Shown: positions 1-64,000, numbered from the stretch's first letter. The stretch is 64,000 nucleotides of DNA from Verrucomicrobiia bacterium (GCA_023953615.1 JAMLJH010000002.1:396592-460591); one strand, 5' to 3'. Notes: a model not told the origin generated them from the sequence alone. Translations and numbers: made by a program.

Positions 1-18
1 CAGCGGCCCAGTTGGTTT

Positions 19-1272
19 TCATAGCAACAGCATGGCGTCGCCGTAACTGAAGAAGCCATAGCGCTGGCGAATGGCTTCGTCATAGGCCGCCAGAATTTTT
101 TCGCGTCCCTCCATTTTTCCCGGTGTGGCGAACGCGCTTACCAGCATCAGCAGGGTCGCACCGGGCAGGTGAAAATTGGTGATCAGCGCGTCCACCACTT
201 GGAAGTCATGAGGCGGATAGATGAAAATTTTCGTGCGACGCAGACCCGGTTGAATTTCGATCTGATCCGGCTTACGCGCTGTGCCGTCCGCGTTCACAAC
301 ACTGCTTTCCAGAGCGCGAACACTGGTGGTACCAACGGCGACGATCCGTCTGCGCTCGCGTTTGGCGCGATTGATCGCACTCGCGACGGCTGCGGAAATT
401 TCGTAACGTTCCTCGTGCATGGTGTGCGCTTCGAGCGTGTCCGCTTTCACCGGGGCGAAAGTGCCAAGACCAACGTGCAAGGTAATGAAATGAATTTCCA
501 CCCCGCGAGCGCGCAGCGCCGCCAGCAACTCCTCGGTGAAATGCAATCCCGCCGTGGGCGCCGCTACGGAGCCGGGTGGCGTCGCGAACACTGTTTGATA
601 CCGCACATCATCCAGCGCGGCTGCAGCGGCGAATGGATCCGGCGGCGCCGGGTTTGCGGCGGATGAAATTTTGGCGTCGCGAGCCGGGCGGCGGATGTAA
701 GGCGGCAATGGAATCTCGCCGAGTTCCGCCAGCTCGTTCAAGATGTTGGGCGAGCCAAAAAATTGAAGGCGACGATGTCCCTCCGAATTAGTGTCGGTAA
801 CCGTGGCGCGGATTTTTTCGGTGAGTTGGATTTCGGTCCCCACCCGCGCGCGCTTGCCGGGCTTCAGCATGGCCCACCAATCGTTCAAGGAATTTTCCTC
901 CAGCAATAAAATTTCAAACGCGCCGCCAGTCCGTGCATTGACGCCGTGCAAGCGCGCTTTGATGACGCGCGAGTTGTTTAACACCAACACGTCTCCGGGA
1001 TGCAGGTAGTCCAGCAAGTCGTGAAACGTGCGGTGCTCCAGGCGTTCGGTGTCGCGATGCAGAACCATCAGTCGGGAAGTGTCGCGTTGGGGCGCGGGGA
1101 ATTGTGCGATCAATTCTGGTGGTAAATTGAAATAAAAATCAGCCGTTCGCACGGTGGGAGAGTAATGGTGACGCGCGGAATGCCAACCGTGAATTGAGAA
1201 TTGCCTCGAGAACGTACGGAAATCTGCCACCGCACTTTGAGCGAATCGAAATTGGCTCGTTGCGAGAACCAA
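19..1272 (-). CDS. queA: S-adenosylmethionine:tRNA ribosyltransferase-isomerase (QueA)
   Basis: 417-aa ORF with FYFNLPPELIAQ, VAVGTTSVRALES and ITNFHLPGATLLMLVSAF motifs typical of QueA. The first ~40 aa look non-homologous, so the in-frame GTG at 1152 is a likelier start. Confidence 0.9.
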   Translation of the reverse strand: MVLATSQFRFAQSAVADFRTFSRQFSIHGWHSARHHYSPTVRTADFYFNLPPELIAQFPAPQRDTSRLMVLHRDTERLEHRTFHDLLDYLHPGDVLVLNNSRVIKARLHGVNARTGGAFEILLLEENSLNDWWAMLKPGKRARVGTEIQLTEKIRATVTDTNSEGHRRLQFFGSPNILNELAELGEIPLPPYIRRPARDAKISSAANPAPPDPFAAAAALDDVRYQTVFATPPGSVAAPTAGLHFTEELLAALRARGVEIHFITLHVGLGTFAPVKADTLEAHTMHEERYEISAAVASAINRAKRERRRIVAVGTTSVRALESSVVNADGTARKPDQIEIQPGLRRTKIFIYPPHDFQVVDALITNFHLPGATLLMLVSAFATPGKMEGREKILAAYDEAIRQRYGFFSYGDAMLLL

Positions 1273-1431
1273 AGATAGGAAGTTTCAACGTATTGTGGCA
1301 GCGCGAACTGCCCCACTACTGGTGGTAGTTAAAAACACGATTTTTGGTAATTCGCAGTTCTTCAAATGCCACCCAATTTTACGACAGAAATTGGCTGTGA
1401 ATAACTTTCCAAAAAATATTCGCGTTAGGTA

Positions 1432-1500
1432 TTGACTAAAAGTGTGACTCAGTGTTTAACAGTGGCATGAAGTGTAGCAATGTGTGGCAAAGTGTTGGCT
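1432..1500 (+). promoter_or_regulatory. Candidate dcw promoter (TTGACT-N17-TTTAAC) overlapped by six phased MraZ-box-like direct repeats
   Basis: AGTGT/AGTGG/TGTGT pentamers start at 1441, 1451, 1461, 1471, 1481 and 1491, an exact 10-bp period. Two copies read AAAGTGT. The array ends 20 nt upstream of the mraZ ATG. Confidence 0.6.
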
Positions 1501-1520
1501 ATTTCCTTTGGCTCTGAGTA

Positions 1521-1991
1521 ATGTCTGAGATCGCCGCCATGACTGGAGTGATTTTCAACTCCGAGTTTCGTCACGGATGTGATGAGAAGCGGCGTATTCA
1601 AATCCCGTCCGCGTGGCGCACGGAAGAAGCGAACGCGCAGTTCACACTGATTGTGTGGCCGCAACGGAAAGAGGGCACATGCTTGCGCGGGTTGCCGCCG
1701 CAGAAAATGCGGGAGCTGATGGTGGAGTTGGATGCCATACCGAACAGCAATCCCAACAAACCGATTTTGAAACGGTTGATTGGCTCGAAGTCGGTGCAGG
1801 TGGACCTGGACAAAGCGGGAAGGATTTGCGTGCCGGAAACGCTCGCGGCGGCGGCGGGACTCAAGGCGGGGGAAGAAGTGGTGTTGGTTGGTTTGCTGGA
1901 TCGTTTCGAGATTTGGGCGGCAGACCGCTACGCACTGATCAGTGCGGCGGACCACGTCCTGGCGGAAGACGCGCTTAAGTTAATGGGTTAA
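1521..1991 (+). CDS. mraZ: Division/cell wall cluster transcriptional regulator MraZ
   Basis: Two SpoVT/AbrB-like halves (DEKRRIQIPSAWR and DKAGRICVPETL...FEIW). It is the first gene of the dcw cluster. Confidence 0.85.
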   Translation: MSEIAAMTGVIFNSEFRHGCDEKRRIQIPSAWRTEEANAQFTLIVWPQRKEGTCLRGLPPQKMRELMVELDAIPNSNPNKPILKRLIGSKSVQVDLDKAGRICVPETLAAAAGLKAGEEVVLVGLLDRFEIWAADRYALISAADHVLAEDALKLMG

Positions 1992-1993
1992 AC

Positions 1994-2497
1994 ATGAAGT
2001 TTGGAAAATTATTGGCGGTCGGCAGGAGTTGGGTGGGCGAACCGGGTAGCGGACGCTATCAGATGCGGAAGGGATTTGATCTGCCCAAGTTCATTTCGCC
2101 GAAGAATCCGTTCAAGCTGGAAAAGCCGGCTGAAGTTGTGGTCGCGCGTCCGGCGGTTACCGTCACGGCGACCCGCACGACAATTGAGCCGACTCCGTTG
2201 GTGGAGTCGGGGCAGCCCGAGCCGGTTCGACTTTCCGGGAGGGAAAAGTTGCGGTCAGCCGGACTGGTGTTGTTGGGAGGGGTCAAGAAAACCGGGGCGA
2301 CGCTGGTGCGAATGATTTTGTTTTGCGTGGATCACAACCCGTTTTCATCCATCGGAAAATCCAAGCTCGCGGGCGTTCCCCGGCTGGGCCATCCGAAGGT
2401 GCAAGGCGAGTTGTCACTGGATCGGGTGAAGATGGCGCGGAACGACCTGACGCATGCGGATTTGGAAGTGGTGTCGCTGGGTGGCGGACACAAGTGA
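1994..2497 (+). CDS. Hypothetical protein inserted between mraZ and rsmH
   Basis: 167-aa ORF starting 3 nt after the mraZ stop, on the same strand. No recognisable family. Confidence 0.45.
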   Translation: MKFGKLLAVGRSWVGEPGSGRYQMRKGFDLPKFISPKNPFKLEKPAEVVVARPAVTVTATRTTIEPTPLVESGQPEPVRLSGREKLRSAGLVLLGGVKKTGATLVRMILFCVDHNPFSSIGKSKLAGVPRLGHPKVQGELSLDRVKMARNDLTHADLEVVSLGGGHK

Positions 2498-2514
2498 ATT
2501 AACCCGGATGAACC

Positions 2515-3441
2515 GTGACCGAATTCAGCCACCAGCCGGTGATGTTAGCCGAGGTGTTGCAGGCTTTGCGTCCGCAGCCAGGTCAGGATTTTGCGGATGG
2601 AACGCTGGGCGCGGGGGGACATGCGGCGGCGGTATTGGCGGCGACGGCGCCCAACGGACGGTTATGGGCTTGCGATCATGATGCGGCGGCGTTGGCAGCG
2701 GCGGCAGAACGATTGGCTGAATTTGCGGGACGGTTTGAGTTGCGGCGCGGGAATTTTGCGGAATTGAACGCCTGGGTGCCGGCGGAAAGTTGCGCCGGAG
2801 TTTTGTTGGATTTGGGAGTGAGTAGCCCGCAACTGGACACGGCGGATCGAGGGTTCAGTTTTCAGAAAGACGGTCCGCTCGATATGCGGATGGATCAGCG
2901 GCAGGCCGAGACGGCCGCCATGTGGGTGAATACGCGATCCGCCGAAGAGTTGGCGAGGATTTTCTGGGAATACGGCGATGAGAGCCGATCGCGGGCGTTG
3001 GCGCGGGCCGTGGTGCGGCAGCGGGAAACGGGGCCGTTCACGACGACGCGGCAACTGGCGGAGCTGATCGAGCGATTGGCGCCGCGCGGCGGGCGGAAGG
3101 CGCATCCGGCCACGCGAGTGTTTCAGGCGTTGCGCATTGCGGTGAATGACGAAATTGGGTCGTTGGAGCGGGGATTGGATGGCGCGTTAAAAATCCTAAA
3201 ACCCGGAGGGCGGTTGGCCGTGATTACCTTTCACAGCCTGGAGGATCGGGTTGTAAAGCAGTGGGCGCGCCGACAGGCGCGCGATTACACGTTCGAGACG
3301 GTTGATGTGCCCGCGTTGCGCCGGCCCCGGGTGCCGGTGGTGAAATTGATTACGCGCAAGGCCGTTCAGCCGGGCGCGGTGGAACAGCGCGAGAATCCGC
3401 GCAGTCGGAGCGCGCAGTTGCGGGTGGTGGAGAAAATTTAA
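2515..3441 (+). CDS. rsmH: 16S rRNA (cytosine1402-N4)-methyltransferase RsmH/MraW
   Basis: HQPVMLAEVL, DGTLGAGGHA and ITFHSLEDR motifs, in the standard dcw position. Confidence 0.93.
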   Translation: MTEFSHQPVMLAEVLQALRPQPGQDFADGTLGAGGHAAAVLAATAPNGRLWACDHDAAALAAAAERLAEFAGRFELRRGNFAELNAWVPAESCAGVLLDLGVSSPQLDTADRGFSFQKDGPLDMRMDQRQAETAAMWVNTRSAEELARIFWEYGDESRSRALARAVVRQRETGPFTTTRQLAELIERLAPRGGRKAHPATRVFQALRIAVNDEIGSLERGLDGALKILKPGGRLAVITFHSLEDRVVKQWARRQARDYTFETVDVPALRRPRVPVVKLITRKAVQPGAVEQRENPRSRSAQLRVVEKI

Positions 3442-3810
3442 ATGGCCAGAAATCGGAAAAATCAAACGGTGGCGTTGCGGTTCGGGACCGCGCTGAAGGT
3501 GGCGGCCTTTTGCGCCTTCGCGGGCGCGGCGGCGGTGGGGTACGTCTGGCAGAAGAACCAGATTGATGTGCTGGGGCGGCAGATCAAGCAGCGCGAAATT
3601 CGCCTGGTCGAGCTGCGGGATCAAAACAAGAAACTGCGGGATCAACTGGCCATGCTGCAATCGCCCGGACAATTGGGGTTGAAATTGCAGCAACTGAATT
3701 TGGGTTTGGTACAGCCACACCCCGGTGACGTGTGGAAAGTAGCCGAACCTGTGGAGATTGCTGCCGGAGATTATTCGGCGGCGACGGCGCCCCAAGTGGC
3801 GAAACATTGA
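3442..3810 (+). CDS. ftsL: FtsL-like cell division protein
   Basis: 122 aa with one N-terminal TM segment followed by a coiled-coil/leucine-rich stretch. The start abuts the rsmH stop, and it occupies the dcw slot between rsmH and ftsI. Confidence 0.6.
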   Translation: MARNRKNQTVALRFGTALKVAAFCAFAGAAAVGYVWQKNQIDVLGRQIKQREIRLVELRDQNKKLRDQLAMLQSPGQLGLKLQQLNLGLVQPHPGDVWKVAEPVEIAAGDYSAATAPQVAKH

Positions 3811-3969
3811 TTTTTTGCCGCCGCCCGGGCTGCGGTCGTGAGGAACCGACTGCCCCGGGTGGCGCGCAAAATAAGACGGGTCGGGGCACGGAGTGAAGGG
3901 GCGACTGAACGGGAGCGGAGAACAATCCGTTGGCTGCGCAGCGGCGCCAACGAACAGTAGAGATTTTCG

Positions 3970-5886
3970 ATGGAAAAGAAACTGCAACACTATCGGTTCG
4001 TGTTGATGGGCGCATTGCTTGTCGGCGCGTTCGCCTTGTTGGCGATTCGATTGGTGGATCTGCAAGTGTGGCGGCACGATGAGTTGTCCAAACTGGCGCA
4101 ACAAAACACCGTTCGCCGGGTGCGGATTCCCGCGCGGCGCGGCGACATCTTGGACGTCAACGGCACGCTTTTGGCCTCGAGCCTCAAGGTAAAGAACATC
4201 TGCGCCAATCCGTCGTTGATCGGGAACTTACAGGCGGAGGTGGCGCGCGCCATTGCCCCGGTGCTCGGGGTGGACGAAGCCCAGCTTTACCAAAAACTGC
4301 TCGCCACCAACCGGATCAACCAGGCGGGTAAAGTAGTACCGCGCCTTTACGTGCCGGTGGCGCAACGGGTGCCCGTCGAGAAGTGGGAGCAAGTCAAGAA
4401 AATCATGGCGGCGTTTCCCGTGCCGGAGCTGGATCAAAAGCGGCATCGCACCCGTTCGGAAAAATTGTTTCTGCAAGGATTGCGCCAGCGCGCGATCGCG
4501 GTTGACGGCCCGGACGATCAGATACGCCAGTATCCGCAAGGCAGCCTGGCGTCTCATGTGCTTGGATTTGTCGGTCGCAATGGCGACACCAATTCCATTG
4601 ATTTCGGGCAATTGCTGGGCGTGGAAGGTATCGAACGAACCTTTAACAAAAAACTGGCGGGGGCCTCAGGTTGGCGGATGATTGAACGCGATCGGCGCGG
4701 CGATGAAATGGTGGCCTGGCGCGATCAAGACGTGCCGGCGCGAGATGGTTTCAACGTCGTGCTGACCATTGACGCCGTGGTGCAGAACATTTTGGAGGGA
4801 GCGCTGCGGGAGGGATTGGCCAACACGGAGGCGGTGAACATTACCGGTATTGTGATGCGGCCGCGCACGGGTGAAATTTTGGGCCTGGCCAGTTTGCCAG
4901 ACTTCAATCCCAACCAGGTGCCGCGCGATCCCGAGTTGCGCCGTAATCGGGTGATCAGCGACGTGTACGAGCCGGGTTCAACCTTCAAAGTCGTGCCGGT
5001 GTCCGGAGCGTTGCAAGACGCCCTGATCACGTTGGACACCCCGATTGATTGCGAGAAAGGCGCGTTCAGGTATGCCGGGAAAACGCTGCATGATGCGCAC
5101 GGAGGGTACGGATTACTGGCCGCCCGGAATGTAATCACCAAATCGTCAAACATCGGCGCCGCCAAGATCGGCCTGATCCTTGGCGAACAACGGCTCTTCA
5201 GTTACGTGACCGATTTTGGATTTGGCTGGCCGTCCGGCATTGCGCTGCCCGCCGAGGCGCGCGGTATTGTTCGTCCGACGCAGGATTGGAGCAAAGTTTC
5301 CATCGTTCAATTGCCGATGGGGCACGGTGTGGCGGTGACACGCTTGCAAATGACGATGGCCATGGCGGCCCTGGCCAACGACGGTTGGTTGATGCACCCC
5401 ATGATCGTGAACCGGTTACAGGACAATACCGGCAAGTTGATCACCCAATTTGAGCCGCAACGCGTTCGTCAAGTGGTTGGCGAAACCGCCGCCCGACAAA
5501 TGGTGGAAGCCTTGAAGACGGTGGTGCAACCGGGCGGGACCGCGGTGCGCGCGGCGCTGACCAATTACACTGTCGCCGGCAAAACCGGCACCGCGCAAAA
5601 ACCGGGGCGGGGCGGTTACCTGGCCGGTAAATACATTGCCTCCTTCATTGGCTTTTTCCCGGCGGACCATCCAGAGGTTTGCATTTCCATTGTCCTGGAC
5701 GAACCGAAGAACGGTTACTACGGCGGAGTCGTCGCGGCGCCGGTTTTCAAACAAGTCGCCAGTGCGGTGGCCGGGTATTTACACGTGCAACCGGACATCG
5801 AATCGGTCTCAACCAATTCCACGATTTCGCATTTGAATCCTGAACCGGCCCGGGCCTCGGGTCGGCTGACGTTAAATGGAAACTAA
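3970..5886 (+). CDS. ftsI: Penicillin-binding protein (FtsI/PBP3-type transpeptidase)
   Basis: N-terminal TM segment and the STFK, SSN and KTGT active-site motifs in the correct order. Confidence 0.92.
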   Translation: MEKKLQHYRFVLMGALLVGAFALLAIRLVDLQVWRHDELSKLAQQNTVRRVRIPARRGDILDVNGTLLASSLKVKNICANPSLIGNLQAEVARAIAPVLGVDEAQLYQKLLATNRINQAGKVVPRLYVPVAQRVPVEKWEQVKKIMAAFPVPELDQKRHRTRSEKLFLQGLRQRAIAVDGPDDQIRQYPQGSLASHVLGFVGRNGDTNSIDFGQLLGVEGIERTFNKKLAGASGWRMIERDRRGDEMVAWRDQDVPARDGFNVVLTIDAVVQNILEGALREGLANTEAVNITGIVMRPRTGEILGLASLPDFNPNQVPRDPELRRNRVISDVYEPGSTFKVVPVSGALQDALITLDTPIDCEKGAFRYAGKTLHDAHGGYGLLAARNVITKSSNIGAAKIGLILGEQRLFSYVTDFGFGWPSGIALPAEARGIVRPTQDWSKVSIVQLPMGHGVAVTRLQMTMAMAALANDGWLMHPMIVNRLQDNTGKLITQFEPQRVRQVVGETAARQMVEALKTVVQPGGTAVRAALTNYTVAGKTGTAQKPGRGGYLAGKYIASFIGFFPADHPEVCISIVLDEPKNGYYGGVVAAPVFKQVASAVAGYLHVQPDIESVSTNSTISHLNPEPARASGRLTLNGN

Positions 5887-6155
5887 AACCACATGAGAAT
5901 ATGAATCCAAACAGTATCTCCCATCGGTTGTTTGCCGCGGCGTTAAGTCAGGTGCCCGCCGGGGTCGCGAAAGGGGCGGAGCGGAGCCCGGATGCCGCGC
6001 GGCGGAAGGAAGTGGTCCGTCGCGAATTGCCGGCTCCCGAGGTGGCGGCGGCAAAATCCGCGGACTGGTCCTGGAGCGGTTGGCAGCATCCGATGCTGTG
6101 ACGTCGGGTGGCTCGCCGCAGCGGACCGGCGCAGCGGATGAATTCGGGGTGAAGA

Positions 6156-7553
6156 ATGGAAATGGAAACGGTGGGATTTGTGATGGCAGCGTGTGCGGGC
6201 GAATTGATTCGAGGTTCGCCGGCGGCGACGTTTTCGCGGATCAACACGGACTCCCGGAGCGCGCAGGCCGGGGACCTGTTCATTGCGCTGAAAGGGGAAC
6301 ATTTTGACGGACATAATTACCTTAACGAAGTGGTGCAAAAAGGCGCGGCGGCGGTCCTCGTCGAAAGCGGGCAAGGGACGCCGACGCTGCCGGATTGTGT
6401 GGTGATTCAAGTCGCGAATACGCGACAAGCTTATGGACAAATCGGTATGGCATATCGGAAAAAATTTTCGCTCCCGGTGATTGCGGTGGGCGGTTCAAAC
6501 GGCAAAACGACGACCAAGGAATTGATCGCCGCGGTGTTGCGGCAGCGACTCCACACGCTGTGGAGCGAGGCGAGTTTTAACAATGACATTGGGGTGCCGG
6601 CCACTTTGTTGCGACTGGATCGGGCGCATCAAGTGGCGATTTTGGAAGTCGGCACCAACCATCCGGGCGAGTTGGCCGGCCTGGTGGAATTGGTGAAACC
6701 GCGCTATGGCGTCATCACCAACATTGGTCGCGAACACCTGGAATTTTTCGGAAACCTCGCGGGAGTGGCGGAGGAGGAAGGCGCTCTGGCCGAAGCGCTG
6801 CCTGCCGATGGCCGATTGTTTTTGAATGGCGATGATGAATGGAGCGCCGCACTGATCCGCCGCACGAGAGCGGCGATCACGCGGGTGGGGGCCGGGCCGG
6901 ATTGTGATTGGCGCGTCAGCGCGGTGAAATTCGAATCCGACGGAACCAGTTTTACGGTGACGGCGCCCGAACCGCAGTTCAGCGGCTCGTATCGCATTGG
7001 TCTGTTGGGCCGCCACCAGGTGAGTAACGCGCTGTTCGCCATCGCGCTCGGCGCCGAGTTTGGTTTGAGCTGCGCCGAAATCGCGCGCGGACTGGCCGAT
7101 TGTGTTCCCGCGAAAATGCGTTTGCAACGCTACGAGGCGGGCGGCGTGCAGGTGCTTGATGACGCTTACAATGCGAACGCGGATTCGATGATCGCCGCGT
7201 TACGCGTGTTGCAGGAATTGCCTTGTGCCGGGCGGCGGGTGGCCGTTTTGGGCGACATGGCGGAGCTGGGCGTGGAGCGGGAGAACGCCCACGCGGAGGT
7301 GGGTCGTTACGCGGCGGAACTGGGCGTGGAACAGTTGATTGCCGTCGGCGAAATGGCGGGCGTGATGGGACAGGCCGCGCGGCACGCGGGTTTGGGCCGC
7401 GTGATCGAGCTGGCGAATGTCGAAGCCGCCGCTGCCGCCATCAAATCATTTTTGAAACCGGGCGATACGGTGTTGTTGAAAGCCTCGCGGAGCACGCGGT
7501 TGGAACGGATTGCGCAAGCGCTCAAAGCGAGTGAGAGCGCGAAACGGAATTAG
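6156..7553 (+). CDS. murF: UDP-N-acetylmuramoyl-tripeptide--D-alanyl-D-alanine ligase MurF
   Basis: INTDSR..AGDLFIALKGEHFDGH followed by the GSNGKTTTKE P-loop, and MurF-like length (465 aa). Confidence 0.9.
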   Translation: MEMETVGFVMAACAGELIRGSPAATFSRINTDSRSAQAGDLFIALKGEHFDGHNYLNEVVQKGAAAVLVESGQGTPTLPDCVVIQVANTRQAYGQIGMAYRKKFSLPVIAVGGSNGKTTTKELIAAVLRQRLHTLWSEASFNNDIGVPATLLRLDRAHQVAILEVGTNHPGELAGLVELVKPRYGVITNIGREHLEFFGNLAGVAEEEGALAEALPADGRLFLNGDDEWSAALIRRTRAAITRVGAGPDCDWRVSAVKFESDGTSFTVTAPEPQFSGSYRIGLLGRHQVSNALFAIALGAEFGLSCAEIARGLADCVPAKMRLQRYEAGGVQVLDDAYNANADSMIAALRVLQELPCAGRRVAVLGDMAELGVERENAHAEVGRYAAELGVEQLIAVGEMAGVMGQAARHAGLGRVIELANVEAAAAAIKSFLKPGDTVLLKASRSTRLERIAQALKASESAKRN

Positions 7554-7630
7554 ACCTCCTCGACGGTGATCGGGGCGGGAGTGACCGAAGGCCGGGCGGC
7601 GCTTCGGGGCGGGCATAGGATCGAAACCCA

Positions 7631-8815
7631 ATGTTGTTTTACCTCAGTCAAGCCATTATGAACTGGGCCGAAGGCACGGACTACGCCTCGAGCGTGTCCT
7701 TCCTGCGGTTGTTCCGGTACATCACGTTCCGCAGCGCGGGGGCGGCGGTGACGGCGCTCTTGCTGAGTTGGTGGCTGGGACCCAAAGTGATCGCGCGCTT
7801 GAAACAATTGAAGTTCGGCCAGGAATACAAGGATCTGGCCGATCAATCCGGCGCGTTTGAAACGCGGGTGTTGAGCAAGAAAGGGACGCCCACGATGGGC
7901 GGCATCCTGATTGTGTTGGTTTTGAATCTGACCGCGATTTTGTGGGCGCAGATGAATCCGCTGCTGGAATTGACCTTGTTGACCGTGTTGGTGTTGGCGG
8001 GCCTGGGATTCTATGACGATTACGCAAAAATCCTGAAACAACAAGGTGGCGGCGCGCCCCCGCGGGTGAAGTTGTGGGTGCAGTTTGCCGTGGCGGTCTT
8101 TGTGGCGGTGTATTTATGGAAACTACCGCAGGATAGCTGGCTGCGTTTCACCGAGACGCAGACGCCGGAGCATCATAATCTGGTCAGCACCCTGATGTTG
8201 CCGTTTTACAAATATCCGATTCCGTGCGGAGCGGTCATTGGTTTGCTGCTCGTAACGCTGACGATCGTGGGCAGTTCGAATGCGGTGAATCTGACCGATG
8301 GCCTGGATGGTCTGGCAATCGGTTGCACGCTGATCACCACGATTGTGTTTTTGGTGCTCACCTATCTGGCGAGCAATTTCAAATACGCCACCTACCTGCA
8401 AATCCCCTACGTGGATGGGGCCGGGGAACTGACGGTTTTTTGCGCGACGCTGCTCGGGGCGGGGATGGGGTTTTTATGGTTCAACTGTCATCCCGCTCAA
8501 GTGTTCATGGGCGACACGGGATCGCTGGCGTTGGGCGGGGCGTTGGGGTTGGTGGCGGTTTTGATTCATCAACCATTTTTGCTCGTCATCGCTGGTGGCG
8601 TGTTCGTCATGGAAGCGGGATCGGTCATCATCCAGAAGAGTTGGTTCAAGTACACGCGCCGGCGGCACGGGGTTGGACAAAGGGTTTTTTTGATGGCCCC
8701 GATTCATCACCATTTCGAGAAGAAGGGCTGGTATGAATCCCAGGTCGTCACGCGATTTTACATTTTATGCGTGCTGTTTGCGGTCGTCGCTTTGAGCACC
8801 TTGAAAATCCGATGA
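7631..8815 (+). CDS. mraY: Phospho-N-acetylmuramoyl-pentapeptide transferase MraY
   Basis: Polytopic membrane protein with NAVNLTDGLDGLA and GDTGSLALGG motifs. Confidence 0.95.
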   Translation: MLFYLSQAIMNWAEGTDYASSVSFLRLFRYITFRSAGAAVTALLLSWWLGPKVIARLKQLKFGQEYKDLADQSGAFETRVLSKKGTPTMGGILIVLVLNLTAILWAQMNPLLELTLLTVLVLAGLGFYDDYAKILKQQGGGAPPRVKLWVQFAVAVFVAVYLWKLPQDSWLRFTETQTPEHHNLVSTLMLPFYKYPIPCGAVIGLLLVTLTIVGSSNAVNLTDGLDGLAIGCTLITTIVFLVLTYLASNFKYATYLQIPYVDGAGELTVFCATLLGAGMGFLWFNCHPAQVFMGDTGSLALGGALGLVAVLIHQPFLLVIAGGVFVMEAGSVIIQKSWFKYTRRRHGVGQRVFLMAPIHHHFEKKGWYESQVVTRFYILCVLFAVVALSTLKIR

Positions 8816-9212
8816 AGCCGTCCCAGCAACAATCAACGTGGTTCAGTTGGAACAGACGCGTTCAAAACGAGCTTTCCTGCTTGCGGCGACGGGCTGGCGT
8901 TGTTAAAAAATTCAGCGAAACGGCGCCGTTTTCCGAGCGAAGGTTGAAGGAGACGATTACCGGTTTTGTGATGGTTCCACTTCGAGAATTTTTCGCGATG
9001 TTAAATTATTGCGCAAATCCATACGAAGTGGGACAAATCAATTAGTGGTGGTGCGTTGAAACCGCACCACAACATGCACGACAAATTGGAAGGTGGGTTG
9101 GTGCGAGCCGACCCGTTTGACGGAAGCACGGAAATGAATTTGTTGTCGCTCTTGTTGAGGCGGGAGTGGACAACTGAAAATTAACCAAATTAAACCTCAA
9201 TGAAAGGACGCG

Positions 9213-9950
9213 ATGCGCGCCAAGAAAATGAATAATGTCAGCCCCCTGATTCCCCAAGGCTCCAATCTGGAGCAACAAAACCAAGCCCGAGCCAGTCTCA
9301 AAACCAAAATCTTTTGCGCCCTGGGCGTGAATGTCGCCGTGTTGCTCGGGTTGTTGTTGATGCCGGGATGCAAACGCGAAACACCACCGCCACCGGTGGA
9401 TAATAACATGGACGATTTTTACAACACCGGAGTGTACACCGAAAGCAATCCGCCGGTGACCGAGGTGGAATCGAACTGGCAACCGGAACTGGTTGGCAGT
9501 AATGCCGCGCCCGCGCTGACTCCGCAAACCGAGACCGGGACAACGTCTTTCCCCGTCGTGGAACCCACGACCCTGCCAACGCCGCCGCCGCTACCGGAGG
9601 CGGGCACTTCCGAATACGTCGTGAAAAAAGGAGATACGTTTTCCTCCATCGCGCCCAAGTTCCACATCACCACGAAGGCGTTGCAGGAAGCGAACCCGAA
9701 CGTCGAGCCGACGAAGCTGCAGATCAATCAGAAGCTGGTGATTCCGGTGCCGGCCGCCGTGCCGTCGCCCACAACCGCAGCGGCTCCAGCGGCGGATGGG
9801 ATGAGAATTCATGAGGTTAAATCGGGAGATAGTTTGAGCGCCTTGGCGAGCACGTACCATACGACGGTCAAGGCCATCCAAGCCGCCAACGGTTTGAAAA
9901 ATTCGACGATCAAGGTGGGGCAAAAATTGAAAATTCCTGCCAGTAACTAG
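9213..9950 (+). CDS. Membrane-anchored protein with two C-terminal LysM domains
   Basis: N-terminal TM/lipobox-like segment (LLMPGC), a Pro/Thr-rich linker, then two LysM repeats (YVVKKGDTFSSIA..., HEVKSGDSLSALA...). It sits where murD normally lies. Confidence 0.8.
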   Translation: MRAKKMNNVSPLIPQGSNLEQQNQARASLKTKIFCALGVNVAVLLGLLLMPGCKRETPPPPVDNNMDDFYNTGVYTESNPPVTEVESNWQPELVGSNAAPALTPQTETGTTSFPVVEPTTLPTPPPLPEAGTSEYVVKKGDTFSSIAPKFHITTKALQEANPNVEPTKLQINQKLVIPVPAAVPSPTTAAAPAADGMRIHEVKSGDSLSALASTYHTTVKAIQAANGLKNSTIKVGQKLKIPASN

Positions 9951-9998
9951 GTGGGCCGTTGTGAGGGCGGCCTCCACGTCAGGGTCGCCCGGAATAAG

Positions 9999-11159
9999 AT
10001 GAAGACCGCTGTAACCACACTGATGGCTTGCGTTGCCGCCCTGCTCGTGTTGGGGCTGGTGATGTTGTACAGCTCGACGATGAACGATCTAAACCGGTCC
10101 ACGGGGCAGTTCACCGGTCCGAAGTTGTTCGTCTCCCAGTTGGTTTGGTGCGGCCTGGGATTGGGCGCGTGTCTTGTGGCGACGTTGGTTGATTATCGGC
10201 TGCTGCGAAAATACGCCTGGGTTTTGTATGCCCTGGCCGCGGGGTTGCTCCTGGCCGTGCTGGTGTTGCCCGAACCGTGGGGCAAACCCATCAACGGCGC
10301 CCGACGTTGGCTCAATTTGCCGTTCAGCAACGTGCAACCCTCCGAATTCGCCAAGCTTGCTTTGATCATCGTTATGGCCTGGTATTGCGAGCGTTACCAG
10401 CGCCGGATGCGTAATTGGACGCGCGGCGTCATTATCCCCGGCGGCATCATGGCGGTATTGTTGGGGCTGATTTTTGTCGAACCCGATCGCGGCACCACCA
10501 TTTTGCTGGCGGCCATTGGCGGGACCATGCTGCTCATGGCCGGAGTCCAATGGCGGTTTTTTGTTCCGCCCGCCTTGTTGGCAGTGGCAGGACTGGCCTT
10601 TTCCATCTGGCAGGATCCCATGCGCATGAAGCGGATTTTTAGCTGGCTCTACTTGGAGGAAAATCGTGAGGGCGTTGGCTATCAGGCGTACCAGGCGATG
10701 ATCGCCCTCGGCGCCGGCGGCTGGTCTGGATTGGGCTTGGGGAATGGTCGCCAAAAAATGGGTTTCGTGCCGGAGCACCACACGGATTTCATTCTTTCGA
10801 TCATCGGTGAAGAACTGGGATTGGTTGCCACCTTGGGCGTCGTGCTGGCTTTTGTGCTGATTTTTATCTGCGGATTTTACATCGCGTCGCGCGCCCGGGA
10901 CACGTTCGGCATGATGCTCGCCGCGGGCATCAGTTTTCTGATTGGGTTGCAAGCCTTCATCAACATCGGCGTTGTGACCAGCACGCTGCCCAACAAAGGA
11001 TTGGCGTTGCCGTTCATCAGTTATGGCGGATCAAGTTTGCTGGTCATGTTGACGGCGGTCGGGCTGTTGTTGAGTGTGGCGCGGCAAGGTCGCGCCCCTG
11101 AACCGAAACCGGTCAATCCCTTCACCGCGGACGAATTCCCCGAGGCCCAAACCACATGA
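9999..11159 (+). CDS. ftsW: SEDS-family peptidoglycan glycosyltransferase FtsW
   Basis: About 10 TM segments with VQPSEFAKLALII and PFISYGGSS motifs. The ORF opens at 9951, but the ATG at 9999 precedes the first TM segment. Confidence 0.9.
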   Translation: MKTAVTTLMACVAALLVLGLVMLYSSTMNDLNRSTGQFTGPKLFVSQLVWCGLGLGACLVATLVDYRLLRKYAWVLYALAAGLLLAVLVLPEPWGKPINGARRWLNLPFSNVQPSEFAKLALIIVMAWYCERYQRRMRNWTRGVIIPGGIMAVLLGLIFVEPDRGTTILLAAIGGTMLLMAGVQWRFFVPPALLAVAGLAFSIWQDPMRMKRIFSWLYLEENREGVGYQAYQAMIALGAGGWSGLGLGNGRQKMGFVPEHHTDFILSIIGEELGLVATLGVVLAFVLIFICGFYIASRARDTFGMMLAAGISFLIGLQAFINIGVVTSTLPNKGLALPFISYGGSSLLVMLTAVGLLLSVARQGRAPEPKPVNPFTADEFPEAQTT

Positions 11160-12352
11160 CGGCGACCTCATCCGCTCCCCTTCATGTCGCCATTGCTTGT
11201 GGCGGCACGGGCGGACATCTCTTTCCGGGACTGGCGGTGGCTGAACAACTTCGGGCTTGCGGAGTCGCGGTCAGCGTTTTGATTTCGCCGAAGGAGGTGG
11301 ATCAACAAGCGGTGCGCGCCGCGTCGGGAGTCGAGGTGGCCACGCTGCCGGCGGTGGCCTGGCAACGGGGAAGTCGGCTCGGATTTTTTCTCGGATTTTT
11401 CCAATCCTGGCGTGCCGCGCGACGATTGTTTCGTTCCCGGAATACTGCCGCCGTTTTAGCCATGGGCGGTTTCACCGCCGCGCCTCCGGTGTTGGCGGGA
11501 CGCGGGTTGCGCTGCAAAACTTTTCTGCACGAATCCAACACCATTCCCGGCAAAGCGAACCGTTGGTTGGCGTCGCGGGTGGACGTGGCGTTCGTCGGGT
11601 TTCCCGAAGCCTCGCGGCGTTTGTCGGCGCGGGAATTTGCGGTTACTGGCACGCCGGTGCGGGCGGAACTGCGCCGCGGTGACGCTGCGGCGAGTCGAAT
11701 GGAGTTGGGTCTCGACCCGGATCGCCCGGTCGTTTTGATCACGGGCGGCAGTCAGGGGGCGAGCCGCATCAACAACCTGATCTTGGAAACTTTACCGCAT
11801 CTGACCGGGCCAACCAGGAATTGGCAATGGCTGCATCTGGCCGGGACGCGCGACGTGGAAACGGTTCGCGCCGCTTACGCAGCCTGCGGAGTGACGGCGA
11901 TGGTGCATCCGTTTTTGAACCGAATGCCCCTGGCTTTGCGCGCCGCGACTGTTTGCGTCAGCCGCGCCGGCGCCTCTTCGCTGGCGGAGTTGGCCGCCGT
12001 TCGCTTGCCCGCCATTTTGATTCCGTTGCCCAGTGCTGCTGATAATCATCAATGGCATAACGCCCACGCCTACGCGGAAAGCGGTGCCGCCATTTTACTG
12101 GAGCAACCCACCGTGACTCCCGAGCGGCTGGTGAAGTCGTTGCAAGGGCTGATTGAGGACGCGATTGCCCGGGCCACCATGCAAACCGCGTTGGCCAAGT
12201 GGGATCACTCGAAAGCTGCTGAGATGATTGTGGGCCGGATTTTGCAAACGCTTGGTCGTTCGGTGGCGGCGGAAAAACTTTCGCTCGAAAAGCTGTCGGG
12301 AAGTGACGAGGAATCGCGATTGATGCAAATCGAAAGTGTGGTTGTGGTATGA
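11156..12352 (+). CDS. murG: UDP-GlcNAc:lipid I N-acetylglucosaminyltransferase MurG
   Basis: GGTGGHLFPGLAVAE N-terminal motif. It overlaps ftsW by 4 nt. Confidence 0.92.
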   Translation: MTATSSAPLHVAIACGGTGGHLFPGLAVAEQLRACGVAVSVLISPKEVDQQAVRAASGVEVATLPAVAWQRGSRLGFFLGFFQSWRAARRLFRSRNTAAVLAMGGFTAAPPVLAGRGLRCKTFLHESNTIPGKANRWLASRVDVAFVGFPEASRRLSAREFAVTGTPVRAELRRGDAAASRMELGLDPDRPVVLITGGSQGASRINNLILETLPHLTGPTRNWQWLHLAGTRDVETVRAAYAACGVTAMVHPFLNRMPLALRAATVCVSRAGASSLAELAAVRLPAILIPLPSAADNHQWHNAHAYAESGAAILLEQPTVTPERLVKSLQGLIEDAIARATMQTALAKWDHSKAAEMIVGRILQTLGRSVAAEKLSLEKLSGSDEESRLMQIESVVVV

Positions 12353-13299
12353 ATGTGTCACCCTTTCCGCCCGCCGCCGATGCCTCGCATTGTGACGCGC
12401 CGTTGCGCGGGTTGGAGTCGGTCGTTTCGGCCGCCACGGTCATCCGGCGCAATGCCCCTCTGGCTAAACGCACCACGTTCCGCGTCGGGGGGGCTGCGGA
12501 CTTTTATGTCGAACCCGCTTCGGAAACGGAGTTGGCGGCGGTGCTGCGTTGGTGTGCGGAATTTGCGGTGCCCTTTTTTGTCCTCGGTCGCGGCTCAAAT
12601 TTGCTGGTGCGCGATGGCGGTTTTCGCGGGGTCGTCATCTGTTTGGCGCATCCAAGTTTTAGCGCGGTGGTGGTGGATGGCGAACGGTTGCGTTGCGGGG
12701 CCGGGGCGCGCTTGAAGCAGGTGGCGGTTGACGCAAAGCGCGCCGGTTTGACGGGCGTGGAATTTTTTGAGGGCATTCCCGGCAGTGTGGGAGGCGCGTT
12801 GCGCATGAACGCCGGCGCGATGGGGAGTGAAACTTTCCGCGTGGTGGAATCCGTGCGCGTGATGGATGCAACCGGAGTTGGGCGCGATTTGGCGGCGAGC
12901 GAAATTGAATTTACCTATCGCAGTTGCGCATTGCTGAAAACGCATCTGGCGTTGGGCGCGGTTTTCAAATGCCGCGCTTCGACTCGTGAGGAAGTTGAAC
13001 ATCGGATGAAGGAGTTCAGCCTCAAGCGTTGGAGTTCGCAGCCGGCGGCTTCCAGCGCGGGTTGTTGCTTCAAGAATCCGCCGAACGTCCCCGCGGGCAA
13101 ATTGGTGGATGAATTGGGATTGAAAGGAACGAAAGTTGGCGGCGCGATGGTTTCCCTGGAGCACGGCAATTTTGTCATCAACGACGGCACGGCCACGGCG
13201 CGGGACATTTTGAATTTGCTGGCGCTGATTCAGGCCAAAGCCAAAACCGAGCGCGGCATTGAGCTGACGACGGAAGTCCAGATCGTCGGGGAGGATTGA
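12349..13299 (+). CDS. murB: UDP-N-acetylenolpyruvoylglucosamine reductase MurB
   Basis: TTFRVGGAADFYVEP, GRGSNLLV and GSVGGALRMNAGA motifs. It overlaps murG by 4 nt. Confidence 0.92.
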   Translation: MNVSPFPPAADASHCDAPLRGLESVVSAATVIRRNAPLAKRTTFRVGGAADFYVEPASETELAAVLRWCAEFAVPFFVLGRGSNLLVRDGGFRGVVICLAHPSFSAVVVDGERLRCGAGARLKQVAVDAKRAGLTGVEFFEGIPGSVGGALRMNAGAMGSETFRVVESVRVMDATGVGRDLAASEIEFTYRSCALLKTHLALGAVFKCRASTREEVEHRMKEFSLKRWSSQPAASSAGCCFKNPPNVPAGKLVDELGLKGTKVGGAMVSLEHGNFVINDGTATARDILNLLALIQAKAKTERGIELTTEVQIVGED

Positions 13300-13303
13300 A
13301 CCA

Positions 13304-14212
13304 GTGGCGATGATTGAAAAGCTGAATATCACGGTCATGTTGGGCGGCCCGAGTGCGGAACGGGAAGTCTCGCTGCGTTCCGGCGCGTCCGTCGCGGCGG
13401 CGTTGCGTTCACTGGGGCATCGGGTTGCGGAACTCGATCCGCAATCGCCGGACTGGAAACTGCCGTCGCCGACGGACGTGGTTTTTCTGGCTTTGCACGG
13501 GACCTACGGTGAGGACGGTACGGTGCAGGCCGAATTGGAGCAACGGGGCGTGCCTTACACCGGGTGCGATGCGGCGGCCAGCCGGATCGGATTTGATAAG
13601 GCGTTGACGAAGGAAGCGTTGGTTGCCGCCGGAGTGCCGACCGCCCGATCCCTCGTGGTGGCCACGTCGGACACACCCTGGCCGACGGGGTGGAATCCGC
13701 CGCTGGTCATCAAACCGGTGCGCCAGGGTTCGAGCGTTGGCCTCCAGTTTGTCGAACGACGGGAGGAATGGTCCACCGCTTTGGCGGAAGCCTTGCGCCA
13801 CGACTCGCGCGTGTTGGTTGAGGAGAAAATAATCGGCCGCGAAACGACCGTGGGCATCCTGGACGATCAACCGTTGCCGATTGTGGAAGTGCGACCGAAA
13901 TCCGGCACCTACGACTATCAAAATAAATACACCGCCGGCCGGACGGATTATTTTTGCCCGGCTGATTTTGATCCGGCCACCACGGAACGCATTCAGGCTG
14001 CCGGCCGCGCGGCGTTTAAGGCGGTGGGTGGTCGCGATTATGCCCGCGTGGATGTGATGGTGCGCACCAACGGTGATCCGGTGGTGTTGGAAATCAACAC
14101 GCTCCCGGGGATGACGGAAACCAGCTTGTTGCCCAAGGCCGCGGCGGCGGCGGGAATCACTTATCCGGAGTTGTGCCAGCGCATGGTTGCCCTGGCGCTT
14201 AAACGCAAATGA
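13304..14212 (+). CDS. ddl: D-alanine--D-alanine ligase
   Basis: GGPSAEREVSLRSG, HGTYGEDGTVQ and EINTLPGMT motifs. Confidence 0.93.
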   Translation: MAMIEKLNITVMLGGPSAEREVSLRSGASVAAALRSLGHRVAELDPQSPDWKLPSPTDVVFLALHGTYGEDGTVQAELEQRGVPYTGCDAAASRIGFDKALTKEALVAAGVPTARSLVVATSDTPWPTGWNPPLVIKPVRQGSSVGLQFVERREEWSTALAEALRHDSRVLVEEKIIGRETTVGILDDQPLPIVEVRPKSGTYDYQNKYTAGRTDYFCPADFDPATTERIQAAGRAAFKAVGGRDYARVDVMVRTNGDPVVLEINTLPGMTETSLLPKAAAAAGITYPELCQRMVALALKRK

Positions 14213-15168
14213 GTTGGATCAAACGCAAACCTGTCAACCGACGCGTTGGGCGCATTCACGTCCTGGATGTGAAATTGCGCTCGGATCAAGTGCGTCGCGC
14301 GCGTTTGCGCAAGACGAGCCTGGCGCTGGCGGCGTTGCTCGGCACGGTGGTTGGCGCGTTCGCGCTGTGGCACGCGGGACAGTGGGTGGTTGGCGAATTG
14401 GTTTATAGAAATTCAGCGTTCGCGATTCGCACCATCGAAGTGCATACGGATGGCGCGATCGCGCCGGATCAACTGCGTCGTTGGGCCAACGTCCGTCCCG
14501 GTCAGAATCTTCTGGCGCTGGACCTGGCGCGCGTAAAACGTGATTTGCAATTGTCCCCGGCGCTGGAAACGGTCATGGTCGAACGCATCCTTCCGCATAC
14601 GTTGCGCATCCAGGTGGCCGAGCGCGAGCCGGTTTTGCAGGTGAGCGTGCCCACGGTGCGCGCTCCAGGTCACTTGGAAGCGGCTGTTTTCTACATCGGA
14701 ACGGACGGCGTGGTGATGCTGCCGTTGGATGCAAGGCGGCGCACCCGGCCGCTGTTGGCTGCGGACGATGGATTGCCGCAATTATCCGGTTTGAACCTGG
14801 GAGACGTGCGACCGGGCCAGCGGCTGGCGTCGCCCGCCGTGCAGTCGGCATTGCGATTGGTCAATGAATTTGCTTATTCGCCGCTGGCGGGTTTGGTGGA
14901 CTTGCGGCGGATTGATGTCAGCGCGGTGGATGTCATTGTGGTGACGACGGCGCAAGGCAGTGAGGTAACCCTCGGGTTCGAGAATTTGGAACAGCAATTA
15001 CGGCGTTGGCGGCAGATCCATGATCTCGGCGTGCGAACGCATCGGAACGTCGCCAGCATTGATTTGTCCGTGTCGAACAATGTCCCGGTGCGCTGGCTCG
15101 AGGCGAACATTGTGCCGCCGCCCGCCAAGCCCCCTAAACCCATTCGAAACAAGAAACGCAATGTTTGA
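14209..15168 (+). CDS. ftsQ: Cell division protein FtsQ (POTRA domain)
   Basis: Single TM segment followed by a POTRA-like segment (IRTIEVHTDG...RIQVAEREP), in the dcw position. Confidence 0.8.
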   Translation: MSWIKRKPVNRRVGRIHVLDVKLRSDQVRRARLRKTSLALAALLGTVVGAFALWHAGQWVVGELVYRNSAFAIRTIEVHTDGAIAPDQLRRWANVRPGQNLLALDLARVKRDLQLSPALETVMVERILPHTLRIQVAEREPVLQVSVPTVRAPGHLEAAVFYIGTDGVVMLPLDARRRTRPLLAADDGLPQLSGLNLGDVRPGQRLASPAVQSALRLVNEFAYSPLAGLVDLRRIDVSAVDVIVVTTAQGSEVTLGFENLEQQLRRWRQIHDLGVRTHRNVASIDLSVSNNVPVRWLEANIVPPPAKPPKPIRNKKRNV

Positions 15169-16381
15169 TTCCTCTTCAATCGTCGTTGGTCTGGAAATCG
15201 GAACGTCCAAGGTTTGCGTGATTGTGGGCGAGGTCAATGGTGAATCCGCCCCCAACATCATCGGGGTGGCGCGCTTAAAGTCTCGCGGAGTGCGCAAGGG
15301 CGAAATCATAGATCCCCGGGCGGTGGAGGAAGATGTGCGCACGGTTATCAGCGACGTGGAAAACCAGACCAAAGTTGAAATCAACAGCGTTTACTTGGGT
15401 GTATCGGGCGGCCACATCCGCGGTTTCAATAATCGGGGCATGCACCCGGTGGTTTCAGCGGATCGCGAAATCAGTCACGAGGACGTTGCGGATGTCGTCA
15501 AGAACGCCAAAGCCATCAATCTGCCGCAGGAGCACACCGTGCTTCATGCCATCCGCCAGGACTTTTTTGTGGATGGCCAGAATGGCGTCAAACGGCCCGT
15601 CGGCATGTTGGGGGCGCGGTTGGAGGTGGACGTTCATGTCGTGCATGGACATTTGAACCGCCTGCAGAATGCCGTGCGTGTGGTGCGCGGCATGCAACTG
15701 GAGGTGGAGGAGGTGGTTTTTAACGGCCTGGCGTCATCGCTGGCGGTGCTGACGCCGGTGCAAAAAAATCTCGGCGCGTTACTCATAGATTTGGGGGCGG
15801 GCACGACGAATTACGTGGTGTACGAGCGGGGCGTGGTGCGGCACACCGGCGTTTTGGCGGTGGGCGGCGATCACGTGACCAACGATCTGGCTTACGGTTT
15901 GAAGGTGCCGCAAGGTCGTGCGGAACAACTCAAGATTGCCCACGGTCATGCGTTGATGGCCGCGAGAGATGAGGATCTGAACGTCGAAATCAAGAATGAT
16001 CTCGGGTTGCCGATGAACCGGATCAACCTGAATCATTTGCGGCGGATCATGTCGCTGCGGCTCGAGGAAACGTTTGAATTGATTGCTCAGGACGTGGCGC
16101 AAAAAGGTTTGCTGGAATATCTGCGCGCCGGCGTGGTCTTGACGGGAGGCGGCTCGCGAAGCCGTGGCATCACGGAACTGGCGGAGCAGGTGTTTGGGTT
16201 GCCGGTGACGGTTGGCAAGATCACCGGGGTCAGCAGTTTGAAGTCCTCCATTGACGAGCCTGAATTCGCGACGGGGGTTGGCCTGATTTATTTCGGCTCG
16301 TTGAAAAGTCGGCGGGAACAACAACGCCCCTCACTATTCGGCAGCCTCAAACACGCATTGGGAAAATTACTGCCTCGTTAA
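15161..16381 (+). CDS. ftsA: Cell division protein FtsA
   Basis: The actin-like fold begins MFDSSSIVVGLEIGTSKVCVIVGE, with DLGAGTT and LTGGGS motifs. The ATG at 15161 overlaps the ftsQ end. Confidence 0.92.
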   Translation: MFDSSSIVVGLEIGTSKVCVIVGEVNGESAPNIIGVARLKSRGVRKGEIIDPRAVEEDVRTVISDVENQTKVEINSVYLGVSGGHIRGFNNRGMHPVVSADREISHEDVADVVKNAKAINLPQEHTVLHAIRQDFFVDGQNGVKRPVGMLGARLEVDVHVVHGHLNRLQNAVRVVRGMQLEVEEVVFNGLASSLAVLTPVQKNLGALLIDLGAGTTNYVVYERGVVRHTGVLAVGGDHVTNDLAYGLKVPQGRAEQLKIAHGHALMAARDEDLNVEIKNDLGLPMNRINLNHLRRIMSLRLEETFELIAQDVAQKGLLEYLRAGVVLTGGGSRSRGITELAEQVFGLPVTVGKITGVSSLKSSIDEPEFATGVGLIYFGSLKSRREQQRPSLFGSLKHALGKLLPR

Positions 16382-16393
16382 CCTTGCAATTTT

Positions 16394-17707
16394 ATGGAAG
16401 CCCAAGCTGAAAAAACCTCAGGCGCGGCGAACCCCGACGCAACCGTTCGCGTTAAAATCATCGGGGTCGGCACGGCGGGCGCGATGTTGGTCAAGGCGCT
16501 GCCACTGTCGGAATTTGCCCCGGCCAGTTTGGCGTTCGTGAACACCGACGCTTCAATTCCGGTCGGGCCGCAACCGCAGTTGTTGCTGACGTCGCAACCG
16601 CTGCGGGGTTTGGGCACCGGAGGCGACCCCGAGCTGGGCCGTCAATTGGCCGAGGAGCGTTATGCGGATTTGCAGGCCATCTGTGCCCAGACTGACGTTG
16701 TCTTTCTGCTGGCGGGATTGGGGGGCGGCGCCGGCTCCGGGGTGACTCCGGTGTTGGCTCGAGCCGCGAAAGAAAGCGGAGCGCTGGTGCTGGCCTTCGT
16801 GACCCTGCCGTTTGCCTGCGAAGGGAATCGCCGCCAATTACAGGCGCAACAAGCCTTGGCGGAACTTAATGGCGAAGCTGACGCCGCGGTTTGCCTCGCC
16901 AACCAGAAAGTGCTGCCGCTGCTCAACGAGCGCGCGACGGTGTTGGAAAGTTTTCACGCCGGCGCGCAACTGTTGATCGAAGCCGTGCGCGGCGCGTGGC
17001 GTTTGCTGCAACGTTCGGGTCTGGTTCAATTACGCTTTCAGGACCTCTGCGCCGTCCTGCGGGAAAATCATGAGGCCAGTTGTTTTGCCACGGTGGAGGC
17101 TCAGGGCGCCACGCGAGGGCCGCTGGTGCTTGAGAAAATACTGGCTCATCCGTTGCTGGCGGGAGGAGAAGCTTTCACCGGCGCCACGAGCATGCTGGTC
17201 AGCATTGTAGGCGGCTCGGATCTGACGATGGCCGAGGTGGATGAATTGATGCGAAAACTTTCCGAACGCTGCATCGGCACCCGCATACTGATGGGGGCCA
17301 CGATTGATCCGGCTTTTCAGGATCGCCTCAGTGTCACCGTGTTTGTGGCTTGCGCTGCCAAAGCGGAACGCGCCGCCGCGGGCGGGCCGGACGGTCAGCG
17401 GAAACCAGCCGCCGCCACTCAGTTGGATGTCGAACTGTTGAATCCCGAAGACACCACTCGCCCGGAATCGCGACTCGAGCCGGCGGCGACGCCGCTGACT
17501 GCGGATCAACGCGCCACCATTTTGACCAAACAGGTTGGTAAATCGGGGCGCGTTCGTAAACGCGTCGCCAGCCCCCGCATGAAACAGACGACTTTGCCCC
17601 TGGACCTGGTGAGCAAGGGACGCTTCGATAAGAGCGAGCCGACAATTCACAAGGGAGAGGATTTGGACCTGCCCACTTACGTGCGTCGCGGCATTTCCCT
17701 GAATTAA
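16394..17707 (+). CDS. ftsZ: Divergent FtsZ
   Basis: Tubulin/FtsZ layout (IGVGTAGA, NTDA, GLGTGGDPELG, GLGGGAGSG, PFACEGNRR) and a C-terminal FtsA-binding-type peptide (DLDLPTYVRR). The T1, T4 and T7 loops are non-canonical. Confidence 0.85.
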   Translation: MEAQAEKTSGAANPDATVRVKIIGVGTAGAMLVKALPLSEFAPASLAFVNTDASIPVGPQPQLLLTSQPLRGLGTGGDPELGRQLAEERYADLQAICAQTDVVFLLAGLGGGAGSGVTPVLARAAKESGALVLAFVTLPFACEGNRRQLQAQQALAELNGEADAAVCLANQKVLPLLNERATVLESFHAGAQLLIEAVRGAWRLLQRSGLVQLRFQDLCAVLRENHEASCFATVEAQGATRGPLVLEKILAHPLLAGGEAFTGATSMLVSIVGGSDLTMAEVDELMRKLSERCIGTRILMGATIDPAFQDRLSVTVFVACAAKAERAAAGGPDGQRKPAAATQLDVELLNPEDTTRPESRLEPAATPLTADQRATILTKQVGKSGRVRKRVASPRMKQTTLPLDLVSKGRFDKSEPTIHKGEDLDLPTYVRRGISLN

Positions 17708-17853
17708 GTCATCGCATTTCCACAGCGTGCAGTTGCCTCTCCGCGATTTTTCGCATCGGGCTTTTTGCGGGCATTTTTTGTAGAAATACGGATGTAAAAA
17801 TCAGTGGTTCCCGTAGTTGCGGATTTTCCTGATTGGGAAAAGACTGAGACTCA

Positions 17854-18573
17854 ATGAAACGTCCAGTTGTTGTTTGTCTGGCTGCCGCGATGATGATGTC
17901 GGGTGGAGTGTACTCCAGCCTCGCGGGACTTTACAACGGAAGCTTCGAATCGTGGGATGTCGTGGGCTGGTCCGTTAGCAACGACATGGGCACCCGGGCG
18001 TCAGATTTGTCCCTGCGACCCGCCGGACTGGTCCGGACGATGTCTTCCTGGGGCGAAAATTTCAATCTCAGCTCGACGCTTACTCCCGCAGCCGGACAGC
18101 GCTTTCTGGCGCTCAACACGCGTGCCGCTGGCGATTTTCTGGGTAACGACAGCTATCAAACTTACGTGAGCCAGACGCTTGATTTCGGGATCGGCGATAC
18201 TTTGTCCGGCTGGGCGGCCTTTTTTGCTGGGGACGATACTCCCTCCGATTCGGCTTGGGTGCGGATTTTCGACTCACAAGGTGAACTCGTGGCGACGCCT
18301 TGGCAGGCAACCTCGGGAGCCGTCGCGGCCGCTTTGCTTGATCCTTCCGCGCCGAGTTGGAGTCTCTGGCAATGGTCCGCACCGGCGGCTGGTTCGTATT
18401 TATTGCAACTGGGTGTTTCGACCAGTGACGCCAATAACGATGCCAGTTACGGTTTCTTTGATGGCGTGAACTTCCAATCCAGCCCTGTGCCTGAACCCGC
18501 TTCGATGACCATCGCGTTGGTGAGCGGTTTGATTTGGGTGATGTGCCGGCAATGCTTTGGCCGGCGGTGCTGA
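17854..18573 (+). CDS. PEP-CTERM sorting-domain protein
   Basis: Signal peptide. The C-terminus has VPEPAS, a hydrophobic helix and a basic tail (GRRC). Confidence 0.8.
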   Translation: MKRPVVVCLAAAMMMSGGVYSSLAGLYNGSFESWDVVGWSVSNDMGTRASDLSLRPAGLVRTMSSWGENFNLSSTLTPAAGQRFLALNTRAAGDFLGNDSYQTYVSQTLDFGIGDTLSGWAAFFAGDDTPSDSAWVRIFDSQGELVATPWQATSGAVAAALLDPSAPSWSLWQWSAPAAGSYLLQLGVSTSDANNDASYGFFDGVNFQSSPVPEPASMTIALVSGLIWVMCRQCFGRRC

Positions 18574-18605
18574 GGCCGCCGAAGCGGCGCTGCTTATTTC
18601 GGTTC

Positions 18606-18637
18606 AACAACGCCCCGGATGATTCCGGGGCGTTGTT
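18606..18637. terminator. 13-bp perfect stem-loop between convergent genes
   Basis: aacaacgccccgg / atgatt / ccggggcgttgtt followed by gttt, located between the 17854-18573 (+) and 18677-19804 (-) genes. Confidence 0.6.
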
Positions 18638-18676
18638 GTTTAAGCTTCGGATCGCTTCAACCTGGGAGCGCCGGGT

Positions 18677-19804
18677 TTAATGAGTGAACTGTGGCAGACG
18701 GATAATCTTGCCGCCTTGCAACGCCGAATCATGCGCGCACAATCCCACGCACGTCCAGTTGGCGGATTGTTTGGCATTCGGAAAGGGATCGCGATTCTCG
18801 ACCAGCGCCGAAGCGAACTCGTGGGTCAGATGCGGGTGACTGCCGCCGTGACCGCTGCCCTGCGTGAAACTCAAGTGGGTCTTCTTTGATGCGTCATAGA
18901 CCCCTTGTTTCGTGTATTTGGCGATGCTCTTGGGCAGGCGCTTGGCGAAGTCCGGGCAGGTAACGCGTTGCGGAATCTTGGGTTCGGGTTTCTTCGCCGC
19001 ATGCACCACCAGCGGTTCGTGTTCGATCAACGGCCACTCCACCGTCCGCTTCGAGCCATAAACGTCAATGCTCTCACGATACTGCCGCGCGGTGTCAAAC
19101 AAGCTGCGGATGATTCGGCCCGATACGTCGGTCCCCTTGAATTTGATGTGCGCCGTCTCCACGGCGAAAGGCGAACCGTAGCACTTGATCAGTTCCTTGC
19201 GGATGGTGCCCGAGCCGAAACACGAAACGTACTCCGCCGGTTTACCAATCAGTCCGGCCACCGGACCCACGCAATGCGTGGCGTACCACATCGGCGGCAG
19301 CCCGGGCCAATAATTTGGCCAGCCGTCCATGTCCTGTTGATGACTCGCTTGGACAAATTGCAGTTTGCCCAACTCGCCCTTGTCGAGCCGTTCCTTCATG
19401 AAAAGGTATTCCCGGGCGTACACCACGGTTTCCATCATCATGTATTTCAATCCCGTGCGCCGCGCCAGCTCCACGATCTTTTTGCAATCGGCGATGCTGG
19501 TCGCCATCGGGACGGTGCAGGCCACGTGCTTGCCCGCCTTGAGCGCGGCGATGCTCATCCAGGCGTGATCCGGGATGGGCGAATTGATGTGAACGGCATC
19601 CACATTCGGGTCCTTGAGCAGTTGCGCGAAATCCGTGTAACGGTTGGTCACGCCAAAGTAGTCGCCCACGGCGTCCAGTTTCTTCCGGTTACGCTGACAA
19701 ATGGCGTAACAATGAGTGTGTGGATGTTTTTGCCAGAGGGGAATAAATTCCGCCCCGAACCCCAGTCCGACAATCGCGATATTGAATTTTTTGCTCATAA
19801 TCAA
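18677..19804 (-). CDS. Gfo/Idh/MocA family oxidoreductase
   Basis: N-terminal Rossmann segment FNIAIVGLGFGAEFIP, with family-typical length and layout. Confidence 0.8.
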   Translation of the reverse strand: MIMSKKFNIAIVGLGFGAEFIPLWQKHPHTHCYAICQRNRKKLDAVGDYFGVTNRYTDFAQLLKDPNVDAVHINSPIPDHAWMSIAALKAGKHVACTVPMATSIADCKKIVELARRTGLKYMMMETVVYAREYLFMKERLDKGELGKLQFVQASHQQDMDGWPNYWPGLPPMWYATHCVGPVAGLIGKPAEYVSCFGSGTIRKELIKCYGSPFAVETAHIKFKGTDVSGRIIRSLFDTARQYRESIDVYGSKRTVEWPLIEHEPLVVHAAKKPEPKIPQRVTCPDFAKRLPKSIAKYTKQGVYDASKKTHLSFTQGSGHGGSHPHLTHEFASALVENRDPFPNAKQSANWTCVGLCAHDSALQGGKIIRLPQFTH

Positions 19805-20158
19805 TCTGTCCTGTTTCAGGTTTGGAACCGGGTGGCATGATGAGCGGATTCAGCGGGAAGAGCAATCTTCTGTTCGCGGTAAACGGAATAATTTCCTCGG
19901 CATTGATCGTTGTCATCAAGGTCTTGATCAGCGCGCCGCCATCCGGAGCGGGGGATCACGCCACCTACAAACGCGAATGGGCGGGCCGGGCCGAAGCGCA
20001 GAGTTCAGTTATTGTCGAGAACGATTTGAGACGGTTGGCCTTGTGGCCTGGTCCGCGTCTCCCGGGTGGTCACGGTAACGCGCGTTTTCATAAACATCAT
20101 TGGGAGAATCCTGCGGCGTCCGCCTCACGTTTTATGGAGCCTCGGAGGTTAGCCGACT

Positions 20159-21190
20159 TCATCCCGCCCAGTTGAAGTTCACGAATTGGAATACGGCCCA
20201 CGCCTGTAACAGGGCCATCAAAATCACATAGTACCAAAACATCCAACGCGGCCCTTTGGTCAATAGTTGCGCCATGACGACGAAGAGCGGAAACAGCATC
20301 ATGATATAGCGCCGGTAGGACATGAAATAACTGGTCAGCGGCGGAATCAAGCCACCGGGCAGCACATACCAAAACCACAGCCGATTGCGCTTCCACACCA
20401 GCGGCAGCAACGCGAGGAATAACAGGAAAAACCCCCGATCCAGCGCCGCATCCATCATCCCGTCCAGGGTTTGCAGGTTGGTGAACGCGCTCCAGAACGC
20501 CGGTAGATCGAACATGTTCGCAATCGAAGGGGAATACGGATAATGCTTTTGCGCGGCGAATCCCTCGAACGCATTGCCGGTCCAGAGATACATGAGTCCA
20601 AAATACGCGGCATAGCCGCCGAGGGGCGCCAGCAACAACCACGGCGCCGAACCGACCGTCCGGGGCGCGGCAACTTGAGGCGCTACCGATGGCGGCGTTG
20701 GAGTCGAATTGTTTCCGTTCTTCGAACGCCGTCGGGTGGTGATGATTTGGTGCAGTTGATTTAAGCGGGCGCGAAGGGTTGGCCAGGCTGGCCAGCCGCG
20801 TTCCCAGAAAAAGTAGGCGAGCGGCAGCAGGATGAAGATGCCCACTGGCCGCGCCAAGGGCAGCAGCACCCCGGCGACAACCACCCAAGTCCATCGCCGC
20901 AACTCCAAGCCCCAGAAGAACGCCATCAAAAGTACCAGGAAGAGCGATTCGCTGTAGGGAAACGAAAAGAACAGCGCGCCGGGAAACGCGAGCAGCAGGA
21001 TCAAGGCGTTACGCGCCGGGATTTCTCCGCACTGTCGGACCATCAACCGGTAGAGCAGGAGCAGGCCAATGAGCGACAACGCGTTGGCCAGCGACATGGC
21101 CATGAGCACAGGATGTCCGCTGAATAGAAGAACGCCGCCGACGCTACAACCCCCGGATGCGCACCCGACCAAGTTACCACGTTGCTGCAA
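20159..21190 (-). CDS. C-terminal ~325-aa portion of a PIG-V/GT-C-like integral membrane glycosyltransferase (split gene)
   Basis: Polytopic membrane ORF. Homology-like sequence begins near LLFSGHPVLMAMSLANALSLIGLLLLYRL and is the logical continuation of the 22071-22433 fragment. Confidence 0.55.
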   Translation of the reverse strand: MQQRGNLVGCASGGCSVGGVLLFSGHPVLMAMSLANALSLIGLLLLYRLMVRQCGEIPARNALILLLAFPGALFFSFPYSESLFLVLLMAFFWGLELRRWTWVVVAGVLLPLARPVGIFILLPLAYFFWERGWPAWPTLRARLNQLHQIITTRRRSKNGNNSTPTPPSVAPQVAAPRTVGSAPWLLLAPLGGYAAYFGLMYLWTGNAFEGFAAQKHYPYSPSIANMFDLPAFWSAFTNLQTLDGMMDAALDRGFFLLFLALLPLVWKRNRLWFWYVLPGGLIPPLTSYFMSYRRYIMMLFPLFVVMAQLLTKGPRWMFWYYVILMALLQAWAVFQFVNFNWAG

Positions 21191-22284
21191 AAATAGGCCT
21201 TCGGATCGGATCTTGGGTTACTCCATGGCGCGGGCAAATCCGAAAGTCTTAAATCGGTTTCTCGGGAGAGGACGAAGAACCACCAAGGAAGGCTCGCTGC
21301 GGGAGTGTGGAGAGGAAAGCTCCAGGGGTCGATAATCCCCACTTGCATGCGGGCGTTGACATTGGTGGCGCCACGAGCAACCCGCACTGGAGCAGTATTT
21401 GTCGCGGAAATGACTGTGAATGTCGTGTTTCCGTCGGATGTAATGCTCAGTGATTCCGAACCGGCTTGTTCCGTAATCAGCTGCCAGCGAGAACCGTCCC
21501 GCACGACCCGGAATTTGCTGAGTCCGTGGTTTATCGGGTGGCCCTGAGGAGAGTAATAATCCGCAGCGATCTCACCTGAGATTTGGATGGCTGCGCAAGC
21601 GTTCCCTGAGGGCAGGCTGGCCAGGCCCACCACTAAGGAAATTAACACTAACGGATACGGAGCCCGCGCCAAAGCACGTTTAGAATGGTGACCAAGAGCC
21701 AGTAACGTCAACGCCATCCCCGTTAACCCTAGCCAGATCACGAATGTAATTGCGTTCTCGTTGCGCCCAGCAGAGCCTACTAATGTTCCTAGTACTCCCA
21801 AGCAGTGGCAGCTGCTGCGCGGCGAAAAGAGCATCACCCCGGCGCGGTATATTGCGATCACCGCGCAAAGCCAGATCAGCCAGAGACCTGCCATGCGAGG
21901 TAGCCGAAAACCGGCAATGTTCGTAAACTTGGTAAAGTGTATTGAGGTGCTTACAAAGCCATCGGGGAATTCGGCGAGCCTCCGGGTTTCTTCCTTTAAT
22001 CTTTCCGGATCCAGTGCAGAGACCCGCAGAAATGGAGATGCCTTCCAGTTGCTTCTGAGCGCGCTTTGGATCACGAGATCGCAGAACAGGTCCGCCCCAT
22101 TTTTACCGGAAAACGAGTAACGCGCTTCGGTGACCAGAGCCAGCGCCTCAGATACGGCCAGAGCGGATAGAAGGCGCACGAGGGCGAACCCGATTGGTAG
22201 CCCACCTCGCTTAAGAACAGATAATGCGCGCCGTCCCAGGTCGCAAAATGAGTGGCCAGCGTGGGCGGGCCTTCGCGCGGCCAA
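21043..22284 (-). CDS. Hypothetical membrane protein encoded by the ~1 kb insert that splits the glycosyltransferase gene
   Basis: 413-aa ORF open across the whole insert. It has three TM segments starting at the internal ATG 21894 (MAGLWLIWLC...), then a beta-rich soluble domain. It is visibly more AT-rich than its flanks, both ends overlap the split fragments in other frames, and the start is uncertain. Confidence 0.45.
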   Translation of the reverse strand: MAARRPAHAGHSFCDLGRRALSVLKRGGLPIGFALVRLLSALAVSEALALVTEARYSFSGKNGADLFCDLVIQSALRSNWKASPFLRVSALDPERLKEETRRLAEFPDGFVSTSIHFTKFTNIAGFRLPRMAGLWLIWLCAVIAIYRAGVMLFSPRSSCHCLGVLGTLVGSAGRNENAITFVIWLGLTGMALTLLALGHHSKRALARAPYPLVLISLVVGLASLPSGNACAAIQISGEIAADYYSPQGHPINHGLSKFRVVRDGSRWQLITEQAGSESLSITSDGNTTFTVISATNTAPVRVARGATNVNARMQVGIIDPWSFPLHTPAASLPWWFFVLSRETDLRLSDLPAPWSNPRSDPKAYFCSNVVTWSGAHPGVVASAAFFYSADILCSWPCRWPTRCRSLACSCSTG

Positions 22285-22433
22285 TGCAGGTCACGCTGAT
22301 ATTCAGCTTCATTAAGATTGGGGAAATAGGTGATGGCGATCAGCGCGATGAGAAACGTGACCGCTTTGAAGCCCAGCACGATTCCCAGCCATTTTCGTCG
22401 GCTCGCAGTCCAAAAAGGTGGCGCGCTATTCAT
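22071..22433 (-). CDS. N-terminal ~120-aa portion of the PIG-V/GT-C-like glycosyltransferase (split gene)
   Basis: WDGAHYLFLSEVGYQ...AFYPLWPYL resembles the Mannosyl_trans2/PIG-V N-terminus. The ATG at 22433 overlaps the stop of the upstream prepilin-like gene (ATGA). Confidence 0.5.
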   Translation of the reverse strand: MNSAPPFWTASRRKWLGIVLGFKAVTFLIALIAITYFPNLNEAEYQRDLHWPREGPPTLATHFATWDGAHYLFLSEVGYQSGSPSCAFYPLWPYLRRWLWSPKRVTRFPVKMGRTCSAIS

Positions 22434-23212
22434 GGGGTGGTTGGGCGCCAGGTGGCGTGTTGTTGCAACCAGAGCACGTCCGCGTTGCCGGGCATTACGG
22501 CGTCGTCGCGTGGCGCGTTGAGGGTGCGCGCGTCGCGCCAACGGTGATTTTCCGCGTGACCGTCGGCGAAACTGACATTGCCGCTGCCCGTGTGCAACGT
22601 CTCCGGTTTGTCGCGCAACGTCCAGTTCGCGCTGGCGTTTGCGTCAAAATCTCTCTGCAAACCAAAAGCGCCATCGTTGATCGTCTCCACCTTTTCTTCC
22701 AGGAACGTCAGCGCCAGGGCGGGCGTCAGTCCGGTCAGGCCGCTCAACTTTCGGTACGTGGTGGCGGGCGGTTGTTGTCCGGGAGACCCCATGAAACCAT
22801 TGAGCGACACCGTCCGCACGCGGGGTTGGGTGACGCCCGCGACGGTGACCGGCCTGGCGGCGGGGCAACGCCATAATTCCACCCGGCCTCCCAGATAACG
22901 TCCCACCAGACTGCGCTGCAAATAAGTCGTGTTGGTGCAATCCGGTCCGGGCAACCCGAGCCAGCCTTCCACCCAGGTTTGTCCGAGCGGAACGTTTTGT
23001 CCGTCCTGATTGGGCGGCAGATGATCGTTGAAATCGCCGGCGTAAAGTTGCAGGGCGGTGGCAAATTGTTTGAGGTTCGAGAGGCAGTTGATCTGCCGGG
23101 CCCGCGCCTTGGCCCGGCTCAACGCGGGGAACAGCAACGCCGCGAGAATGCCGATGATCGCCATCGTCACCAGTAGTTCCAACAGAGTGAACGCGCGCCC
23201 GATCGTTTTCAT
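22430..23212 (-). CDS. Prepilin-type N-terminal cleavage/methylation protein, H-X9-DG (DUF1559-like) family
   Basis: GRAFTLLELLVTMAIIGILAALLFPAL N-terminus and the C-terminal SFADGHAENHRW motif. Confidence 0.85.
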   Translation of the reverse strand: MKTIGRAFTLLELLVTMAIIGILAALLFPALSRAKARARQINCLSNLKQFATALQLYAGDFNDHLPPNQDGQNVPLGQTWVEGWLGLPGPDCTNTTYLQRSLVGRYLGGRVELWRCPAARPVTVAGVTQPRVRTVSLNGFMGSPGQQPPATTYRKLSGLTGLTPALALTFLEEKVETINDGAFGLQRDFDANASANWTLRDKPETLHTGSGNVSFADGHAENHRWRDARTLNAPRDDAVMPGNADVLWLQQHATWRPTTP

Positions 23213-23585
23213 ATCAAGCCTTTGGATTGAATGATATGCGCTCCGGCAACCGGTCCGGGGCGGGCGCCAAGCTGACGGATGGCGGAATCAATTTATCTGG
23301 CAACGGCTCGATCCAGGCCGCTGCCGGGCAGGTTTCGGTTTTGACGTGCGAGGTCATCATACCGGCTTTCGTTTACCCGTGGCGGTTGTGGCTTGTGCCG
23401 GGAACAGCACACGAACGGGGAAACGACGCAACCTTTATCGCACAGGGTTCAGTTATTGTCGAGAACGGTTTCGGGATTTTGAAAATTACCTGGTCCGAGG
23501 TGAATGAAGCTTATCCCGATGGCGGCTCGGTGGTGTCGGCCCAGCATCGCTACGAACTATCGAGACGGTGGTTTGTCGTGGTGGC

Positions 23586-24350
23586 TCAGGTGCCGGCGGC
23601 CACGATGACTTCGATGCCTTGAGCGCGCAATTGCGTTACCAAGTCGCTCGGAGCTTGGTGATCGGTGACGATGGTGTGGATGCGGGCCAGATCGCTGAGC
23701 GACGATACCGAGCGTCGTCCGAATTTGGTGTGATCGAGGCACATGATCACTTTGGCCGCCGCGCGCATCATGGCGCGTTGAATATCAATCAATAAACCGT
23801 GTGAGTTGGTTAATCCATCCGGGGTGATGCCGCCCGCGCTCATGATTGCCACGTCCGCGTGAATCTTGGCAAAAGCTTCCACGGCGAGTGGTCCGACCAA
23901 CACGCCGAGGCGCGGATAAATCACGCCGCCACTTACCACGAGTTCCACTTTGCCCGCGGCCGAGTAGAGGTTGGCAACCGGCAGGGAATTGGTCACGATC
24001 TGCGGAGATTTGTCTTCCAGATACTTGGCGACGCAGAAGGTGGTGGTGCCGGCGTCAACGATGACACTTTGGTTGGGTTTGATCAGTTCGGCACAGGCGC
24101 GGCCGATGGCTTCCTTGGCTTCCAACTGATAGGTCTCCCGCGTGGAGAAGGTAAATTCGTCCGACTTGGGCACAATAATCCGCGCGCCGCCATGGGTGCG
24201 CTTCACCGTGCCCGCCGTTTCGAGCGCCGTCAGGTCGCGGCGCACGGTGGATACGGACGAGCCGACGTATTTTGCCAAATCTTCCAATGCGGCAAACTCG
24301 ACCTCTTGCAGGTAGGCTTCCAGACGGTGTTTTCGCTCTTCTGCCGTCAT
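23586..24350 (-). CDS. DeoR family transcriptional regulator
   Basis: HTH segment (LEDLAKYVGSSVSTVRRDLTALE) plus a DeoR C-terminal sugar-binding domain. It is divergent from the BMC operon, with ATG at 24350. Confidence 0.9.
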   Translation of the reverse strand: MTAEERKHRLEAYLQEVEFAALEDLAKYVGSSVSTVRRDLTALETAGTVKRTHGGARIIVPKSDEFTFSTRETYQLEAKEAIGRACAELIKPNQSVIVDAGTTTFCVAKYLEDKSPQIVTNSLPVANLYSAAGKVELVVSGGVIYPRLGVLVGPLAVEAFAKIHADVAIMSAGGITPDGLTNSHGLLIDIQRAMMRAAAKVIMCLDHTKFGRRSVSSLSDLARIHTIVTDHQAPSDLVTQLRAQGIEVIVAAGT

Positions 24351-24397
24351 TTTGAAGTGTATCGTGATAGATGTTGGAAGATTTTGCAAGATTTTAG

Positions 24398-24425
24398 TTG
24401 ACGGTTGATTAAAAATAATCAGAAT
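24398..24425 (+). promoter_or_regulatory. Candidate BMC-operon promoter (TTGACG-N16-CAGAAT) with an embedded palindrome TGATTA-N4-TAATCA
   Basis: The palindrome at 24406-24421 lies inside the promoter spacer in the deoR/pduL divergent region. This is a candidate DeoR operator. Confidence 0.4.
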
Positions 24426-24426
24426 A

Positions 24427-25113
24427 GTGCAAGTTATGGCTGTTGCTGCCCCTGTGCCTCATCGAGCAGTTATCGAACACATGGTTCGTCAGGCGGTTTA
24501 TTCGCGCCTGGGTAAACCACTTCCCCGGATGGCGACCGCTCCTCACCCGCTCGTGGTCAACATCAGCGCGCGGCATTGTCATCTCACTGAAGCGGCGGTG
24601 GAACAGTTGTTTGGCAAAGGGCATAAACTTACGGTTCATAAATGGCTCTATCAGGAAGGGCAGTTTGCCGCGAAGGAGACGGTGACCTTGATCGGGCCGC
24701 GCAGTCGGGTGATTTCCAATCTGCGCATCCTCGGTCCGTGCCGGAGTCTGAATCAGGTGGAGCTATCTTACACGGATGCAATCGCGCTGGGGTTTGAGAT
24801 TCCGCTGCGGTTATCCGGAAACATTGACGGCACTCCGGGTGCGATGTTGATGGGGCCGGCCGGTTTTTTTGAGATGGACCAGGGCATCATTCGCGCGTTG
24901 CGGCACGTTCACATGAGTCCGGTGGATGCGGAATTTTACGGGGTGAAGAATGGCGGCGCGATGAAGTTGAAGATTGGCGGAGATTGCGGGATCACGTTGG
25001 ACAAGATGTTGTGCCGCGTGGACCCGAGTTTCAAACTCGAGGTTCACATTGACACCGATGAAGGCAATGCCTGCAACCTGCAGCCCGGTACGCCGGTGGA
25101 ACTGCTGAAATAG
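24427..25113 (+). CDS. pduL: Phosphate acyltransferase PduL
   Basis: Duplicated PduL fold (NISARHCHL..., RHVHMSP..., HIDTDEGNA) and an N-terminal amphipathic helix (AVIEHMVRQAVYSRL) resembling an encapsulation peptide. The ATG at 24436 is a possible start. Confidence 0.9.
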   Translation: MQVMAVAAPVPHRAVIEHMVRQAVYSRLGKPLPRMATAPHPLVVNISARHCHLTEAAVEQLFGKGHKLTVHKWLYQEGQFAAKETVTLIGPRSRVISNLRILGPCRSLNQVELSYTDAIALGFEIPLRLSGNIDGTPGAMLMGPAGFFEMDQGIIRALRHVHMSPVDAEFYGVKNGGAMKLKIGGDCGITLDKMLCRVDPSFKLEVHIDTDEGNACNLQPGTPVELLK

Positions 25114-25139
25114 AATTTAAGCGCAGAAATTACAGAAAA

Positions 25140-25868
25140 ATGAAATTCCAAAGGGACCAGGCTTTTGATGTTCAATTCGATAGAATTGAAGGTCTTCGCT
25201 GGTACCCTTATGTGGGGAAGAACTTCGCCAAAAGCGAGGCGCGGATAATGATTTTTGCGCACAATATCCCCATACCTGCAAAGGACTACGACGCCAAGTT
25301 GGAGGAATGGAAAGCGAAAGACGCTTGGGCAACGTCCGAGACGATTGAAGAATATACCTATTGTCGTGGATGGTGGACGAAAACCTTCCGAGCTTTTCTG
25401 AAGGGAGCGGTTGGGTTGCAGAAAGATTTTGACGAGCAGTCGGATGTTGAAATCCTCAATAAAGTCGAATCGTTTATCAAACGGATCTCTTACGCCAACT
25501 TTATTCAAGGTTTGGTCAAGAGCGAAACACAAATTGCAATAGCCAAGCCAGAACAAATTGAGTTGAGTATAAAAGTTAACCGTGAAATTCTCAAAGTTCT
25601 TGGCGTCACTCACTGTATCTGTTGGGGCAAACCTGTTTACGAATATGTTCAGAGAATGGAAGGCTTCAGACTACTTTCCAAAACCGCCCTCGAAAAAAGC
25701 GGCTTTTCATCTTGTTCGCTCGATGTTGGTAATGGAATCGTGATGCGATGTCTGCGCGTTTATCATCCATCCATGCCTGGGTTCAGCCCGTTTAGGGTCG
25801 AGACCCAGTCAATCATTTCAAATTTTTTATCAATCAAAGCCTCCAATCCAATGCAACTGGCTACATAA
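25140..25868 (+). CDS. Hypothetical protein with weak uracil-DNA-glycosylase-superfamily-like motif order
   Basis: 242 aa in an AT-rich insert. Motif order is RIMIFAHNIP / YANFIQGLVK / VYHPSMPGF, which resembles UDG-fold families. This is a by-eye call only. Confidence 0.3.
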   Translation: MKFQRDQAFDVQFDRIEGLRWYPYVGKNFAKSEARIMIFAHNIPIPAKDYDAKLEEWKAKDAWATSETIEEYTYCRGWWTKTFRAFLKGAVGLQKDFDEQSDVEILNKVESFIKRISYANFIQGLVKSETQIAIAKPEQIELSIKVNREILKVLGVTHCICWGKPVYEYVQRMEGFRLLSKTALEKSGFSSCSLDVGNGIVMRCLRVYHPSMPGFSPFRVETQSIISNFLSIKASNPMQLAT

Positions 25869-25883
25869 CGGCCAAGAATAATT

Positions 25884-26132
25884 ATGAGGTACTATTGTCG
25901 ATATTGCGGTTCATCCTTTGCGAGCGTCTCTGCTCTAACCGCTAACACGTGTCATCGTCATCCAGACGGCGCAGCCAAGGGAAAGCATGCTTTATACGAG
26001 GGCGGCGAAAAGAAGCAATACACTTGCAAATTTTGTGGTTCAAATTTCTCGAGCCTATCGCTATTGACGATAAATACGTGTTACCGTCACCCAAATGGCA
26101 GCGGCAAAGGTAAACACGAAGCTGCATTGTGA
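25884..26132 (+). CDS. Small tandem Cys/His finger protein (2 repeats)
   Basis: 82 aa with two copies of Y-x-C-x2-C-G-S-x-F-x-S-x-S-x-L-T-x-N-T-C-x-R-H-P-[DN]-G-x2-K-G-K-H. Confidence 0.6.
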   Translation: MRYYCRYCGSSFASVSALTANTCHRHPDGAAKGKHALYEGGEKKQYTCKFCGSNFSSLSLLTINTCYRHPNGSGKGKHEAAL

Positions 26133-26176
26133 TTTTTTATTTAACCGTCAATTAACACCCAAACAGGAAAAAACAA

Positions 26177-26464
26177 ATGAGTGAAGCATTAGGAATGATT
26201 GAAACCAAAGGCTACGTTGGCAGCGTGGAAGCCAGCGACGCCATGGTCAAGGCGGCCAACGTCACGTTGGTCAAAACGGTGCCCATCGGCGGCGGACTGA
26301 TTACCGTCCTCGCCAAGGGCGATGTCGGCAGCGTCAAAGCGGCGGTGGATGCCGGATCCAAGGCGGCGGCCAAGGTGGGCGAGCTGATCAGTTCCCACAT
26401 CATTGCGCGGCCGCACGAGGATTTGTTAAAGGCGTTCGTCAATAGCGGAGTCGCCGCCAAGTAA
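26177..26464 (+). CDS. BMC-H shell protein (PduA/EutM-type, PF00936-like)
   Basis: [27 protein letters not shown]...HIIARPH. Confidence 0.93.
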
Positions 26465-26490
26465 CCAGTTTAACCACAACCGAAACCATT

Positions 26491-26769
26491 ATGGCACAAC
26501 AAGCAGTTGGAATGATTGAATGTAAAGGGCTTTGCGCGCTCATGGAAGCGTGCGATGCCGCACTCAAGGCCGCGAATGTCACCATGACCGGCTGGGAAAA
26601 AGTCGGCAGCGGTTACGTGACCGGATTTTTCCGGGGCGACGTCGCCGCCGTGAAAGCCGCCACCGATGCCGGCGCCGCCGCCGCCGCGCAAGTGGGGCAG
26701 GTGATCAGCGTCCAGGTGATTCCGCGGCCGCACGATGATCTGGGAATTTTGGGCAAATGGCTGCAATAA
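26491..26769 (+). CDS. BMC-H shell protein
   Basis: [27 protein letters not shown]...VIPRPH. Confidence 0.92.
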
Positions 26770-26848
26770 ATGCGGAACGCGGAATTCGGAGTGCGGAATT
26801 AGCTGCGCGCCGAGTTCATTCCGCACTCCGCAATCTGCACTCCGCATT
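26769..26848 (+). repeat. Compound palindromic element filling the BMC-H/ackA gap
   Basis: Perfect 13-bp stem (26787-26799 with 26818-26830) plus an outer 8-bp stem (26769-26776 with 26841-26848). It runs from the shell-gene stop codon to the nucleotide before the ackA GTG. Confidence 0.75.
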
Positions 26849-28111
26849 GTGAAGATTCTCGTCGCCAACATTGGCAGCACCTCGCTGAAGTGGCGGTTGT
26901 TCGATTTCGCGAACACCGTGGCTGCGACATCCCGTCGCCGTGCGGGGGACGCGACGCTCCCGTCGCGTGGTTCTGGCGGCGAAGCGTCACTGCCGCGCCT
27001 GTTGCACAAAGGCGGCTTCGAGCGCGTGGCTGATTATTCGCAGGCAATCGAGGGTTGCTTGACGCAGCTCAAGGATGCCGGCGCGTTGGCCAGTGAAAGT
27101 GAACTCACGGCGGTAGGCTTCAAAACGGTGATTGCCAAGAACGTCACCGGTTGCGTGCGGCTCGATGAACGCGTGCTGGGCGCGATGGAGGCTTACAACG
27201 GTCTCGCTCCGGCGCATAATCCACCGTACATCACCGGCATCCGCCTGTTTGGAAAACGCGTGCCGGGGGTGCCGTTGGTGGGACTGTTCGAGACGGCGTT
27301 TTATCAATTCGCACCCGAGGCGATGATGCGTTACGCCGTGCCGCAAGCCTGGCTCGACATTGGCATTCGCCGTTGGGGATTTCACGGCGCGAGCCATAAA
27401 TACATTGCCGAACGATCGGCGGAATTGCTGGGCCGCGATGACGTCGCCGAACGCGTGCGCAACCTCTACGTCAACGGTGGCCAGACTCCGGTCAACGATC
27501 CGCCGTTGCGCGTGATTTCGTGTCACCTCGGCGGCAGTTCGAGCATCACCGGAATTTACAACGGCGTGGCGATCGGCACCAGCATGGGCATGAGTCCGCA
27601 ATCGGGTTTGCCGCAAAACAATCGGGTCGGCGATCTGGATGCGGAAGCGATTCCCTACGCGGTGAAAACGCTGGGACTCACCATCGAGGAAGCGCAGCGT
27701 CAACTGACCCGGGAATCTGGGTTAAAAGGTTTGAGCGGCGCCTCGAACGACATGCGCGATGTGGCGGCTGCGGCGGAGCAGGGGAAGGTGGAGGCGCGGC
27801 TGGCCGTGGAAGTGTTTGTGGCGAGCGCCCGACACTGGATGGGCGGCTACTTTTTCGAAATGGGCGGCGCGGACGCTTTGGTGTTCACTGGCGGCATTGG
27901 CGAGAACCGGGCGGAGATCCGTCGCGCCATCTGCGCGAACCTGACCGGATTGGGCATCGAACTGGATCCGGCTTTGAATAACGCACCCCCGGCGCACGAA
28001 GCCACGATCAGCACCGCCAATTCGCGGGTTAAAATCATGGTCGTGCCCACCAATGAAGAACTCGTGGTGGCCCGGGAAACCAAACGCTTATTGGAAACAG
28101 CAAGAAATTGA
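26849..28111 (+). CDS. ackA: Acetate (acyl-phosphate) kinase
   Basis: VKILVANIGSTSLKW, FHGASH and EELVVA motifs. The GTG start at 26849 was chosen by family N-terminus, although the ORF opens at 26735. Confidence 0.9.
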   Translation: MKILVANIGSTSLKWRLFDFANTVAATSRRRAGDATLPSRGSGGEASLPRLLHKGGFERVADYSQAIEGCLTQLKDAGALASESELTAVGFKTVIAKNVTGCVRLDERVLGAMEAYNGLAPAHNPPYITGIRLFGKRVPGVPLVGLFETAFYQFAPEAMMRYAVPQAWLDIGIRRWGFHGASHKYIAERSAELLGRDDVAERVRNLYVNGGQTPVNDPPLRVISCHLGGSSSITGIYNGVAIGTSMGMSPQSGLPQNNRVGDLDAEAIPYAVKTLGLTIEEAQRQLTRESGLKGLSGASNDMRDVAAAAEQGKVEARLAVEVFVASARHWMGGYFFEMGGADALVFTGGIGENRAEIRRAICANLTGLGIELDPALNNAPPAHEATISTANSRVKIMVVPTNEELVVARETKRLLETARN

Positions 28112-28144
28112 AATTCATACGTAATCAACAAACAAAATAAAACT

Positions 28145-28426
28145 ATGCCTCAAGCAATTGGATTAATTGAAACGCGCGGACTCGTGGCTCTCGTGGAGGG
28201 CACGGACGCGATGCTGAAAGCGGCCAACGTGGAACTCGTCGGCCCCATGACCCAGGTCGGCAACGCTTTGGTCACCGCGTGTGTGGTGGGCGACGTGGCC
28301 GCGGTCAAGGCGGCGACGGATGCCGGCGCGCAAGCCATCAAAGCCATCAAAGGCGAACTGGTCAGCGTGCATGTCATCGCCCGTCCGCACAACGACGTGG
28401 CGGCGGTGTTGCCGAAGAAGAAGTAA
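28145..28426 (+). CDS. BMC-H shell protein
   Basis: QAIGLIETRGLVALVEGTDAMLKAANV...VIARPH. Confidence 0.93.
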   Translation: MPQAIGLIETRGLVALVEGTDAMLKAANVELVGPMTQVGNALVTACVVGDVAAVKAATDAGAQAIKAIKGELVSVHVIARPHNDVAAVLPKKK

Positions 28427-28428
28427 GC

Positions 28429-28496
28429 GTGGCTGCGCTCGTGAGAGCGCGGCTGACTTGCATGTAAAATGCGGCGCTCTCACGAGTCGCCGCCAC
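28429..28496 (+). promoter_or_regulatory. Long intra-operon stem-loop after the third BMC-H gene
   Basis: 13-bp perfect core (28438-28450 with 28474-28486), extendable to ~22 bp with a few mismatches. It lies between the shell-gene stop and the BMC-P start. Confidence 0.65.
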
Positions 28497-28508
28497 AAAG
28501 GCAAAACT

Positions 28509-28820
28509 ATGTTCTTGGCCAAAGTCGAAGGCTCGGTGGTCGCCACCAAGAAAGACCGGAACATGTCGGGGCGCAAACTGTTGTTGCTTCGTCCGCAACT
28601 CGTGGATGAAAAAGACCCGACGAAATTTCGCCCCGGCGCGAACACCATCGTGGCCGTGGACGCGCTCGGCGCGGGGTTGGACGAGATGGTGATGTTCACG
28701 CAGGGCAGCAGCGCGCGGCTCGCGCCCGGCATGAAAGACGCCCCGGTGGATGCCGTCATCATCGGCATCGTGGACAGCGTGGACGTGCTGGGGAAACAGA
28801 TTTATAGCGGTAGAACGTGA
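28509..28820 (+). CDS. BMC-P pentameric vertex protein (EutN/CcmL family)
   Basis: MFLAKVEGSVVATKK...AVDALGAG...AVIIGIVDSV. Confidence 0.9.
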   Translation: MFLAKVEGSVVATKKDRNMSGRKLLLLRPQLVDEKDPTKFRPGANTIVAVDALGAGLDEMVMFTQGSSARLAPGMKDAPVDAVIIGIVDSVDVLGKQIYSGRT

Positions 28821-29239
28821 GTAAACAAAACAACAATCAAGTTGTAGGAAACATTGGTCTTTACTACGTGTGCTATCGCTTGTCTCAACGTGGTTGGAAT
28901 GTGATGCCAACTGCTAGAAACGCGCGAGGGATAGACGCGTTGATTTATAGCCAGGATGCAACACGGGTTAAAACTATCCAAGTTAAGGCGCTCTCTAGGA
29001 GAAGTCCGGTGCCTCTCGGTTCCAACCTGGACAATCTTTTCGGAGATTTCATCGTTGTTTGCCAGAGTGTAACGACGAAGAAGCCAGCCTGTTATGTTCT
29101 TACGCCAGAAGAAGTCAGGCGATTAGTGCATAAAGGAGAAAAGGACGGCAAAACCAGCTTTTGGTTGCAGCCAAAGCATTACGAAAAAACTGAGTTTCAT
29201 GAGAACTGGGACAGGATAGGTTCGGGATCCAATGCTTGA
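28817..29239 (+). CDS. PD-(D/E)xK-type nuclease-fold protein (putative)
   Basis: 140 aa with GNIGLYYVCYRLSQRGWNV...ARGIDALI...IQVKA, giving the D...(Q)xK motif order. It is AT-rich, and its GTG start overlaps the BMC-P stop (GTGA). Confidence 0.45.
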   Translation: MSKQNNNQVVGNIGLYYVCYRLSQRGWNVMPTARNARGIDALIYSQDATRVKTIQVKALSRRSPVPLGSNLDNLFGDFIVVCQSVTTKKPACYVLTPEEVRRLVHKGEKDGKTSFWLQPKHYEKTEFHENWDRIGSGSNA

Positions 29240-29248
29240 TCAAGTAAG

Positions 29249-29280
29249 TTTATGAGCACAGCGAGCGAGACTTTGAACCG
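29249..29280 (+). pseudogene. Orphan duplicated 5' end of the aldehyde dehydrogenase gene
   Basis: tttATGagcacagcgagcgagactttgaaccg matches 30091-30122 at 27 of 32 nt (MSTASETLNR versus MSTVNETLIR). Confidence 0.7.
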
Positions 29281-29356
29281 GAATGCTCCAAGCTTTGAAA
29301 GATATTTCAAAGGGGGGGGACAAATTGTCCCCCTCCTTTCTAAATTCCAATCTAAT

Positions 29357-29776
29357 TCAAATGTGCTTCGGTGGGGGGTGCCGTGCGCGGAGAATTTCTT
29401 CGTGACGGATGGCTTGGGCCACGTCGCGGTTCAAATTCAAAGCGGCAACGGTGGCGCGTCCAGTCGGACTGATGCCGACCACGCGGACGCCGTCCCAGCG
29501 GAAATGCAATCGCCAAGAATCACGGCGGGGACTGAACAATCTGACTTCATTCCCCGTTTTGGGATCAATGGCTTTCATTCGCGCTCCTTTGCGAAGCGAG
29601 CACGAAACACACGCCAGCGCCAGATTGTTCAGCGTCGTTGCGCCACCAGCATCCGTCGGGATGACGTGGTCAATATGAAAAGTCGCCTCTTGGGAAACCT
29701 GCGAAAGTCCGCAGTACTCGCAACGATTTCCGGCACGCTGGATGGCCTGACGCCGCAGTTGCGCCGGGATGGTCAT
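29357..29776 (-). CDS. HNH endonuclease
   Basis: CEYCG...HIDHVIP...GGATTLNNLALACVSCSLRK motif set. Confidence 0.85.
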   Translation of the reverse strand: MTIPAQLRRQAIQRAGNRCEYCGLSQVSQEATFHIDHVIPTDAGGATTLNNLALACVSCSLRKGARMKAIDPKTGNEVRLFSPRRDSWRLHFRWDGVRVVGISPTGRATVAALNLNRDVAQAIRHEEILRARHPPPKHI

Positions 29777-29780
29777 GTGA

Positions 29781-30005
29781 TCAGTGGCGTCCGTTGCTCA
29801 ATCGTTGCGAACGCAAACGCAACAGGGAAAGCAGGTCAGCCAATTCAACCAACCCCTCAGCCTCCCGCTTTTCGGCGAGTGTCAGGCGATTCCCTTGGTC
29901 TTGCTTGTCCAGCAACGCGTGCAGCCGTTTCTCCACGCCTTTTGGCAGGCGAAACTTTGCCAGATCGCCCGGCATCTCAACTATCAGTTCGATGGCTTGA
30001 GACAT
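29781..30005 (-). CDS. Small helical protein upstream of and co-oriented with the HNH gene
   Basis: 74-aa ORF ending 4 nt before the HNH start. Family not recognised. Confidence 0.5.
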   Translation of the reverse strand: MSQAIELIVEMPGDLAKFRLPKGVEKRLHALLDKQDQGNRLTLAEKREAEGLVELADLLSLLRLRSQRLSNGRH

Positions 30006-30093
30006 ATTTACTTTCCGTTTCTGAGGCCGAATTTAGCAGAAGTGGGTCGGGGTGTCCAAGCTCGGAATTCCCTTCGTTAAAAAGCAACTATTT

Positions 30094-31590
30094 ATGAGCA
30101 CAGTGAATGAAACTTTGATCCGCGACGTGGTGGCGGAAGTGTTGGGACGCATCGGCGGCGCGACTGCCTCCAGCACCACGACGGCGAATCCAGCTCCGGC
30201 CAAAAGTGAATCGCGTAATGTGCGTGCGCCGCAGGTGACCGTGCCGGCGTCGCGCGGAAAATTCGGTGTGTTTGCCACGGCGAACGAGGCGTGCGCGGCG
30301 GCTCAGGAAGCTTTTTTGTTGTTGCGAGAAAAGGGCGTGGCGGCGCGGCGCAAGATCGAGGGAATCGTCAAGACGTTGGCGGAGAAAAACGCCGAGGCTT
30401 GGGGCAAACTCGAGTTGGATGAAACGAAAATTGGTCGGCTCGATCACAAGATTGAGAAGCTCAAAATCATCCGGCTGGTGCCCGGTGTGGATTGGCTGCG
30501 ACCGGAAGCTTTGAGCGGCGATCACGGCATCACCCTGGAGGAATTCACGCCGTTTGGCGTGGTGGGCGCGATTACGCCAAGCACCCATTCCATTCCCACG
30601 TTGAGTGGCAACATTGTCAACATTGTCGCCGCCGGGAATGCGGTGGTGTTCAATCCGCATCCCAGCGCGGCGCGTTGCGCGGCGGCGGCGGTGCGAACTT
30701 ACAACGAAGCGATTTATCGCGAGACCGGCATCGAGAACATCGCGTGTCTGGTGGAGCAACCAACGCTGGAATCCTTCGACGCGCTTTGCAAAAACGAGTA
30801 CACGAAATTGCTGCTGGTTACTGGCGGTCCGGGTGTGGTGAAAGCGGCGATGCAAACCGGCAAGCGCGCCATTTGTGCCGGACCGGGGAATCCGCCGGTG
30901 CTCGTGGATGACACCTGCTGCGCGACTCGCGCGGCGAAAGCGATCATTGCCGGGGCCGCCTTTGACAACAACCTCCTCTGCATTGGCGAGAAGGAGGTTT
31001 TCGTTTTGGACAGCGTGGCGAACAAGTTGATGCAGCGCCTGGCCGAGAACGGCGCGGTGAAGTTGAGCGACGCGCAATTGGAAAAACTGACGCAGGCGGC
31101 GTTCACCTTCAAGCCGGGGCAGGGCGGCGGTTGTTCTCACGCCAGCGTGAACAAGGAATTCATTGGCAAGAATCCTGAAGTGCTGGCTCAAGCGGCCGGA
31201 CTGAATCTGCCGATGGGCACCCAGTTGTTGTTCGCCGAAACGTCCGCCGACCATCCCTTCGTGCAGGAGGAACAGATGATGCCGTTTCTGCCGATTGTGC
31301 GGGTGAAGAGCGTGCGCGAAGGCATCCAACTGGCCGTGCAGGCCGAGCACGGTTATCGCCATACCAGCGTGATTCATTCGCATGACGTGGAGCACATGAC
31401 CGCGATGGCGCGGGCGTTGGACACCACGTTGTTTGTAAAGAACGGTCCTTCACCCGCAGGCCTGGGCCTGGGTGGCGAAGGTTATTTGAGTTACTCCATC
31501 GCCACCCCAACTGGTGAAGGCGTGACCAATCCGCGCACCTTCACGCGCGTCCGGCGATGTGTGATGGTGGACAATCTGAGAATTTATTAA
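30094..31590 (+). CDS. CoA-acylating aldehyde dehydrogenase (PduP/EutE-like)
   Basis: ALDH fold with the catalytic Cys context (NNLLCIGEKE), an N-terminal amphipathic helix (TLIRDVVAEVLGRIGG) and an Ala/Thr/Pro linker resembling an encapsulation peptide. Confidence 0.88.
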   Translation: MSTVNETLIRDVVAEVLGRIGGATASSTTTANPAPAKSESRNVRAPQVTVPASRGKFGVFATANEACAAAQEAFLLLREKGVAARRKIEGIVKTLAEKNAEAWGKLELDETKIGRLDHKIEKLKIIRLVPGVDWLRPEALSGDHGITLEEFTPFGVVGAITPSTHSIPTLSGNIVNIVAAGNAVVFNPHPSAARCAAAAVRTYNEAIYRETGIENIACLVEQPTLESFDALCKNEYTKLLLVTGGPGVVKAAMQTGKRAICAGPGNPPVLVDDTCCATRAAKAIIAGAAFDNNLLCIGEKEVFVLDSVANKLMQRLAENGAVKLSDAQLEKLTQAAFTFKPGQGGGCSHASVNKEFIGKNPEVLAQAAGLNLPMGTQLLFAETSADHPFVQEEQMMPFLPIVRVKSVREGIQLAVQAEHGYRHTSVIHSHDVEHMTAMARALDTTLFVKNGPSPAGLGLGGEGYLSYSIATPTGEGVTNPRTFTRVRRCVMVDNLRIY

Positions 31591-31759
31591 CCACGGATGG
31601 ACACAGATGAACACGGATTAGTACGGGACGCTGGCTTTGGCCCGCTTCAGTGTTCGCGCGTCAACGGCGTTCGAAAATTGAAGCGACCTGAAGGCCGCGC
31701 TCCTGAGCGTTCCGGTTTCATCCGTGTTTATCCGTGTTTATCCGTGTTTATCCGTGGTT
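31589..31759. repeat. MITE-like element with ~30-bp terminal inverted repeats built from 10-nt subrepeats
   Basis: The left arm 31589-31618 matches the reverse complement of 31730-31759 at 26 of 30 nt. The right arm holds about four tandem tccgtgttta units. It fills the gap from the ALDH stop to 8 nt before the next start. Confidence 0.7.
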
Positions 31760-31766
31760 TGATTTT

Positions 31767-32045
31767 ATGTTATTGGCGCGCGTCGAAGGCAACATCGTGG
31801 CGACCCGGAAACATCCGAGTCTCAACGGTTGGCGGCTGGTGATTTGTCAACCGGTCAATGCCGACGGTCAGAACGCAGGCACGCCGCAGGTGGCGATTGA
31901 TGCGTTGGGCGCCGGGATGCATCAGCAGGTGGTGATTTCGTCCGACGGTTCGGCGGCTCGTCGCGCCGTGGGCGATGCGCAAAGCCCCGTGCGTTGGTTG
32001 ATCGTTGGAATTGTGGACGAGCGTGAACCGGGAGTGCGCGTATGA
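31767..32045 (+). CDS. BMC-P vertex protein (EutN/CcmL family)
   Basis: MLLARVEGNIVATRKH...AIDALGAG...LIVGIVDE. Confidence 0.88.
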   Translation: MLLARVEGNIVATRKHPSLNGWRLVICQPVNADGQNAGTPQVAIDALGAGMHQQVVISSDGSAARRAVGDAQSPVRWLIVGIVDEREPGVRV

Positions 32046-32347
32046 AACTGGGCACGGTCATCGGTCGCGTTACGTTGAGCAAGACGATCAAGTCATTTGA
32101 AGGCGGGCGGTTCTTGATCGTAAGCCCGTTTTCCCGCGAACAATACGCCGCTGGATTGGCGGCCCCGCCGACGCTGGGCAAAGACCCGAGTCTGGTGGTG
32201 TATGACGCCATCGGCGGTGGCGTGGGGCAGGTGATTGGTTATGTGGAAGGGCGCGAAGCGGCGCAGCCGTTTGTCGTGCCGACGCCAGTGGATGCGATCA
32301 ATGCCGCGCTCGTGGACGACATGTTTTATCGCCCGTGGTCAGGGTGA
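32042..32347 (+). CDS. BMC-P vertex protein (EutN/CcmL family), divergent
   Basis: MKLGTVIGRVTLSK...VVYDAIGGGVGQ...AINAALVD. It overlaps the previous gene by 4 nt. Confidence 0.8.
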   Translation: MKLGTVIGRVTLSKTIKSFEGGRFLIVSPFSREQYAAGLAAPPTLGKDPSLVVYDAIGGGVGQVIGYVEGREAAQPFVVPTPVDAINAALVDDMFYRPWSG

Positions 32348-32372
32348 TCGGGGTTGGAAGGACTTTTAAGTT

Positions 32373-33431
32373 ATGAAAAATGTCATCAGTTTGAAGGATG
32401 TGGAACGGATGCAACGCGAGGGTCGCAGCCTGAGTAGTTTGCCGGCCGACGCCATTTTAACGCCTTCGGCGCGCGATTTTCTGAACGACCTTCGCTCGGT
32501 CGTGCCTCAGCCCTCCACTCTAGTCAAGTCCGCCGGCGTCGCCGCGGCCAAACCGCTGCCACCGCGTCAACCGATCAATTCCAAGTCGTCGCCCGCCGAG
32601 CTGGAGACGTTTTTCAATTCACCCTACGCGCACAGTCTCAAGGAGCAGATTTGCCAGATGGGGCAGCGCTTGTGGCAGCGCGCTTATGTGGACGGTAACG
32701 GCGGGAACATGGCGATTCGCGTGGGAGAGGACGTGGCAATTTGCACGCCGACGCTGGTGAGCAAAGGCGCGTTGAAGCCGGAAGACATGTGCCTCGTGGA
32801 TTTTGAGGGCCATCAATTGCTCGGCATGAAAAAGCGCACGAGCGAAATTCTCATGCACTTGCAGATGATGAAACGGCAGCCCAAGGCAATCGCCACCTGC
32901 CATTGTCATCCGCCCTACGCGACCGCCTTTGCGGTGGCGAACGTCGCGCCGCCCACCTGCATGTTGCCCGAGTTTGAAGTGTTTTGCTCGGTCGGCGTCG
33001 CGCCCTATCGCACGCCGGGCACCTCGGACATGGGCAAGCTGGTGGCGGATTTGACGGATCAATACAACACGATTTTGATGGCGAATCACGGCGTGGTGAC
33101 CTGGTCGCACAACAATCTCGAAGAAGCCTACTGGCGCATGGAGATTGTGGAAGCGTATTGCCGCACGATTGTGGTGGCCGGGCAATTGGGCCATCCGATC
33201 AACACCTTCACCGGACCGCAAATGAAGGATTTGTTGAACATCAAGGAGAAGCTGGGTTTCGTGGACCCGCGGTTCGAGATGAAGGAATGTGAGTTGTGCG
33301 ACAGTGGCGAATGGCGTCCGGGCGTGACGTGCGCCGTGCCGCGCCCCGAGGCGGCGGGCGCGGGCTTTGATCCGGAAGCGGAAAAGGCGGTGCAGGCCAT
33401 CACGGACCAAATTCTCAAGCAGATGAAATGA
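32373..33431 (+). CDS. Class II aldolase/adducin-family protein (fuculose/rhamnulose-1-phosphate aldolase-like) with terminal extensions
   Basis: The core has GNGGNMAIRV, HCHPPYATAF and MANHGVVTW. It also has a ~90-aa N-terminal extension with a Pro/Ser linker and a C-terminal amphipathic helix (EKAVQAITDQILKQM). Confidence 0.85.
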   Translation: MKNVISLKDVERMQREGRSLSSLPADAILTPSARDFLNDLRSVVPQPSTLVKSAGVAAAKPLPPRQPINSKSSPAELETFFNSPYAHSLKEQICQMGQRLWQRAYVDGNGGNMAIRVGEDVAICTPTLVSKGALKPEDMCLVDFEGHQLLGMKKRTSEILMHLQMMKRQPKAIATCHCHPPYATAFAVANVAPPTCMLPEFEVFCSVGVAPYRTPGTSDMGKLVADLTDQYNTILMANHGVVTWSHNNLEEAYWRMEIVEAYCRTIVVAGQLGHPINTFTGPQMKDLLNIKEKLGFVDPRFEMKECELCDSGEWRPGVTCAVPRPEAAGAGFDPEAEKAVQAITDQILKQMK

Positions 33432-33784
33432 GCAGTTGGGTTTTGCAATTAAGTGCCAGTGTGGGGCGGGCGACTTGGGGGTTGCTGGCCTTGTTACTGG
33501 CAGTTTCCGGTTGCGGATCACTCGTGGCTCGTTCAGAACGCAAAGCCAATCCGGATGGTGATTTTTCCAAAGTATATGGTGGTGTGCAGTATGACTGGCA
33601 ATTTATAGCGCATCCGATCGCCAACAGCCGCGCATTGGGTGCTCCCGCAGCGATGGGGTTTTTAGGAACGATTGAAGGGCTGGTTGATTTGGGGCCATCG
33701 TTGGTTCTGGATACGCTGCTGTTGCCTTTTGACCTGACGTGGAAACCGACGCCGTTGCCAACCGAAGAGGCGTCATCGCACTAA
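33428..33784 (+). CDS. YceK/YidQ-like small lipoprotein
   Basis: Lipobox LLAVSGC and a YGGVQYDW motif. It overlaps the aldolase stop by 4 nt. Confidence 0.5.
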   Translation: MSSWVLQLSASVGRATWGLLALLLAVSGCGSLVARSERKANPDGDFSKVYGGVQYDWQFIAHPIANSRALGAPAAMGFLGTIEGLVDLGPSLVLDTLLLPFDLTWKPTPLPTEEASSH

Positions 33785-33806
33785 TCAGTTGGCTTGTGGT
33801 TTTACA

Positions 33807-33910
33807 ATGAAATCCCTCGATCAAAAACTGGCTGAAATTAAAGCGAATCCCGCTTCGCGCGCGTTCATTCTGGCCGACGCCAAAGACGCCGACATGGCGT
33901 ATGGCGTGCG
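33807..33910 (+). pseudogene. Orphan duplicated 5' end (~104 nt) of the gene at 34732
   Basis: Near-identical to 34732-34838 (MKSLDQKLAEIKANPASRAFILADAKDADMAYGVR versus MTKSLDQKLAEIKANPNSRAFILADAKDADMAYGVR). Homology stops abruptly after ggcgtgcg. Confidence 0.85.
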
Positions 33911-33990
33911 GGTGATTAAGGAGCAGATTTCCAGTCAAACGAAGTATAACGTGCCCTTCAGTTTTTTGACAGGCATGGTATCGTTGTCAC

Positions 33991-34251
33991 GTGAATGCTG
34001 TAACCATTGAAATTCCCGAGGGCTTCAAGAAGAGCTTTGGCGAGACGGACGAGGAAATCCGCCGCAACGCCAAACTCGAACTCGCCATCGTGATGTATCG
34101 CGAGGGCAAGTGGTCCACGGGCAAGGCTGGGAAATTCTGTGGAATGACGCGCATCGCATTCATGGACTTGCTGCGAGATCGCAAAGTTCCGATGCCGTAC
34201 ACAAGAGAGATGTTGGAGCAAGACCTGGCTTATGCCCGCAGTTGTAGCTGA
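33991..34251 (+). CDS. UPF0175-family antitoxin-like protein
   Basis: 86 aa with ...LELAIVMYREGKWSTGKAGKFCGMTRIAFMDLL, the family-typical HTH-like C-terminus. It is paired with a DUF3368 gene. Confidence 0.7.
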   Translation: MNAVTIEIPEGFKKSFGETDEEIRRNAKLELAIVMYREGKWSTGKAGKFCGMTRIAFMDLLRDRKVPMPYTREMLEQDLAYARSCS

Positions 34252-34735
34252 CTCATCTCCGATTGTTTATCTGGCGCGGATTAACCGGCTTGAACTGCTC
34301 CGGCGGCTTTATTCGGAGGTGTTTATTCCGGCGGCCGTGTGGCGTGAAGTGGCGGTCGAAGGTGCGGAGCTTATCGAAGGCCGGTCACTCCGGGCTGCTG
34401 CGACCGCGGGCTGGATTCGGGTGGATAATTCCACAGCGGCGTCCGCGCACCAAAATCCGCTGCTTACGCAACTGGACGATGGCGAGCGGGAAGCCATTGC
34501 GCTGGCGATCAGGCTGGAGGCGCTGCTTATTATTGACGAAGCGGAAGGCCGGGCGGTGGCTCTGAAGCTTAGCGTTAAATTGACCGGAACCTTGGGGGTT
34601 CTTGTTCAGGCCATCCGGCGGGGATTCCTGCCGCGCCTCAAGCCTGAGCTTGACCGCTTGATGGGCGAAACAAATTTCCGTTGCACGGATGAACTGATTG
34701 CGACGGCACTGAAGGATGTTGACGAGAAACCATGA
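34232..34735 (+). CDS. DUF3368-type PIN-like nuclease (toxin-like partner)
   Basis: The VVADSSPIVYLARINRLELLRRLY..VFIPAAVWREV N-terminus is typical of DUF3368. Its stop overlaps the ATG of the downstream gene (ATGA). Confidence 0.7.
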   Translation: MPAVVADSSPIVYLARINRLELLRRLYSEVFIPAAVWREVAVEGAELIEGRSLRAAATAGWIRVDNSTAASAHQNPLLTQLDDGEREAIALAIRLEALLIIDEAEGRAVALKLSVKLTGTLGVLVQAIRRGFLPRLKPELDRLMGETNFRCTDELIATALKDVDEKP

Positions 34736-35982
34736 CCAAATCCCTCGATCAAAAACTGGCTGAAATTAAAGCGAACCCCAATTCGCGCGCGTTCATTCTA
34801 GCCGACGCCAAAGACGCCGACATGGCGTATGGCGTGCGCGCCACCGGTCCGCGCTCCTACTTGGCCCGGCGCGGTGCGCGCCCGGCCCAATTCTCCCCGG
34901 AGGTTTGGTCTCGGGAAGAGTTTGGCTTTCGCAATCTGCCGGAGTTCTTGGACATCATTCGTGAAGTGACGCACCAGGGGTTGGTGGACATCATGTTGAT
35001 GTCGGCCTACGTGAACGAACAACTCACGATCAAGGAAGGCTTGTTTCAAAATTCCCACGTTACGCCTGCCGCTCGCGCGAACGATACCACCGATGTCTGG
35101 GCCGCGCGGCACGGTTGTTACATGGGTGAAGCGTCGCAACCGTTTCGGACGGCGAGCATTGATCACATTCAATGCGGCGAAGTGGAATGTGAGCGGGGTG
35201 CGACTCCCGATTTTCCCGGCGCCAATCTGGGACTGTATTCGATCACTTACGTGAACGATTTGGAACAGGACCGCGAGGCGTTGCTGGCTTACAAGGAATT
35301 TCGCGAGGAGGCGGAGCGCAAGCAGTTCCGGCACTTTTTGGAAGTGTTCGATCCCAACGTGGACAGCGGCATTCCTGCGGAAAACCTGGGCGAGTTCGTC
35401 AACGACAACATCCTGCGCACCCTGGCGGGCGTGCCGGAGGCGGGGCGACCGTTGTTTCTGAAGGTGGTGTATCACGGTCCGCGCGCCATGGAAGAACTTT
35501 GCCAATACGATCCCAACATGGTGGTCGGCATCATGGGAGGCAGCGCGGGCACGACGCATGATGCGTTCAAGTTGATTCATGACGCGCAAAAGCACGGCGC
35601 GCGGGCGGCGTTGTTTGGTCGCAAAATCAACAACGCGGAGCACCAACTGGCGTTTATCGAAATGCTGCGCTTGATCACCGACGGCAAAATCAGTCCCGAG
35701 GAGGCCGTCCGTGCCTATCACGGCGTGCTGCAAGGCAAGGGCATCAAGCCGCAACGCGCGTTGGCGGATGATTTGCAACTAACCGGGCAGTCCATGAATT
35801 ATGCCGGGACGGTGCCCGCGTCGGACGGTCGCAGCGGATCAGCGCGAAGTGAGATGAGTCGTCCTGCAAGTTCGACCGGCACCGCAACCGACTGGCCGCG
35901 ACAGGCCGATGGTTCGCCGGACTTTGCCCGGATGAATTCGCAGCAGCGATTCGCCTACGATCGGGCGCGGTTGCAGCTCTGA
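34732..35982 (+). CDS. Conserved hypothetical protein, possibly a DeoC/LacD/FbaB-like class I aldolase TIM barrel
   Basis: 416 aa. ILADAKDADM, PLFLKVVYHG and GGSAGTTHDAF...GARAALFGRKI resemble the DeoC/LacD family layout. The C-terminal ~70 aa are low-complexity. Assignment is tentative. Confidence 0.35.
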   Translation: MTKSLDQKLAEIKANPNSRAFILADAKDADMAYGVRATGPRSYLARRGARPAQFSPEVWSREEFGFRNLPEFLDIIREVTHQGLVDIMLMSAYVNEQLTIKEGLFQNSHVTPAARANDTTDVWAARHGCYMGEASQPFRTASIDHIQCGEVECERGATPDFPGANLGLYSITYVNDLEQDREALLAYKEFREEAERKQFRHFLEVFDPNVDSGIPAENLGEFVNDNILRTLAGVPEAGRPLFLKVVYHGPRAMEELCQYDPNMVVGIMGGSAGTTHDAFKLIHDAQKHGARAALFGRKINNAEHQLAFIEMLRLITDGKISPEEAVRAYHGVLQGKGIKPQRALADDLQLTGQSMNYAGTVPASDGRSGSARSEMSRPASSTGTATDWPRQADGSPDFARMNSQQRFAYDRARLQL

Positions 35983-35984
35983 GA

Positions 35985-36941
35985 TCAGCGTACGCCCGCC
36001 TCGTCGAGTTGGAGTCGTCCGCGATTTGCATCCAACGTGGCCCGAACGCCGACGGGCAAGGTGGCGTTCATCGCCACGTGACCGAAGGGCAGGCCGGTAA
36101 CGATCGGAATTTTTAACGGCAGCAGGCGTTCGCGGAAAACATCCTCCAAAGTCTGACGATATTCCTTGGCGGTTTGGGCGCGCGGATCCTGACAGTTGGC
36201 GTTGATTCCGATGGCAATACCCGCGACCTGTTGCAACCGCCCGCAATTCAGCAGGTGGGTCAACAGACGATCCCAGCGATAAGGTTCTTCCCCCACGTCT
36301 TCGAGGAAGAGGATGGCGTTTTTGAAGTTCGGTTGCCACGGGGTGCCGATCAGCGTGTTCAGAATGGTGATGTTGCCGCCGATGAGCCGACCGCGGGCCA
36401 TGCCGCGCCGTAGAATTTTCACCGTTTTACCCGGATAGCCGGTGGCGATGTCGTTTTGCGGCGCCGCGGAAGCGAGGGTACGCAAAAAACTTTGCACCGT
36501 GAACGCGGGGAGCCGTTTGAGCGCAAAGTCGGAGTTCAACATTGGCCCGTGGAAGGAGATCAAACCGGCCTTGGATAGAAACGCGCCGTGCAGTGAAGTG
36601 ATGTCGCTGTAGCCGATGAAAATTTTCGGATTGGCCCGGATCAAACGGTAGTTCAGCCGGGGCAGTAATCGCGCGGTACCGTAACCGCCCCGCACGCAGA
36701 TGATCGCGTTCACCTGGCGATCGGTGAACATCCGCATCAAATCATCGGCGCGCTCGCGGTCGGAGCCGGCGAGGAAACCGAGGCGTTTGTGCGCGTTCGG
36801 CGCGAGCTTGGTTCGGTAGCCGAGTTTTTCGAGCACGGCAATGGCGCGGTCCACATTTTTCGGATCGGGCGGCGCGCTGGCGGGAGCGACGATGCCCAAG
36901 GTGTCACCGGGATTCAGGCGAGGCGGAAAGACAAGTTTCAT
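35985..36941 (-). CDS. ldcA: LD-carboxypeptidase (peptidase S66, LdcA/MccF-like)
   Basis: LNPGDTLGIVAPAS, GYSDITSLH and FGH motifs. The ATG at 36941 lies inside the longer ORF that runs to 36998. Confidence 0.8.
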   Translation of the reverse strand: MKLVFPPRLNPGDTLGIVAPASAPPDPKNVDRAIAVLEKLGYRTKLAPNAHKRLGFLAGSDRERADDLMRMFTDRQVNAIICVRGGYGTARLLPRLNYRLIRANPKIFIGYSDITSLHGAFLSKAGLISFHGPMLNSDFALKRLPAFTVQSFLRTLASAAPQNDIATGYPGKTVKILRRGMARGRLIGGNITILNTLIGTPWQPNFKNAILFLEDVGEEPYRWDRLLTHLLNCGRLQQVAGIAIGINANCQDPRAQTAKEYRQTLEDVFRERLLPLKIPIVTGLPFGHVAMNATLPVGVRATLDANRGRLQLDEAGVR

Positions 36942-36981
36942 CAGTAAAAATTGGCAATGGGGGTCCGAAGGGAAGGCGCCG

Positions 36982-39543
36982 TTAAATCTGCGGATCAAGC
37001 GGCGGGTTTTCCTTGTCGCGTAATCCGATCAGGAGCGCCTTGGTCTGAGTGTAAGTGGTTTCCAAATCCTGGATGATTTTCATGGCGCCGTAAACTTCAC
37101 CGGAGTTGCCCAGCACTTCCAGTTTTTGACTCAATTCCACGACCTGGCGCGCGCCCATGTTCAGGCTCATGCTTTTCAGCGCGTGAGCGTGAAAGGCGAG
37201 TTGCTTGGGGTCTTCGACGGCTTGCACCAGTTGTTTGATGTGCGTGGGTGCGGTCTCGAGATAGAGGCTGATCAATTCGCTTAACATGCTGACGTCTTCG
37301 GTGGGCGCCATTTCGCGGAGGTCGGCAATGATGCTGGCGTCGAGCAGTCCGGGCGACAGCGACTCGGGATTGCGCATGAAGTAATTGGTGTCGTACTTCA
37401 CCACCTTGGTTGGCCCCCAACGTTCGAGGGTGGCCTGCAAATCCGCCACGCGAACCGGTTTGGAAATGTAATCGTCCATGCCCACGGCGAGACACTTTTC
37501 GCGATCGCCAATCAGCGCATTTCCGGTCATGGCCACAATCACCGGGCGCTTGTCCCGCGTCCAGCGTTCGCAAATGGTCCGGGTACATTCGTAGCCGTCC
37601 ATTTCAGGCATCTGCACGTCCAGGAAAAGCACGTCGTAGGGTTTCTGTTCCAGCGCCTTGATGACTTCAACCCCGTTGGTGGCCAGATCCGCCTGGTACC
37701 CCAATTTGTTGAGGACGCTGATGCCGACCTTTTGGTTGATCGGATTGTCATCGGCCAGCAGGATGCGCAGCGGCAGGCGGCGCGCGAAATCCGAATCGAG
37801 TCCGGGCGTGAACGGAGGTTTGCGATCCGGCTGCACGCGCACTCCGAGCATGCGGCCGAGCGTTTCCAGCAACAAACCGGGACGAATGGGCTTGTGAAGA
37901 AAATGGGCTTCGGTCATCCCCGCCGCGTGCAGGTCTTCGGTGCGCAAACGGGCCGTGGAAAGCAAGAGCAGCGGCAGCGACTTTCGGGTGGGTAATTTTT
38001 GAATTTCGCGCGCCAACGCGAAACAATCCATGCCCGGCAGTTGCGCGTCCAGGATGATGACTGAATATCCGGTGGGTTCGCGCAGTAAGGCCAGCGTCTG
38101 GTCGGCCGTTCCGGCGATGGTAACCTGCATGCCCCAGCTTTCCAGGAGTTGCCGCAAAACCCGCGCGTTGCTCGTGCCGTGTTCCGCCAGGAGCACGGAT
38201 TCGTTGGCAAGCTGCCGTTGTTTTCCGACCCACGCGGGCGGCGTGACCGTGCCGGTGCTCTGCACGAGAATGGTGAAATGGAACGTGGCGCCGCTGTTGG
38301 CGTCGCTGTCCACCCAGATGCGGCCGCCCATTAATTCCACGAGGCGCTTGCTGATCGCCAACCCCAATCCCGTTCCGCCGAAGTGGCGCGTGGTGGATGC
38401 GTCCACCTGGTGAAAGGATTTGAACAGGCGATGCTGCTTTTCCAACGGAATGCCGATGCCCGTATCGCGCACGCTGAAGTGCAGCAACCATTCCTCGCGG
38501 CTGACGGTCGTGCCGTCGGTGGCGCCGTCCAATTCACGAATGGCGGCCGTGGCTGGAGTTACTTCCACCACCACTTCGCCTGAAGGCGTGAATTTGACCG
38601 CGTTGCTGAGCAGGTTGACCAAGACCTGGCGCAGCCGGATCATGTCGCTGAGGATGATTTTGGGCAGCGAATCGTCCACGGTATAAACCAGATCCAACCG
38701 CTTTTCGGCGGCTTTGGTGGCCAGCAACTCCAACGCGTCTTCCACGCAGCCGCGCAATTCAAACGGATGATGGTCAAGCTCCAGTTTGCCGGCTTCGATT
38801 TTGGAAAAATCCAGGATGTCGTTGATGATGGTCAGCAAGGCATCGGCGCTGGTGCGTACGCCTTCCACGTACTCGCGCTGCTCCTCGGACAGGTCGGTGT
38901 CGAACAACAGCGAAATCATGCCGACCACGCCGTTCATGGGCGTGCGGATTTCGTGGCTCATGTTGGCCAGAAACGCGGACTTCGCCAGCGTGGCTTCCTC
39001 GAGCTTCTGGTTCAGGGACAGCAATTGCGAGTTGCCGTTGACCAATTGTTGCTGACTTTCCCGCAGCGCGCGGTAAGCGGCGTCGCGTTGGATTTGATTG
39101 AGGTAGGCGCGCGAGTGATAGCGGATGCGCGCCAGGAGTTCCAGCCGGTCCGGCAGTTTGACCAGATAATCATTGGCGCCCAGGCTGAACGCCTGGCCTT
39201 TGATCTGTGGATTTTCGTTGGTGCTTAAAACGATGATGGGGATTTCGCGGGTGACGGGATTGGCGCGAAATTGCGTGACGAGGCTGAGTCCATCAATGCC
39301 GGGCATGACCAAATCCTGCAGGATCACCGTGGGGCGCAGTTGCGCCGCCAGGGTCAAGGCTTCGCGCGCATCGGCGCAGTAATGGAAATCAATGTCCGGT
39401 TCGGTGACGAGCGCGCGGCGGATGGCTTCGCACACCATGGCTTGATCGTCCACCAGAAGCACCATGACGTGATAATCCGGGAGCTGGGGAAACGTGAGGC
39501 GGTTTCCCTCCGGAGAGTTGGTTTCAGTGTGCTCAGTTGCCAT
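36982..39543 (-). CDS. Hybrid sensor histidine kinase (REC-coiled coil-HisKA-HATPase-pseudoREC-REC-Hpt)
   Basis: N-terminal receiver (LLVDDQ...[10 protein letters not shown]), [19 protein letters not shown], a second receiver ([10 protein letters not shown]...DVQMPEMDG) and a C-terminal Hpt ([14 protein letters not shown]). It overlaps cheB by 11 nt. Confidence 0.9.
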
Positions 39544-40570
39544 GATCTTGACCCAAGATAGAAATGAGGCGTGGCGCGATTTTGTCCAGCGCTAAAATTT
39601 CCCGGGCCGCCTGCAATTCCACCGCGGCCTTGGGCATGCCGTACACCGTGCTGCTAAGTCGGTTTTGCGCAATCGTGAGGTGGCCCGCAGTGCGCAAGGC
39701 TTTTAATCCCTCGGCCCCGTCGCGCCCCATTCCGGTCAGGAGGATTCCCGTGACCGAACCGCGCCAGTATCGGGCGACACTATGGAAGAACACATCCACC
39801 GACGGACGATAAGTGCTCGAGTCCGGCTGTGCGGAATAACCCAGGTGCATCGTGTGGGACATCACGAGATGACGATCTTTCCCGGCGAGATAAACGCGTC
39901 CGGGCGCCAAACGATCTCCTTCCGCAACCACGCGCACCCGCAACGGAGTGCGGGCGGCGAACCAACCCGCTAATCCGGGCGCGAACTGTTGGTCCACGTG
40001 TTGCACCACGACAATTGCGGCAGGGAAGGTGGCCGGCAGCTCGCCCAGGATGGTGGTCAACGCCGCCGGCCCGCCCGCTGAGGCGCCGATCACAACCAAC
40101 TTGGTGAGTTGGCGGGGTTGCGCTTCAATAGGAAGTGACGGGGCTTTGGCTTTACGGGATTTCAGCGACTTGGGGGCGCCCAGCAGTTTTTCAATGGTAC
40201 CGATTTTCGCCAGCAATGGAGCAACCTCTTTCGGTTTTTGTGTGGCTCCGAAAATTGGAACGTCCACCGCGTCCACGGCACCCGCGCCCATCGCGGCAAA
40301 GACGTGGGCGATGTGGTCTTCGACCTTGGCCGTGGCTACCACGATGGCGCAAGGGTTTTTGGCCATGATTTGTCGCGTGGCTTCGACGCCATCCAATCGC
40401 GGCATGAACAAATCCATCAAGATCAGGTCCGGGCGAGCCTGCTCGCAACGCGCGACGGCCTCCGCGCCATCTTTGGCGATCCAGATGATTTCGTGTTGCG
40501 TATGCGCGTTGATACTGCGCCGCAACGCTTCGGCCGCGAGCACCAGATCGTTGACGATGCCGATTTTCAC
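39533..40570 (-). CDS. cheB: Protein-glutamate methylesterase CheB/WspF-like
   Basis: REC domain plus a CheB methylesterase domain ([19 protein letters not shown]). Confidence 0.92.
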
Positions 40571-42852
40571 CAGCCGGCCTCCCCAATGAGATCCACCACG
40601 GCCCGGATCAGGGTTTCATCCTGAAAGCTGCCCTTGGTTAGATAATAGTCCGCGCCTGCGTTGAGGCCGCGCAACCGGTCTTCCTCGCGATCTTTATAGG
40701 AAACAATCATGACCGGAATGAGCCGCAGACGCTCTTCATTTTTAATCAAAGTGGTCAGCTCGATGCCGTCCAGCCGCGGCATATCCACGTCGGTAATCAC
40801 CAAGTCGTAATCTCCGGCGCGCACGGCGTTCCAACCATCCATGCCGTCCACGGCCACGTCGGCGACGTAACCGGCGGCGTCCAGCAATTTGCGTTCGAGT
40901 TCGCGCACGGTCAGGGAATCTTCCACCACCAGCACGCGTTTCTGCCGGTGACCGGTTGCCGGCCCGGTCGCGGGAGGAATGGCCGTATGCCGACCGCTGG
41001 TGGCAAATTTGTCAATGCTGCGCAGCAAGTCTTCCACGTCCACAATCAGCACCGGCGCCCCGTCGTCCATCAAGGCCGCGGCGCTGATGTCCTTGATTTT
41101 GCCAAGCCGCGGGTCCAGCGGTTGGACGACGAGTTCCCGTTCGCCCAGGAAGCGATCCACTTGCAAACCGTAATGTTGATCCGGTCCGCTCAAAATGATG
41201 AGGGACAGATCGCCGGAACTGTCTGGCGTTGCCCCCGAGACATCCAAAATTTGTTGCGCGTTGAGCAGGCCGATGTACTGGTCGCCCCGTCGGAAATGGG
41301 GCTGTCCTTCGAGCGTCAGAATTTGCGGGCGAGGCAGTTTCAAACTGCTCACGATCTGCGTCAGCGGAAATGCGTAAGGCTCGCCGCCGATTTCCACCAG
41401 CAACGCGCGCAATACGGAAAGCGTCAACGGCAGTTGCAGTTGAATGCGCATGCCGCGCCCTTTCAAGGTGGACACGCGCACGCTCCCCCGGACGCTGCGG
41501 ATCATGTTTTGCACGATGTCGAGGCCGACGCCGCGTCCGGAAATTTCCGTCACCGTTTCGCGCAGGGTGAACCCGGGCAAAAAGAGGAATTGCAACAACT
41601 CCGGTTCGGTCATCGTTTCCACCGCCGCCGGCGCGATGAGCTTGCGCCGGTTGATGGCCTCGCGAACTTGTTGCGGATCCAAGCCCGGCCCGTCGTCGGC
41701 CAGGGTGATTTGCAACATTCCGGCGCTGTGCCGCGCTTCCAGGCGGATGGTGGCCTCGGGCGGTTTCCCTTGTTCGAGCCGGACGGCGGGAGTTTCCGCG
41801 CCATGATCCACCGCGTTGCGCAACAGGTGGGTCAAAGGCGCTTCGAGTCGCTCGAGGATGTCACGGTCCACCTGGGTGGTTTCACCGAGAATTTCAAAAC
41901 GGACCTGTTTGCCCAGGCTTTGCGCCAGATCACGCACCATGCGATGGAAGTGTTGGACGCCATCGCCGAAGGGGCGCATCCGGGTGCGCAGCGCTTCCAG
42001 GTAGAGGCGGTTCGCCAGTTGGGCGGTACGGCGTTCGTGTTGATCCAGTTCCTGTAACCGCTCCTCCAATTGCTGCGACAGCTCGCGAATTTGTTGCGCG
42101 GCGTTGGCCGCCGATTGTTGCCTGACCGGGTCAACGTCGTTGTGGCGCAACTGGTCGAGGGTGGCTTCGAGCGCGGTTTGCTGGCGTTTGATCCGTTGCA
42201 ACTGCGCGGTGAACGGACGCAGCCAACGCGATTCCACCAACGTCTCACTCGCCAGCGCCAGCAGGCGATTGAGATTTTCCGCCGACAGCCGCAAATAACG
42301 CTCCGTGGTTTCCGCCGGCGGCGCGGCGCCGGTGGCGGTGGCAATTTCCGCGCTGCGGAAGTGGGTGGTATCGCCACTGGCCGGGGCGTCGGTGATTTTA
42401 ATGGGCGGAAATTCACCGGTGGGCGCGGCGATGATGGCGTGAATTTCCAGAAGCCATTGCTCCAGATGCGCCTGATGTCGCTTCTCCCAGTTCGCCGGAT
42501 TTTTGTCGGCTTGTTTGCCAAGCTCGGCCAACCAATCCACGCCGCGGAGCAGCGCGTTGGTGTGCTCGGGTCGCGGCGTCAGCCGGTTTTGTTGCGCGGC
42601 AACAAAGTAATCCTCCAAGGCGTGCGCCACCTGGATGCCGGCTTCCAAATTGACGATCCGCGCCGCGCCTTTGTAGGAATGGGCCGCGCGCATGAGCGAT
42701 TCCAGTTGTTCCGGGGTGGCGGGAGTGCGCTCCAACGCCAGGATGCCCGCGTTCAACAAGGCCGTCTGGCTCTCGGCCTCCGTGCGGAAAAGTTCCAGCA
42801 TCGTGAGGTCGGCCACAGAGCTTGCCTGGTTTGACTCGGGTTTCTTCATCAA
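40567..42852 (-). CDS. cheA: CheA-type histidine kinase with C-terminal receiver (WspE-like)
   Basis: Hpt (AHSYKGAARIV), dimerisation and HATPase domains (DDGPGLD, GRGVGLD), a CheW-like domain and a REC domain (VVEDSLTVRE...DVDMPRLDG). Confidence 0.92.
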   Translation of the reverse strand: MMKKPESNQASSVADLTMLELFRTEAESQTALLNAGILALERTPATPEQLESLMRAAHSYKGAARIVNLEAGIQVAHALEDYFVAAQQNRLTPRPEHTNALLRGVDWLAELGKQADKNPANWEKRHQAHLEQWLLEIHAIIAAPTGEFPPIKITDAPASGDTTHFRSAEIATATGAAPPAETTERYLRLSAENLNRLLALASETLVESRWLRPFTAQLQRIKRQQTALEATLDQLRHNDVDPVRQQSAANAAQQIRELSQQLEERLQELDQHERRTAQLANRLYLEALRTRMRPFGDGVQHFHRMVRDLAQSLGKQVRFEILGETTQVDRDILERLEAPLTHLLRNAVDHGAETPAVRLEQGKPPEATIRLEARHSAGMLQITLADDGPGLDPQQVREAINRRKLIAPAAVETMTEPELLQFLFLPGFTLRETVTEISGRGVGLDIVQNMIRSVRGSVRVSTLKGRGMRIQLQLPLTLSVLRALLVEIGGEPYAFPLTQIVSSLKLPRPQILTLEGQPHFRRGDQYIGLLNAQQILDVSGATPDSSGDLSLIILSGPDQHYGLQVDRFLGERELVVQPLDPRLGKIKDISAAALMDDGAPVLIVDVEDLLRSIDKFATSGRHTAIPPATGPATGHRQKRVLVVEDSLTVRELERKLLDAAGYVADVAVDGMDGWNAVRAGDYDLVITDVDMPRLDGIELTTLIKNEERLRLIPVMIVSYKDREEDRLRGLNAGADYYLTKGSFQDETLIRAVVDLIGEAGW

Positions 42853-42904
42853 CTGACTTCGCTTGGTTTACAGGTCAAATCCGATTTCAAAAGTCTGGCC
42901 GTGA

Positions 42905-43933
42905 TTACGTTAAGTTTCGGTTCAACGCCGCCATCAGTGCTTCCGGATCGAGTAATCCGACGGTGTGTTGACGCCACGGAAAAATGCCGTTGGCGCAATG
43001 GCGTCCACCCTGAACGAACAGGCTGGGTGGTTTGCGCAAATCGGCATTGTGAAACCGGTGAACGCCATAAACTTCGTCCACCGGGAACGCCGCGCGTTGC
43101 CCGCGCCATTCGGCGACCATCAATCGCTCCTGCCGCTGGCCGTGGATCAAGGCTCTGGGAGCTGTTTCCAATCCAAGCAAACGATTCAGCGCGGCGCAGA
43201 TCAGCAGTTCGCCGCGAATGTTGACGATGCCGAGCAACACCGTGTGGCGACAATGTGGAATGGTGTGCAGCGGCCGGCGCTCGGCAACTTCCTGAAAAAT
43301 TTCCGTGGGTAACGCAAGCCATTCCCCCAGCAACCGGAAAATCACGACGCTGGTTTTGGCCGGAGTGGCGACACGTTTTTCCGGCGCAAAATGCAAGCTC
43401 CATTCGCGCCGGTAATCGGATGGAATGGGGCGATTGAGAAATTGCGATGCCGCTCGCGCATACGTCGGGCAGTGATGGCAGTGGCCATGTTGCGCGAGTT
43501 TCGAGCAGGAATGATCGCCATACACGCCGATGCGATTCCAACAATCGTCCACCGGCGCGGGCAGGTTGCCGGTTTGGGTGACCGATAGTTTGAAGGACGG
43601 CCCGGCAATGGTCCGCTCGATCCGCTGGAGGTGTTTCCCCACGGGTTCGGGTTCAACGTGAACCACTTCGGCTTCGACCCGGACGAAATGTTGGGTGCCG
43701 GGTTCATCGGGCAAATGGGTTTCCGTTCCGGTATTGCGTGTGAGTTTGGGCGGCGGTGGCGGAGTGGCAGGATTGACGACGGCATCCGCGGTTGTGACCA
43801 AATTGGTTGGAAGCGGATCCTCAGCGGGCGGCGGTTCAGCCGCCCAAGCCTCCGCTTCGGCGCGCGTCAAATGTTGCGTGCCCGGCTTGTCGGGTTTCGC
43901 GGGCGCGGCAGGATCGGGCTTGGCGCGTTTCAC
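42905..43933 (-). CDS. CheW-domain protein with an N-terminal repeat and Cys/His cluster (WspD position)
   Basis: C-terminal CheW fold preceded by C-X11-C-X8-C-X2-C (CWNRIGVYGDHSCSKLAQHGHCHHC) and a duplicated PGTQH[LF]xRxEAE segment. Confidence 0.8.
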   Translation of the reverse strand: MKRAKPDPAAPAKPDKPGTQHLTRAEAEAWAAEPPPAEDPLPTNLVTTADAVVNPATPPPPPKLTRNTGTETHLPDEPGTQHFVRVEAEVVHVEPEPVGKHLQRIERTIAGPSFKLSVTQTGNLPAPVDDCWNRIGVYGDHSCSKLAQHGHCHHCPTYARAASQFLNRPIPSDYRREWSLHFAPEKRVATPAKTSVVIFRLLGEWLALPTEIFQEVAERRPLHTIPHCRHTVLLGIVNIRGELLICAALNRLLGLETAPRALIHGQRQERLMVAEWRGQRAAFPVDEVYGVHRFHNADLRKPPSLFVQGGRHCANGIFPWRQHTVGLLDPEALMAALNRNLT

Positions 43934-43940
43934 TTAAACC

Positions 43941-45200
43941 TCAAGGGCTGGACTTGTTTCCGATTTCCAGTTCACGCTGCCGGGCAACCCGGGCCAGGCG
44001 CCGTCGGAAAAGTTTGGCGCGGGCCGCGTGGCCTTGTTGTTCCCACCAAACCGCCGAACGTTCGAGTGATTCGTAGTGCGTCGGATCGAGATAAAGGGCC
44101 TTGCGATAAAAATCAATCGCCGGTTGATCGTTCCGCACTTCGTGAATCAAACCGATCAGGTAGTAACTTTCCGCGCAATCCGGGTGTTGCCGCAGATGAC
44201 TCCAGCATAAGGCCACCGCTTCTTCGTGCCGCCCGCTGGCCGCCAGTTCGTGCGCGTGACTGAGCAGCGCCGCGTCGCGACCGGTTGATCCTGCCGCGCC
44301 TGCAGCCAACGTGATCGGTCGCACCAACGGAATGAGTTGGCCCGATCGGTCCGGGATTGGGTCGGGCTGAATGGTTTTGGAACGTGAACGGCGCGGCGAG
44401 CGGTGCGAAAGGAATTTTCCCTTGTGACACGCAAAAGCCAGCGGCCAGCCAGCGTGGATGAAGCCGCATTTGGCGGCGATGGGCGGTTCCGCGGGGCCGA
44501 CAAAAAGCGTTCCGTCCGGGGCGAGCGAACGGTGCAATTTGGCCAGGGCGGAAACCTGGGTGGCGCGATCAAAATAGATCAGCAGATTGCGGCAGAAGAT
44601 GAAATCGTAGGGCGGCACCGCCACCAGAAAGTCGGCATCCAGAATGTTGGCACGTTGGAAGGAAACCTGGCGGCGCAGCGTTGCGTTCAGCGCAAAGCCG
44701 CCTTTCACCGGGCGGAAGTGGCGCTCGCGAAATTCGAGGTTCGTGCCACGAAAAGAATTTTTGCCGTAAACGCCGCGCGCCGCGCGGGTCAACGCGTTTT
44801 GCGAAATATCCATCGCGTCAATTTGAAACGCGGTGGCCGCCACTCCGGCATCCACCAGGGTCATGGCCACCGAAAACGGTTCTTCGCCACTGGAGCAGGG
44901 GACGCTGAGGATGCGCAGCGTCTGTTTCGGATGCCGGGGCCGCCACTGTTCCGTTACGATTTTGGCAAAGGCGTCGAACGGCGCGCGATCACGGAAGAAC
45001 CAGGTCTCGGTGACGACGATGGCTTCAATCAGGTCGTCGAGTTCTGCGGGCGATTCGTGCAATTTCTGTTCGTAATCGGCGATGGATTTGAGTCCGTGCC
45101 GCTCCATGCGTTGCTGGATGGTCTGCCGGATGCGCCCGGAGCCGATGGCGGCGGCTTCCAAACCGATGCGGCGGCGCAACAAGGTTTCAATCCGTAACAT
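43941..45200 (-). CDS. cheR: CheR methyltransferase with C-terminal TPR region (WspC-like)
   Basis: CheR SAM-binding domain (ETWFFRD, CSSGEEPFS, FCRNLLIYF) plus a TPR-like tail. Confidence 0.9.
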   Translation of the reverse strand: MLRIETLLRRRIGLEAAAIGSGRIRQTIQQRMERHGLKSIADYEQKLHESPAELDDLIEAIVVTETWFFRDRAPFDAFAKIVTEQWRPRHPKQTLRILSVPCSSGEEPFSVAMTLVDAGVAATAFQIDAMDISQNALTRAARGVYGKNSFRGTNLEFRERHFRPVKGGFALNATLRRQVSFQRANILDADFLVAVPPYDFIFCRNLLIYFDRATQVSALAKLHRSLAPDGTLFVGPAEPPIAAKCGFIHAGWPLAFACHKGKFLSHRSPRRSRSKTIQPDPIPDRSGQLIPLVRPITLAAGAAGSTGRDAALLSHAHELAASGRHEEAVALCWSHLRQHPDCAESYYLIGLIHEVRNDQPAIDFYRKALYLDPTHYESLERSAVWWEQQGHAARAKLFRRRLARVARQRELEIGNKSSP

Positions 45201-45663
45201 GCGTGGACTCCAATAAGGGGTTTGGATTTGGCGCGTAATTTTCCTGCTGCAACAGCCGCTCCAAATCGAGGAGATAAATGACGCCTTCCGCGTCTTTCAA
45301 GAAACTGTCGGCCAGCGGTTTTCCCACCACCGGGATCTCGGTTTTCACCAAATCCTCGGGTTGGCAGCGCAGCGTTTCCGTGGCGCGCTCGACGATGAGG
45401 CCCAGCCGCCGTTCGGGCGCGGCTGCGGTTTGGTGCTGGATGATGATGATGCGCGTGCTGAAATGTTCGGCGGCCGGTCGCCCGAGGAGCAGCGCGCATA
45501 AATCCACCGCCGCCACCGGTTGGCCGCGATAGACGAACACCCCGGCCAGTCCCGGCGGCGCTTGCGGAATTTTTTTCAATTCCAGCAACGGCACAATCTC
45601 CAGCACGCGCCGGGCTTCCAGGGCGAATCGCTCGTTTCCAAGTTGGAACAACACAAACAACAT
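45187..45663 (-). CDS. cheW: CheW coupling protein (WspB-like)
   Basis: 158-aa single CheW domain that overlaps cheR by 14 nt. Confidence 0.88.
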   Translation of the reverse strand: MLFVLFQLGNERFALEARRVLEIVPLLELKKIPQAPPGLAGVFVYRGQPVAAVDLCALLLGRPAAEHFSTRIIIIQHQTAAAPERRLGLIVERATETLRCQPEDLVKTEIPVVGKPLADSFLKDAEGVIYLLDLERLLQQENYAPNPNPLLESTHVTD

Positions 45664-45667
45664 GGCG

Positions 45668-47275
45668 TCATTTCACCTCGAGCTGGAAGCGCGCCACGCT
45701 GGATTGAAGACTGCGGGCGGCTTCGTTCAACTGTTCGATGGCCAGATTGGACTGGCGCAGCGAGTCGGCGGTTTGATGCGCGGCTTCGCTGAGCTGGGTC
45801 AAAGTTTCGCTGATCTGCTGCGCGCCGGTGGACTGGGCGTGCATGCCTTCGCTCACGGTGGTGAAGCGCGGGGTCAACAATTGCACCTGGCTGATGATTT
45901 GCGCCAGTTGCTTGCTGACCTGGTTGATTTCATCCACGCCTTGCCGGACTTCTTCGGAAAATTTATCCATGCCCATCACGCCCGCCGTCACCGCCGATTG
46001 CATTTCCTTGACCATCTTCTCGATGTCGTAAGTGGCGACCGCCGTTTGGTCGGCCAGGCGGCGGATTTCCATGGCCACGACCGCAAAGCCCAGTCCGTAT
46101 TCGCCGGCTTTTTCCGCTTCGATCGCGGCGTTGAGCGAGAGCAGATTGGTTTGATCCGCCACCTTGGTGATGGTGGTGACGACGGCATTGATGTTCCCCG
46201 CTTTTTCGTTCAACGCCGCCAGCCGGCTCCCGATGGTTGCCGAAGCGGCCATGAGCTGGCGCATGGTGTTTTCCATGCGGGTGATGCCGTTTTGACCGCT
46301 GCCCGCCAGGTTTCCGGTTTCATGCGCCACGTCCACGACTTCCTGCATGGTGAGGTCGAGTTCGCGCGAGGTGGCGGAAATTTGCTTGGAAGTCGCGCCG
46401 ATTTCGGCAGTCGTGGCGGCGATTTCCGTCGTCGTGGTTTGTTGTTCGCGCGAGGTGGCGGCAATCTGCGTCGCGGTAATGTTCACCTGCACGCCGGAGC
46501 GTTGCACTTGTCCGACCAGAATGGAAAGGTCATCCGCCAGCCGGTTCAAACCCTCGCCCAATACGCCAAACTCGTCCTTGCGGTTCAACACCACGCGCTT
46601 GGTGAAGTCGCCGTTGCGCATCCGCTCCATGACGTCCACCAACTGCTTCAGGGGAATGGTGATGGCTGAGGAAAGCACAAAGCGGAACACCAGAAAAACC
46701 AGACCCAGCATGGCCGCCAACCCCAGCACCACGAACAACCCGGTCCGGCTGGCCTGCAGGTCCGCCTCGTGCCGCACTTGCTCGAATGCCATTTTAACTT
46801 TGTCCACCACGTCTTTCCGTTGCTGAATGACGGCGGGATTGGATTTCAGGAAGAAATCGCGCGCCTCCAGCGGGTCCTTTTCCAATCGCTCGATCACTCC
46901 TTTAACGTGTAGTTCGAGCGTCAAGGTTACAAAGCCGTCCAGCGCGTCCAGGGCGTCCTGGACACTTTTATGGGAATGAAGTTGGCGCAATTCCAGCACG
47001 CAACTTCGGAGGTCTTCCATTCCCGCTTTGATATTCGCGTATTCCGCTTCCGCGATTCGGGGTTTGCGGAATTCAAGCACCGTGGCCCGCAGGGCGTCGC
47101 TGATCACGACCAGGTCATAGCCGATGCGGGTTTCCGCCACGTGCAACTGCTCGCTGCTGTGCAGACTGCGTTCGCGGCTGTGCTGGCTGAAAAAGGCCAG
47201 TCCCACGGCGATCAGGATGATCGTGATGAAGATCACGAGCATCGTGTAAAGGCGTTTCCAAATTGACAGATTCAT
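45668..47275 (-). CDS. Methyl-accepting chemotaxis protein (WspA-like)
   Basis: Two TM segments, a periplasmic helical domain, a HAMP domain and the signalling hairpin (LLSLNAAIEAEKAGEYGLGFAVVA). Confidence 0.92.
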   Translation of the reverse strand: MNLSIWKRLYTMLVIFITIILIAVGLAFFSQHSRERSLHSSEQLHVAETRIGYDLVVISDALRATVLEFRKPRIAEAEYANIKAGMEDLRSCVLELRQLHSHKSVQDALDALDGFVTLTLELHVKGVIERLEKDPLEARDFFLKSNPAVIQQRKDVVDKVKMAFEQVRHEADLQASRTGLFVVLGLAAMLGLVFLVFRFVLSSAITIPLKQLVDVMERMRNGDFTKRVVLNRKDEFGVLGEGLNRLADDLSILVGQVQRSGVQVNITATQIAATSREQQTTTTEIAATTAEIGATSKQISATSRELDLTMQEVVDVAHETGNLAGSGQNGITRMENTMRQLMAASATIGSRLAALNEKAGNINAVVTTITKVADQTNLLSLNAAIEAEKAGEYGLGFAVVAMEIRRLADQTAVATYDIEKMVKEMQSAVTAGVMGMDKFSEEVRQGVDEINQVSKQLAQIISQVQLLTPRFTTVSEGMHAQSTGAQQISETLTQLSEAAHQTADSLRQSNLAIEQLNEAARSLQSSVARFQLEVK

Positions 47276-47377
47276 GAGCGCAGATGGCTGGGACGCATAA
47301 TCACGCTCCCAAGCTGGAAAAACAAGAAGGTTTGTTTATCTCCCGCCATCGGGTAAGCTGGCAGAGCCAATAAAACC

Positions 47378-47995
47378 ATGAAGGCATTACCAATAATTCT
47401 GGCTTCTCAATCACCACGCCGCCGGGAATTGCTCCACCTGCTCGACCTGCCGTTTCAAGTCGTGCCCAGCGCGGCCAAAGAAGTTCACGACAAACAACTG
47501 ACCGCCTGGGAAATGGCGCAAGTAAACGCCTACCGCAAAGCGCGCGCGGTCGCCCGACGTTTTCCCGACGCGCTGGTCATCGGCGCGGATACCATGGTTT
47601 ATCTGGATCGGGACACCCGCCTGTTCGGCAAGCCGACCAGCCATCGCGACGCGGCGGACATGCTGAAAGCGCTTTCCGGTCGCGTCCATGCCGTCATCAC
47701 TGGCGTGTGCCTGCTGCACCTGCGCGAGCGGCACCGTCGGGTGTTCACCGATTGGACGGACGTGCAATTTCATCCGTTGACCGCTGCGCAGATTCGCGCT
47801 TATCTGCGGTTGATTGATCCGTTGGACAAGGCCGGCGCTTATGCGATTCAGGAGCATGGCGACCGCATTATTGCGGCGCTCTTTGGCTCCTACAGCAATG
47901 TGGTGGGGCTGCCCTTGGAACGCTTGCGCGAGGAACTCAAGGCGTTCGGATTTTTTCAGCGGCGGATCAAGCCCTTGAAGCGGCGGAGCAAATAG
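47378..47995 (+). CDS. maf: Maf-like nucleoside triphosphate pyrophosphatase
   Basis: LASQSPRRRELL, GADT and GAYAIQ motifs. Confidence 0.9.
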   Translation: MKALPIILASQSPRRRELLHLLDLPFQVVPSAAKEVHDKQLTAWEMAQVNAYRKARAVARRFPDALVIGADTMVYLDRDTRLFGKPTSHRDAADMLKALSGRVHAVITGVCLLHLRERHRRVFTDWTDVQFHPLTAAQIRAYLRLIDPLDKAGAYAIQEHGDRIIAALFGSYSNVVGLPLERLREELKAFGFFQRRIKPLKRRSK

Positions 47996-48010
47996 TTGGT
48001 CTGCGCGGAG

Positions 48011-48175
48011 TTTCCGCCTAAAGGCGGGACTACGAACAACACGATACGAGCGACTCAATACGAACGATTCAAAGCGGCGGGGTAGATGAGTTGTCGTCTT
48101 TGACTTGTGGAACTCCGCCTGAAGGCGGAACTACAAGCGACGTGATACGAACGACTCAATACAAACGTTTTGGAG
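48011..48175. repeat. Two copies of a ~60-nt hairpin-containing intergenic repeat
   Basis: 48011-48073 and 48111-48175 share ccgcct[a/g]aaggcgg[g/a]actac[g/a]a...gatacga[g/a]cgactcaatac[g/a]aacg. They lie between convergent genes. Confidence 0.75.
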
Positions 48176-48186
48176 TGGTGGTGAGT

Positions 48187-49011
48187 TCAGGAGCGACCGG
48201 TTAGCGCGACCGCGCTGTGCTCGATCCAGCCGAGGTGATGGGCTTCATCGGTCACTTGCAGCCAGGCGTCTTTTTGATCCAACACCCGCAGTTCCGCGCC
48301 ATCTTGCGCCGTGAACGCCGTGGCGGATTCTTCAAACGGACTGGTGCGCACGGCGGCCTGATGGCGAATCACAATGGCGATGCTTCCCGGCGCCTGGGTT
48401 GCCGCCGCCAGTTTGGCTCCGATCAACAAGGCAAGGGAAGCGACGACCCCCATCGCAATCCAGCCGCGCAACGCCGTGCGCCAGTGCGGGCGGAGCACCC
48501 GCGCGATGAGCAGCGCCAACGTGATCCAGATCGCCGCCGTCGCCAGTCCCAGCCATTCCGAGTTGGATAATGCGCCGAGTTTTTGTTGCCAGCTTGATGG
48601 AATGAAACGCGGGCCGTGAACCTGGTTGCGCGCAAATTTCAAGTTCGCGCGCACATCCGGGTCGCGCGGCGTCAGCGCTTCCGCCTGGCGGTACGCCGCG
48701 ATCGCTTGACCGAGGTGACCCGCCTTGAAACGCGCGTTGCCGAGATTGAAATAAAGCGCGGCGGAGGTGGTCCCGTTTGTGAGGATTTGCTCGTAAGCGT
48801 CCGCTGCCTCGGCAAATTTGCTTTGCGCGTAAAATTGATTGGCCGCGTCAAATTGCGTGGCCGGATCCGCTGCTCGGCTGAAGGGCGTGAAGCTGAACAG
48901 AAATAGCAGCGCGAAACCGGCGGTTGCCCCAAAGCGAAGAATGTGGGGGTACGAAACATCTGTCCGCTTGAGCGGCGTCCAACCCATGCTGGTTTGACTC
49001 GGGTTACTCAT
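48187..49011 (-). CDS. TPR plus SH3b domain membrane protein (BatE-like)
   Basis: TPR repeats (FYAQSKFAEAADAYEQIL..., YFNLGNARFKAG...), TM segments and a C-terminal SH3b-like domain. Its start overlaps the batD-like stop. Confidence 0.6.
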   Translation of the reverse strand: MSNPSQTSMGWTPLKRTDVSYPHILRFGATAGFALLFLFSFTPFSRAADPATQFDAANQFYAQSKFAEAADAYEQILTNGTTSAALYFNLGNARFKAGHLGQAIAAYRQAEALTPRDPDVRANLKFARNQVHGPRFIPSSWQQKLGALSNSEWLGLATAAIWITLALLIARVLRPHWRTALRGWIAMGVVASLALLIGAKLAAATQAPGSIAIVIRHQAAVRTSPFEESATAFTAQDGAELRVLDQKDAWLQVTDEAHHLGWIEHSAVALTGRS

Positions 49012-50825
49012 GATTTCACCTCGTCCAATTCGCGCAGCACGGATTCCAGTTTGGGAATGAAAGCCGCCAGTTCCTGACTCGAACGGATCGGCGCGTAGCG
49101 CGCCAGATTGGTGGCCTGGAAAAGTTCCTGCGTCGCGGCCAGCGTGGTTTCCGTCACGCCGCGCGGACGGAGTTTCTCGTCAACAACCGCTTCCGTGATG
49201 GCTGAGGCCGGCAGATCGAGGCGCTCGCCGAGCTTCTCTTGCAACAGACGCATGAGTTCCGCGAAGAATGCCTCCGATTGGTTTTGCTCCGCCAGGACGC
49301 GCAATTTCTCCTGACCGTCCCGCAACGTGGCTTCCACCTGCCGGCGCCGACGCAGACGCGGGTTGTTCGTCAGCGCCTCAGTGCGTCTGCGCCACCACAT
49401 CGCGCCAATCAACGCCAGCGCTGGCGCGAGATTCAAAGTGACGAAAGTCGGACTGAAACCCACGGAGGCCGGGCCGGACGATGTTTTTCCGAGTCGCGTT
49501 TTGATGGGCACGATGTCGAGTTGCGGCGGTGGCGTGTGATTCGCAGTCGGGTGATTGGCCACGACGGTTGGCGCGACCACCGTTCCGCCGGGACGAACGA
49601 TGAGCGGCGTTCCGGGTTGGCTCAGAGTTTGGTACGTTTTCGTCTCGGGATTGAAGAAGGCAAAGGTGAATGGTGGCAATTCCTTCAGGTCGGGGTTTTC
49701 CGGCGACACGATTTGCTCGAAGGTTTTTGTGCCCTGCAGACCCAGTTGATCGGAGGTTTCGATCCGCGACGTGGGCGGGTACGTTTTGAAATCTTTCCAA
49801 GTGGTCTGCTCGGGCAGCGTAAGCGCATCCAACCCGCCATGACCGCTGATCGCCACCCGCACGGTAATCGGATCGCCCGTGGTGACATTGGTCGGGCCGG
49901 CGCTGACCGTCATGGAGAAATTTCCCACCGCCCCGGTGAAATTGGCCGGACGACCTTCCGCCGGCAACGGCTGGCATTGTAATGATTGCGCGTCGCTGGC
50001 GAGGGAAAGTTGCCGCCGTTCTTTGCTGAACATGCCGAACGGATCAAAGAGATCGCGCCGCCGGTTGTTTGACGGCAGTTCAATTACCATCGCGGCGGTG
50101 ATGGGACCGACCGTGAGCGGCCCGGTTTTGATGGGTGTCAAACTCACCGCAATCGGCACCACGGTGTAGGCCGCGTTGCCGACTTGCATCCGCCGCCGCG
50201 GCAGTTCCGCCATTTTGCCGACGGTCAGGCCTTCCGCCGGCGTGGCGGTAAATTGAAATTGCCCCGCGTTCACGCCATCGCGCAGGTAGAGCTGAAACTC
50301 GCCGGTGATGATTTCGCCGAGGTAAACATTGGTCTTGGGCAGTTGCAATTGCAGAAAGGCGGGTTGCGATCCGTGGGCCACCGCCTCGGGCGAAGGTGTT
50401 CCGGCCTTGAGTACGGTGAGGTGGATGGGTTGGGTGATTAGCGTCTGTTGGCCCAGCGTCACCTTGACCGGCGGAATGACAAACTCGCCCACGCGCAACG
50501 GGGTGATGGTGTAATTGTGTGTGATCTTGGCCGTAGTCTGGCCGTTGACAAAACTGAACTGGCTCGAAGGGCCGTTGTAGGCGAACTGAAGTCCGGATAC
50601 GGCGGGCGCCGGCGGCGTGCCTTCGGGTTGCGCTCCGTCAAAGGTCAGTGAGAAACCCACGCGTTCGCCGAGATAAACCGTGTCCCGATCCACACTGGCC
50701 GTAAAGGTGACGGCGGTGGCAACCATCATCGAGAGCCACCAACCCAATCCACCCGCCAGCCCGCGCGACACTGCGGTGCCGCGCTGCCGCCGGATGATTT
50801 TATTCTGCCGCGAAAACCTTTCCAT
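49008..50825 (-). CDS. BatD-like (oxygen-tolerance family) protein
   Basis: 605 aa with a signal/TM segment, repeated beta-rich modules, one late TM segment and a helical tail, matching the layout of BatD proteins. Confidence 0.55.
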   Translation of the reverse strand: MERFSRQNKIIRRQRGTAVSRGLAGGLGWWLSMMVATAVTFTASVDRDTVYLGERVGFSLTFDGAQPEGTPPAPAVSGLQFAYNGPSSQFSFVNGQTTAKITHNYTITPLRVGEFVIPPVKVTLGQQTLITQPIHLTVLKAGTPSPEAVAHGSQPAFLQLQLPKTNVYLGEIITGEFQLYLRDGVNAGQFQFTATPAEGLTVGKMAELPRRRMQVGNAAYTVVPIAVSLTPIKTGPLTVGPITAAMVIELPSNNRRRDLFDPFGMFSKERRQLSLASDAQSLQCQPLPAEGRPANFTGAVGNFSMTVSAGPTNVTTGDPITVRVAISGHGGLDALTLPEQTTWKDFKTYPPTSRIETSDQLGLQGTKTFEQIVSPENPDLKELPPFTFAFFNPETKTYQTLSQPGTPLIVRPGGTVVAPTVVANHPTANHTPPPQLDIVPIKTRLGKTSSGPASVGFSPTFVTLNLAPALALIGAMWWRRRTEALTNNPRLRRRRQVEATLRDGQEKLRVLAEQNQSEAFFAELMRLLQEKLGERLDLPASAITEAVVDEKLRPRGVTETTLAATQELFQATNLARYAPIRSSQELAAFIPKLESVLRELDEVKS

Positions 50826-51028
50826 TTGGGACGATCAGTCTTGTCAGATGCCGTTGGCGACGCAAGGTTCCGTTCACCGCCGCTCCACCCAACGAAGGAA
50901 TGGACAATCTTCCGCCGCTTTTGTTCGGAAGAAATGGCCGGGGGCAGCGGGCCAAAACCGGACGTTGCCGACGCGGGTTGCGGTTATTCTTGGCAAGGAT
51001 TTGAGCGAACGGCAAGCTGACTTCCGGC

Positions 51029-51580
51029 ATGGCGTCAGACCTGACTCAATTTCAAGCCTTACTCGCAACCGCGGCCCCGGCACAACTTGGTCCGCAACCT
51101 CGGCCGGGCACTTTGCCCCGGGCCGAACTGGAAGCGCGCCTGACCGCGTTGCTGACGCCAGCGCCGCCGTCCGCCTCGCGCCGGCAACTGGTTCGCGCGC
51201 TGGTCCTGCTTTGGCACGACCATTTGGATGCCGCGCACACGCTGGTGCAGAGTCTTCCCGATCCGGAAGCCAGTTTCATCCACGCCATCATGCACCGGCG
51301 CGAACCTGATTATTGGAACTCCAAATACTGGTGGCGGCGGGTGGGAGCGCATCCGGTCTTTTCCGAGCTGGCGCTACGCGCGCAAGAACTCTTCGCCGCG
51401 CAACCCGGGGTCGCCGCGCTGAAAATTTCGCCGCCGTTGATCCGCAACGGGCGCTGGGTTCCGGATGCGTTCGTGGATTTGTGTGAGCGCGCCGTGAACG
51501 AAAACCTGCCGCTGGATGGTTTGCGTGAACTGCAACGGCTTGAGTTCGCGACCTTGCTGGAGTTTCTGTTGCGGTCATGA
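51029..51580 (+). CDS. Hypothetical protein
   Basis: 183-aa ORF overlapping the downstream transporter gene by 4 nt. No family recognised. Confidence 0.45.
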   Translation: MASDLTQFQALLATAAPAQLGPQPRPGTLPRAELEARLTALLTPAPPSASRRQLVRALVLLWHDHLDAAHTLVQSLPDPEASFIHAIMHRREPDYWNSKYWWRRVGAHPVFSELALRAQELFAAQPGVAALKISPPLIRNGRWVPDAFVDLCERAVNENLPLDGLRELQRLEFATLLEFLLRS

Positions 51581-52521
51581 ATCCGACCGGCACCATCCTC
51601 AATGCCATCATTCCGGTGTTTGGCGTGATGGCGCTGGGCATGGTCATTCGCCGGCGCAACTGGTTGACCGAAGCGGCGGACCGCAGCCTGATGCAAATTT
51701 GTGTCAACGTGCTCCTGCCCTGTCTGATCCTCGATAAATCCTTCGGTAATCCGGCCCTGTCGGAAGCGAGCAATCTCCTCCTGGCGCCCCTGCTGGGTTA
51801 TTTGCTGGTGGCGTTTGGTGTCTGGCTGGCGTGGCTGCTGCGACCGCACCGCGCCTTGGCAACCGCTGCGGCCAGTCGCACCTTTGCGGTCACGGTCGGC
51901 ACGCATAATTACAGCTACGTGCCGTTGCCCCTGGCGCTCCTGTTGTTTGATGGCAAAACCGTCGGCGTTCTGTTCCTGCACATCATCGGCGCGGAACTGG
52001 CCATGTGGTCGGTGGGCGTGATGGTGCTTTCCGGCGGCGCGTTGCGGGACTGGCGCAAATTGCTGAACGCGCCGCTCTTCGCCATTCTCATCGCCATCGT
52101 CAGCAACGCCGTCGGTGCGGACCGGCACGTTCCCGCCGTCCTCAGTACCGGCATCCATTGGCTGGGCGGCTGCGCCATTCCGCTGGCGCTGCTCTTGATC
52201 GGCGCGATCATGGCCGACCGCCTGCCGGAATTTGTTTCCCGCCAGGGCGGCCGCGTCATCGGCGCGGGCGCGTGGTTGCGTCTCGGTTTGCTGCCGCTGA
52301 GTTTTCTGCTCGCGGCAAAATTGATTCCCCTGACGGTGGAGCATCAGCGGGTGTTGGTGTTGGAAGCGGCGATGCCGTGCGCCGTGTTTCCGATGGTGCT
52401 TTCAAAACTGTATCCCGGCGAACCACTCGTCGCCATCCGTACCGTTCTCAGCACCGCCGTGATTTCCCTGATTACCACGCCCCTTTGGATTCGCCTGGGA
52501 CTGAAATGGCTGGCGCTTTAA
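51577..52521 (+). CDS. AEC (auxin efflux carrier) family transporter
   Basis: About 10 TM segments, and the N-terminus ILNAIIPVFGVMALGMVIRR is typical of the family. Confidence 0.7.
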   Translation: MNPTGTILNAIIPVFGVMALGMVIRRRNWLTEAADRSLMQICVNVLLPCLILDKSFGNPALSEASNLLLAPLLGYLLVAFGVWLAWLLRPHRALATAAASRTFAVTVGTHNYSYVPLPLALLLFDGKTVGVLFLHIIGAELAMWSVGVMVLSGGALRDWRKLLNAPLFAILIAIVSNAVGADRHVPAVLSTGIHWLGGCAIPLALLLIGAIMADRLPEFVSRQGGRVIGAGAWLRLGLLPLSFLLAAKLIPLTVEHQRVLVLEAAMPCAVFPMVLSKLYPGEPLVAIRTVLSTAVISLITTPLWIRLGLKWLAL

Positions 52522-52689
52522 TTGCGCCTGAACCTTCAGCGCCGACGGACCGGACCGTGGTCGGGTAAAGCCCTTTGATGCAACGCATCCAACCGGCCGA
52601 ATTTGAGTTGAGCCGCCGGCAGCGTTGCTTCACTGAGAAGCGTTCTTGACGCAATCCACCAGCAGGCGTAAAACAAGACACAACAATCA

Positions 52690-52857
52690 ATGAGCACCAC
52701 CGCGAAATACGCCAAGGACATGGCTAAGGAATCGTTGAACGCTTTGGGTTCGACAATGGACGCCCAAGCCAAAATGAACGACTACCTGAATTCGGGTGAT
52801 GACTTGAGCGACGATGAAATCGAGAACTATATGCGCTACAGAGTTGGCAGGAAATGA
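52690..52857 (+). CDS. Small acidic hypothetical protein (55 aa; below the ORF-track cutoff)
   Basis: ATG at 52690 to TGA at 52857, read by hand (MSTTAKYAKDMAKESLNALG...). A TTGACG-N17-TAAAAC promoter-like motif lies at 52646-52674. Confidence 0.3.
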   Translation: MSTTAKYAKDMAKESLNALGSTMDAQAKMNDYLNSGDDLSDDEIENYMRYRVGRK

Positions 52858-52881
52858 TCCGACGCTCGCAGCCGAAGAAGA

Positions 52882-53259
52882 ATGAAGCCCGATGAAGTTG
52901 AGAGACTGATTTGCGCGGCGCGAAAGCCGGACGCGAGCTTTTACGAGCGACTGGCCGTCGAGATGCAAGCGCTCAACGCCTCTAAGAAAGCCAAGAAGCT
53001 TGAATCTTGGGATGCTGACCTGATTGGCAACCTTGAGACGACTGTTAAGGAACTGACTCGGGTTGTGGAAGCAGACTGGCAAGAGAACATGACGGAGAAG
53101 CTGCCTTGCGAGTTCGAATATCAAATGATCCGCGCCGCAGATCCGGTGGATCACCTGAAGGTGTTGACCCGCCTTTACAAGGACGGTGATCCTCAAAGCA
53201 TCTTTTACGGCCGCTCTATTGCGAAGCTGGAAGACAACAAGTTTGTGCTGTGGGCGTAG
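52882..53259 (+). CDS. Hypothetical protein
   Basis: 125-aa ORF in the AT-rich islet. No family recognised. Confidence 0.4.
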   Translation: MKPDEVERLICAARKPDASFYERLAVEMQALNASKKAKKLESWDADLIGNLETTVKELTRVVEADWQENMTEKLPCEFEYQMIRAADPVDHLKVLTRLYKDGDPQSIFYGRSIAKLEDNKFVLWA

Positions 53260-53331
53260 TGAGCCTCACTGCAACGGCGACTGACGGTTTTGGTGATGCT
53301 GTACACTAGACACAAGTCATACCTAAGCCCG

Positions 53332-53727
53332 ATGAGGATATTCCTAGCGACTCTACTGGTCGTCTGCATGAATGGCTGTTCGACACCGACTCACCGGGGC
53401 GACTCTGCCACGCAGCCAGAACCTGTCCTGATCATTTACCACGTTAAGCCGGGTGCAGAAAAAGCACTTGAGGACGTGCTTAAGCGTGCTTGGAAAATCT
53501 ACCGTAGAGAACGGTTGGTTATTGACCAACCACACGTCTGCGTGCGGGTTAACGGGGGTGCGGAGAAAGTTCGTTTTGTGGAAACGTTCTCTTGGGTCAG
53601 TCACTTCGCCACTGAACACCCCCCGGACTCCGTAAGAGAGATTTTGGAACAGATCCAGTCCTTGTGCGAAGATCGCGGAGGCAACAAGGGTGTTGAAGTG
53701 CGAAGGGCTGAAATCCTGATGCCCTGA
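53332..53727 (+). CDS. Small lipoprotein, possibly a dimeric alpha/beta-barrel (ABM-like) fold
   Basis: Signal peptide with lipobox (LLVVCMNGC), then an ~100-aa domain (LIIYHVKPGAEKALEDVLKRAW...). The ORF opens at 53290. Confidence 0.45.
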   Translation: MRIFLATLLVVCMNGCSTPTHRGDSATQPEPVLIIYHVKPGAEKALEDVLKRAWKIYRRERLVIDQPHVCVRVNGGAEKVRFVETFSWVSHFATEHPPDSVREILEQIQSLCEDRGGNKGVEVRRAEILMP

Positions 53728-53780
53728 ACCGGCTGTCCCGCCCAAGTGGGAAGAGGAAAATCTAGCTCAGGACGGCTTAA

Positions 53781-54603
53781 TACCCGTCGCTACAAACTTC
53801 AATGAAACGCGGTCATGGGTTGGGGAGCGCACCCGTCTCGCGTCGAACACCGGATGAAGCGGATTAGCCCAAGCTGGTGCGAACACCGGATGATTTGGAT
53901 TGATCCAATCTGGTGCGGTTTCTGTCGGGCGAGACGCCCGCCAGCACACGCGAGACGCGTATGCTCCCCAGTTGCCGTTGCACGATCGCGACCGCGAAAT
54001 ACGCCAACCACGCGAAAACTGGGACGGGAACAATGGCTTTCCCGGTTGCCATTTCCTTTCGCGTGGTTCGCGGTTCATCCGGTGGTTGTCAGTCGTGGAG
54101 TCGGAGTGGCTAGGGTGACGACTCTGGCGACGACAATAGATTCGCACCTTCTGACCACAAGCTGAACTCTCGTGGTGACCAAATGCTACCCGTTGCTACG
54201 AACTTTAAGAAAACGAGGTCATGGGTTGGGGAGCGCACCCGTCTCGGGTGCAGGTTCGACGCGTCCCGCGTCGAACACCAGATGAAGCGGATTAGCTGCA
54301 AGCTGGTGTGATTCGATTGGAGTTTGGGTGGAACGGGCCACTGGCCCGTTCTGTCGGGCTACCAGCCCGGCAGTCGAACGCAAAGAGTGCGAACTCAATG
54401 GGGTGCGATCTCCGTGTACTCGGCTGGGCGGCAGGTTGCCACCCAGAACGGCCAAGTTGGCCGTTCCACCAGGACCAACTGCATCGTTCCGGCTAAGTCG
54501 GTGTGGTTTCTGTCGGGCGAGTCGCCCGCCAGCACACGCGAGGACGCGTATGCTCCCCAGTTGCCGTTGCACGAGCACCCCCGCCAAATACGCCAGCCAC
54601 ATG
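53781..54603. repeat. Non-coding region built from two ~100-nt modules, each present twice, plus short GC hairpins
   Basis: Module X is at 53781-53879 and 54187-54308, with a 21-nt indel. Module Y is at 53912-54012 and 54499-54603. The hairpin cores are gggcgagacgccc, gggcgagtcgccc, gggccactggccc, gggctaccagccc and ggccaagttggcc. Confidence 0.8.
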
Positions 54604-54670
54604 AAATCTCGGGCAGGAACGGCTTTGAGGTCAGACTGTCCGATTGACGGCAGGAGGCTGCTTGGTCAGG

Positions 54671-55684
54671 ATGAAACGGATGGCGTTCATTATCCGTAAC
54701 TCAATTGTGTCGCTGCTGATGGTCCTGTTACTCGCCAGTTGTACCACGGTGCGAAAATCTGACGTTTCGCTGAACGGGTCGGCCATGGCGTTGATGGCCG
54801 CCACGGCCGATCTGGCGGCGGCGGGCGCGTCGCGGTTACCGGCGGATTATATCTGGGCAACACTGCGGGATCGGGCTGACGATCCCCAAGTGCAAGCGGC
54901 TTTTGATCGCGCGTTGCTCCGTCCCACCCGGGCGGCCCAAGGCGCGTTGTTACGCGCACTGGAGTTCAAGTTCATTCACGATCCGGGATGTTCAGGGCTG
55001 GATATTTTGGGGCCGGAGTTGAGCGATCACTTTCGCAACTTCAACTGGCAGGAGGATGATTTTCCGGGTGGCCCGAAAGGTCCGAATGAGCAGTTTGCCG
55101 ATGTCATGGTGGACGCCTTGGACCTGGTGCGTCCGGAGCGCCGGGCGAACCGTTCGCGCGCCGCGGTTGTTTTGCGGCAGGAGGTCAATGACGGCGTTTG
55201 GAATTATATCACCAACCAATGGCTGGCCGTTCCGGGACAGGAGCAGTGGAAGCTGAATCGTCACGCGCTGTCTTCGTTTGAGCGGATGCGCGAACAGGCG
55301 CGAACCGAAGGCGTGGATTTGATCATCCTTTCGTCGCATCGTTCTCCGCAGACGGCGCAAGCCAATGCGGCTCGCGCGGGCAATGCCAATGCCGTGGCCA
55401 GTTTTTCCGCGCACTCGCTCGGGCTGGCGATTGATTTCAAGATGAGTCAGGACGGGGAATTTCAAACGCGCGAAGGGTTCACCCGTCCGATGTCGGAACT
55501 GGTGCGGATGCGCCAATCGCCGGTTCATAAATGGCTGCTGCTGCGCGGCGAGGCGTTCGGATGGTATCCCTACCAAAATGAACCGTGGCACTGGGAGTAT
55601 AATCCGCCCGGTTTTCGCGATTTGTACTGGGCTGGTTTTCCGGGCGGCGCCCCCGCACGCGGGATCATCATTGACGGGCCATAA
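54671..55684 (+). CDS. Peptidase M15 (VanY/D-Ala-D-Ala carboxypeptidase-like) lipoprotein
   Basis: Lipobox (LLLASC) and SSHRS..Q, SAHSLGLAIDF, EPWHWEY motifs. Confidence 0.8.
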   Translation: MKRMAFIIRNSIVSLLMVLLLASCTTVRKSDVSLNGSAMALMAATADLAAAGASRLPADYIWATLRDRADDPQVQAAFDRALLRPTRAAQGALLRALEFKFIHDPGCSGLDILGPELSDHFRNFNWQEDDFPGGPKGPNEQFADVMVDALDLVRPERRANRSRAAVVLRQEVNDGVWNYITNQWLAVPGQEQWKLNRHALSSFERMREQARTEGVDLIILSSHRSPQTAQANAARAGNANAVASFSAHSLGLAIDFKMSQDGEFQTREGFTRPMSELVRMRQSPVHKWLLLRGEAFGWYPYQNEPWHWEYNPPGFRDLYWAGFPGGAPARGIIIDGP

Positions 55685-55907
55685 ACCAACTTCGCCCACG
55701 CCAGCGGCTCGCCAAAATAGCGATCAAGCAAGTGGTGACGCACACCATCGCTTTTGGCGCGGTTGATGATGACCTCCGTAAGCCCCGATTTTCAGCCGCG
55801 GATAACCGGTGAATATCTTTCAATAACTTCGTTTTGCGCTTACCAAATCCGGAGCGGAAAATTCAGATCGTCGCAGCGATGCGACGCTAAGTCGCTGCGG
55901 TTTCTTA

Positions 55908-56168
55908 TTGTCTCTATTCTCGTTGGTTTACGTCATGAAAGTTTTGCTGCAACACGTCCGTTCCCAGCTTTATCTACGGAGCTTGGGGTATTGGACCGTG
56001 AATCCCGAGTTGGCGCGGGATTTTCAGCAGCGGTGGGAAGCGCTTCGGTTCGCGAGCGAACACGTCATCACCGGGGTGCAATTGGTTGTGGACAATGTGG
56101 CGGCTGAGGAATTGGAGAGCGGTTTGTTGTTGTCCGCAAACGGCGCCGCAGTTGGCGCGGACGATTGA
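55908..56168 (+). CDS. Hypothetical protein
   Basis: 86-aa ORF with an alternative ATG at 55935. No family recognised. Confidence 0.3.
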   Translation: MSLFSLVYVMKVLLQHVRSQLYLRSLGYWTVNPELARDFQQRWEALRFASEHVITGVQLVVDNVAAEELESGLLLSANGAAVGADD

Positions 56169-56171
56169 ACC

Positions 56172-57458
56172 TCAACTGCCGCCCGCCCATTCGGGCTGGT
56201 GTTTCAGGTGGTAAAGCATTTCGCCCGCCTTGGGCACAAAGAGAATTCCTTCCGCCTCCCGATTCATGAAATCCATTTCGCGGATCGTCTCTGGATTACG
56301 GTAGCCCAGATTGATGTGGCGACAGAGCGACTCGGGGATGCCCGTGGCCAGAGTGACGCGGATGCGGCAATGTTCCACGCCATTTTCCATGCGGCCGATG
56401 CCGCGCACGTGCGTGCTGTGCGCGAGGATGCCCCAGGGGTAATGTTTGAATTGCTCCCACTGATTCACAAAATAGTCGCGGCAATGATACCCAATTTGTT
56501 CAATGATCCGGCCGTGGGTGACGGAAATCTCGCGCACATGCGGTGCGTAGATGATCAGTTCCCCGCCATCGGCCACCACCGGTTCGAGTTTGTACATGCC
56601 TTTGCCCGCCACCCAAAGGTCGTCATACATCAACGGAATTTTTGACAACACGGTGTGGAACGGGCGTTCCTTGTAGGTGATGTGGGTTTGTCGGGAAAGA
56701 TCGCTCGCCGCGTCCCAGGCACTTTCCGGGGAGCCGAACGTCAGACCGACAAGCGATTTATCCGGCGCAACGACGAGACAGAAGCAGGCCTTGGGCATTT
56801 TGACCAGGCCGCCGGCGCGATCCACGATCCGGCGCACCGGCGTCCATTTGTTGCCGATGATCATGGGGTTGGTAATCACGGCGCCGAGCCAGTGAAAGAA
56901 ATTCAAAATGCGCGGTCCGCCCACGCCCGGAAACAGGTACTTGTTGCCGCCGGAAAAGCCCACCACCTCGTGCGGGAAAACCGGACCGACAATGATGATT
57001 TGGTCGTAGTCAAAAACGAGCTTGTTGATTTCCACCGGCACTTCGATGGCAAACCGGCCGCCGGATAGCTCGCTGACCTCGGCGGGACTGAGGCGGCCAA
57101 TTTCCCGCAGCGCGTCGGGATTGTCCCATTCGTGATTAAAGAACCGCACCTTTGAGTAATCCTGGCGTCGTTGCGTCAGTGTGATTTCCAAACGATCGCA
57201 AATGGCCGCTTCGCTCATGGGCGGATGCGTGCCCAGCGCAATCAGCACGTCCAGCGCCGCGGTCGTCGCGCCGATCTGCGCGTAGATGGCCTGGAACAGC
57301 AGACCCAGCGGCGCGGTGCGCGTGTGGTCAGGGACGATGAGTAAAATTTTCTTTCCCCGGGATGCGGCCACCGGCAGCGCTTGTTGCACCAGTTGCGTTA
57401 CTTGTTCCGGAGACAGCCGACTGCCGGGCGCATGAAGTTGTAAAGCGGTTTCTGACAC
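56172..57458 (-). CDS. LarA-like (lactate racemase/DUF2088 family) protein
   Basis: The N-terminal KKILLIVPDHTRTAPL motif and the ~430-aa length fit the LarA family. Confidence 0.6.
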   Translation of the reverse strand: MSETALQLHAPGSRLSPEQVTQLVQQALPVAASRGKKILLIVPDHTRTAPLGLLFQAIYAQIGATTAALDVLIALGTHPPMSEAAICDRLEITLTQRRQDYSKVRFFNHEWDNPDALREIGRLSPAEVSELSGGRFAIEVPVEINKLVFDYDQIIIVGPVFPHEVVGFSGGNKYLFPGVGGPRILNFFHWLGAVITNPMIIGNKWTPVRRIVDRAGGLVKMPKACFCLVVAPDKSLVGLTFGSPESAWDAASDLSRQTHITYKERPFHTVLSKIPLMYDDLWVAGKGMYKLEPVVADGGELIIYAPHVREISVTHGRIIEQIGYHCRDYFVNQWEQFKHYPWGILAHSTHVRGIGRMENGVEHCRIRVTLATGIPESLCRHINLGYRNPETIREMDFMNREAEGILFVPKAGEMLYHLKHQPEWAGGS

Positions 57459-57549
57459 GCGGGAAAATTAGCAGAGGCGTCCGGCTAAATCCATTCCGCA
57501 AAGGAAACGGTTTGATCCTGCACCCGGCGCCGTCGGATTTGAATGGCGT

Positions 57550-58413
57550 TCAGATTTGCAGGCGCGTGAGGACTTCAGCCACGTTGGCTGGCCGGTGCGC
57601 CGGTTCTTTTTCCAGACAGGCGGCAACGGTTTCATCCCAGGCCAATGGGATTTTGGGTTTGCGCACGCCGGATTGAATCAAGCGTTCCGACATCGTAGGC
57701 GGAATGATTTCGTGCAGTTGCTGAAAGACGTCGCCATCGTGGAATGGTGGTTTACCGGTCAACAGTTCATAAATGGTGACGCCCAATGAATAGATGTCGT
57801 CGGAGACGGCGGGCGCGTCGCCAGTCCATTGTTGCGGACTCATATACCAATCCGTGCCGATCACGCGATGGTATCCGGGGTCGTGATCGTGAGCGCGCAG
57901 GGACCGCGCCAGCCCGAAGTCCGCGAGCTTCAAGCGTCCGCGCGAATCGAGAATGAGATTGGAAGGTTTGATGTCGCGATGCACGATACCGGCCGCGTGC
58001 GCAAAGGTGAGCGCCGCGCCCAGGTCCCGCAGCCAGGGCGAAATTTCCTCGCGGCTGAACCGCAGCCCCGGCTTGTCCACTTTCATGGACCAGAGCGACC
58101 AGCCGTCCACGTATTCCATCGCCACCGCCACGCCGTGTGCATCGCGTAAAAAGTCATAGACGCGCACGATGTTGGGATGGATCAATTGTTCGCTGCGCAC
58201 CGCTTCCACGCGCAACCGCTCGATTTCCCTGGCGTCGGCCAGTAAATGCGCGGCCAGAAATTTCAGCACCACCAGCCGCTCCCACTCGCGATCGTGTGCC
58301 AGCCACACCACACTCATGCCGCCGCTGCCCAGCGCGCGTTTCAAATAGTAACGTTCAAAAACTCGTTGGCCGGCCGTGAACGGAACTGGCGGACGACCTG
58401 ATGGTTGCGTCAT
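57550..58413 (-). CDS. Serine/threonine protein kinase (kinase domain only)
   Basis: GSGGMSVV, VLK, HRDIKPSNLIL, DFG and SPQQ motifs. ATG at 58413. Confidence 0.9.
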   Translation of the reverse strand: MTQPSGRPPVPFTAGQRVFERYYLKRALGSGGMSVVWLAHDREWERLVVLKFLAAHLLADAREIERLRVEAVRSEQLIHPNIVRVYDFLRDAHGVAVAMEYVDGWSLWSMKVDKPGLRFSREEISPWLRDLGAALTFAHAAGIVHRDIKPSNLILDSRGRLKLADFGLARSLRAHDHDPGYHRVIGTDWYMSPQQWTGDAPAVSDDIYSLGVTIYELLTGKPPFHDGDVFQQLHEIIPPTMSERLIQSGVRKPKIPLAWDETVAACLEKEPAHRPANVAEVLTRLQI

Positions 58414-58503
58414 TGCCCGACAACCTAGCAAAACCCCGTTGCGGATGGGTAGCAAAAGGAACTGGATCCCGTCGGGTTTCGTGTTGGCGACTGACTTTCC
58501 ACT

Positions 58504-59508
58504 TTGAAGTTACACGGGCAAATCTCTAGTTTGAGCGCCGTGCAAAACGAGTGGCCCAGTGTAACCGTCATCATTCCGGCGCGTCCCGATGCCGCCGAAG
58601 TGACGGCGGTGCCGGCCGCTCAGGCTCTGGATTATCCGGCGGCGCAGTTGGAAATCATCCTGGCGCGCGGCCGACAACCTTCCGTCCAACGCAACGCCGC
58701 GTTACGCGCGGCTCGCGGCGAATTGATTTATTTTCTCGATGATGACGCGCTGGCGCGACCGGAGAATCTGCGACGGGCGGTGGAACATTTTCGCGATGCG
58801 CGGGTGCAGATTGTGGGCGGCCCCAACCTTTGTCCGCGCGAGGCGTCGTTCCTGGAACAAGTGTTTGCCTTGGTGCTGACGAATTGGCTGGCGTTTGGTC
58901 CGAGCCGGGCGCGTTACGCGCCGGTCGGCGCGGTGCGGGACACGAGCGAGAAGGAATTGATCTTGTGCAATCTGCTGGGTCGCCGGGCGACGTTGCTGCG
59001 ACATGGCGGATTTAACGAAGCGCTGTATCCGAACGAAGAAAATGCGTTGCTGGACAACATCCAGAACGACGGCGGTCGGCTGATTTACGATCCGGAACTT
59101 TTCGTGTGGCGGCGTCCGCGACGCTCGTTAAAACAATTCACGCGGATGCTGTGGAATTATGGTCGCGGGCGCGCTGAACAATTCCGTTCCACGCCGACGC
59201 TGGGTTCATTGCTCAATTTCGTACCGCCGCTGTTTGTCGCGTACTTGGTGGCGGCGCTCGCGCTGGCCTGGCGCTGGCCGTGGGGGTGGCTGCCGCTGGT
59301 GGCGTACGCGCTGGTGATTGCCGCGCAGTTGTTGGTTTTGGGGCCGCGTGGCGGAATCATCCGCAGTGTGTGCGCGTTGCCCTTCCTGGTGGAAACGCAT
59401 GTGGTTTATGGTCTTGGTTTCTGGCGGGGACTGTTTACCCGACTTCATCCGACCGGGGCGAAACCAAATGGTGAAGTGCAATTGCAACGCTTCAGTCAGG
59501 CGCATTAA
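58504..59508 (+). CDS. Family 2 glycosyltransferase with C-terminal TM segments
   Basis: VTVIIPARPD, QRNAALRAARGELIYFLDDD, and C-terminal hydrophobic helices. Confidence 0.8.
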   Translation: MKLHGQISSLSAVQNEWPSVTVIIPARPDAAEVTAVPAAQALDYPAAQLEIILARGRQPSVQRNAALRAARGELIYFLDDDALARPENLRRAVEHFRDARVQIVGGPNLCPREASFLEQVFALVLTNWLAFGPSRARYAPVGAVRDTSEKELILCNLLGRRATLLRHGGFNEALYPNEENALLDNIQNDGGRLIYDPELFVWRRPRRSLKQFTRMLWNYGRGRAEQFRSTPTLGSLLNFVPPLFVAYLVAALALAWRWPWGWLPLVAYALVIAAQLLVLGPRGGIIRSVCALPFLVETHVVYGLGFWRGLFTRLHPTGAKPNGEVQLQRFSQAH

Positions 59509-60320
59509 CCACGGCGTTGCCGACTCGCTTCATACAGGAAAATCGCCGCCGCACTTGCGACGTTGAGCGAATCCACCGTCGGCGCGATCGGGATGGCGAC
59601 GGCGGCGTCACAGGCCGCCAGCACCGCCGGCGAAACGCCATGACCTTCCGCGCCGAACACGACACACAAGTCGGCGCGCAAATCGGTTGTGGGCAATTCC
59701 GATTGCTCCGTATGTGGATGCGCGGCGACGCAACGGATTCCGTGTTGTCGCAGTTGCGTGATGGCCTGAGCCAGATTCGCCGTTTCGATGACGGGCAATT
59801 CAAACACGGCGCCCATGGAGTTGCGCACCGCCCGCCGCAAATACGGGCTGGCGCAAGTTTCACCCACCAACAACGCTTGCGCCCCGAAGGCGACACAGTT
59901 CCGCACCAGTACGCCGATGTTTTCGGCACTGGTCAATCCATCGGCGGCCACTAGGAAACCTGATTTGGACCGACGCGCCAGCAGCTCGGGCAGGGGAGTG
60001 GGCGATGGAATTTTGGCTATGGCCATGACGCCTTGGAACAAGGTGAAGCCGACCAACGCTTCCAATGCCCGACGTTCGGTGACGCAATAGACGGAAATAT
60101 CCTCGGAACGATTTTGTAAAGCCGGTGCATATTCCGCCAGCCGCGCTTCCGGCAAGAGAACGGAAATAACCGCCAACGGACTGGCCAGCAGCCGATGCAC
60201 CACTTTATCGCCCTCGGCCACGAAGAGGCCATGTTCACGATGTTCGCGCGGTCGCTTTAACGTGCGGTAGGGCGCCAGGTTCGGCTGGTCCAGACTGTGG
60301 ATGCGTTCCAAGTGATACAT
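59505..60320 (-). CDS. TrmH/SpoU family RNA 2'-O-methyltransferase
   Basis: SpoU motifs (NIGVLVRN, VFGAEGHGVS, SLNVASAAAIFLYE). Confidence 0.85.
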   Translation of the reverse strand: MYHLERIHSLDQPNLAPYRTLKRPREHREHGLFVAEGDKVVHRLLASPLAVISVLLPEARLAEYAPALQNRSEDISVYCVTERRALEALVGFTLFQGVMAIAKIPSPTPLPELLARRSKSGFLVAADGLTSAENIGVLVRNCVAFGAQALLVGETCASPYLRRAVRNSMGAVFELPVIETANLAQAITQLRQHGIRCVAAHPHTEQSELPTTDLRADLCVVFGAEGHGVSPAVLAACDAAVAIPIAPTVDSLNVASAAAIFLYEASRQRRG

Positions 60321-60407
60321 GCGCGGATCAGGCTGGGACGTTCAAGCAACCGTTTCGCGCGGACGGGATGGTGGTTGGAAAGCCGGTTGGGTCAACGCGA
60401 ATGAGGA

Positions 60408-61250
60408 TCACAAACACAGCGTCGGGCACGGCACATTTTGTTGCGCCACATGCAGGTGAACGTGATTGGCGTGCAGCGTTTCGAGCCGTCGGGCCATGAC
60501 GCGTTGCGCCAGTTCGGGTTGGTTGCAATCGCGGCTGAGATGGCCGAGGTAAAGATACCGCAGATCGCCGGACATGATTTCGCCAACGCAATCCGCCGCC
60601 GCTTCGTTCGAGAGGTGCCCGTGCCGGCTGAGGATGCGCTGCTTCAAACTCCACGGACGGCGCGGGCACTCTTGCAACAGGCGCACGTCGTGATTGGATT
60701 CGAGCACGAGCGCGTTGGTTTTTTTGATGCGTTCCAGCACCAGCTTGGTGACGTGGCCGAGGTCGGTGGCGAAACCAATGCTGCTGCCGTTGGTGCGTAG
60801 CACGAAACCGACCGGATCCTGCGCGTCGTGGGGGATGGAAAAACTTTCCACGTTGATATCGCCGACTTCGAAACCGCCGCCCGCGACGAACAAACGAAAA
60901 TCCAATTGCGCCCGCTGATGAGCTTGCTGGATTTCCTCCATCGTGGCGCGGTTGCAATAGACCGGGATGCGCGCTTTTTCGGCGATGGCGACCAGCCCGG
61001 CAATATGGTCGCTGTGTTCGTGCGTGATTAAAATCGCCGTGAGATTTTCCGGCACGCGCCCCAACGTGGCGAGGCGTTGTCGGATCTGGCGTCCGCTGAA
61101 ACCGACGTCAATCAACAACCGCGTTTCATCGGTTTCGACGTAGGAAGCGTTGCCTTGTGAGCCACTGCCGAGGATGGTCAACTTAACCGCCACGCGAAAA
61201 CGGTAAGTCTTTGGTCCGAACGCGGCAACGCATTTTTCAGAAGTGCCCAT
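60408..61250 (-). CDS. MBL-fold metallo-hydrolase
   Basis: KLTILGSGSQGN, LLIDVG and ITHEHSDHIAGL motifs. The start is ambiguous: ATG 61250 or GTG 61193, while the ORF opens at 61436. Confidence 0.85.
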   Translation of the reverse strand: MGTSEKCVAAFGPKTYRFRVAVKLTILGSGSQGNASYVETDETRLLIDVGFSGRQIRQRLATLGRVPENLTAILITHEHSDHIAGLVAIAEKARIPVYCNRATMEEIQQAHQRAQLDFRLFVAGGGFEVGDINVESFSIPHDAQDPVGFVLRTNGSSIGFATDLGHVTKLVLERIKKTNALVLESNHDVRLLQECPRRPWSLKQRILSRHGHLSNEAAADCVGEIMSGDLRYLYLGHLSRDCNQPELAQRVMARRLETLHANHVHLHVAQQNVPCPTLCL

Positions 61251-61420
61251 TTCCGCGCACAACCGACGCGCATACCCCCCAGTCGCCGGGCTGAAGGGCA
61301 ATGGGAGTGCGGGCGAGCGCAGGCTGGCGGCAACGATTTTTCGCGCGAAGACTGTTTCGTGTCTTGAAAAAGTTTTTACTTCCTCGCAGACTGCTGGAAC
61401 GGATTCTACGAAACGGGTTA

Positions 61421-62707
61421 ATGAGTATGCAGGCAAAATTGGAATTGGAAGGTAAAGCGTATCACCTTCCCGTCGTGGTGGGCACCGAGGGCGAAAAAGC
61501 GGTGGACGTCGCGACGTTGCGGGCGGAAACGGGTTACATCACTCTGGATGAAAGCTACGGGAACACCGGTTCGTGCCAGAGCAGGATCACGTTCATTGAT
61601 GGAGAAAAGGGAATTCTGCGCTATCGCGGCATTCCGATCGAGGAGCTGGCGGAGCAATCGTCCTTCATCGAAACCGCTTTTCTGATCATCTACGGTCATT
61701 TGCCCAGCCGCCGCGAGATGGAGCGATTTTCAGAACTGTTGCAGGAGAACCAGATTCTGCACGAGAACATGAAGCATCATTTCGAGGGATTCCCGCCGTC
61801 CGCGCATCCCATGGCAATTCTTTCGGCGATGATCAACGCGGTCAGTTGTTTCTACCCCGAACTGATGCACGGTCACCACGGCGATTTTGAAATCCAGGTG
61901 GCGCGACTGATTTCCCAGGTGCGCACCATCGCGGCCTTCTCCTATCGGAAATCAAAGGGCGAACCGATCATTTATCCCAAGAAAAGTTACGCGTACACGG
62001 CCAACTTTTTGCACATGCTGTTCTCGGATCCCAATGACGATTACGAGGTCAAACCCGAGGTGGCGCGGGCATTGGATTTGATTTTTCTGTTACATGCGGA
62101 TCACGAACAGAATTGTTCCACTTCGACCGTTCGGATGGTTGCCTCCAGTCAGGCCAATCTCTACGCGAGCTGTGCGGCGGGCGTATGCGCCTTGTGGGGA
62201 CCGTTGCACGGCGGCGCGAATCAGGCGGTGGTGGAGATGCTCCAACAGATTCATCAGGAGGGCGACGACGGATCCAAATTCATCGCGGCGGCCAAGGACA
62301 AGACGAGTGGCCGCAAGTTGATGGGTTTTGGCCATCGCGTGTACAAGCATTACGATCCGCGCGCCAAGATCATCAAGCGGGCCTGCGACGAAGTGCTCGA
62401 TGCACTGCGGATTGACGATCCATTGCTCGCCATCGCGAAGAAACTGGAAGCCGCCGCGTTGCAGGACGGATACTTCATCGAACGTAAACTGTATCCGAAC
62501 GTGGACTTTTACAGCGGCATCATCATGCGCGCCCTGGGGATTCCCGTGGAAATGTTCACCGTGATTTTTGCCATCGGTCGCATGCCGGGTTGGATTGCCA
62601 ACTACAAGGAAATCACCGATGACCCGAAAAGTCGGATTTGCCGTCCGCGCCAGGTTTACGTCGGGGCCAGTCAACACCATTACGTGCCCCTGGCTCAACG
62701 CGTTTGA
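61421..62707 (+). CDS. gltA: Citrate synthase
   Basis: [20 protein letters not shown] and GFGHRVYK motifs. ATG at 61421. Confidence 0.95.
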
Positions 62708-62719
62708 ATTTCCAGGCCG

Positions 62720-62744
62720 AACTCCCGCGGGGTTGCCGGGAGTT
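62720..62744 (+). terminator. Weak stem-loop after gltA
   Basis: aactcccg / cggggttgc / cgggagtt. There is no clear T-tract. Confidence 0.3.
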
Positions 62745-62794
62745 TGAGAAAGTAACTTCGAGATGGAGTGCTGAGCAAAGGTCGGTTGTCGCGC

Positions 62795-63874
62795 ATGAAA
62801 CGCATCTTGGTCATTGATGATGATAATGATCTGCGGGGTCTGGTGGAGACCGCGCTGCGCGGGCGTGGTTACGAGGTGCTGACGGCAACGGGAGGTGAGA
62901 AGGGCATCGCCATCGCGTCGCGCGAGCTGCCGGATCTGGTTTTGTGCGACGTCAATATGGCGCCGCTGGATGGGTATGCGACGCTGTCCGCGTTGCGCCG
63001 TGAACGAACCACCGCCACCATTCCGTTCATCCTGATGACCGGGCGGGCGGATCAAGTCGGCATGCGCCAGGGCATGGAATTGGGCGCGAACGATTATCTC
63101 CCCAAACCTTTCAGCCTGGAGGATCTCTACGCGGCGGTGGAGACCCGCTTGAAAATGGCCGAGCAGATGCGGGAGCAGGCCGGCGAGGCGTTGCATGATT
63201 TGCGTCACAACATCAGCATGATGTTGCCGCACGAATTCCGCACGCCGTTGAATGGCATCGTCGGCTTTGGTGAAGTGCTCGCGGCGAATCCCGCGGAGGA
63301 CATTGCCGAAATGGGGCAAACCATCGTGGATAGCGCGATGGCATTGCACCGTCTGGTGGAGACGTTCCTCGCGTACTCGCAATTGGAAATTTTGCGCGTC
63401 AACAAAAAGGAGACGGAGCTGCTGCGAAAGCAATGCTGCGCGGGCGACTTGTTGACCGAACGGGAAGCCAGCCGGCAGGCGGCGGCGGTCGAGCGCGCCG
63501 GGGATTTGGAATTATCTTTGCAACCCGTCCTCGTTGCCATTTCCGATGAGTACTGGGTGAAGTTGGTGGGCGAAATTATTCATAATGCGTTCCGCTTTTC
63601 TACCGCCGGCCAACCAGTCCACGTCAGCTTGATCACTTCCGGAGACCTCGCGGTATTACAGGTGACGGATCGGGGCCGCGGGATGAGCGCGGATCAAGTA
63701 TCCCGCATCGGCGCGTTCATGCAGTTCGATCGCCACAAGCACGAGCAGCAGGGGTTGGGTTTGGGATTAACCATCGCCCGGCGGATTGCTGAACTGCACG
63801 GGGGCAGTTTGGTGGTGCAGAGCGAATTGAAGGCCGGCACCACGGTCACGGTAAAATTGCCACTTGCGACTTGA
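62795..63874 (+). CDS. Response-regulator/histidine-kinase hybrid (REC-HisKA-HATPase)
   Basis: ILVIDDDNDLR...CDVNMAPLDG receiver, HEFRTPLNG, and GLGLGLTIA. Confidence 0.88.
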   Translation: MKRILVIDDDNDLRGLVETALRGRGYEVLTATGGEKGIAIASRELPDLVLCDVNMAPLDGYATLSALRRERTTATIPFILMTGRADQVGMRQGMELGANDYLPKPFSLEDLYAAVETRLKMAEQMREQAGEALHDLRHNISMMLPHEFRTPLNGIVGFGEVLAANPAEDIAEMGQTIVDSAMALHRLVETFLAYSQLEILRVNKKETELLRKQCCAGDLLTEREASRQAAAVERAGDLELSLQPVLVAISDEYWVKLVGEIIHNAFRFSTAGQPVHVSLITSGDLAVLQVTDRGRGMSADQVSRIGAFMQFDRHKHEQQGLGLGLTIARRIAELHGGSLVVQSELKAGTTVTVKLPLAT

Positions 63875-63876
63875 GC

Positions 63877-63999
63877 TTATCGCGTCGTGCGCGCGTAAAG
63901 GTCCACTAATCCTGGAAGGTTCACCAATCGTCCGTCCGGTTTGCCTGCCGCGTTGTAGCGCAGGGGAGTTTTGATTCCATTTTCCACCGCGTGCGCCAC
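63877..63999 (-). CDS. 3' end of an unidentified gene running off the window
   Basis: Hand translation of the minus strand gives ...VAHAVENGIKTPLRYNAAGKPDGRLVNLPGLVDLYARTTR*, a 40-codon fragment only. Confidence 0.3.
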   Translation of the reverse strand: MAHAVENGIKTPLRYNAAGKPDGRLVNLPGLVDLYARTTR

Positions 64000-64000
64000 G

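Follow-up and report, generated by a model that had tools for sequence, protein, structure and literature searches.

A Wsp-type chemosensory operon with a putative hybrid histidine kinase output in a Verrucomicrobiia bacterium

Results

Layout of the locus

The window analysed here is a stretch of 64,000 nucleotides from a Verrucomicrobiia bacterium (GCA_023953615.1, JAMLJH010000002.1:396592-460591), with positions counted from its first letter. Between 36982 and 47275 it carries seven contiguous minus-strand genes for an MCP, a CheW, a CheR, a WspD-type CheW, a CheA-REC, a CheB and a hybrid kinase, every one of which gave a strong match in a Pfam profile search. An earlier note on this DNA had described seven contiguous genes with tight or overlapping junctions, an LD-carboxypeptidase gene about 40 nt downstream and maf divergently upstream, and had proposed domain calls as a check. 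Re-reading of the ORFs and junctions gave the same picture, with the LdcA ATG at 36941, 40 nt past the kinase stop, and the Pfam run matched the domains of the MCP, both CheW proteins, CheR, CheA-REC, CheB and the hybrid kinase.

35985..36941, minus strand: LD-carboxypeptidase LdcA (Peptidase_S66), 318 aa; Pfam Peptidase_S66 and S66C
36982..39543, minus strand: REC1-stalk-DHp-CA-REC2-REC3-Hpt hybrid histidine kinase, 853 aa, putative output protein; Pfam, orthologues
39533..40570, minus strand: WspF-type CheB methylesterase, 345 aa, REC and CheB_methylest; Pfam CheB_methylest 2.3e-59
40567..42852, minus strand: WspE-type CheA-REC, 761 aa; Pfam Hpt, HATPase_c, CheW, Response_reg
42905..43933, minus strand: WspD-type CheW-like protein, ORF of 342 aa; Pfam CheW 5e-20
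43941..45200, minus strand: WspC-type CheR methyltransferase, 419 aa; Pfam CheR 1.6e-42
45187..45663, minus strand: WspB-type CheW, 158 aa; Pfam CheW 7e-24
45668..47275, minus strand: WspA-type MCP, 535 aa; Pfam HAMP and MCPsignal 7.6e-33, hydropathy
47276..47377, no strand: divergent intergenic region of 102 nt between the MCP gene and maf; from gene coordinates
47378-47995, divergent: maf, upstream of the MCP gene

From the MCP gene onwards, the junctions are a gap of 4 nt (MCP/CheW), an overlap of 14 nt (CheW/CheR), gaps of 7 nt (CheR/CheW-like) and 52 nt (CheW-like/CheA-REC), and overlaps of 4 nt (CheA-REC/CheB) and 11 nt (CheB/hybrid kinase). The operon promoter would be expected in the divergent intergenic region; no sigma-70-like site was scored in a search for it.

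The six core proteins are of the Wsp type

The genes follow the order wspA-B-C-D-E-F and then an output regulator, in one tight cluster. Membership of the Wsp family has been set at 30% identity or more per core protein to Pseudomonas or Burkholderia Wsp proteins (Kessler 2021), and all six core proteins reach this level with P. nitroreducens as the reference: 61% for the cytoplasmic part of the MCP (WspA), 35% for CheW (WspB), 39% for CheR (WspC), 37% for the CheW-like protein (WspD), 51.5% over the full length of CheA-REC (WspE) and 49% for CheB (WspF). The Wsp order MCP-CheW-CheR-CheW-like-CheA-REC-CheB proposed earlier is thus upheld, and on gene order and identity together the cluster is a true Wsp homologue. 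A CheA of flagellar class or an independently transcribed kinase gene would have spoken against the earlier reading; the CheA is a WspE orthologue and not of flagellar class, and the kinase gene overlaps cheB by 11 nt, so the reading stands. Wsp is an ACF system, and the surrogates for that class here are Wsp orthology, a multidomain regulator and the lack of flagellar genes.

Hydropathy and Pfam give the MCP a first transmembrane segment (~10-30), a periplasmic helical domain of ~150 aa, a second transmembrane segment (~179-201), a HAMP domain and an MCP signalling domain. CheA-REC is made up of Hpt/P1, where His58 lies within HSYKG, a kinase core, the CheW-like P5 and, at the C-terminus, a receiver (640-751), and CheB matches NCBIfam PRK12555 with 446 bits, above the cut-off. 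The designation CheR-TPR given earlier holds for the methyltransferase but not firmly for the repeats, as the C-terminal extension of ~170 aa has a weak TPR signal at residues 345-375 and its TPR_1 match is sub-threshold (21.2 bits vs a cut-off of 27.8); TPR matches are clearer in the CheR proteins of relatives.

The first ~110 residues of the WspD-like ORF are Pro-rich, lineage-specific and missing from relatives, whose WspD proteins measure about 215-280 aa, and BLAST alignments to these start only at residue ~112-128. The Cys motif CWNRIGVYGDHSCSKLAQHGHCHHC follows, and then the CheW domain (196-335). This motif is common to Pseudomonas, Achromobacter, Cupriavidus and others; a strict pattern for the WspD-specific N-terminal motif, CW.RIG..GD.SC..L....HC.NC, finds it in 42 of 65 WspD proteins, and a looser one in more. 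Across the loci examined, the motif may be a defining mark of the Wsp family.

The only chemosensory system of a non-flagellated host

The host genome, assembled in two contigs and 95.5% complete, has one MCPsignal match, which is the MCP of the cluster, and three CheW-domain matches, all within the cluster, with CheA-REC as the sole CheA. The Wsp cluster is therefore the only chemosensory system of this genome. Searches of the same assembly found no FlhA, flagellin, GGDEF, EAL or PilZ. The bacterium is a non-flagellated, soil-type Verrucomicrobium without c-di-GMP enzymes, so neither flagella nor c-di-GMP can be the output, in agreement on both counts with the earlier note: GGDEF is absent from the last gene as well as from the whole genome, and so are genes for the flagellar export protein and flagellin.

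With flagella absent and pilin-like N_methyl genes present in the genome, the system could steer surface motility (type IV pili or gliding) and not gene expression, and some chemosensory systems do control pili. We regard this as very unlikely, since the core proteins are all WspA-F orthologues and none is of the Pil-Chp type, the terminal Hpt of the output protein requires another receiver, and linked pilus genes occur in none of the examined loci. With the cyclase replaced, in a host that lacks c-di-GMP enzymes and PilZ, we favour a phosphorelay as the output.

The terminal hybrid kinase

The seventh protein had been read as an 853-aa REC-HisKA-HATPase-pseudoREC-REC-Hpt protein whose gene overlaps cheB, and both Pfam and the coordinates agree, with three Response_reg stretches, HisKA (1.7e-22), HATPase_c (3e-27) and Hpt (7.8e-11). 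No GGDEF domain was found in it by Pfam.

39016..39477, minus strand: REC1 and coiled-coil stalk, residues 23-176; WspR-type, D32, D33, D77, T108, K129
38254..39015, minus strand: DHp (H-box His197) and catalytic ATP-binding domain, residues 177-430; Pfam HisKA, HATPase_c
37846..38205, minus strand: REC2, residues 447-566; ShkA alignment, orthologue conservation
37408..37773, minus strand: REC3, residues 591-712, canonical receiver; Pfam Response_reg best stretch 594-706, D598, D599, D642, T673, K695
37024..37278, minus strand: C-terminal Hpt, residues 756-840, His787 in HALKS; Pfam Hpt

REC1 and stalk match the WspR structures 3BRE and 3I5A (210 bits, E 4e-61), at 65-70% identity to WspR (65% in alignment A1, 68% to Pseudomonas). 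The output receiver with its stalk is of the WspR type, the GGDEF cyclase feature of WspR being absent; the cluster joins a Wsp core to an output other than WspR. In an AF2 model, a single unbroken helix (133-214, pLDDT about 70-90) enters the H-box; the pTM is 0.43 and the domain packing is unreliable.

Among 121 orthologues (identity 64-99%), D77, H197, N314, D360 and D642 are invariant together with their partner residues, as are the REC3 residues D598, D599, T673 and K695, and H787 is kept in 119, all of which fits the multi-step phosphorelay architecture predicted earlier. REC2 is the least conserved domain, its acidic pair being E454-H455 in this protein and E-D in the majority of orthologues. 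To that extent the earlier label of pseudoreceiver is apt, but D499 and K551 are retained and the domain is only mildly degenerate.

Residues 192-709 (DHp-CA-REC-REC) align end to end with Caulobacter ShkA (PDB 6QRJ, 232 bits), so that a ShkA-type core, DHp-CA-(degenerate REC)-REC, is present. Two arginines serve linker tethering in ShkA (PMC6969517), and the poorly conserved middle receiver keeps them: their equivalents here, R532 and R554 for R324 and R344, are invariant. Unlike the present kinase, which has a WspR-type receiver in front and an Hpt fused behind, in a host without c-di-GMP machinery, ShkA lacks an input domain at its N-terminus, opens in response to c-di-GMP and has its Hpt on a separate protein, ShpA (PMC6969517). 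If c-di-GMP gated the kinase at REC2 as in ShkA, Wsp input would be secondary. The c-di-GMP site of ShkA comprises R324, Y338, R344, S347 and Q351 and a DDR linker motif (PMC6969517); beyond the two arginines, F, L and E stand here in place of Y338, S347 and Q351, and DDR is unaligned, with an invariant D583 in the linker. Given these substitutions and the genome inventory, such gating is extremely unlikely, and we retain REC1 as the candidate input.

Conservation of the unit

The seven-gene order recurs in >20 related loci, far beyond chance, with synteny kept down to ~56% kinase identity, Acidobacteriota included; the Wsp gene order as such was found in 60+ loci of Proteobacteria, Verrucomicrobiota and Acidobacteriota. 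Comparison of the neighbourhoods revealed no response regulator conserved beside the cluster. Of 20 loci of the Pedosphaerales type, about 16 have LdcA next to the kinase gene, and in one locus (L003) it is relocated yet still adjacent; within this clade it probably belongs to the unit as an eighth gene.

Orthologous kinases lie away from che genes in three genomes, two with WspE on a different contig from the kinase (L023, L024) and one whose best CheA-REC is merely 30% identical (G351), and adjacency is therefore not obligatory. A kinase paralogue without che linkage also occurs in the same genome (C1:283007-285556). It may be that the kinase is independent of the Wsp array, with another kinase feeding REC1 or the protein acting on its own in the manner of ShkA, and that its place after cheB is no more than inherited synteny. 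We consider this very unlikely in view of the 11-nt overlap with cheB, the kinase-che adjacency in >20 loci of two phyla and the absence of any other CheA from the genome. Further to that, REC1 is orthologous to WspR, a known WspE substrate (PMC8552884), while the N-terminal receiver of the unlinked paralogue is only 27% identical. A kinase coupled to the Wsp array remains our preferred interpretation.

Discussion

We think it likely that the locus encodes a Wsp-family (ACF-type) pathway with a kinase, not a cyclase, as its response regulator, in which WspE would gate the relay via D77. From the gene content, homologies, conserved residues and genome inventory observed here, we infer the phosphotransfer steps, their sign and the final target as follows. 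The lone transmembrane receptor, which has a periplasmic domain, would signal through WspB and WspD to WspE, with adaptation by methylation through WspC and WspF, and phosphate from His58 of WspE would pass to D77 in the N-terminal WspR-type receiver of the 853-aa protein. The last helix of REC1 is predicted to continue via the coiled-coil stalk into the DHp helix bearing His197, an unbroken path by which phosphorylation of D77 would be expected to alter autokinase output, switching it on being somewhat likelier than switching it off. The relay would then run from His197 to Asp642 (REC3), to His787 (Hpt) and to a regulator encoded elsewhere, REC2 probably being a ShkA-like regulatory or tethering module and not a relay step. 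A response related to the envelope or peptidoglycan is a weak guess, prompted by the clade-specific LdcA linkage and by Wsp sensing in Pseudomonas; the earlier hint at an envelope or division-related output comes down to that same linkage.

A biochemical precedent for the wiring is Che3 of Rhodospirillum centenum, where a CheA-REC is likewise encoded with a hybrid kinase that starts in a receiver, and where CheA3 phosphorylates REC1 of CheS3 in vitro, inhibiting CheS3 output (PMC3868531). Given the shared architecture of an N-terminal receiver before a kinase core, WspE might by the same wiring turn the kinase off or into a phosphatase, and the array would lift a constitutive phosphorelay. We see this as possible but doubtful. 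REC1-stalk is a WspR orthologue and no CheS3-type receiver, and gain-of-function wspA or wspE alleles and loss of the output have opposite phenotypes in the WspR and Burkholderia WspH systems (PMC8552884), which implies a positive link. CheS3 itself is a REC-REC*-PAS-HWE kinase that passes phosphate to a linked CheY3 (PMC3868531), whereas the present kinase is of the HisKA/ShkA type with its own REC-REC-Hpt and a WspR-type receiver, and the sign of regulation may differ; no PAS domain was found in the kinase and no linked CheY at the locus. The likeness to Che3/CheS3 is one of logic only, and activation through REC1 is the sign that we favour.

The Pseudomonas Wsp system shares the seven-position gene order, orthologous WspA-F (35-61%), the WspD Cys motif and the WspR-type receiver-stalk, but there GGDEF follows the stalk and here DHp-CA-REC-REC-Hpt; the periplasmic sensor domain is unrelated, and the present host lacks c-di-GMP enzymes and PilZ. 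The 'H-type' Wsp of the Burkholderia cenocepacia complex pairs WspA-F with WspH, in which a WspR-like receiver is joined to a histidine kinase in place of GGDEF, and its output is independent of c-di-GMP (PMC8552884). We considered the kinase as a WspH orthologue and rejected this: the WspH-like protein of B. anthina has 377 aa and is encoded 5' of wspA, not 3' of wspF as here, its stalk is 35 residues shorter, its kinase core is ~20% identical and it is without REC-REC-Hpt, and the two are therefore independent fusions.

The ACF clusters of Wuichet & Zhulin (2010), as cited in PMC3868531, resemble this one in that they combine a CheA-REC with a multidomain regulator and a CheR extended at its C-terminus. 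In a census of CheR-TPR/ACF clusters that included Pedosphaera strain Ellin514, about 40% of the multidomain regulators contained HisKA and HATPase, some also REC and HPT (Munoz-Martinez 2012, PMC3447774); these REC-kinase regulators are known from the catalogue only. The operon described here is a real, well-conserved unit. Its design is nothing unusual, having been catalogued, and in part tested, in other bacteria (PMC3447774, PMC3868531, PMC8552884). No individual description of the REC(WspR)-ShkA-like-Hpt protein of Verrucomicrobiota and Acidobacteriota was found in searchable papers. What is new is minor: the occurrence in this phylum, a core like that of ShkA and the clade-specific LdcA linkage, together with the swapping of output domains (GGDEF, kinase, PP2C) on a single conserved receiver-stalk.

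Gene content and Wsp identity

The earlier note had described a Wsp-like chemosensory operon of seven minus-strand genes ending in a hybrid histidine kinase, and the ORFs and their junctions match that description exactly.

36982-47275 (-), seven-gene cluster in Wsp order: WspA-type MCP, WspB, WspC, WspD, WspE (CheA-REC), WspF (CheB), hybrid kinase
36982-39543 (-), hybrid kinase, 853 aa
42905-43933 (-), WspD-like protein
35985-36941 (-), LD-carboxypeptidase (LdcA)

Pfam assigned HAMP and MCPsignal domains to the MCP, Hpt, HATPase_c, CheW and a C-terminal receiver to the CheA, and CheW and CheB domains to the corresponding proteins, with NCBIfam agreeing on CheB. The CheR carries a C-terminal extension, where a TPR match stays under the cut-off, and the CheW-like (WspD-like) protein has a long N-terminal part before its domain. 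The seventh gene product contains three receiver stretches, HisKA, HATPase_c and Hpt, as proposed; NCBIfam found in it generic hybrid-kinase likeness alone (BarA, TorS, ArcB), every match being under cut-off. The LdcA gene most likely starts with the ATG at 36941, the kinase stop lying 40 nt before it, and maf is divergent and upstream of the cluster, both in line with the earlier note. The other end of the unit lies 2 nt from the stop of a converging microcompartment aldolase gene. In a promoter scan the single promoter-like site lay on the wrong strand, and the 27 terminator-like sites found are near chance (18.5, sd 4.7, in shuffled expectation).

The assignment to the Wsp type was borne out by comparison with Pseudomonas nitroreducens, to which the proteins are 61% (WspA, cytoplasmic part), 35% (WspB), 39% (WspC), 37% (WspD), 51.5% (WspE, full length) and 49% (WspF) identical, and by residues 23-176 of the kinase, a receiver followed by a coiled-coil stalk, which match the crystal structures of the GGDEF output protein WspR from P. 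aeruginosa and P. syringae with 210 bits (E 4e-61, 65% identity). On these identities, the cluster is to be regarded as a true Wsp system.

The WspD-like protein contains the motif CW.RIGV.GD.SC..L....HC.NC, which under a strict pattern occurs in 42 of 65 WspD proteins (loci L001-L083) from Pseudomonas, Achromobacter, Cupriavidus, Collimonas, Mesorhizobium, Burkholderiales, Verrucomicrobiota and others. Judged by this spread, the Cys/His motif, which probably binds metal, is a family-wide hallmark, and a peculiarity of this organism is ruled out. The only genome-specific part of the protein is a ~110-residue Pro-rich repeat ahead of the motif.

A single chemosensory system in the host

Those homologues of the kinase that carry an organism name are from Verrucomicrobia subdivision 3, Pedosphaera and Limisphaerales. 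The genome of the window (4.15 Mb, two contigs, 95.5% complete) encodes one MCP signalling domain and three CheW domains, all three inside the cluster; neither FlhA or flagellin nor any GGDEF, EAL or PilZ domain was found in it at that completeness. The cluster is thus the sole chemosensory system of a non-flagellated host apparently without c-di-GMP signalling. Since the genes for both classical outputs are missing, flagellar control and c-di-GMP synthesis are ruled out as the output, as the earlier note had predicted.

Kinase architecture

The H-box begins about 20 residues past the WspR-type stalk. In an AlphaFold2 model (mean pLDDT 77), residues 133-214 form a single unbroken helix, which joins the last helix of the receiver, the stalk and the DHp helix with His197; at a pTM of 0.43 the model supports this continuity, not the packing between domains. 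Residues 192-709 align over the whole of the Caulobacter hybrid kinase ShkA (DHp-CA-pseudo-receiver-receiver, 232 bits). Across 121 orthologues (64-99% identity), D32, D33, D77, T108 and K129 of REC1, H197, N314 and D360 of the kinase core, D598, D599, D642, T673 and K695 of REC3, and H787 of the Hpt domain are essentially invariant.

REC2 has by far the lowest mean identity, 43% versus 76-89% for REC1, DHp, CA and REC3. The label of pseudo-receiver given to it earlier is only partly apt: most orthologues keep an E-D...D...S/A...K pattern, from which the window's copy departs by a His at the second acidic position. In ShkA, R324 and R344 hold a kinase-locking linker and also bind c-di-GMP (PMC6969517). 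Because the REC2 equivalents of both arginines are invariant, as is D583 in the REC2-REC3 linker, while the remaining c-di-GMP contacts are altered, ShkA-like autoinhibition may possibly have been kept without the nucleotide.

A predicted phosphorelay and its acceptor

We suggest that WspE~P would phosphorylate D77 of REC1, that this would alter the stalk/DHp coiled coil and lead to autophosphorylation of His197, and that the phosphoryl group would then pass to D642, H787 and an unlinked receiver. A relay from WspE~P to H787 is the best-supported reading, in which we infer every phosphotransfer step. WspR is an accepted substrate of WspE (PMC8552884), and a direct biochemical precedent for the step from WspE to REC1 comes from R. 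centenum, where REC1 of CheS3, a hybrid kinase encoded in the same cluster, receives phosphate from CheA3 (PMC3868531). Phosphorylation of REC1 may activate rather than inhibit the kinase, since the systems of WspR and of the Burkholderia REC-kinase WspH both act as positive links; we lean only slightly towards activation, because the CheS3 case is inhibitory.

Among about 35 loci, none keeps a response regulator or separate Hpt gene beside the cluster, with the one exception of L060, a divergent locus of the Verrucomicrobiota, where two REC-(Hpt-like)-REC genes come after that of the Wsp kinase. Both show full-length homology (29-32% identity) to two REC-Hpt-REC proteins of the window's genome. 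The gene for one (C1:285553-286743, on contig C1 of this genome, G000) lies directly after a che-unlinked kinase paralogue (C1:283007-285556) of 849 aa, 40% identical to the kinase and with an N-terminal receiver that is not WspR-like; the other (C1:487280-488458) adjoins a REC-HisKA-HATPase gene, the two regions being G000:C1:283007-286743 and G000:C1:487280-489715 (loci L084, L085). The neighbourhoods of both genes were inspected and held nothing informative. By homology, the L060 arrangement may offer one lead to the final acceptor. The genome encodes about 41 receiver-containing proteins; the 20 checked include six of NtrC type, eight of NarL type and three REC-DUF4388 proteins.

Linkage to LdcA

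In about 16 of 20 Pedosphaerales-type loci, whose other flanking genes differ, the LdcA gene comes directly after that of the kinase; in one locus (L003) it is relocated to the opposite end of the cluster, still adjacent. It is absent at the other, non-Pedosphaerales-type kinase loci. Given this linkage and the response of Pseudomonas Wsp to surface contact and envelope stress (PMC9170161), an envelope-related role of the cluster is conceivable, as a hint.

Further genes near the cluster encode a TPR+SH3 protein (48187-49011, -), a BatD-domain protein (49008-50825, -), a VanY/M15-type D-Ala-D-Ala carboxypeptidase-like protein (54644-55684, +) and an orphan REC-HisKA-HATPase (368 aa; 62768-63874, +). 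Counting LdcA, a stretch of 20 kb thus has two genes for peptidoglycan peptidases. Among these neighbours, LdcA alone showed conserved linkage.

Distribution and exchange of outputs

The seven-gene synteny holds in contigs with kinases 66-74% identical to the window's. A whole-kinase search of the phylum retrieved mainly unrelated hybrid kinases matching the core alone, the receiver-stalk query being far more specific. A receiver-stalk alignment scan with one genome per species gave 80 loci, nearly all in Wsp order with a last protein starting with the receiver-stalk. Past the stalk, this protein continues as GGDEF in Proteobacteria and as kinase-REC-REC-Hpt (about 850 aa) in Pedosphaerales-type Verrucomicrobiota. 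Other Verrucomicrobiota have kinase-REC-REC (about 700 aa) and lack the Hpt, as does one genome of the Bryobacteraceae (Acidobacteriota), with a kinase 56% identical to the window's; in Chthoniobacteraceae nothing follows. In an even sample of Verrucomicrobiota, the receiver-stalk is present in 30 of 401 genomes, four with the kinase type. In the other 26 the open frame spans about 325-515 aa; Pfam was applied to seven of them, and all seven are REC-stalk-SpoIIE/PP2C, most of them ending Wsp-order clusters. Many Wsp-order clusters of other Verrucomicrobiota have this PP2C ending, among them L086-L092, L096 and L097, with SpoIIE/PP2C proteins about 400-420 aa long.

In a WspE+WspF tree of 61 systems, every GGDEF system falls into one well-supported group and the window into a separate, well-supported Pedosphaerales group, with other kinase types outside both; the tree is unrooted and its sampling biased toward the query, so that no direction of change can be claimed from it. 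Those loci of Verrucomicrobiota and Acidobacteriota that branch outside the single GGDEF clade of Proteobacteria have the kinase output.

The most recent survey described Wsp as exclusive to beta- and gammaproteobacteria, with kinase-type outputs only 5' of wspA in Burkholderia (PMC8552884). This statement is too narrow: Wsp is not restricted to these classes, and the conserved WspR receiver-stalk serves as a general adaptor for differing outputs. The REC-kinase design itself is already catalogued, and this locus is another example of it, since REC-kinase regulators made up about 40% of multidomain regulators in CheR-TPR/ACF clusters in a 2012 census that included the Pedosphaera isolate Ellin514 (PMC3447774), and the logic of CheA to REC-kinase phosphotransfer was demonstrated in R. 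centenum in 2013 (PMC3868531). Our literature search returned no paper specifically on Wsp-kinase systems of Verrucomicrobiota or Acidobacteriota.

The finding leaves the current picture of chemosensory signalling unchanged; its interest, a modest one, lies in the clean example of a lone pathway and in the evidence of output swapping. With one receptor, one CheA, no flagella and no c-di-GMP, this genome provides a very clean instance in nature of a chemosensory array that serves solely as phosphorelay input. It would be well suited to studying the stimuli of Wsp-type receptors and the gating of a kinase by a receiver via a coiled coil. A broader reading, unlikely when taken as a whole, has four parts. 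Lineages without any c-di-GMP signalling would wire the Wsp array straight to a ShkA-type kinase, the WspR receiver-stalk being fused to a kinase core related to kinases that c-di-GMP opens; Wsp would be a portable sensor in which a single conserved adaptor, the receiver-stalk, has taken on cyclase, kinase or PP2C outputs by swapping; the kinase output could match the textbook cyclase output in age or even predate it; and in Pedosphaerales the kinase output and the co-linked LdcA would jointly control a response of the peptidoglycan or envelope.

Full-length kinase orthologues also occur away from che genes, at L095 (genome G351) and at L023/L024, with receiver identities of 60% and about 74%; the best CheA-REC of G351 is only 30% identical, and the L023/L024 genomes keep a WspE 49-51% identical on another contig. 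Several MAG records with Verrucomicrobiota-type Wsp loci (L005, L008, L009, L010, L011, L023, L024, L027, L028, L044) carry discordant titles (Bifidobacterium, Klebsiella, Akkermansia muciniphila, Chitinophaga pinensis, Acidoferrum), which look like wrong labels or mis-binned contigs.

Comparison with Burkholderia

In B. anthina the WspH-like gene is found 5' of wspA, and its product is 377 aa long. The receiver of this protein is clearly of the same type as REC1 of the kinase, but it has a stalk shorter by 35 residues, a kinase core with about 20% identity and no REC-REC-Hpt. With the receiver alone in common in this cluster, orthology of the kinase with Burkholderia WspH is ruled out, and the two are independent fusions onto the same receiver.

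In six loci of the Burkholderia cepacia complex (L058, L061, L062, L077, L083, L101), the gene after a cheB-like one encodes a WspR-type REC-stalk protein with GG[DE]EF, called as GGDEF by motif alone, and wspA-E do not occur within 10 kb. In B. anthina the WspH-type cluster is on the same chromosome as such a locus, about 450 kb off, a co-occurrence that sits uneasily with the published claim that no genome has both output types.
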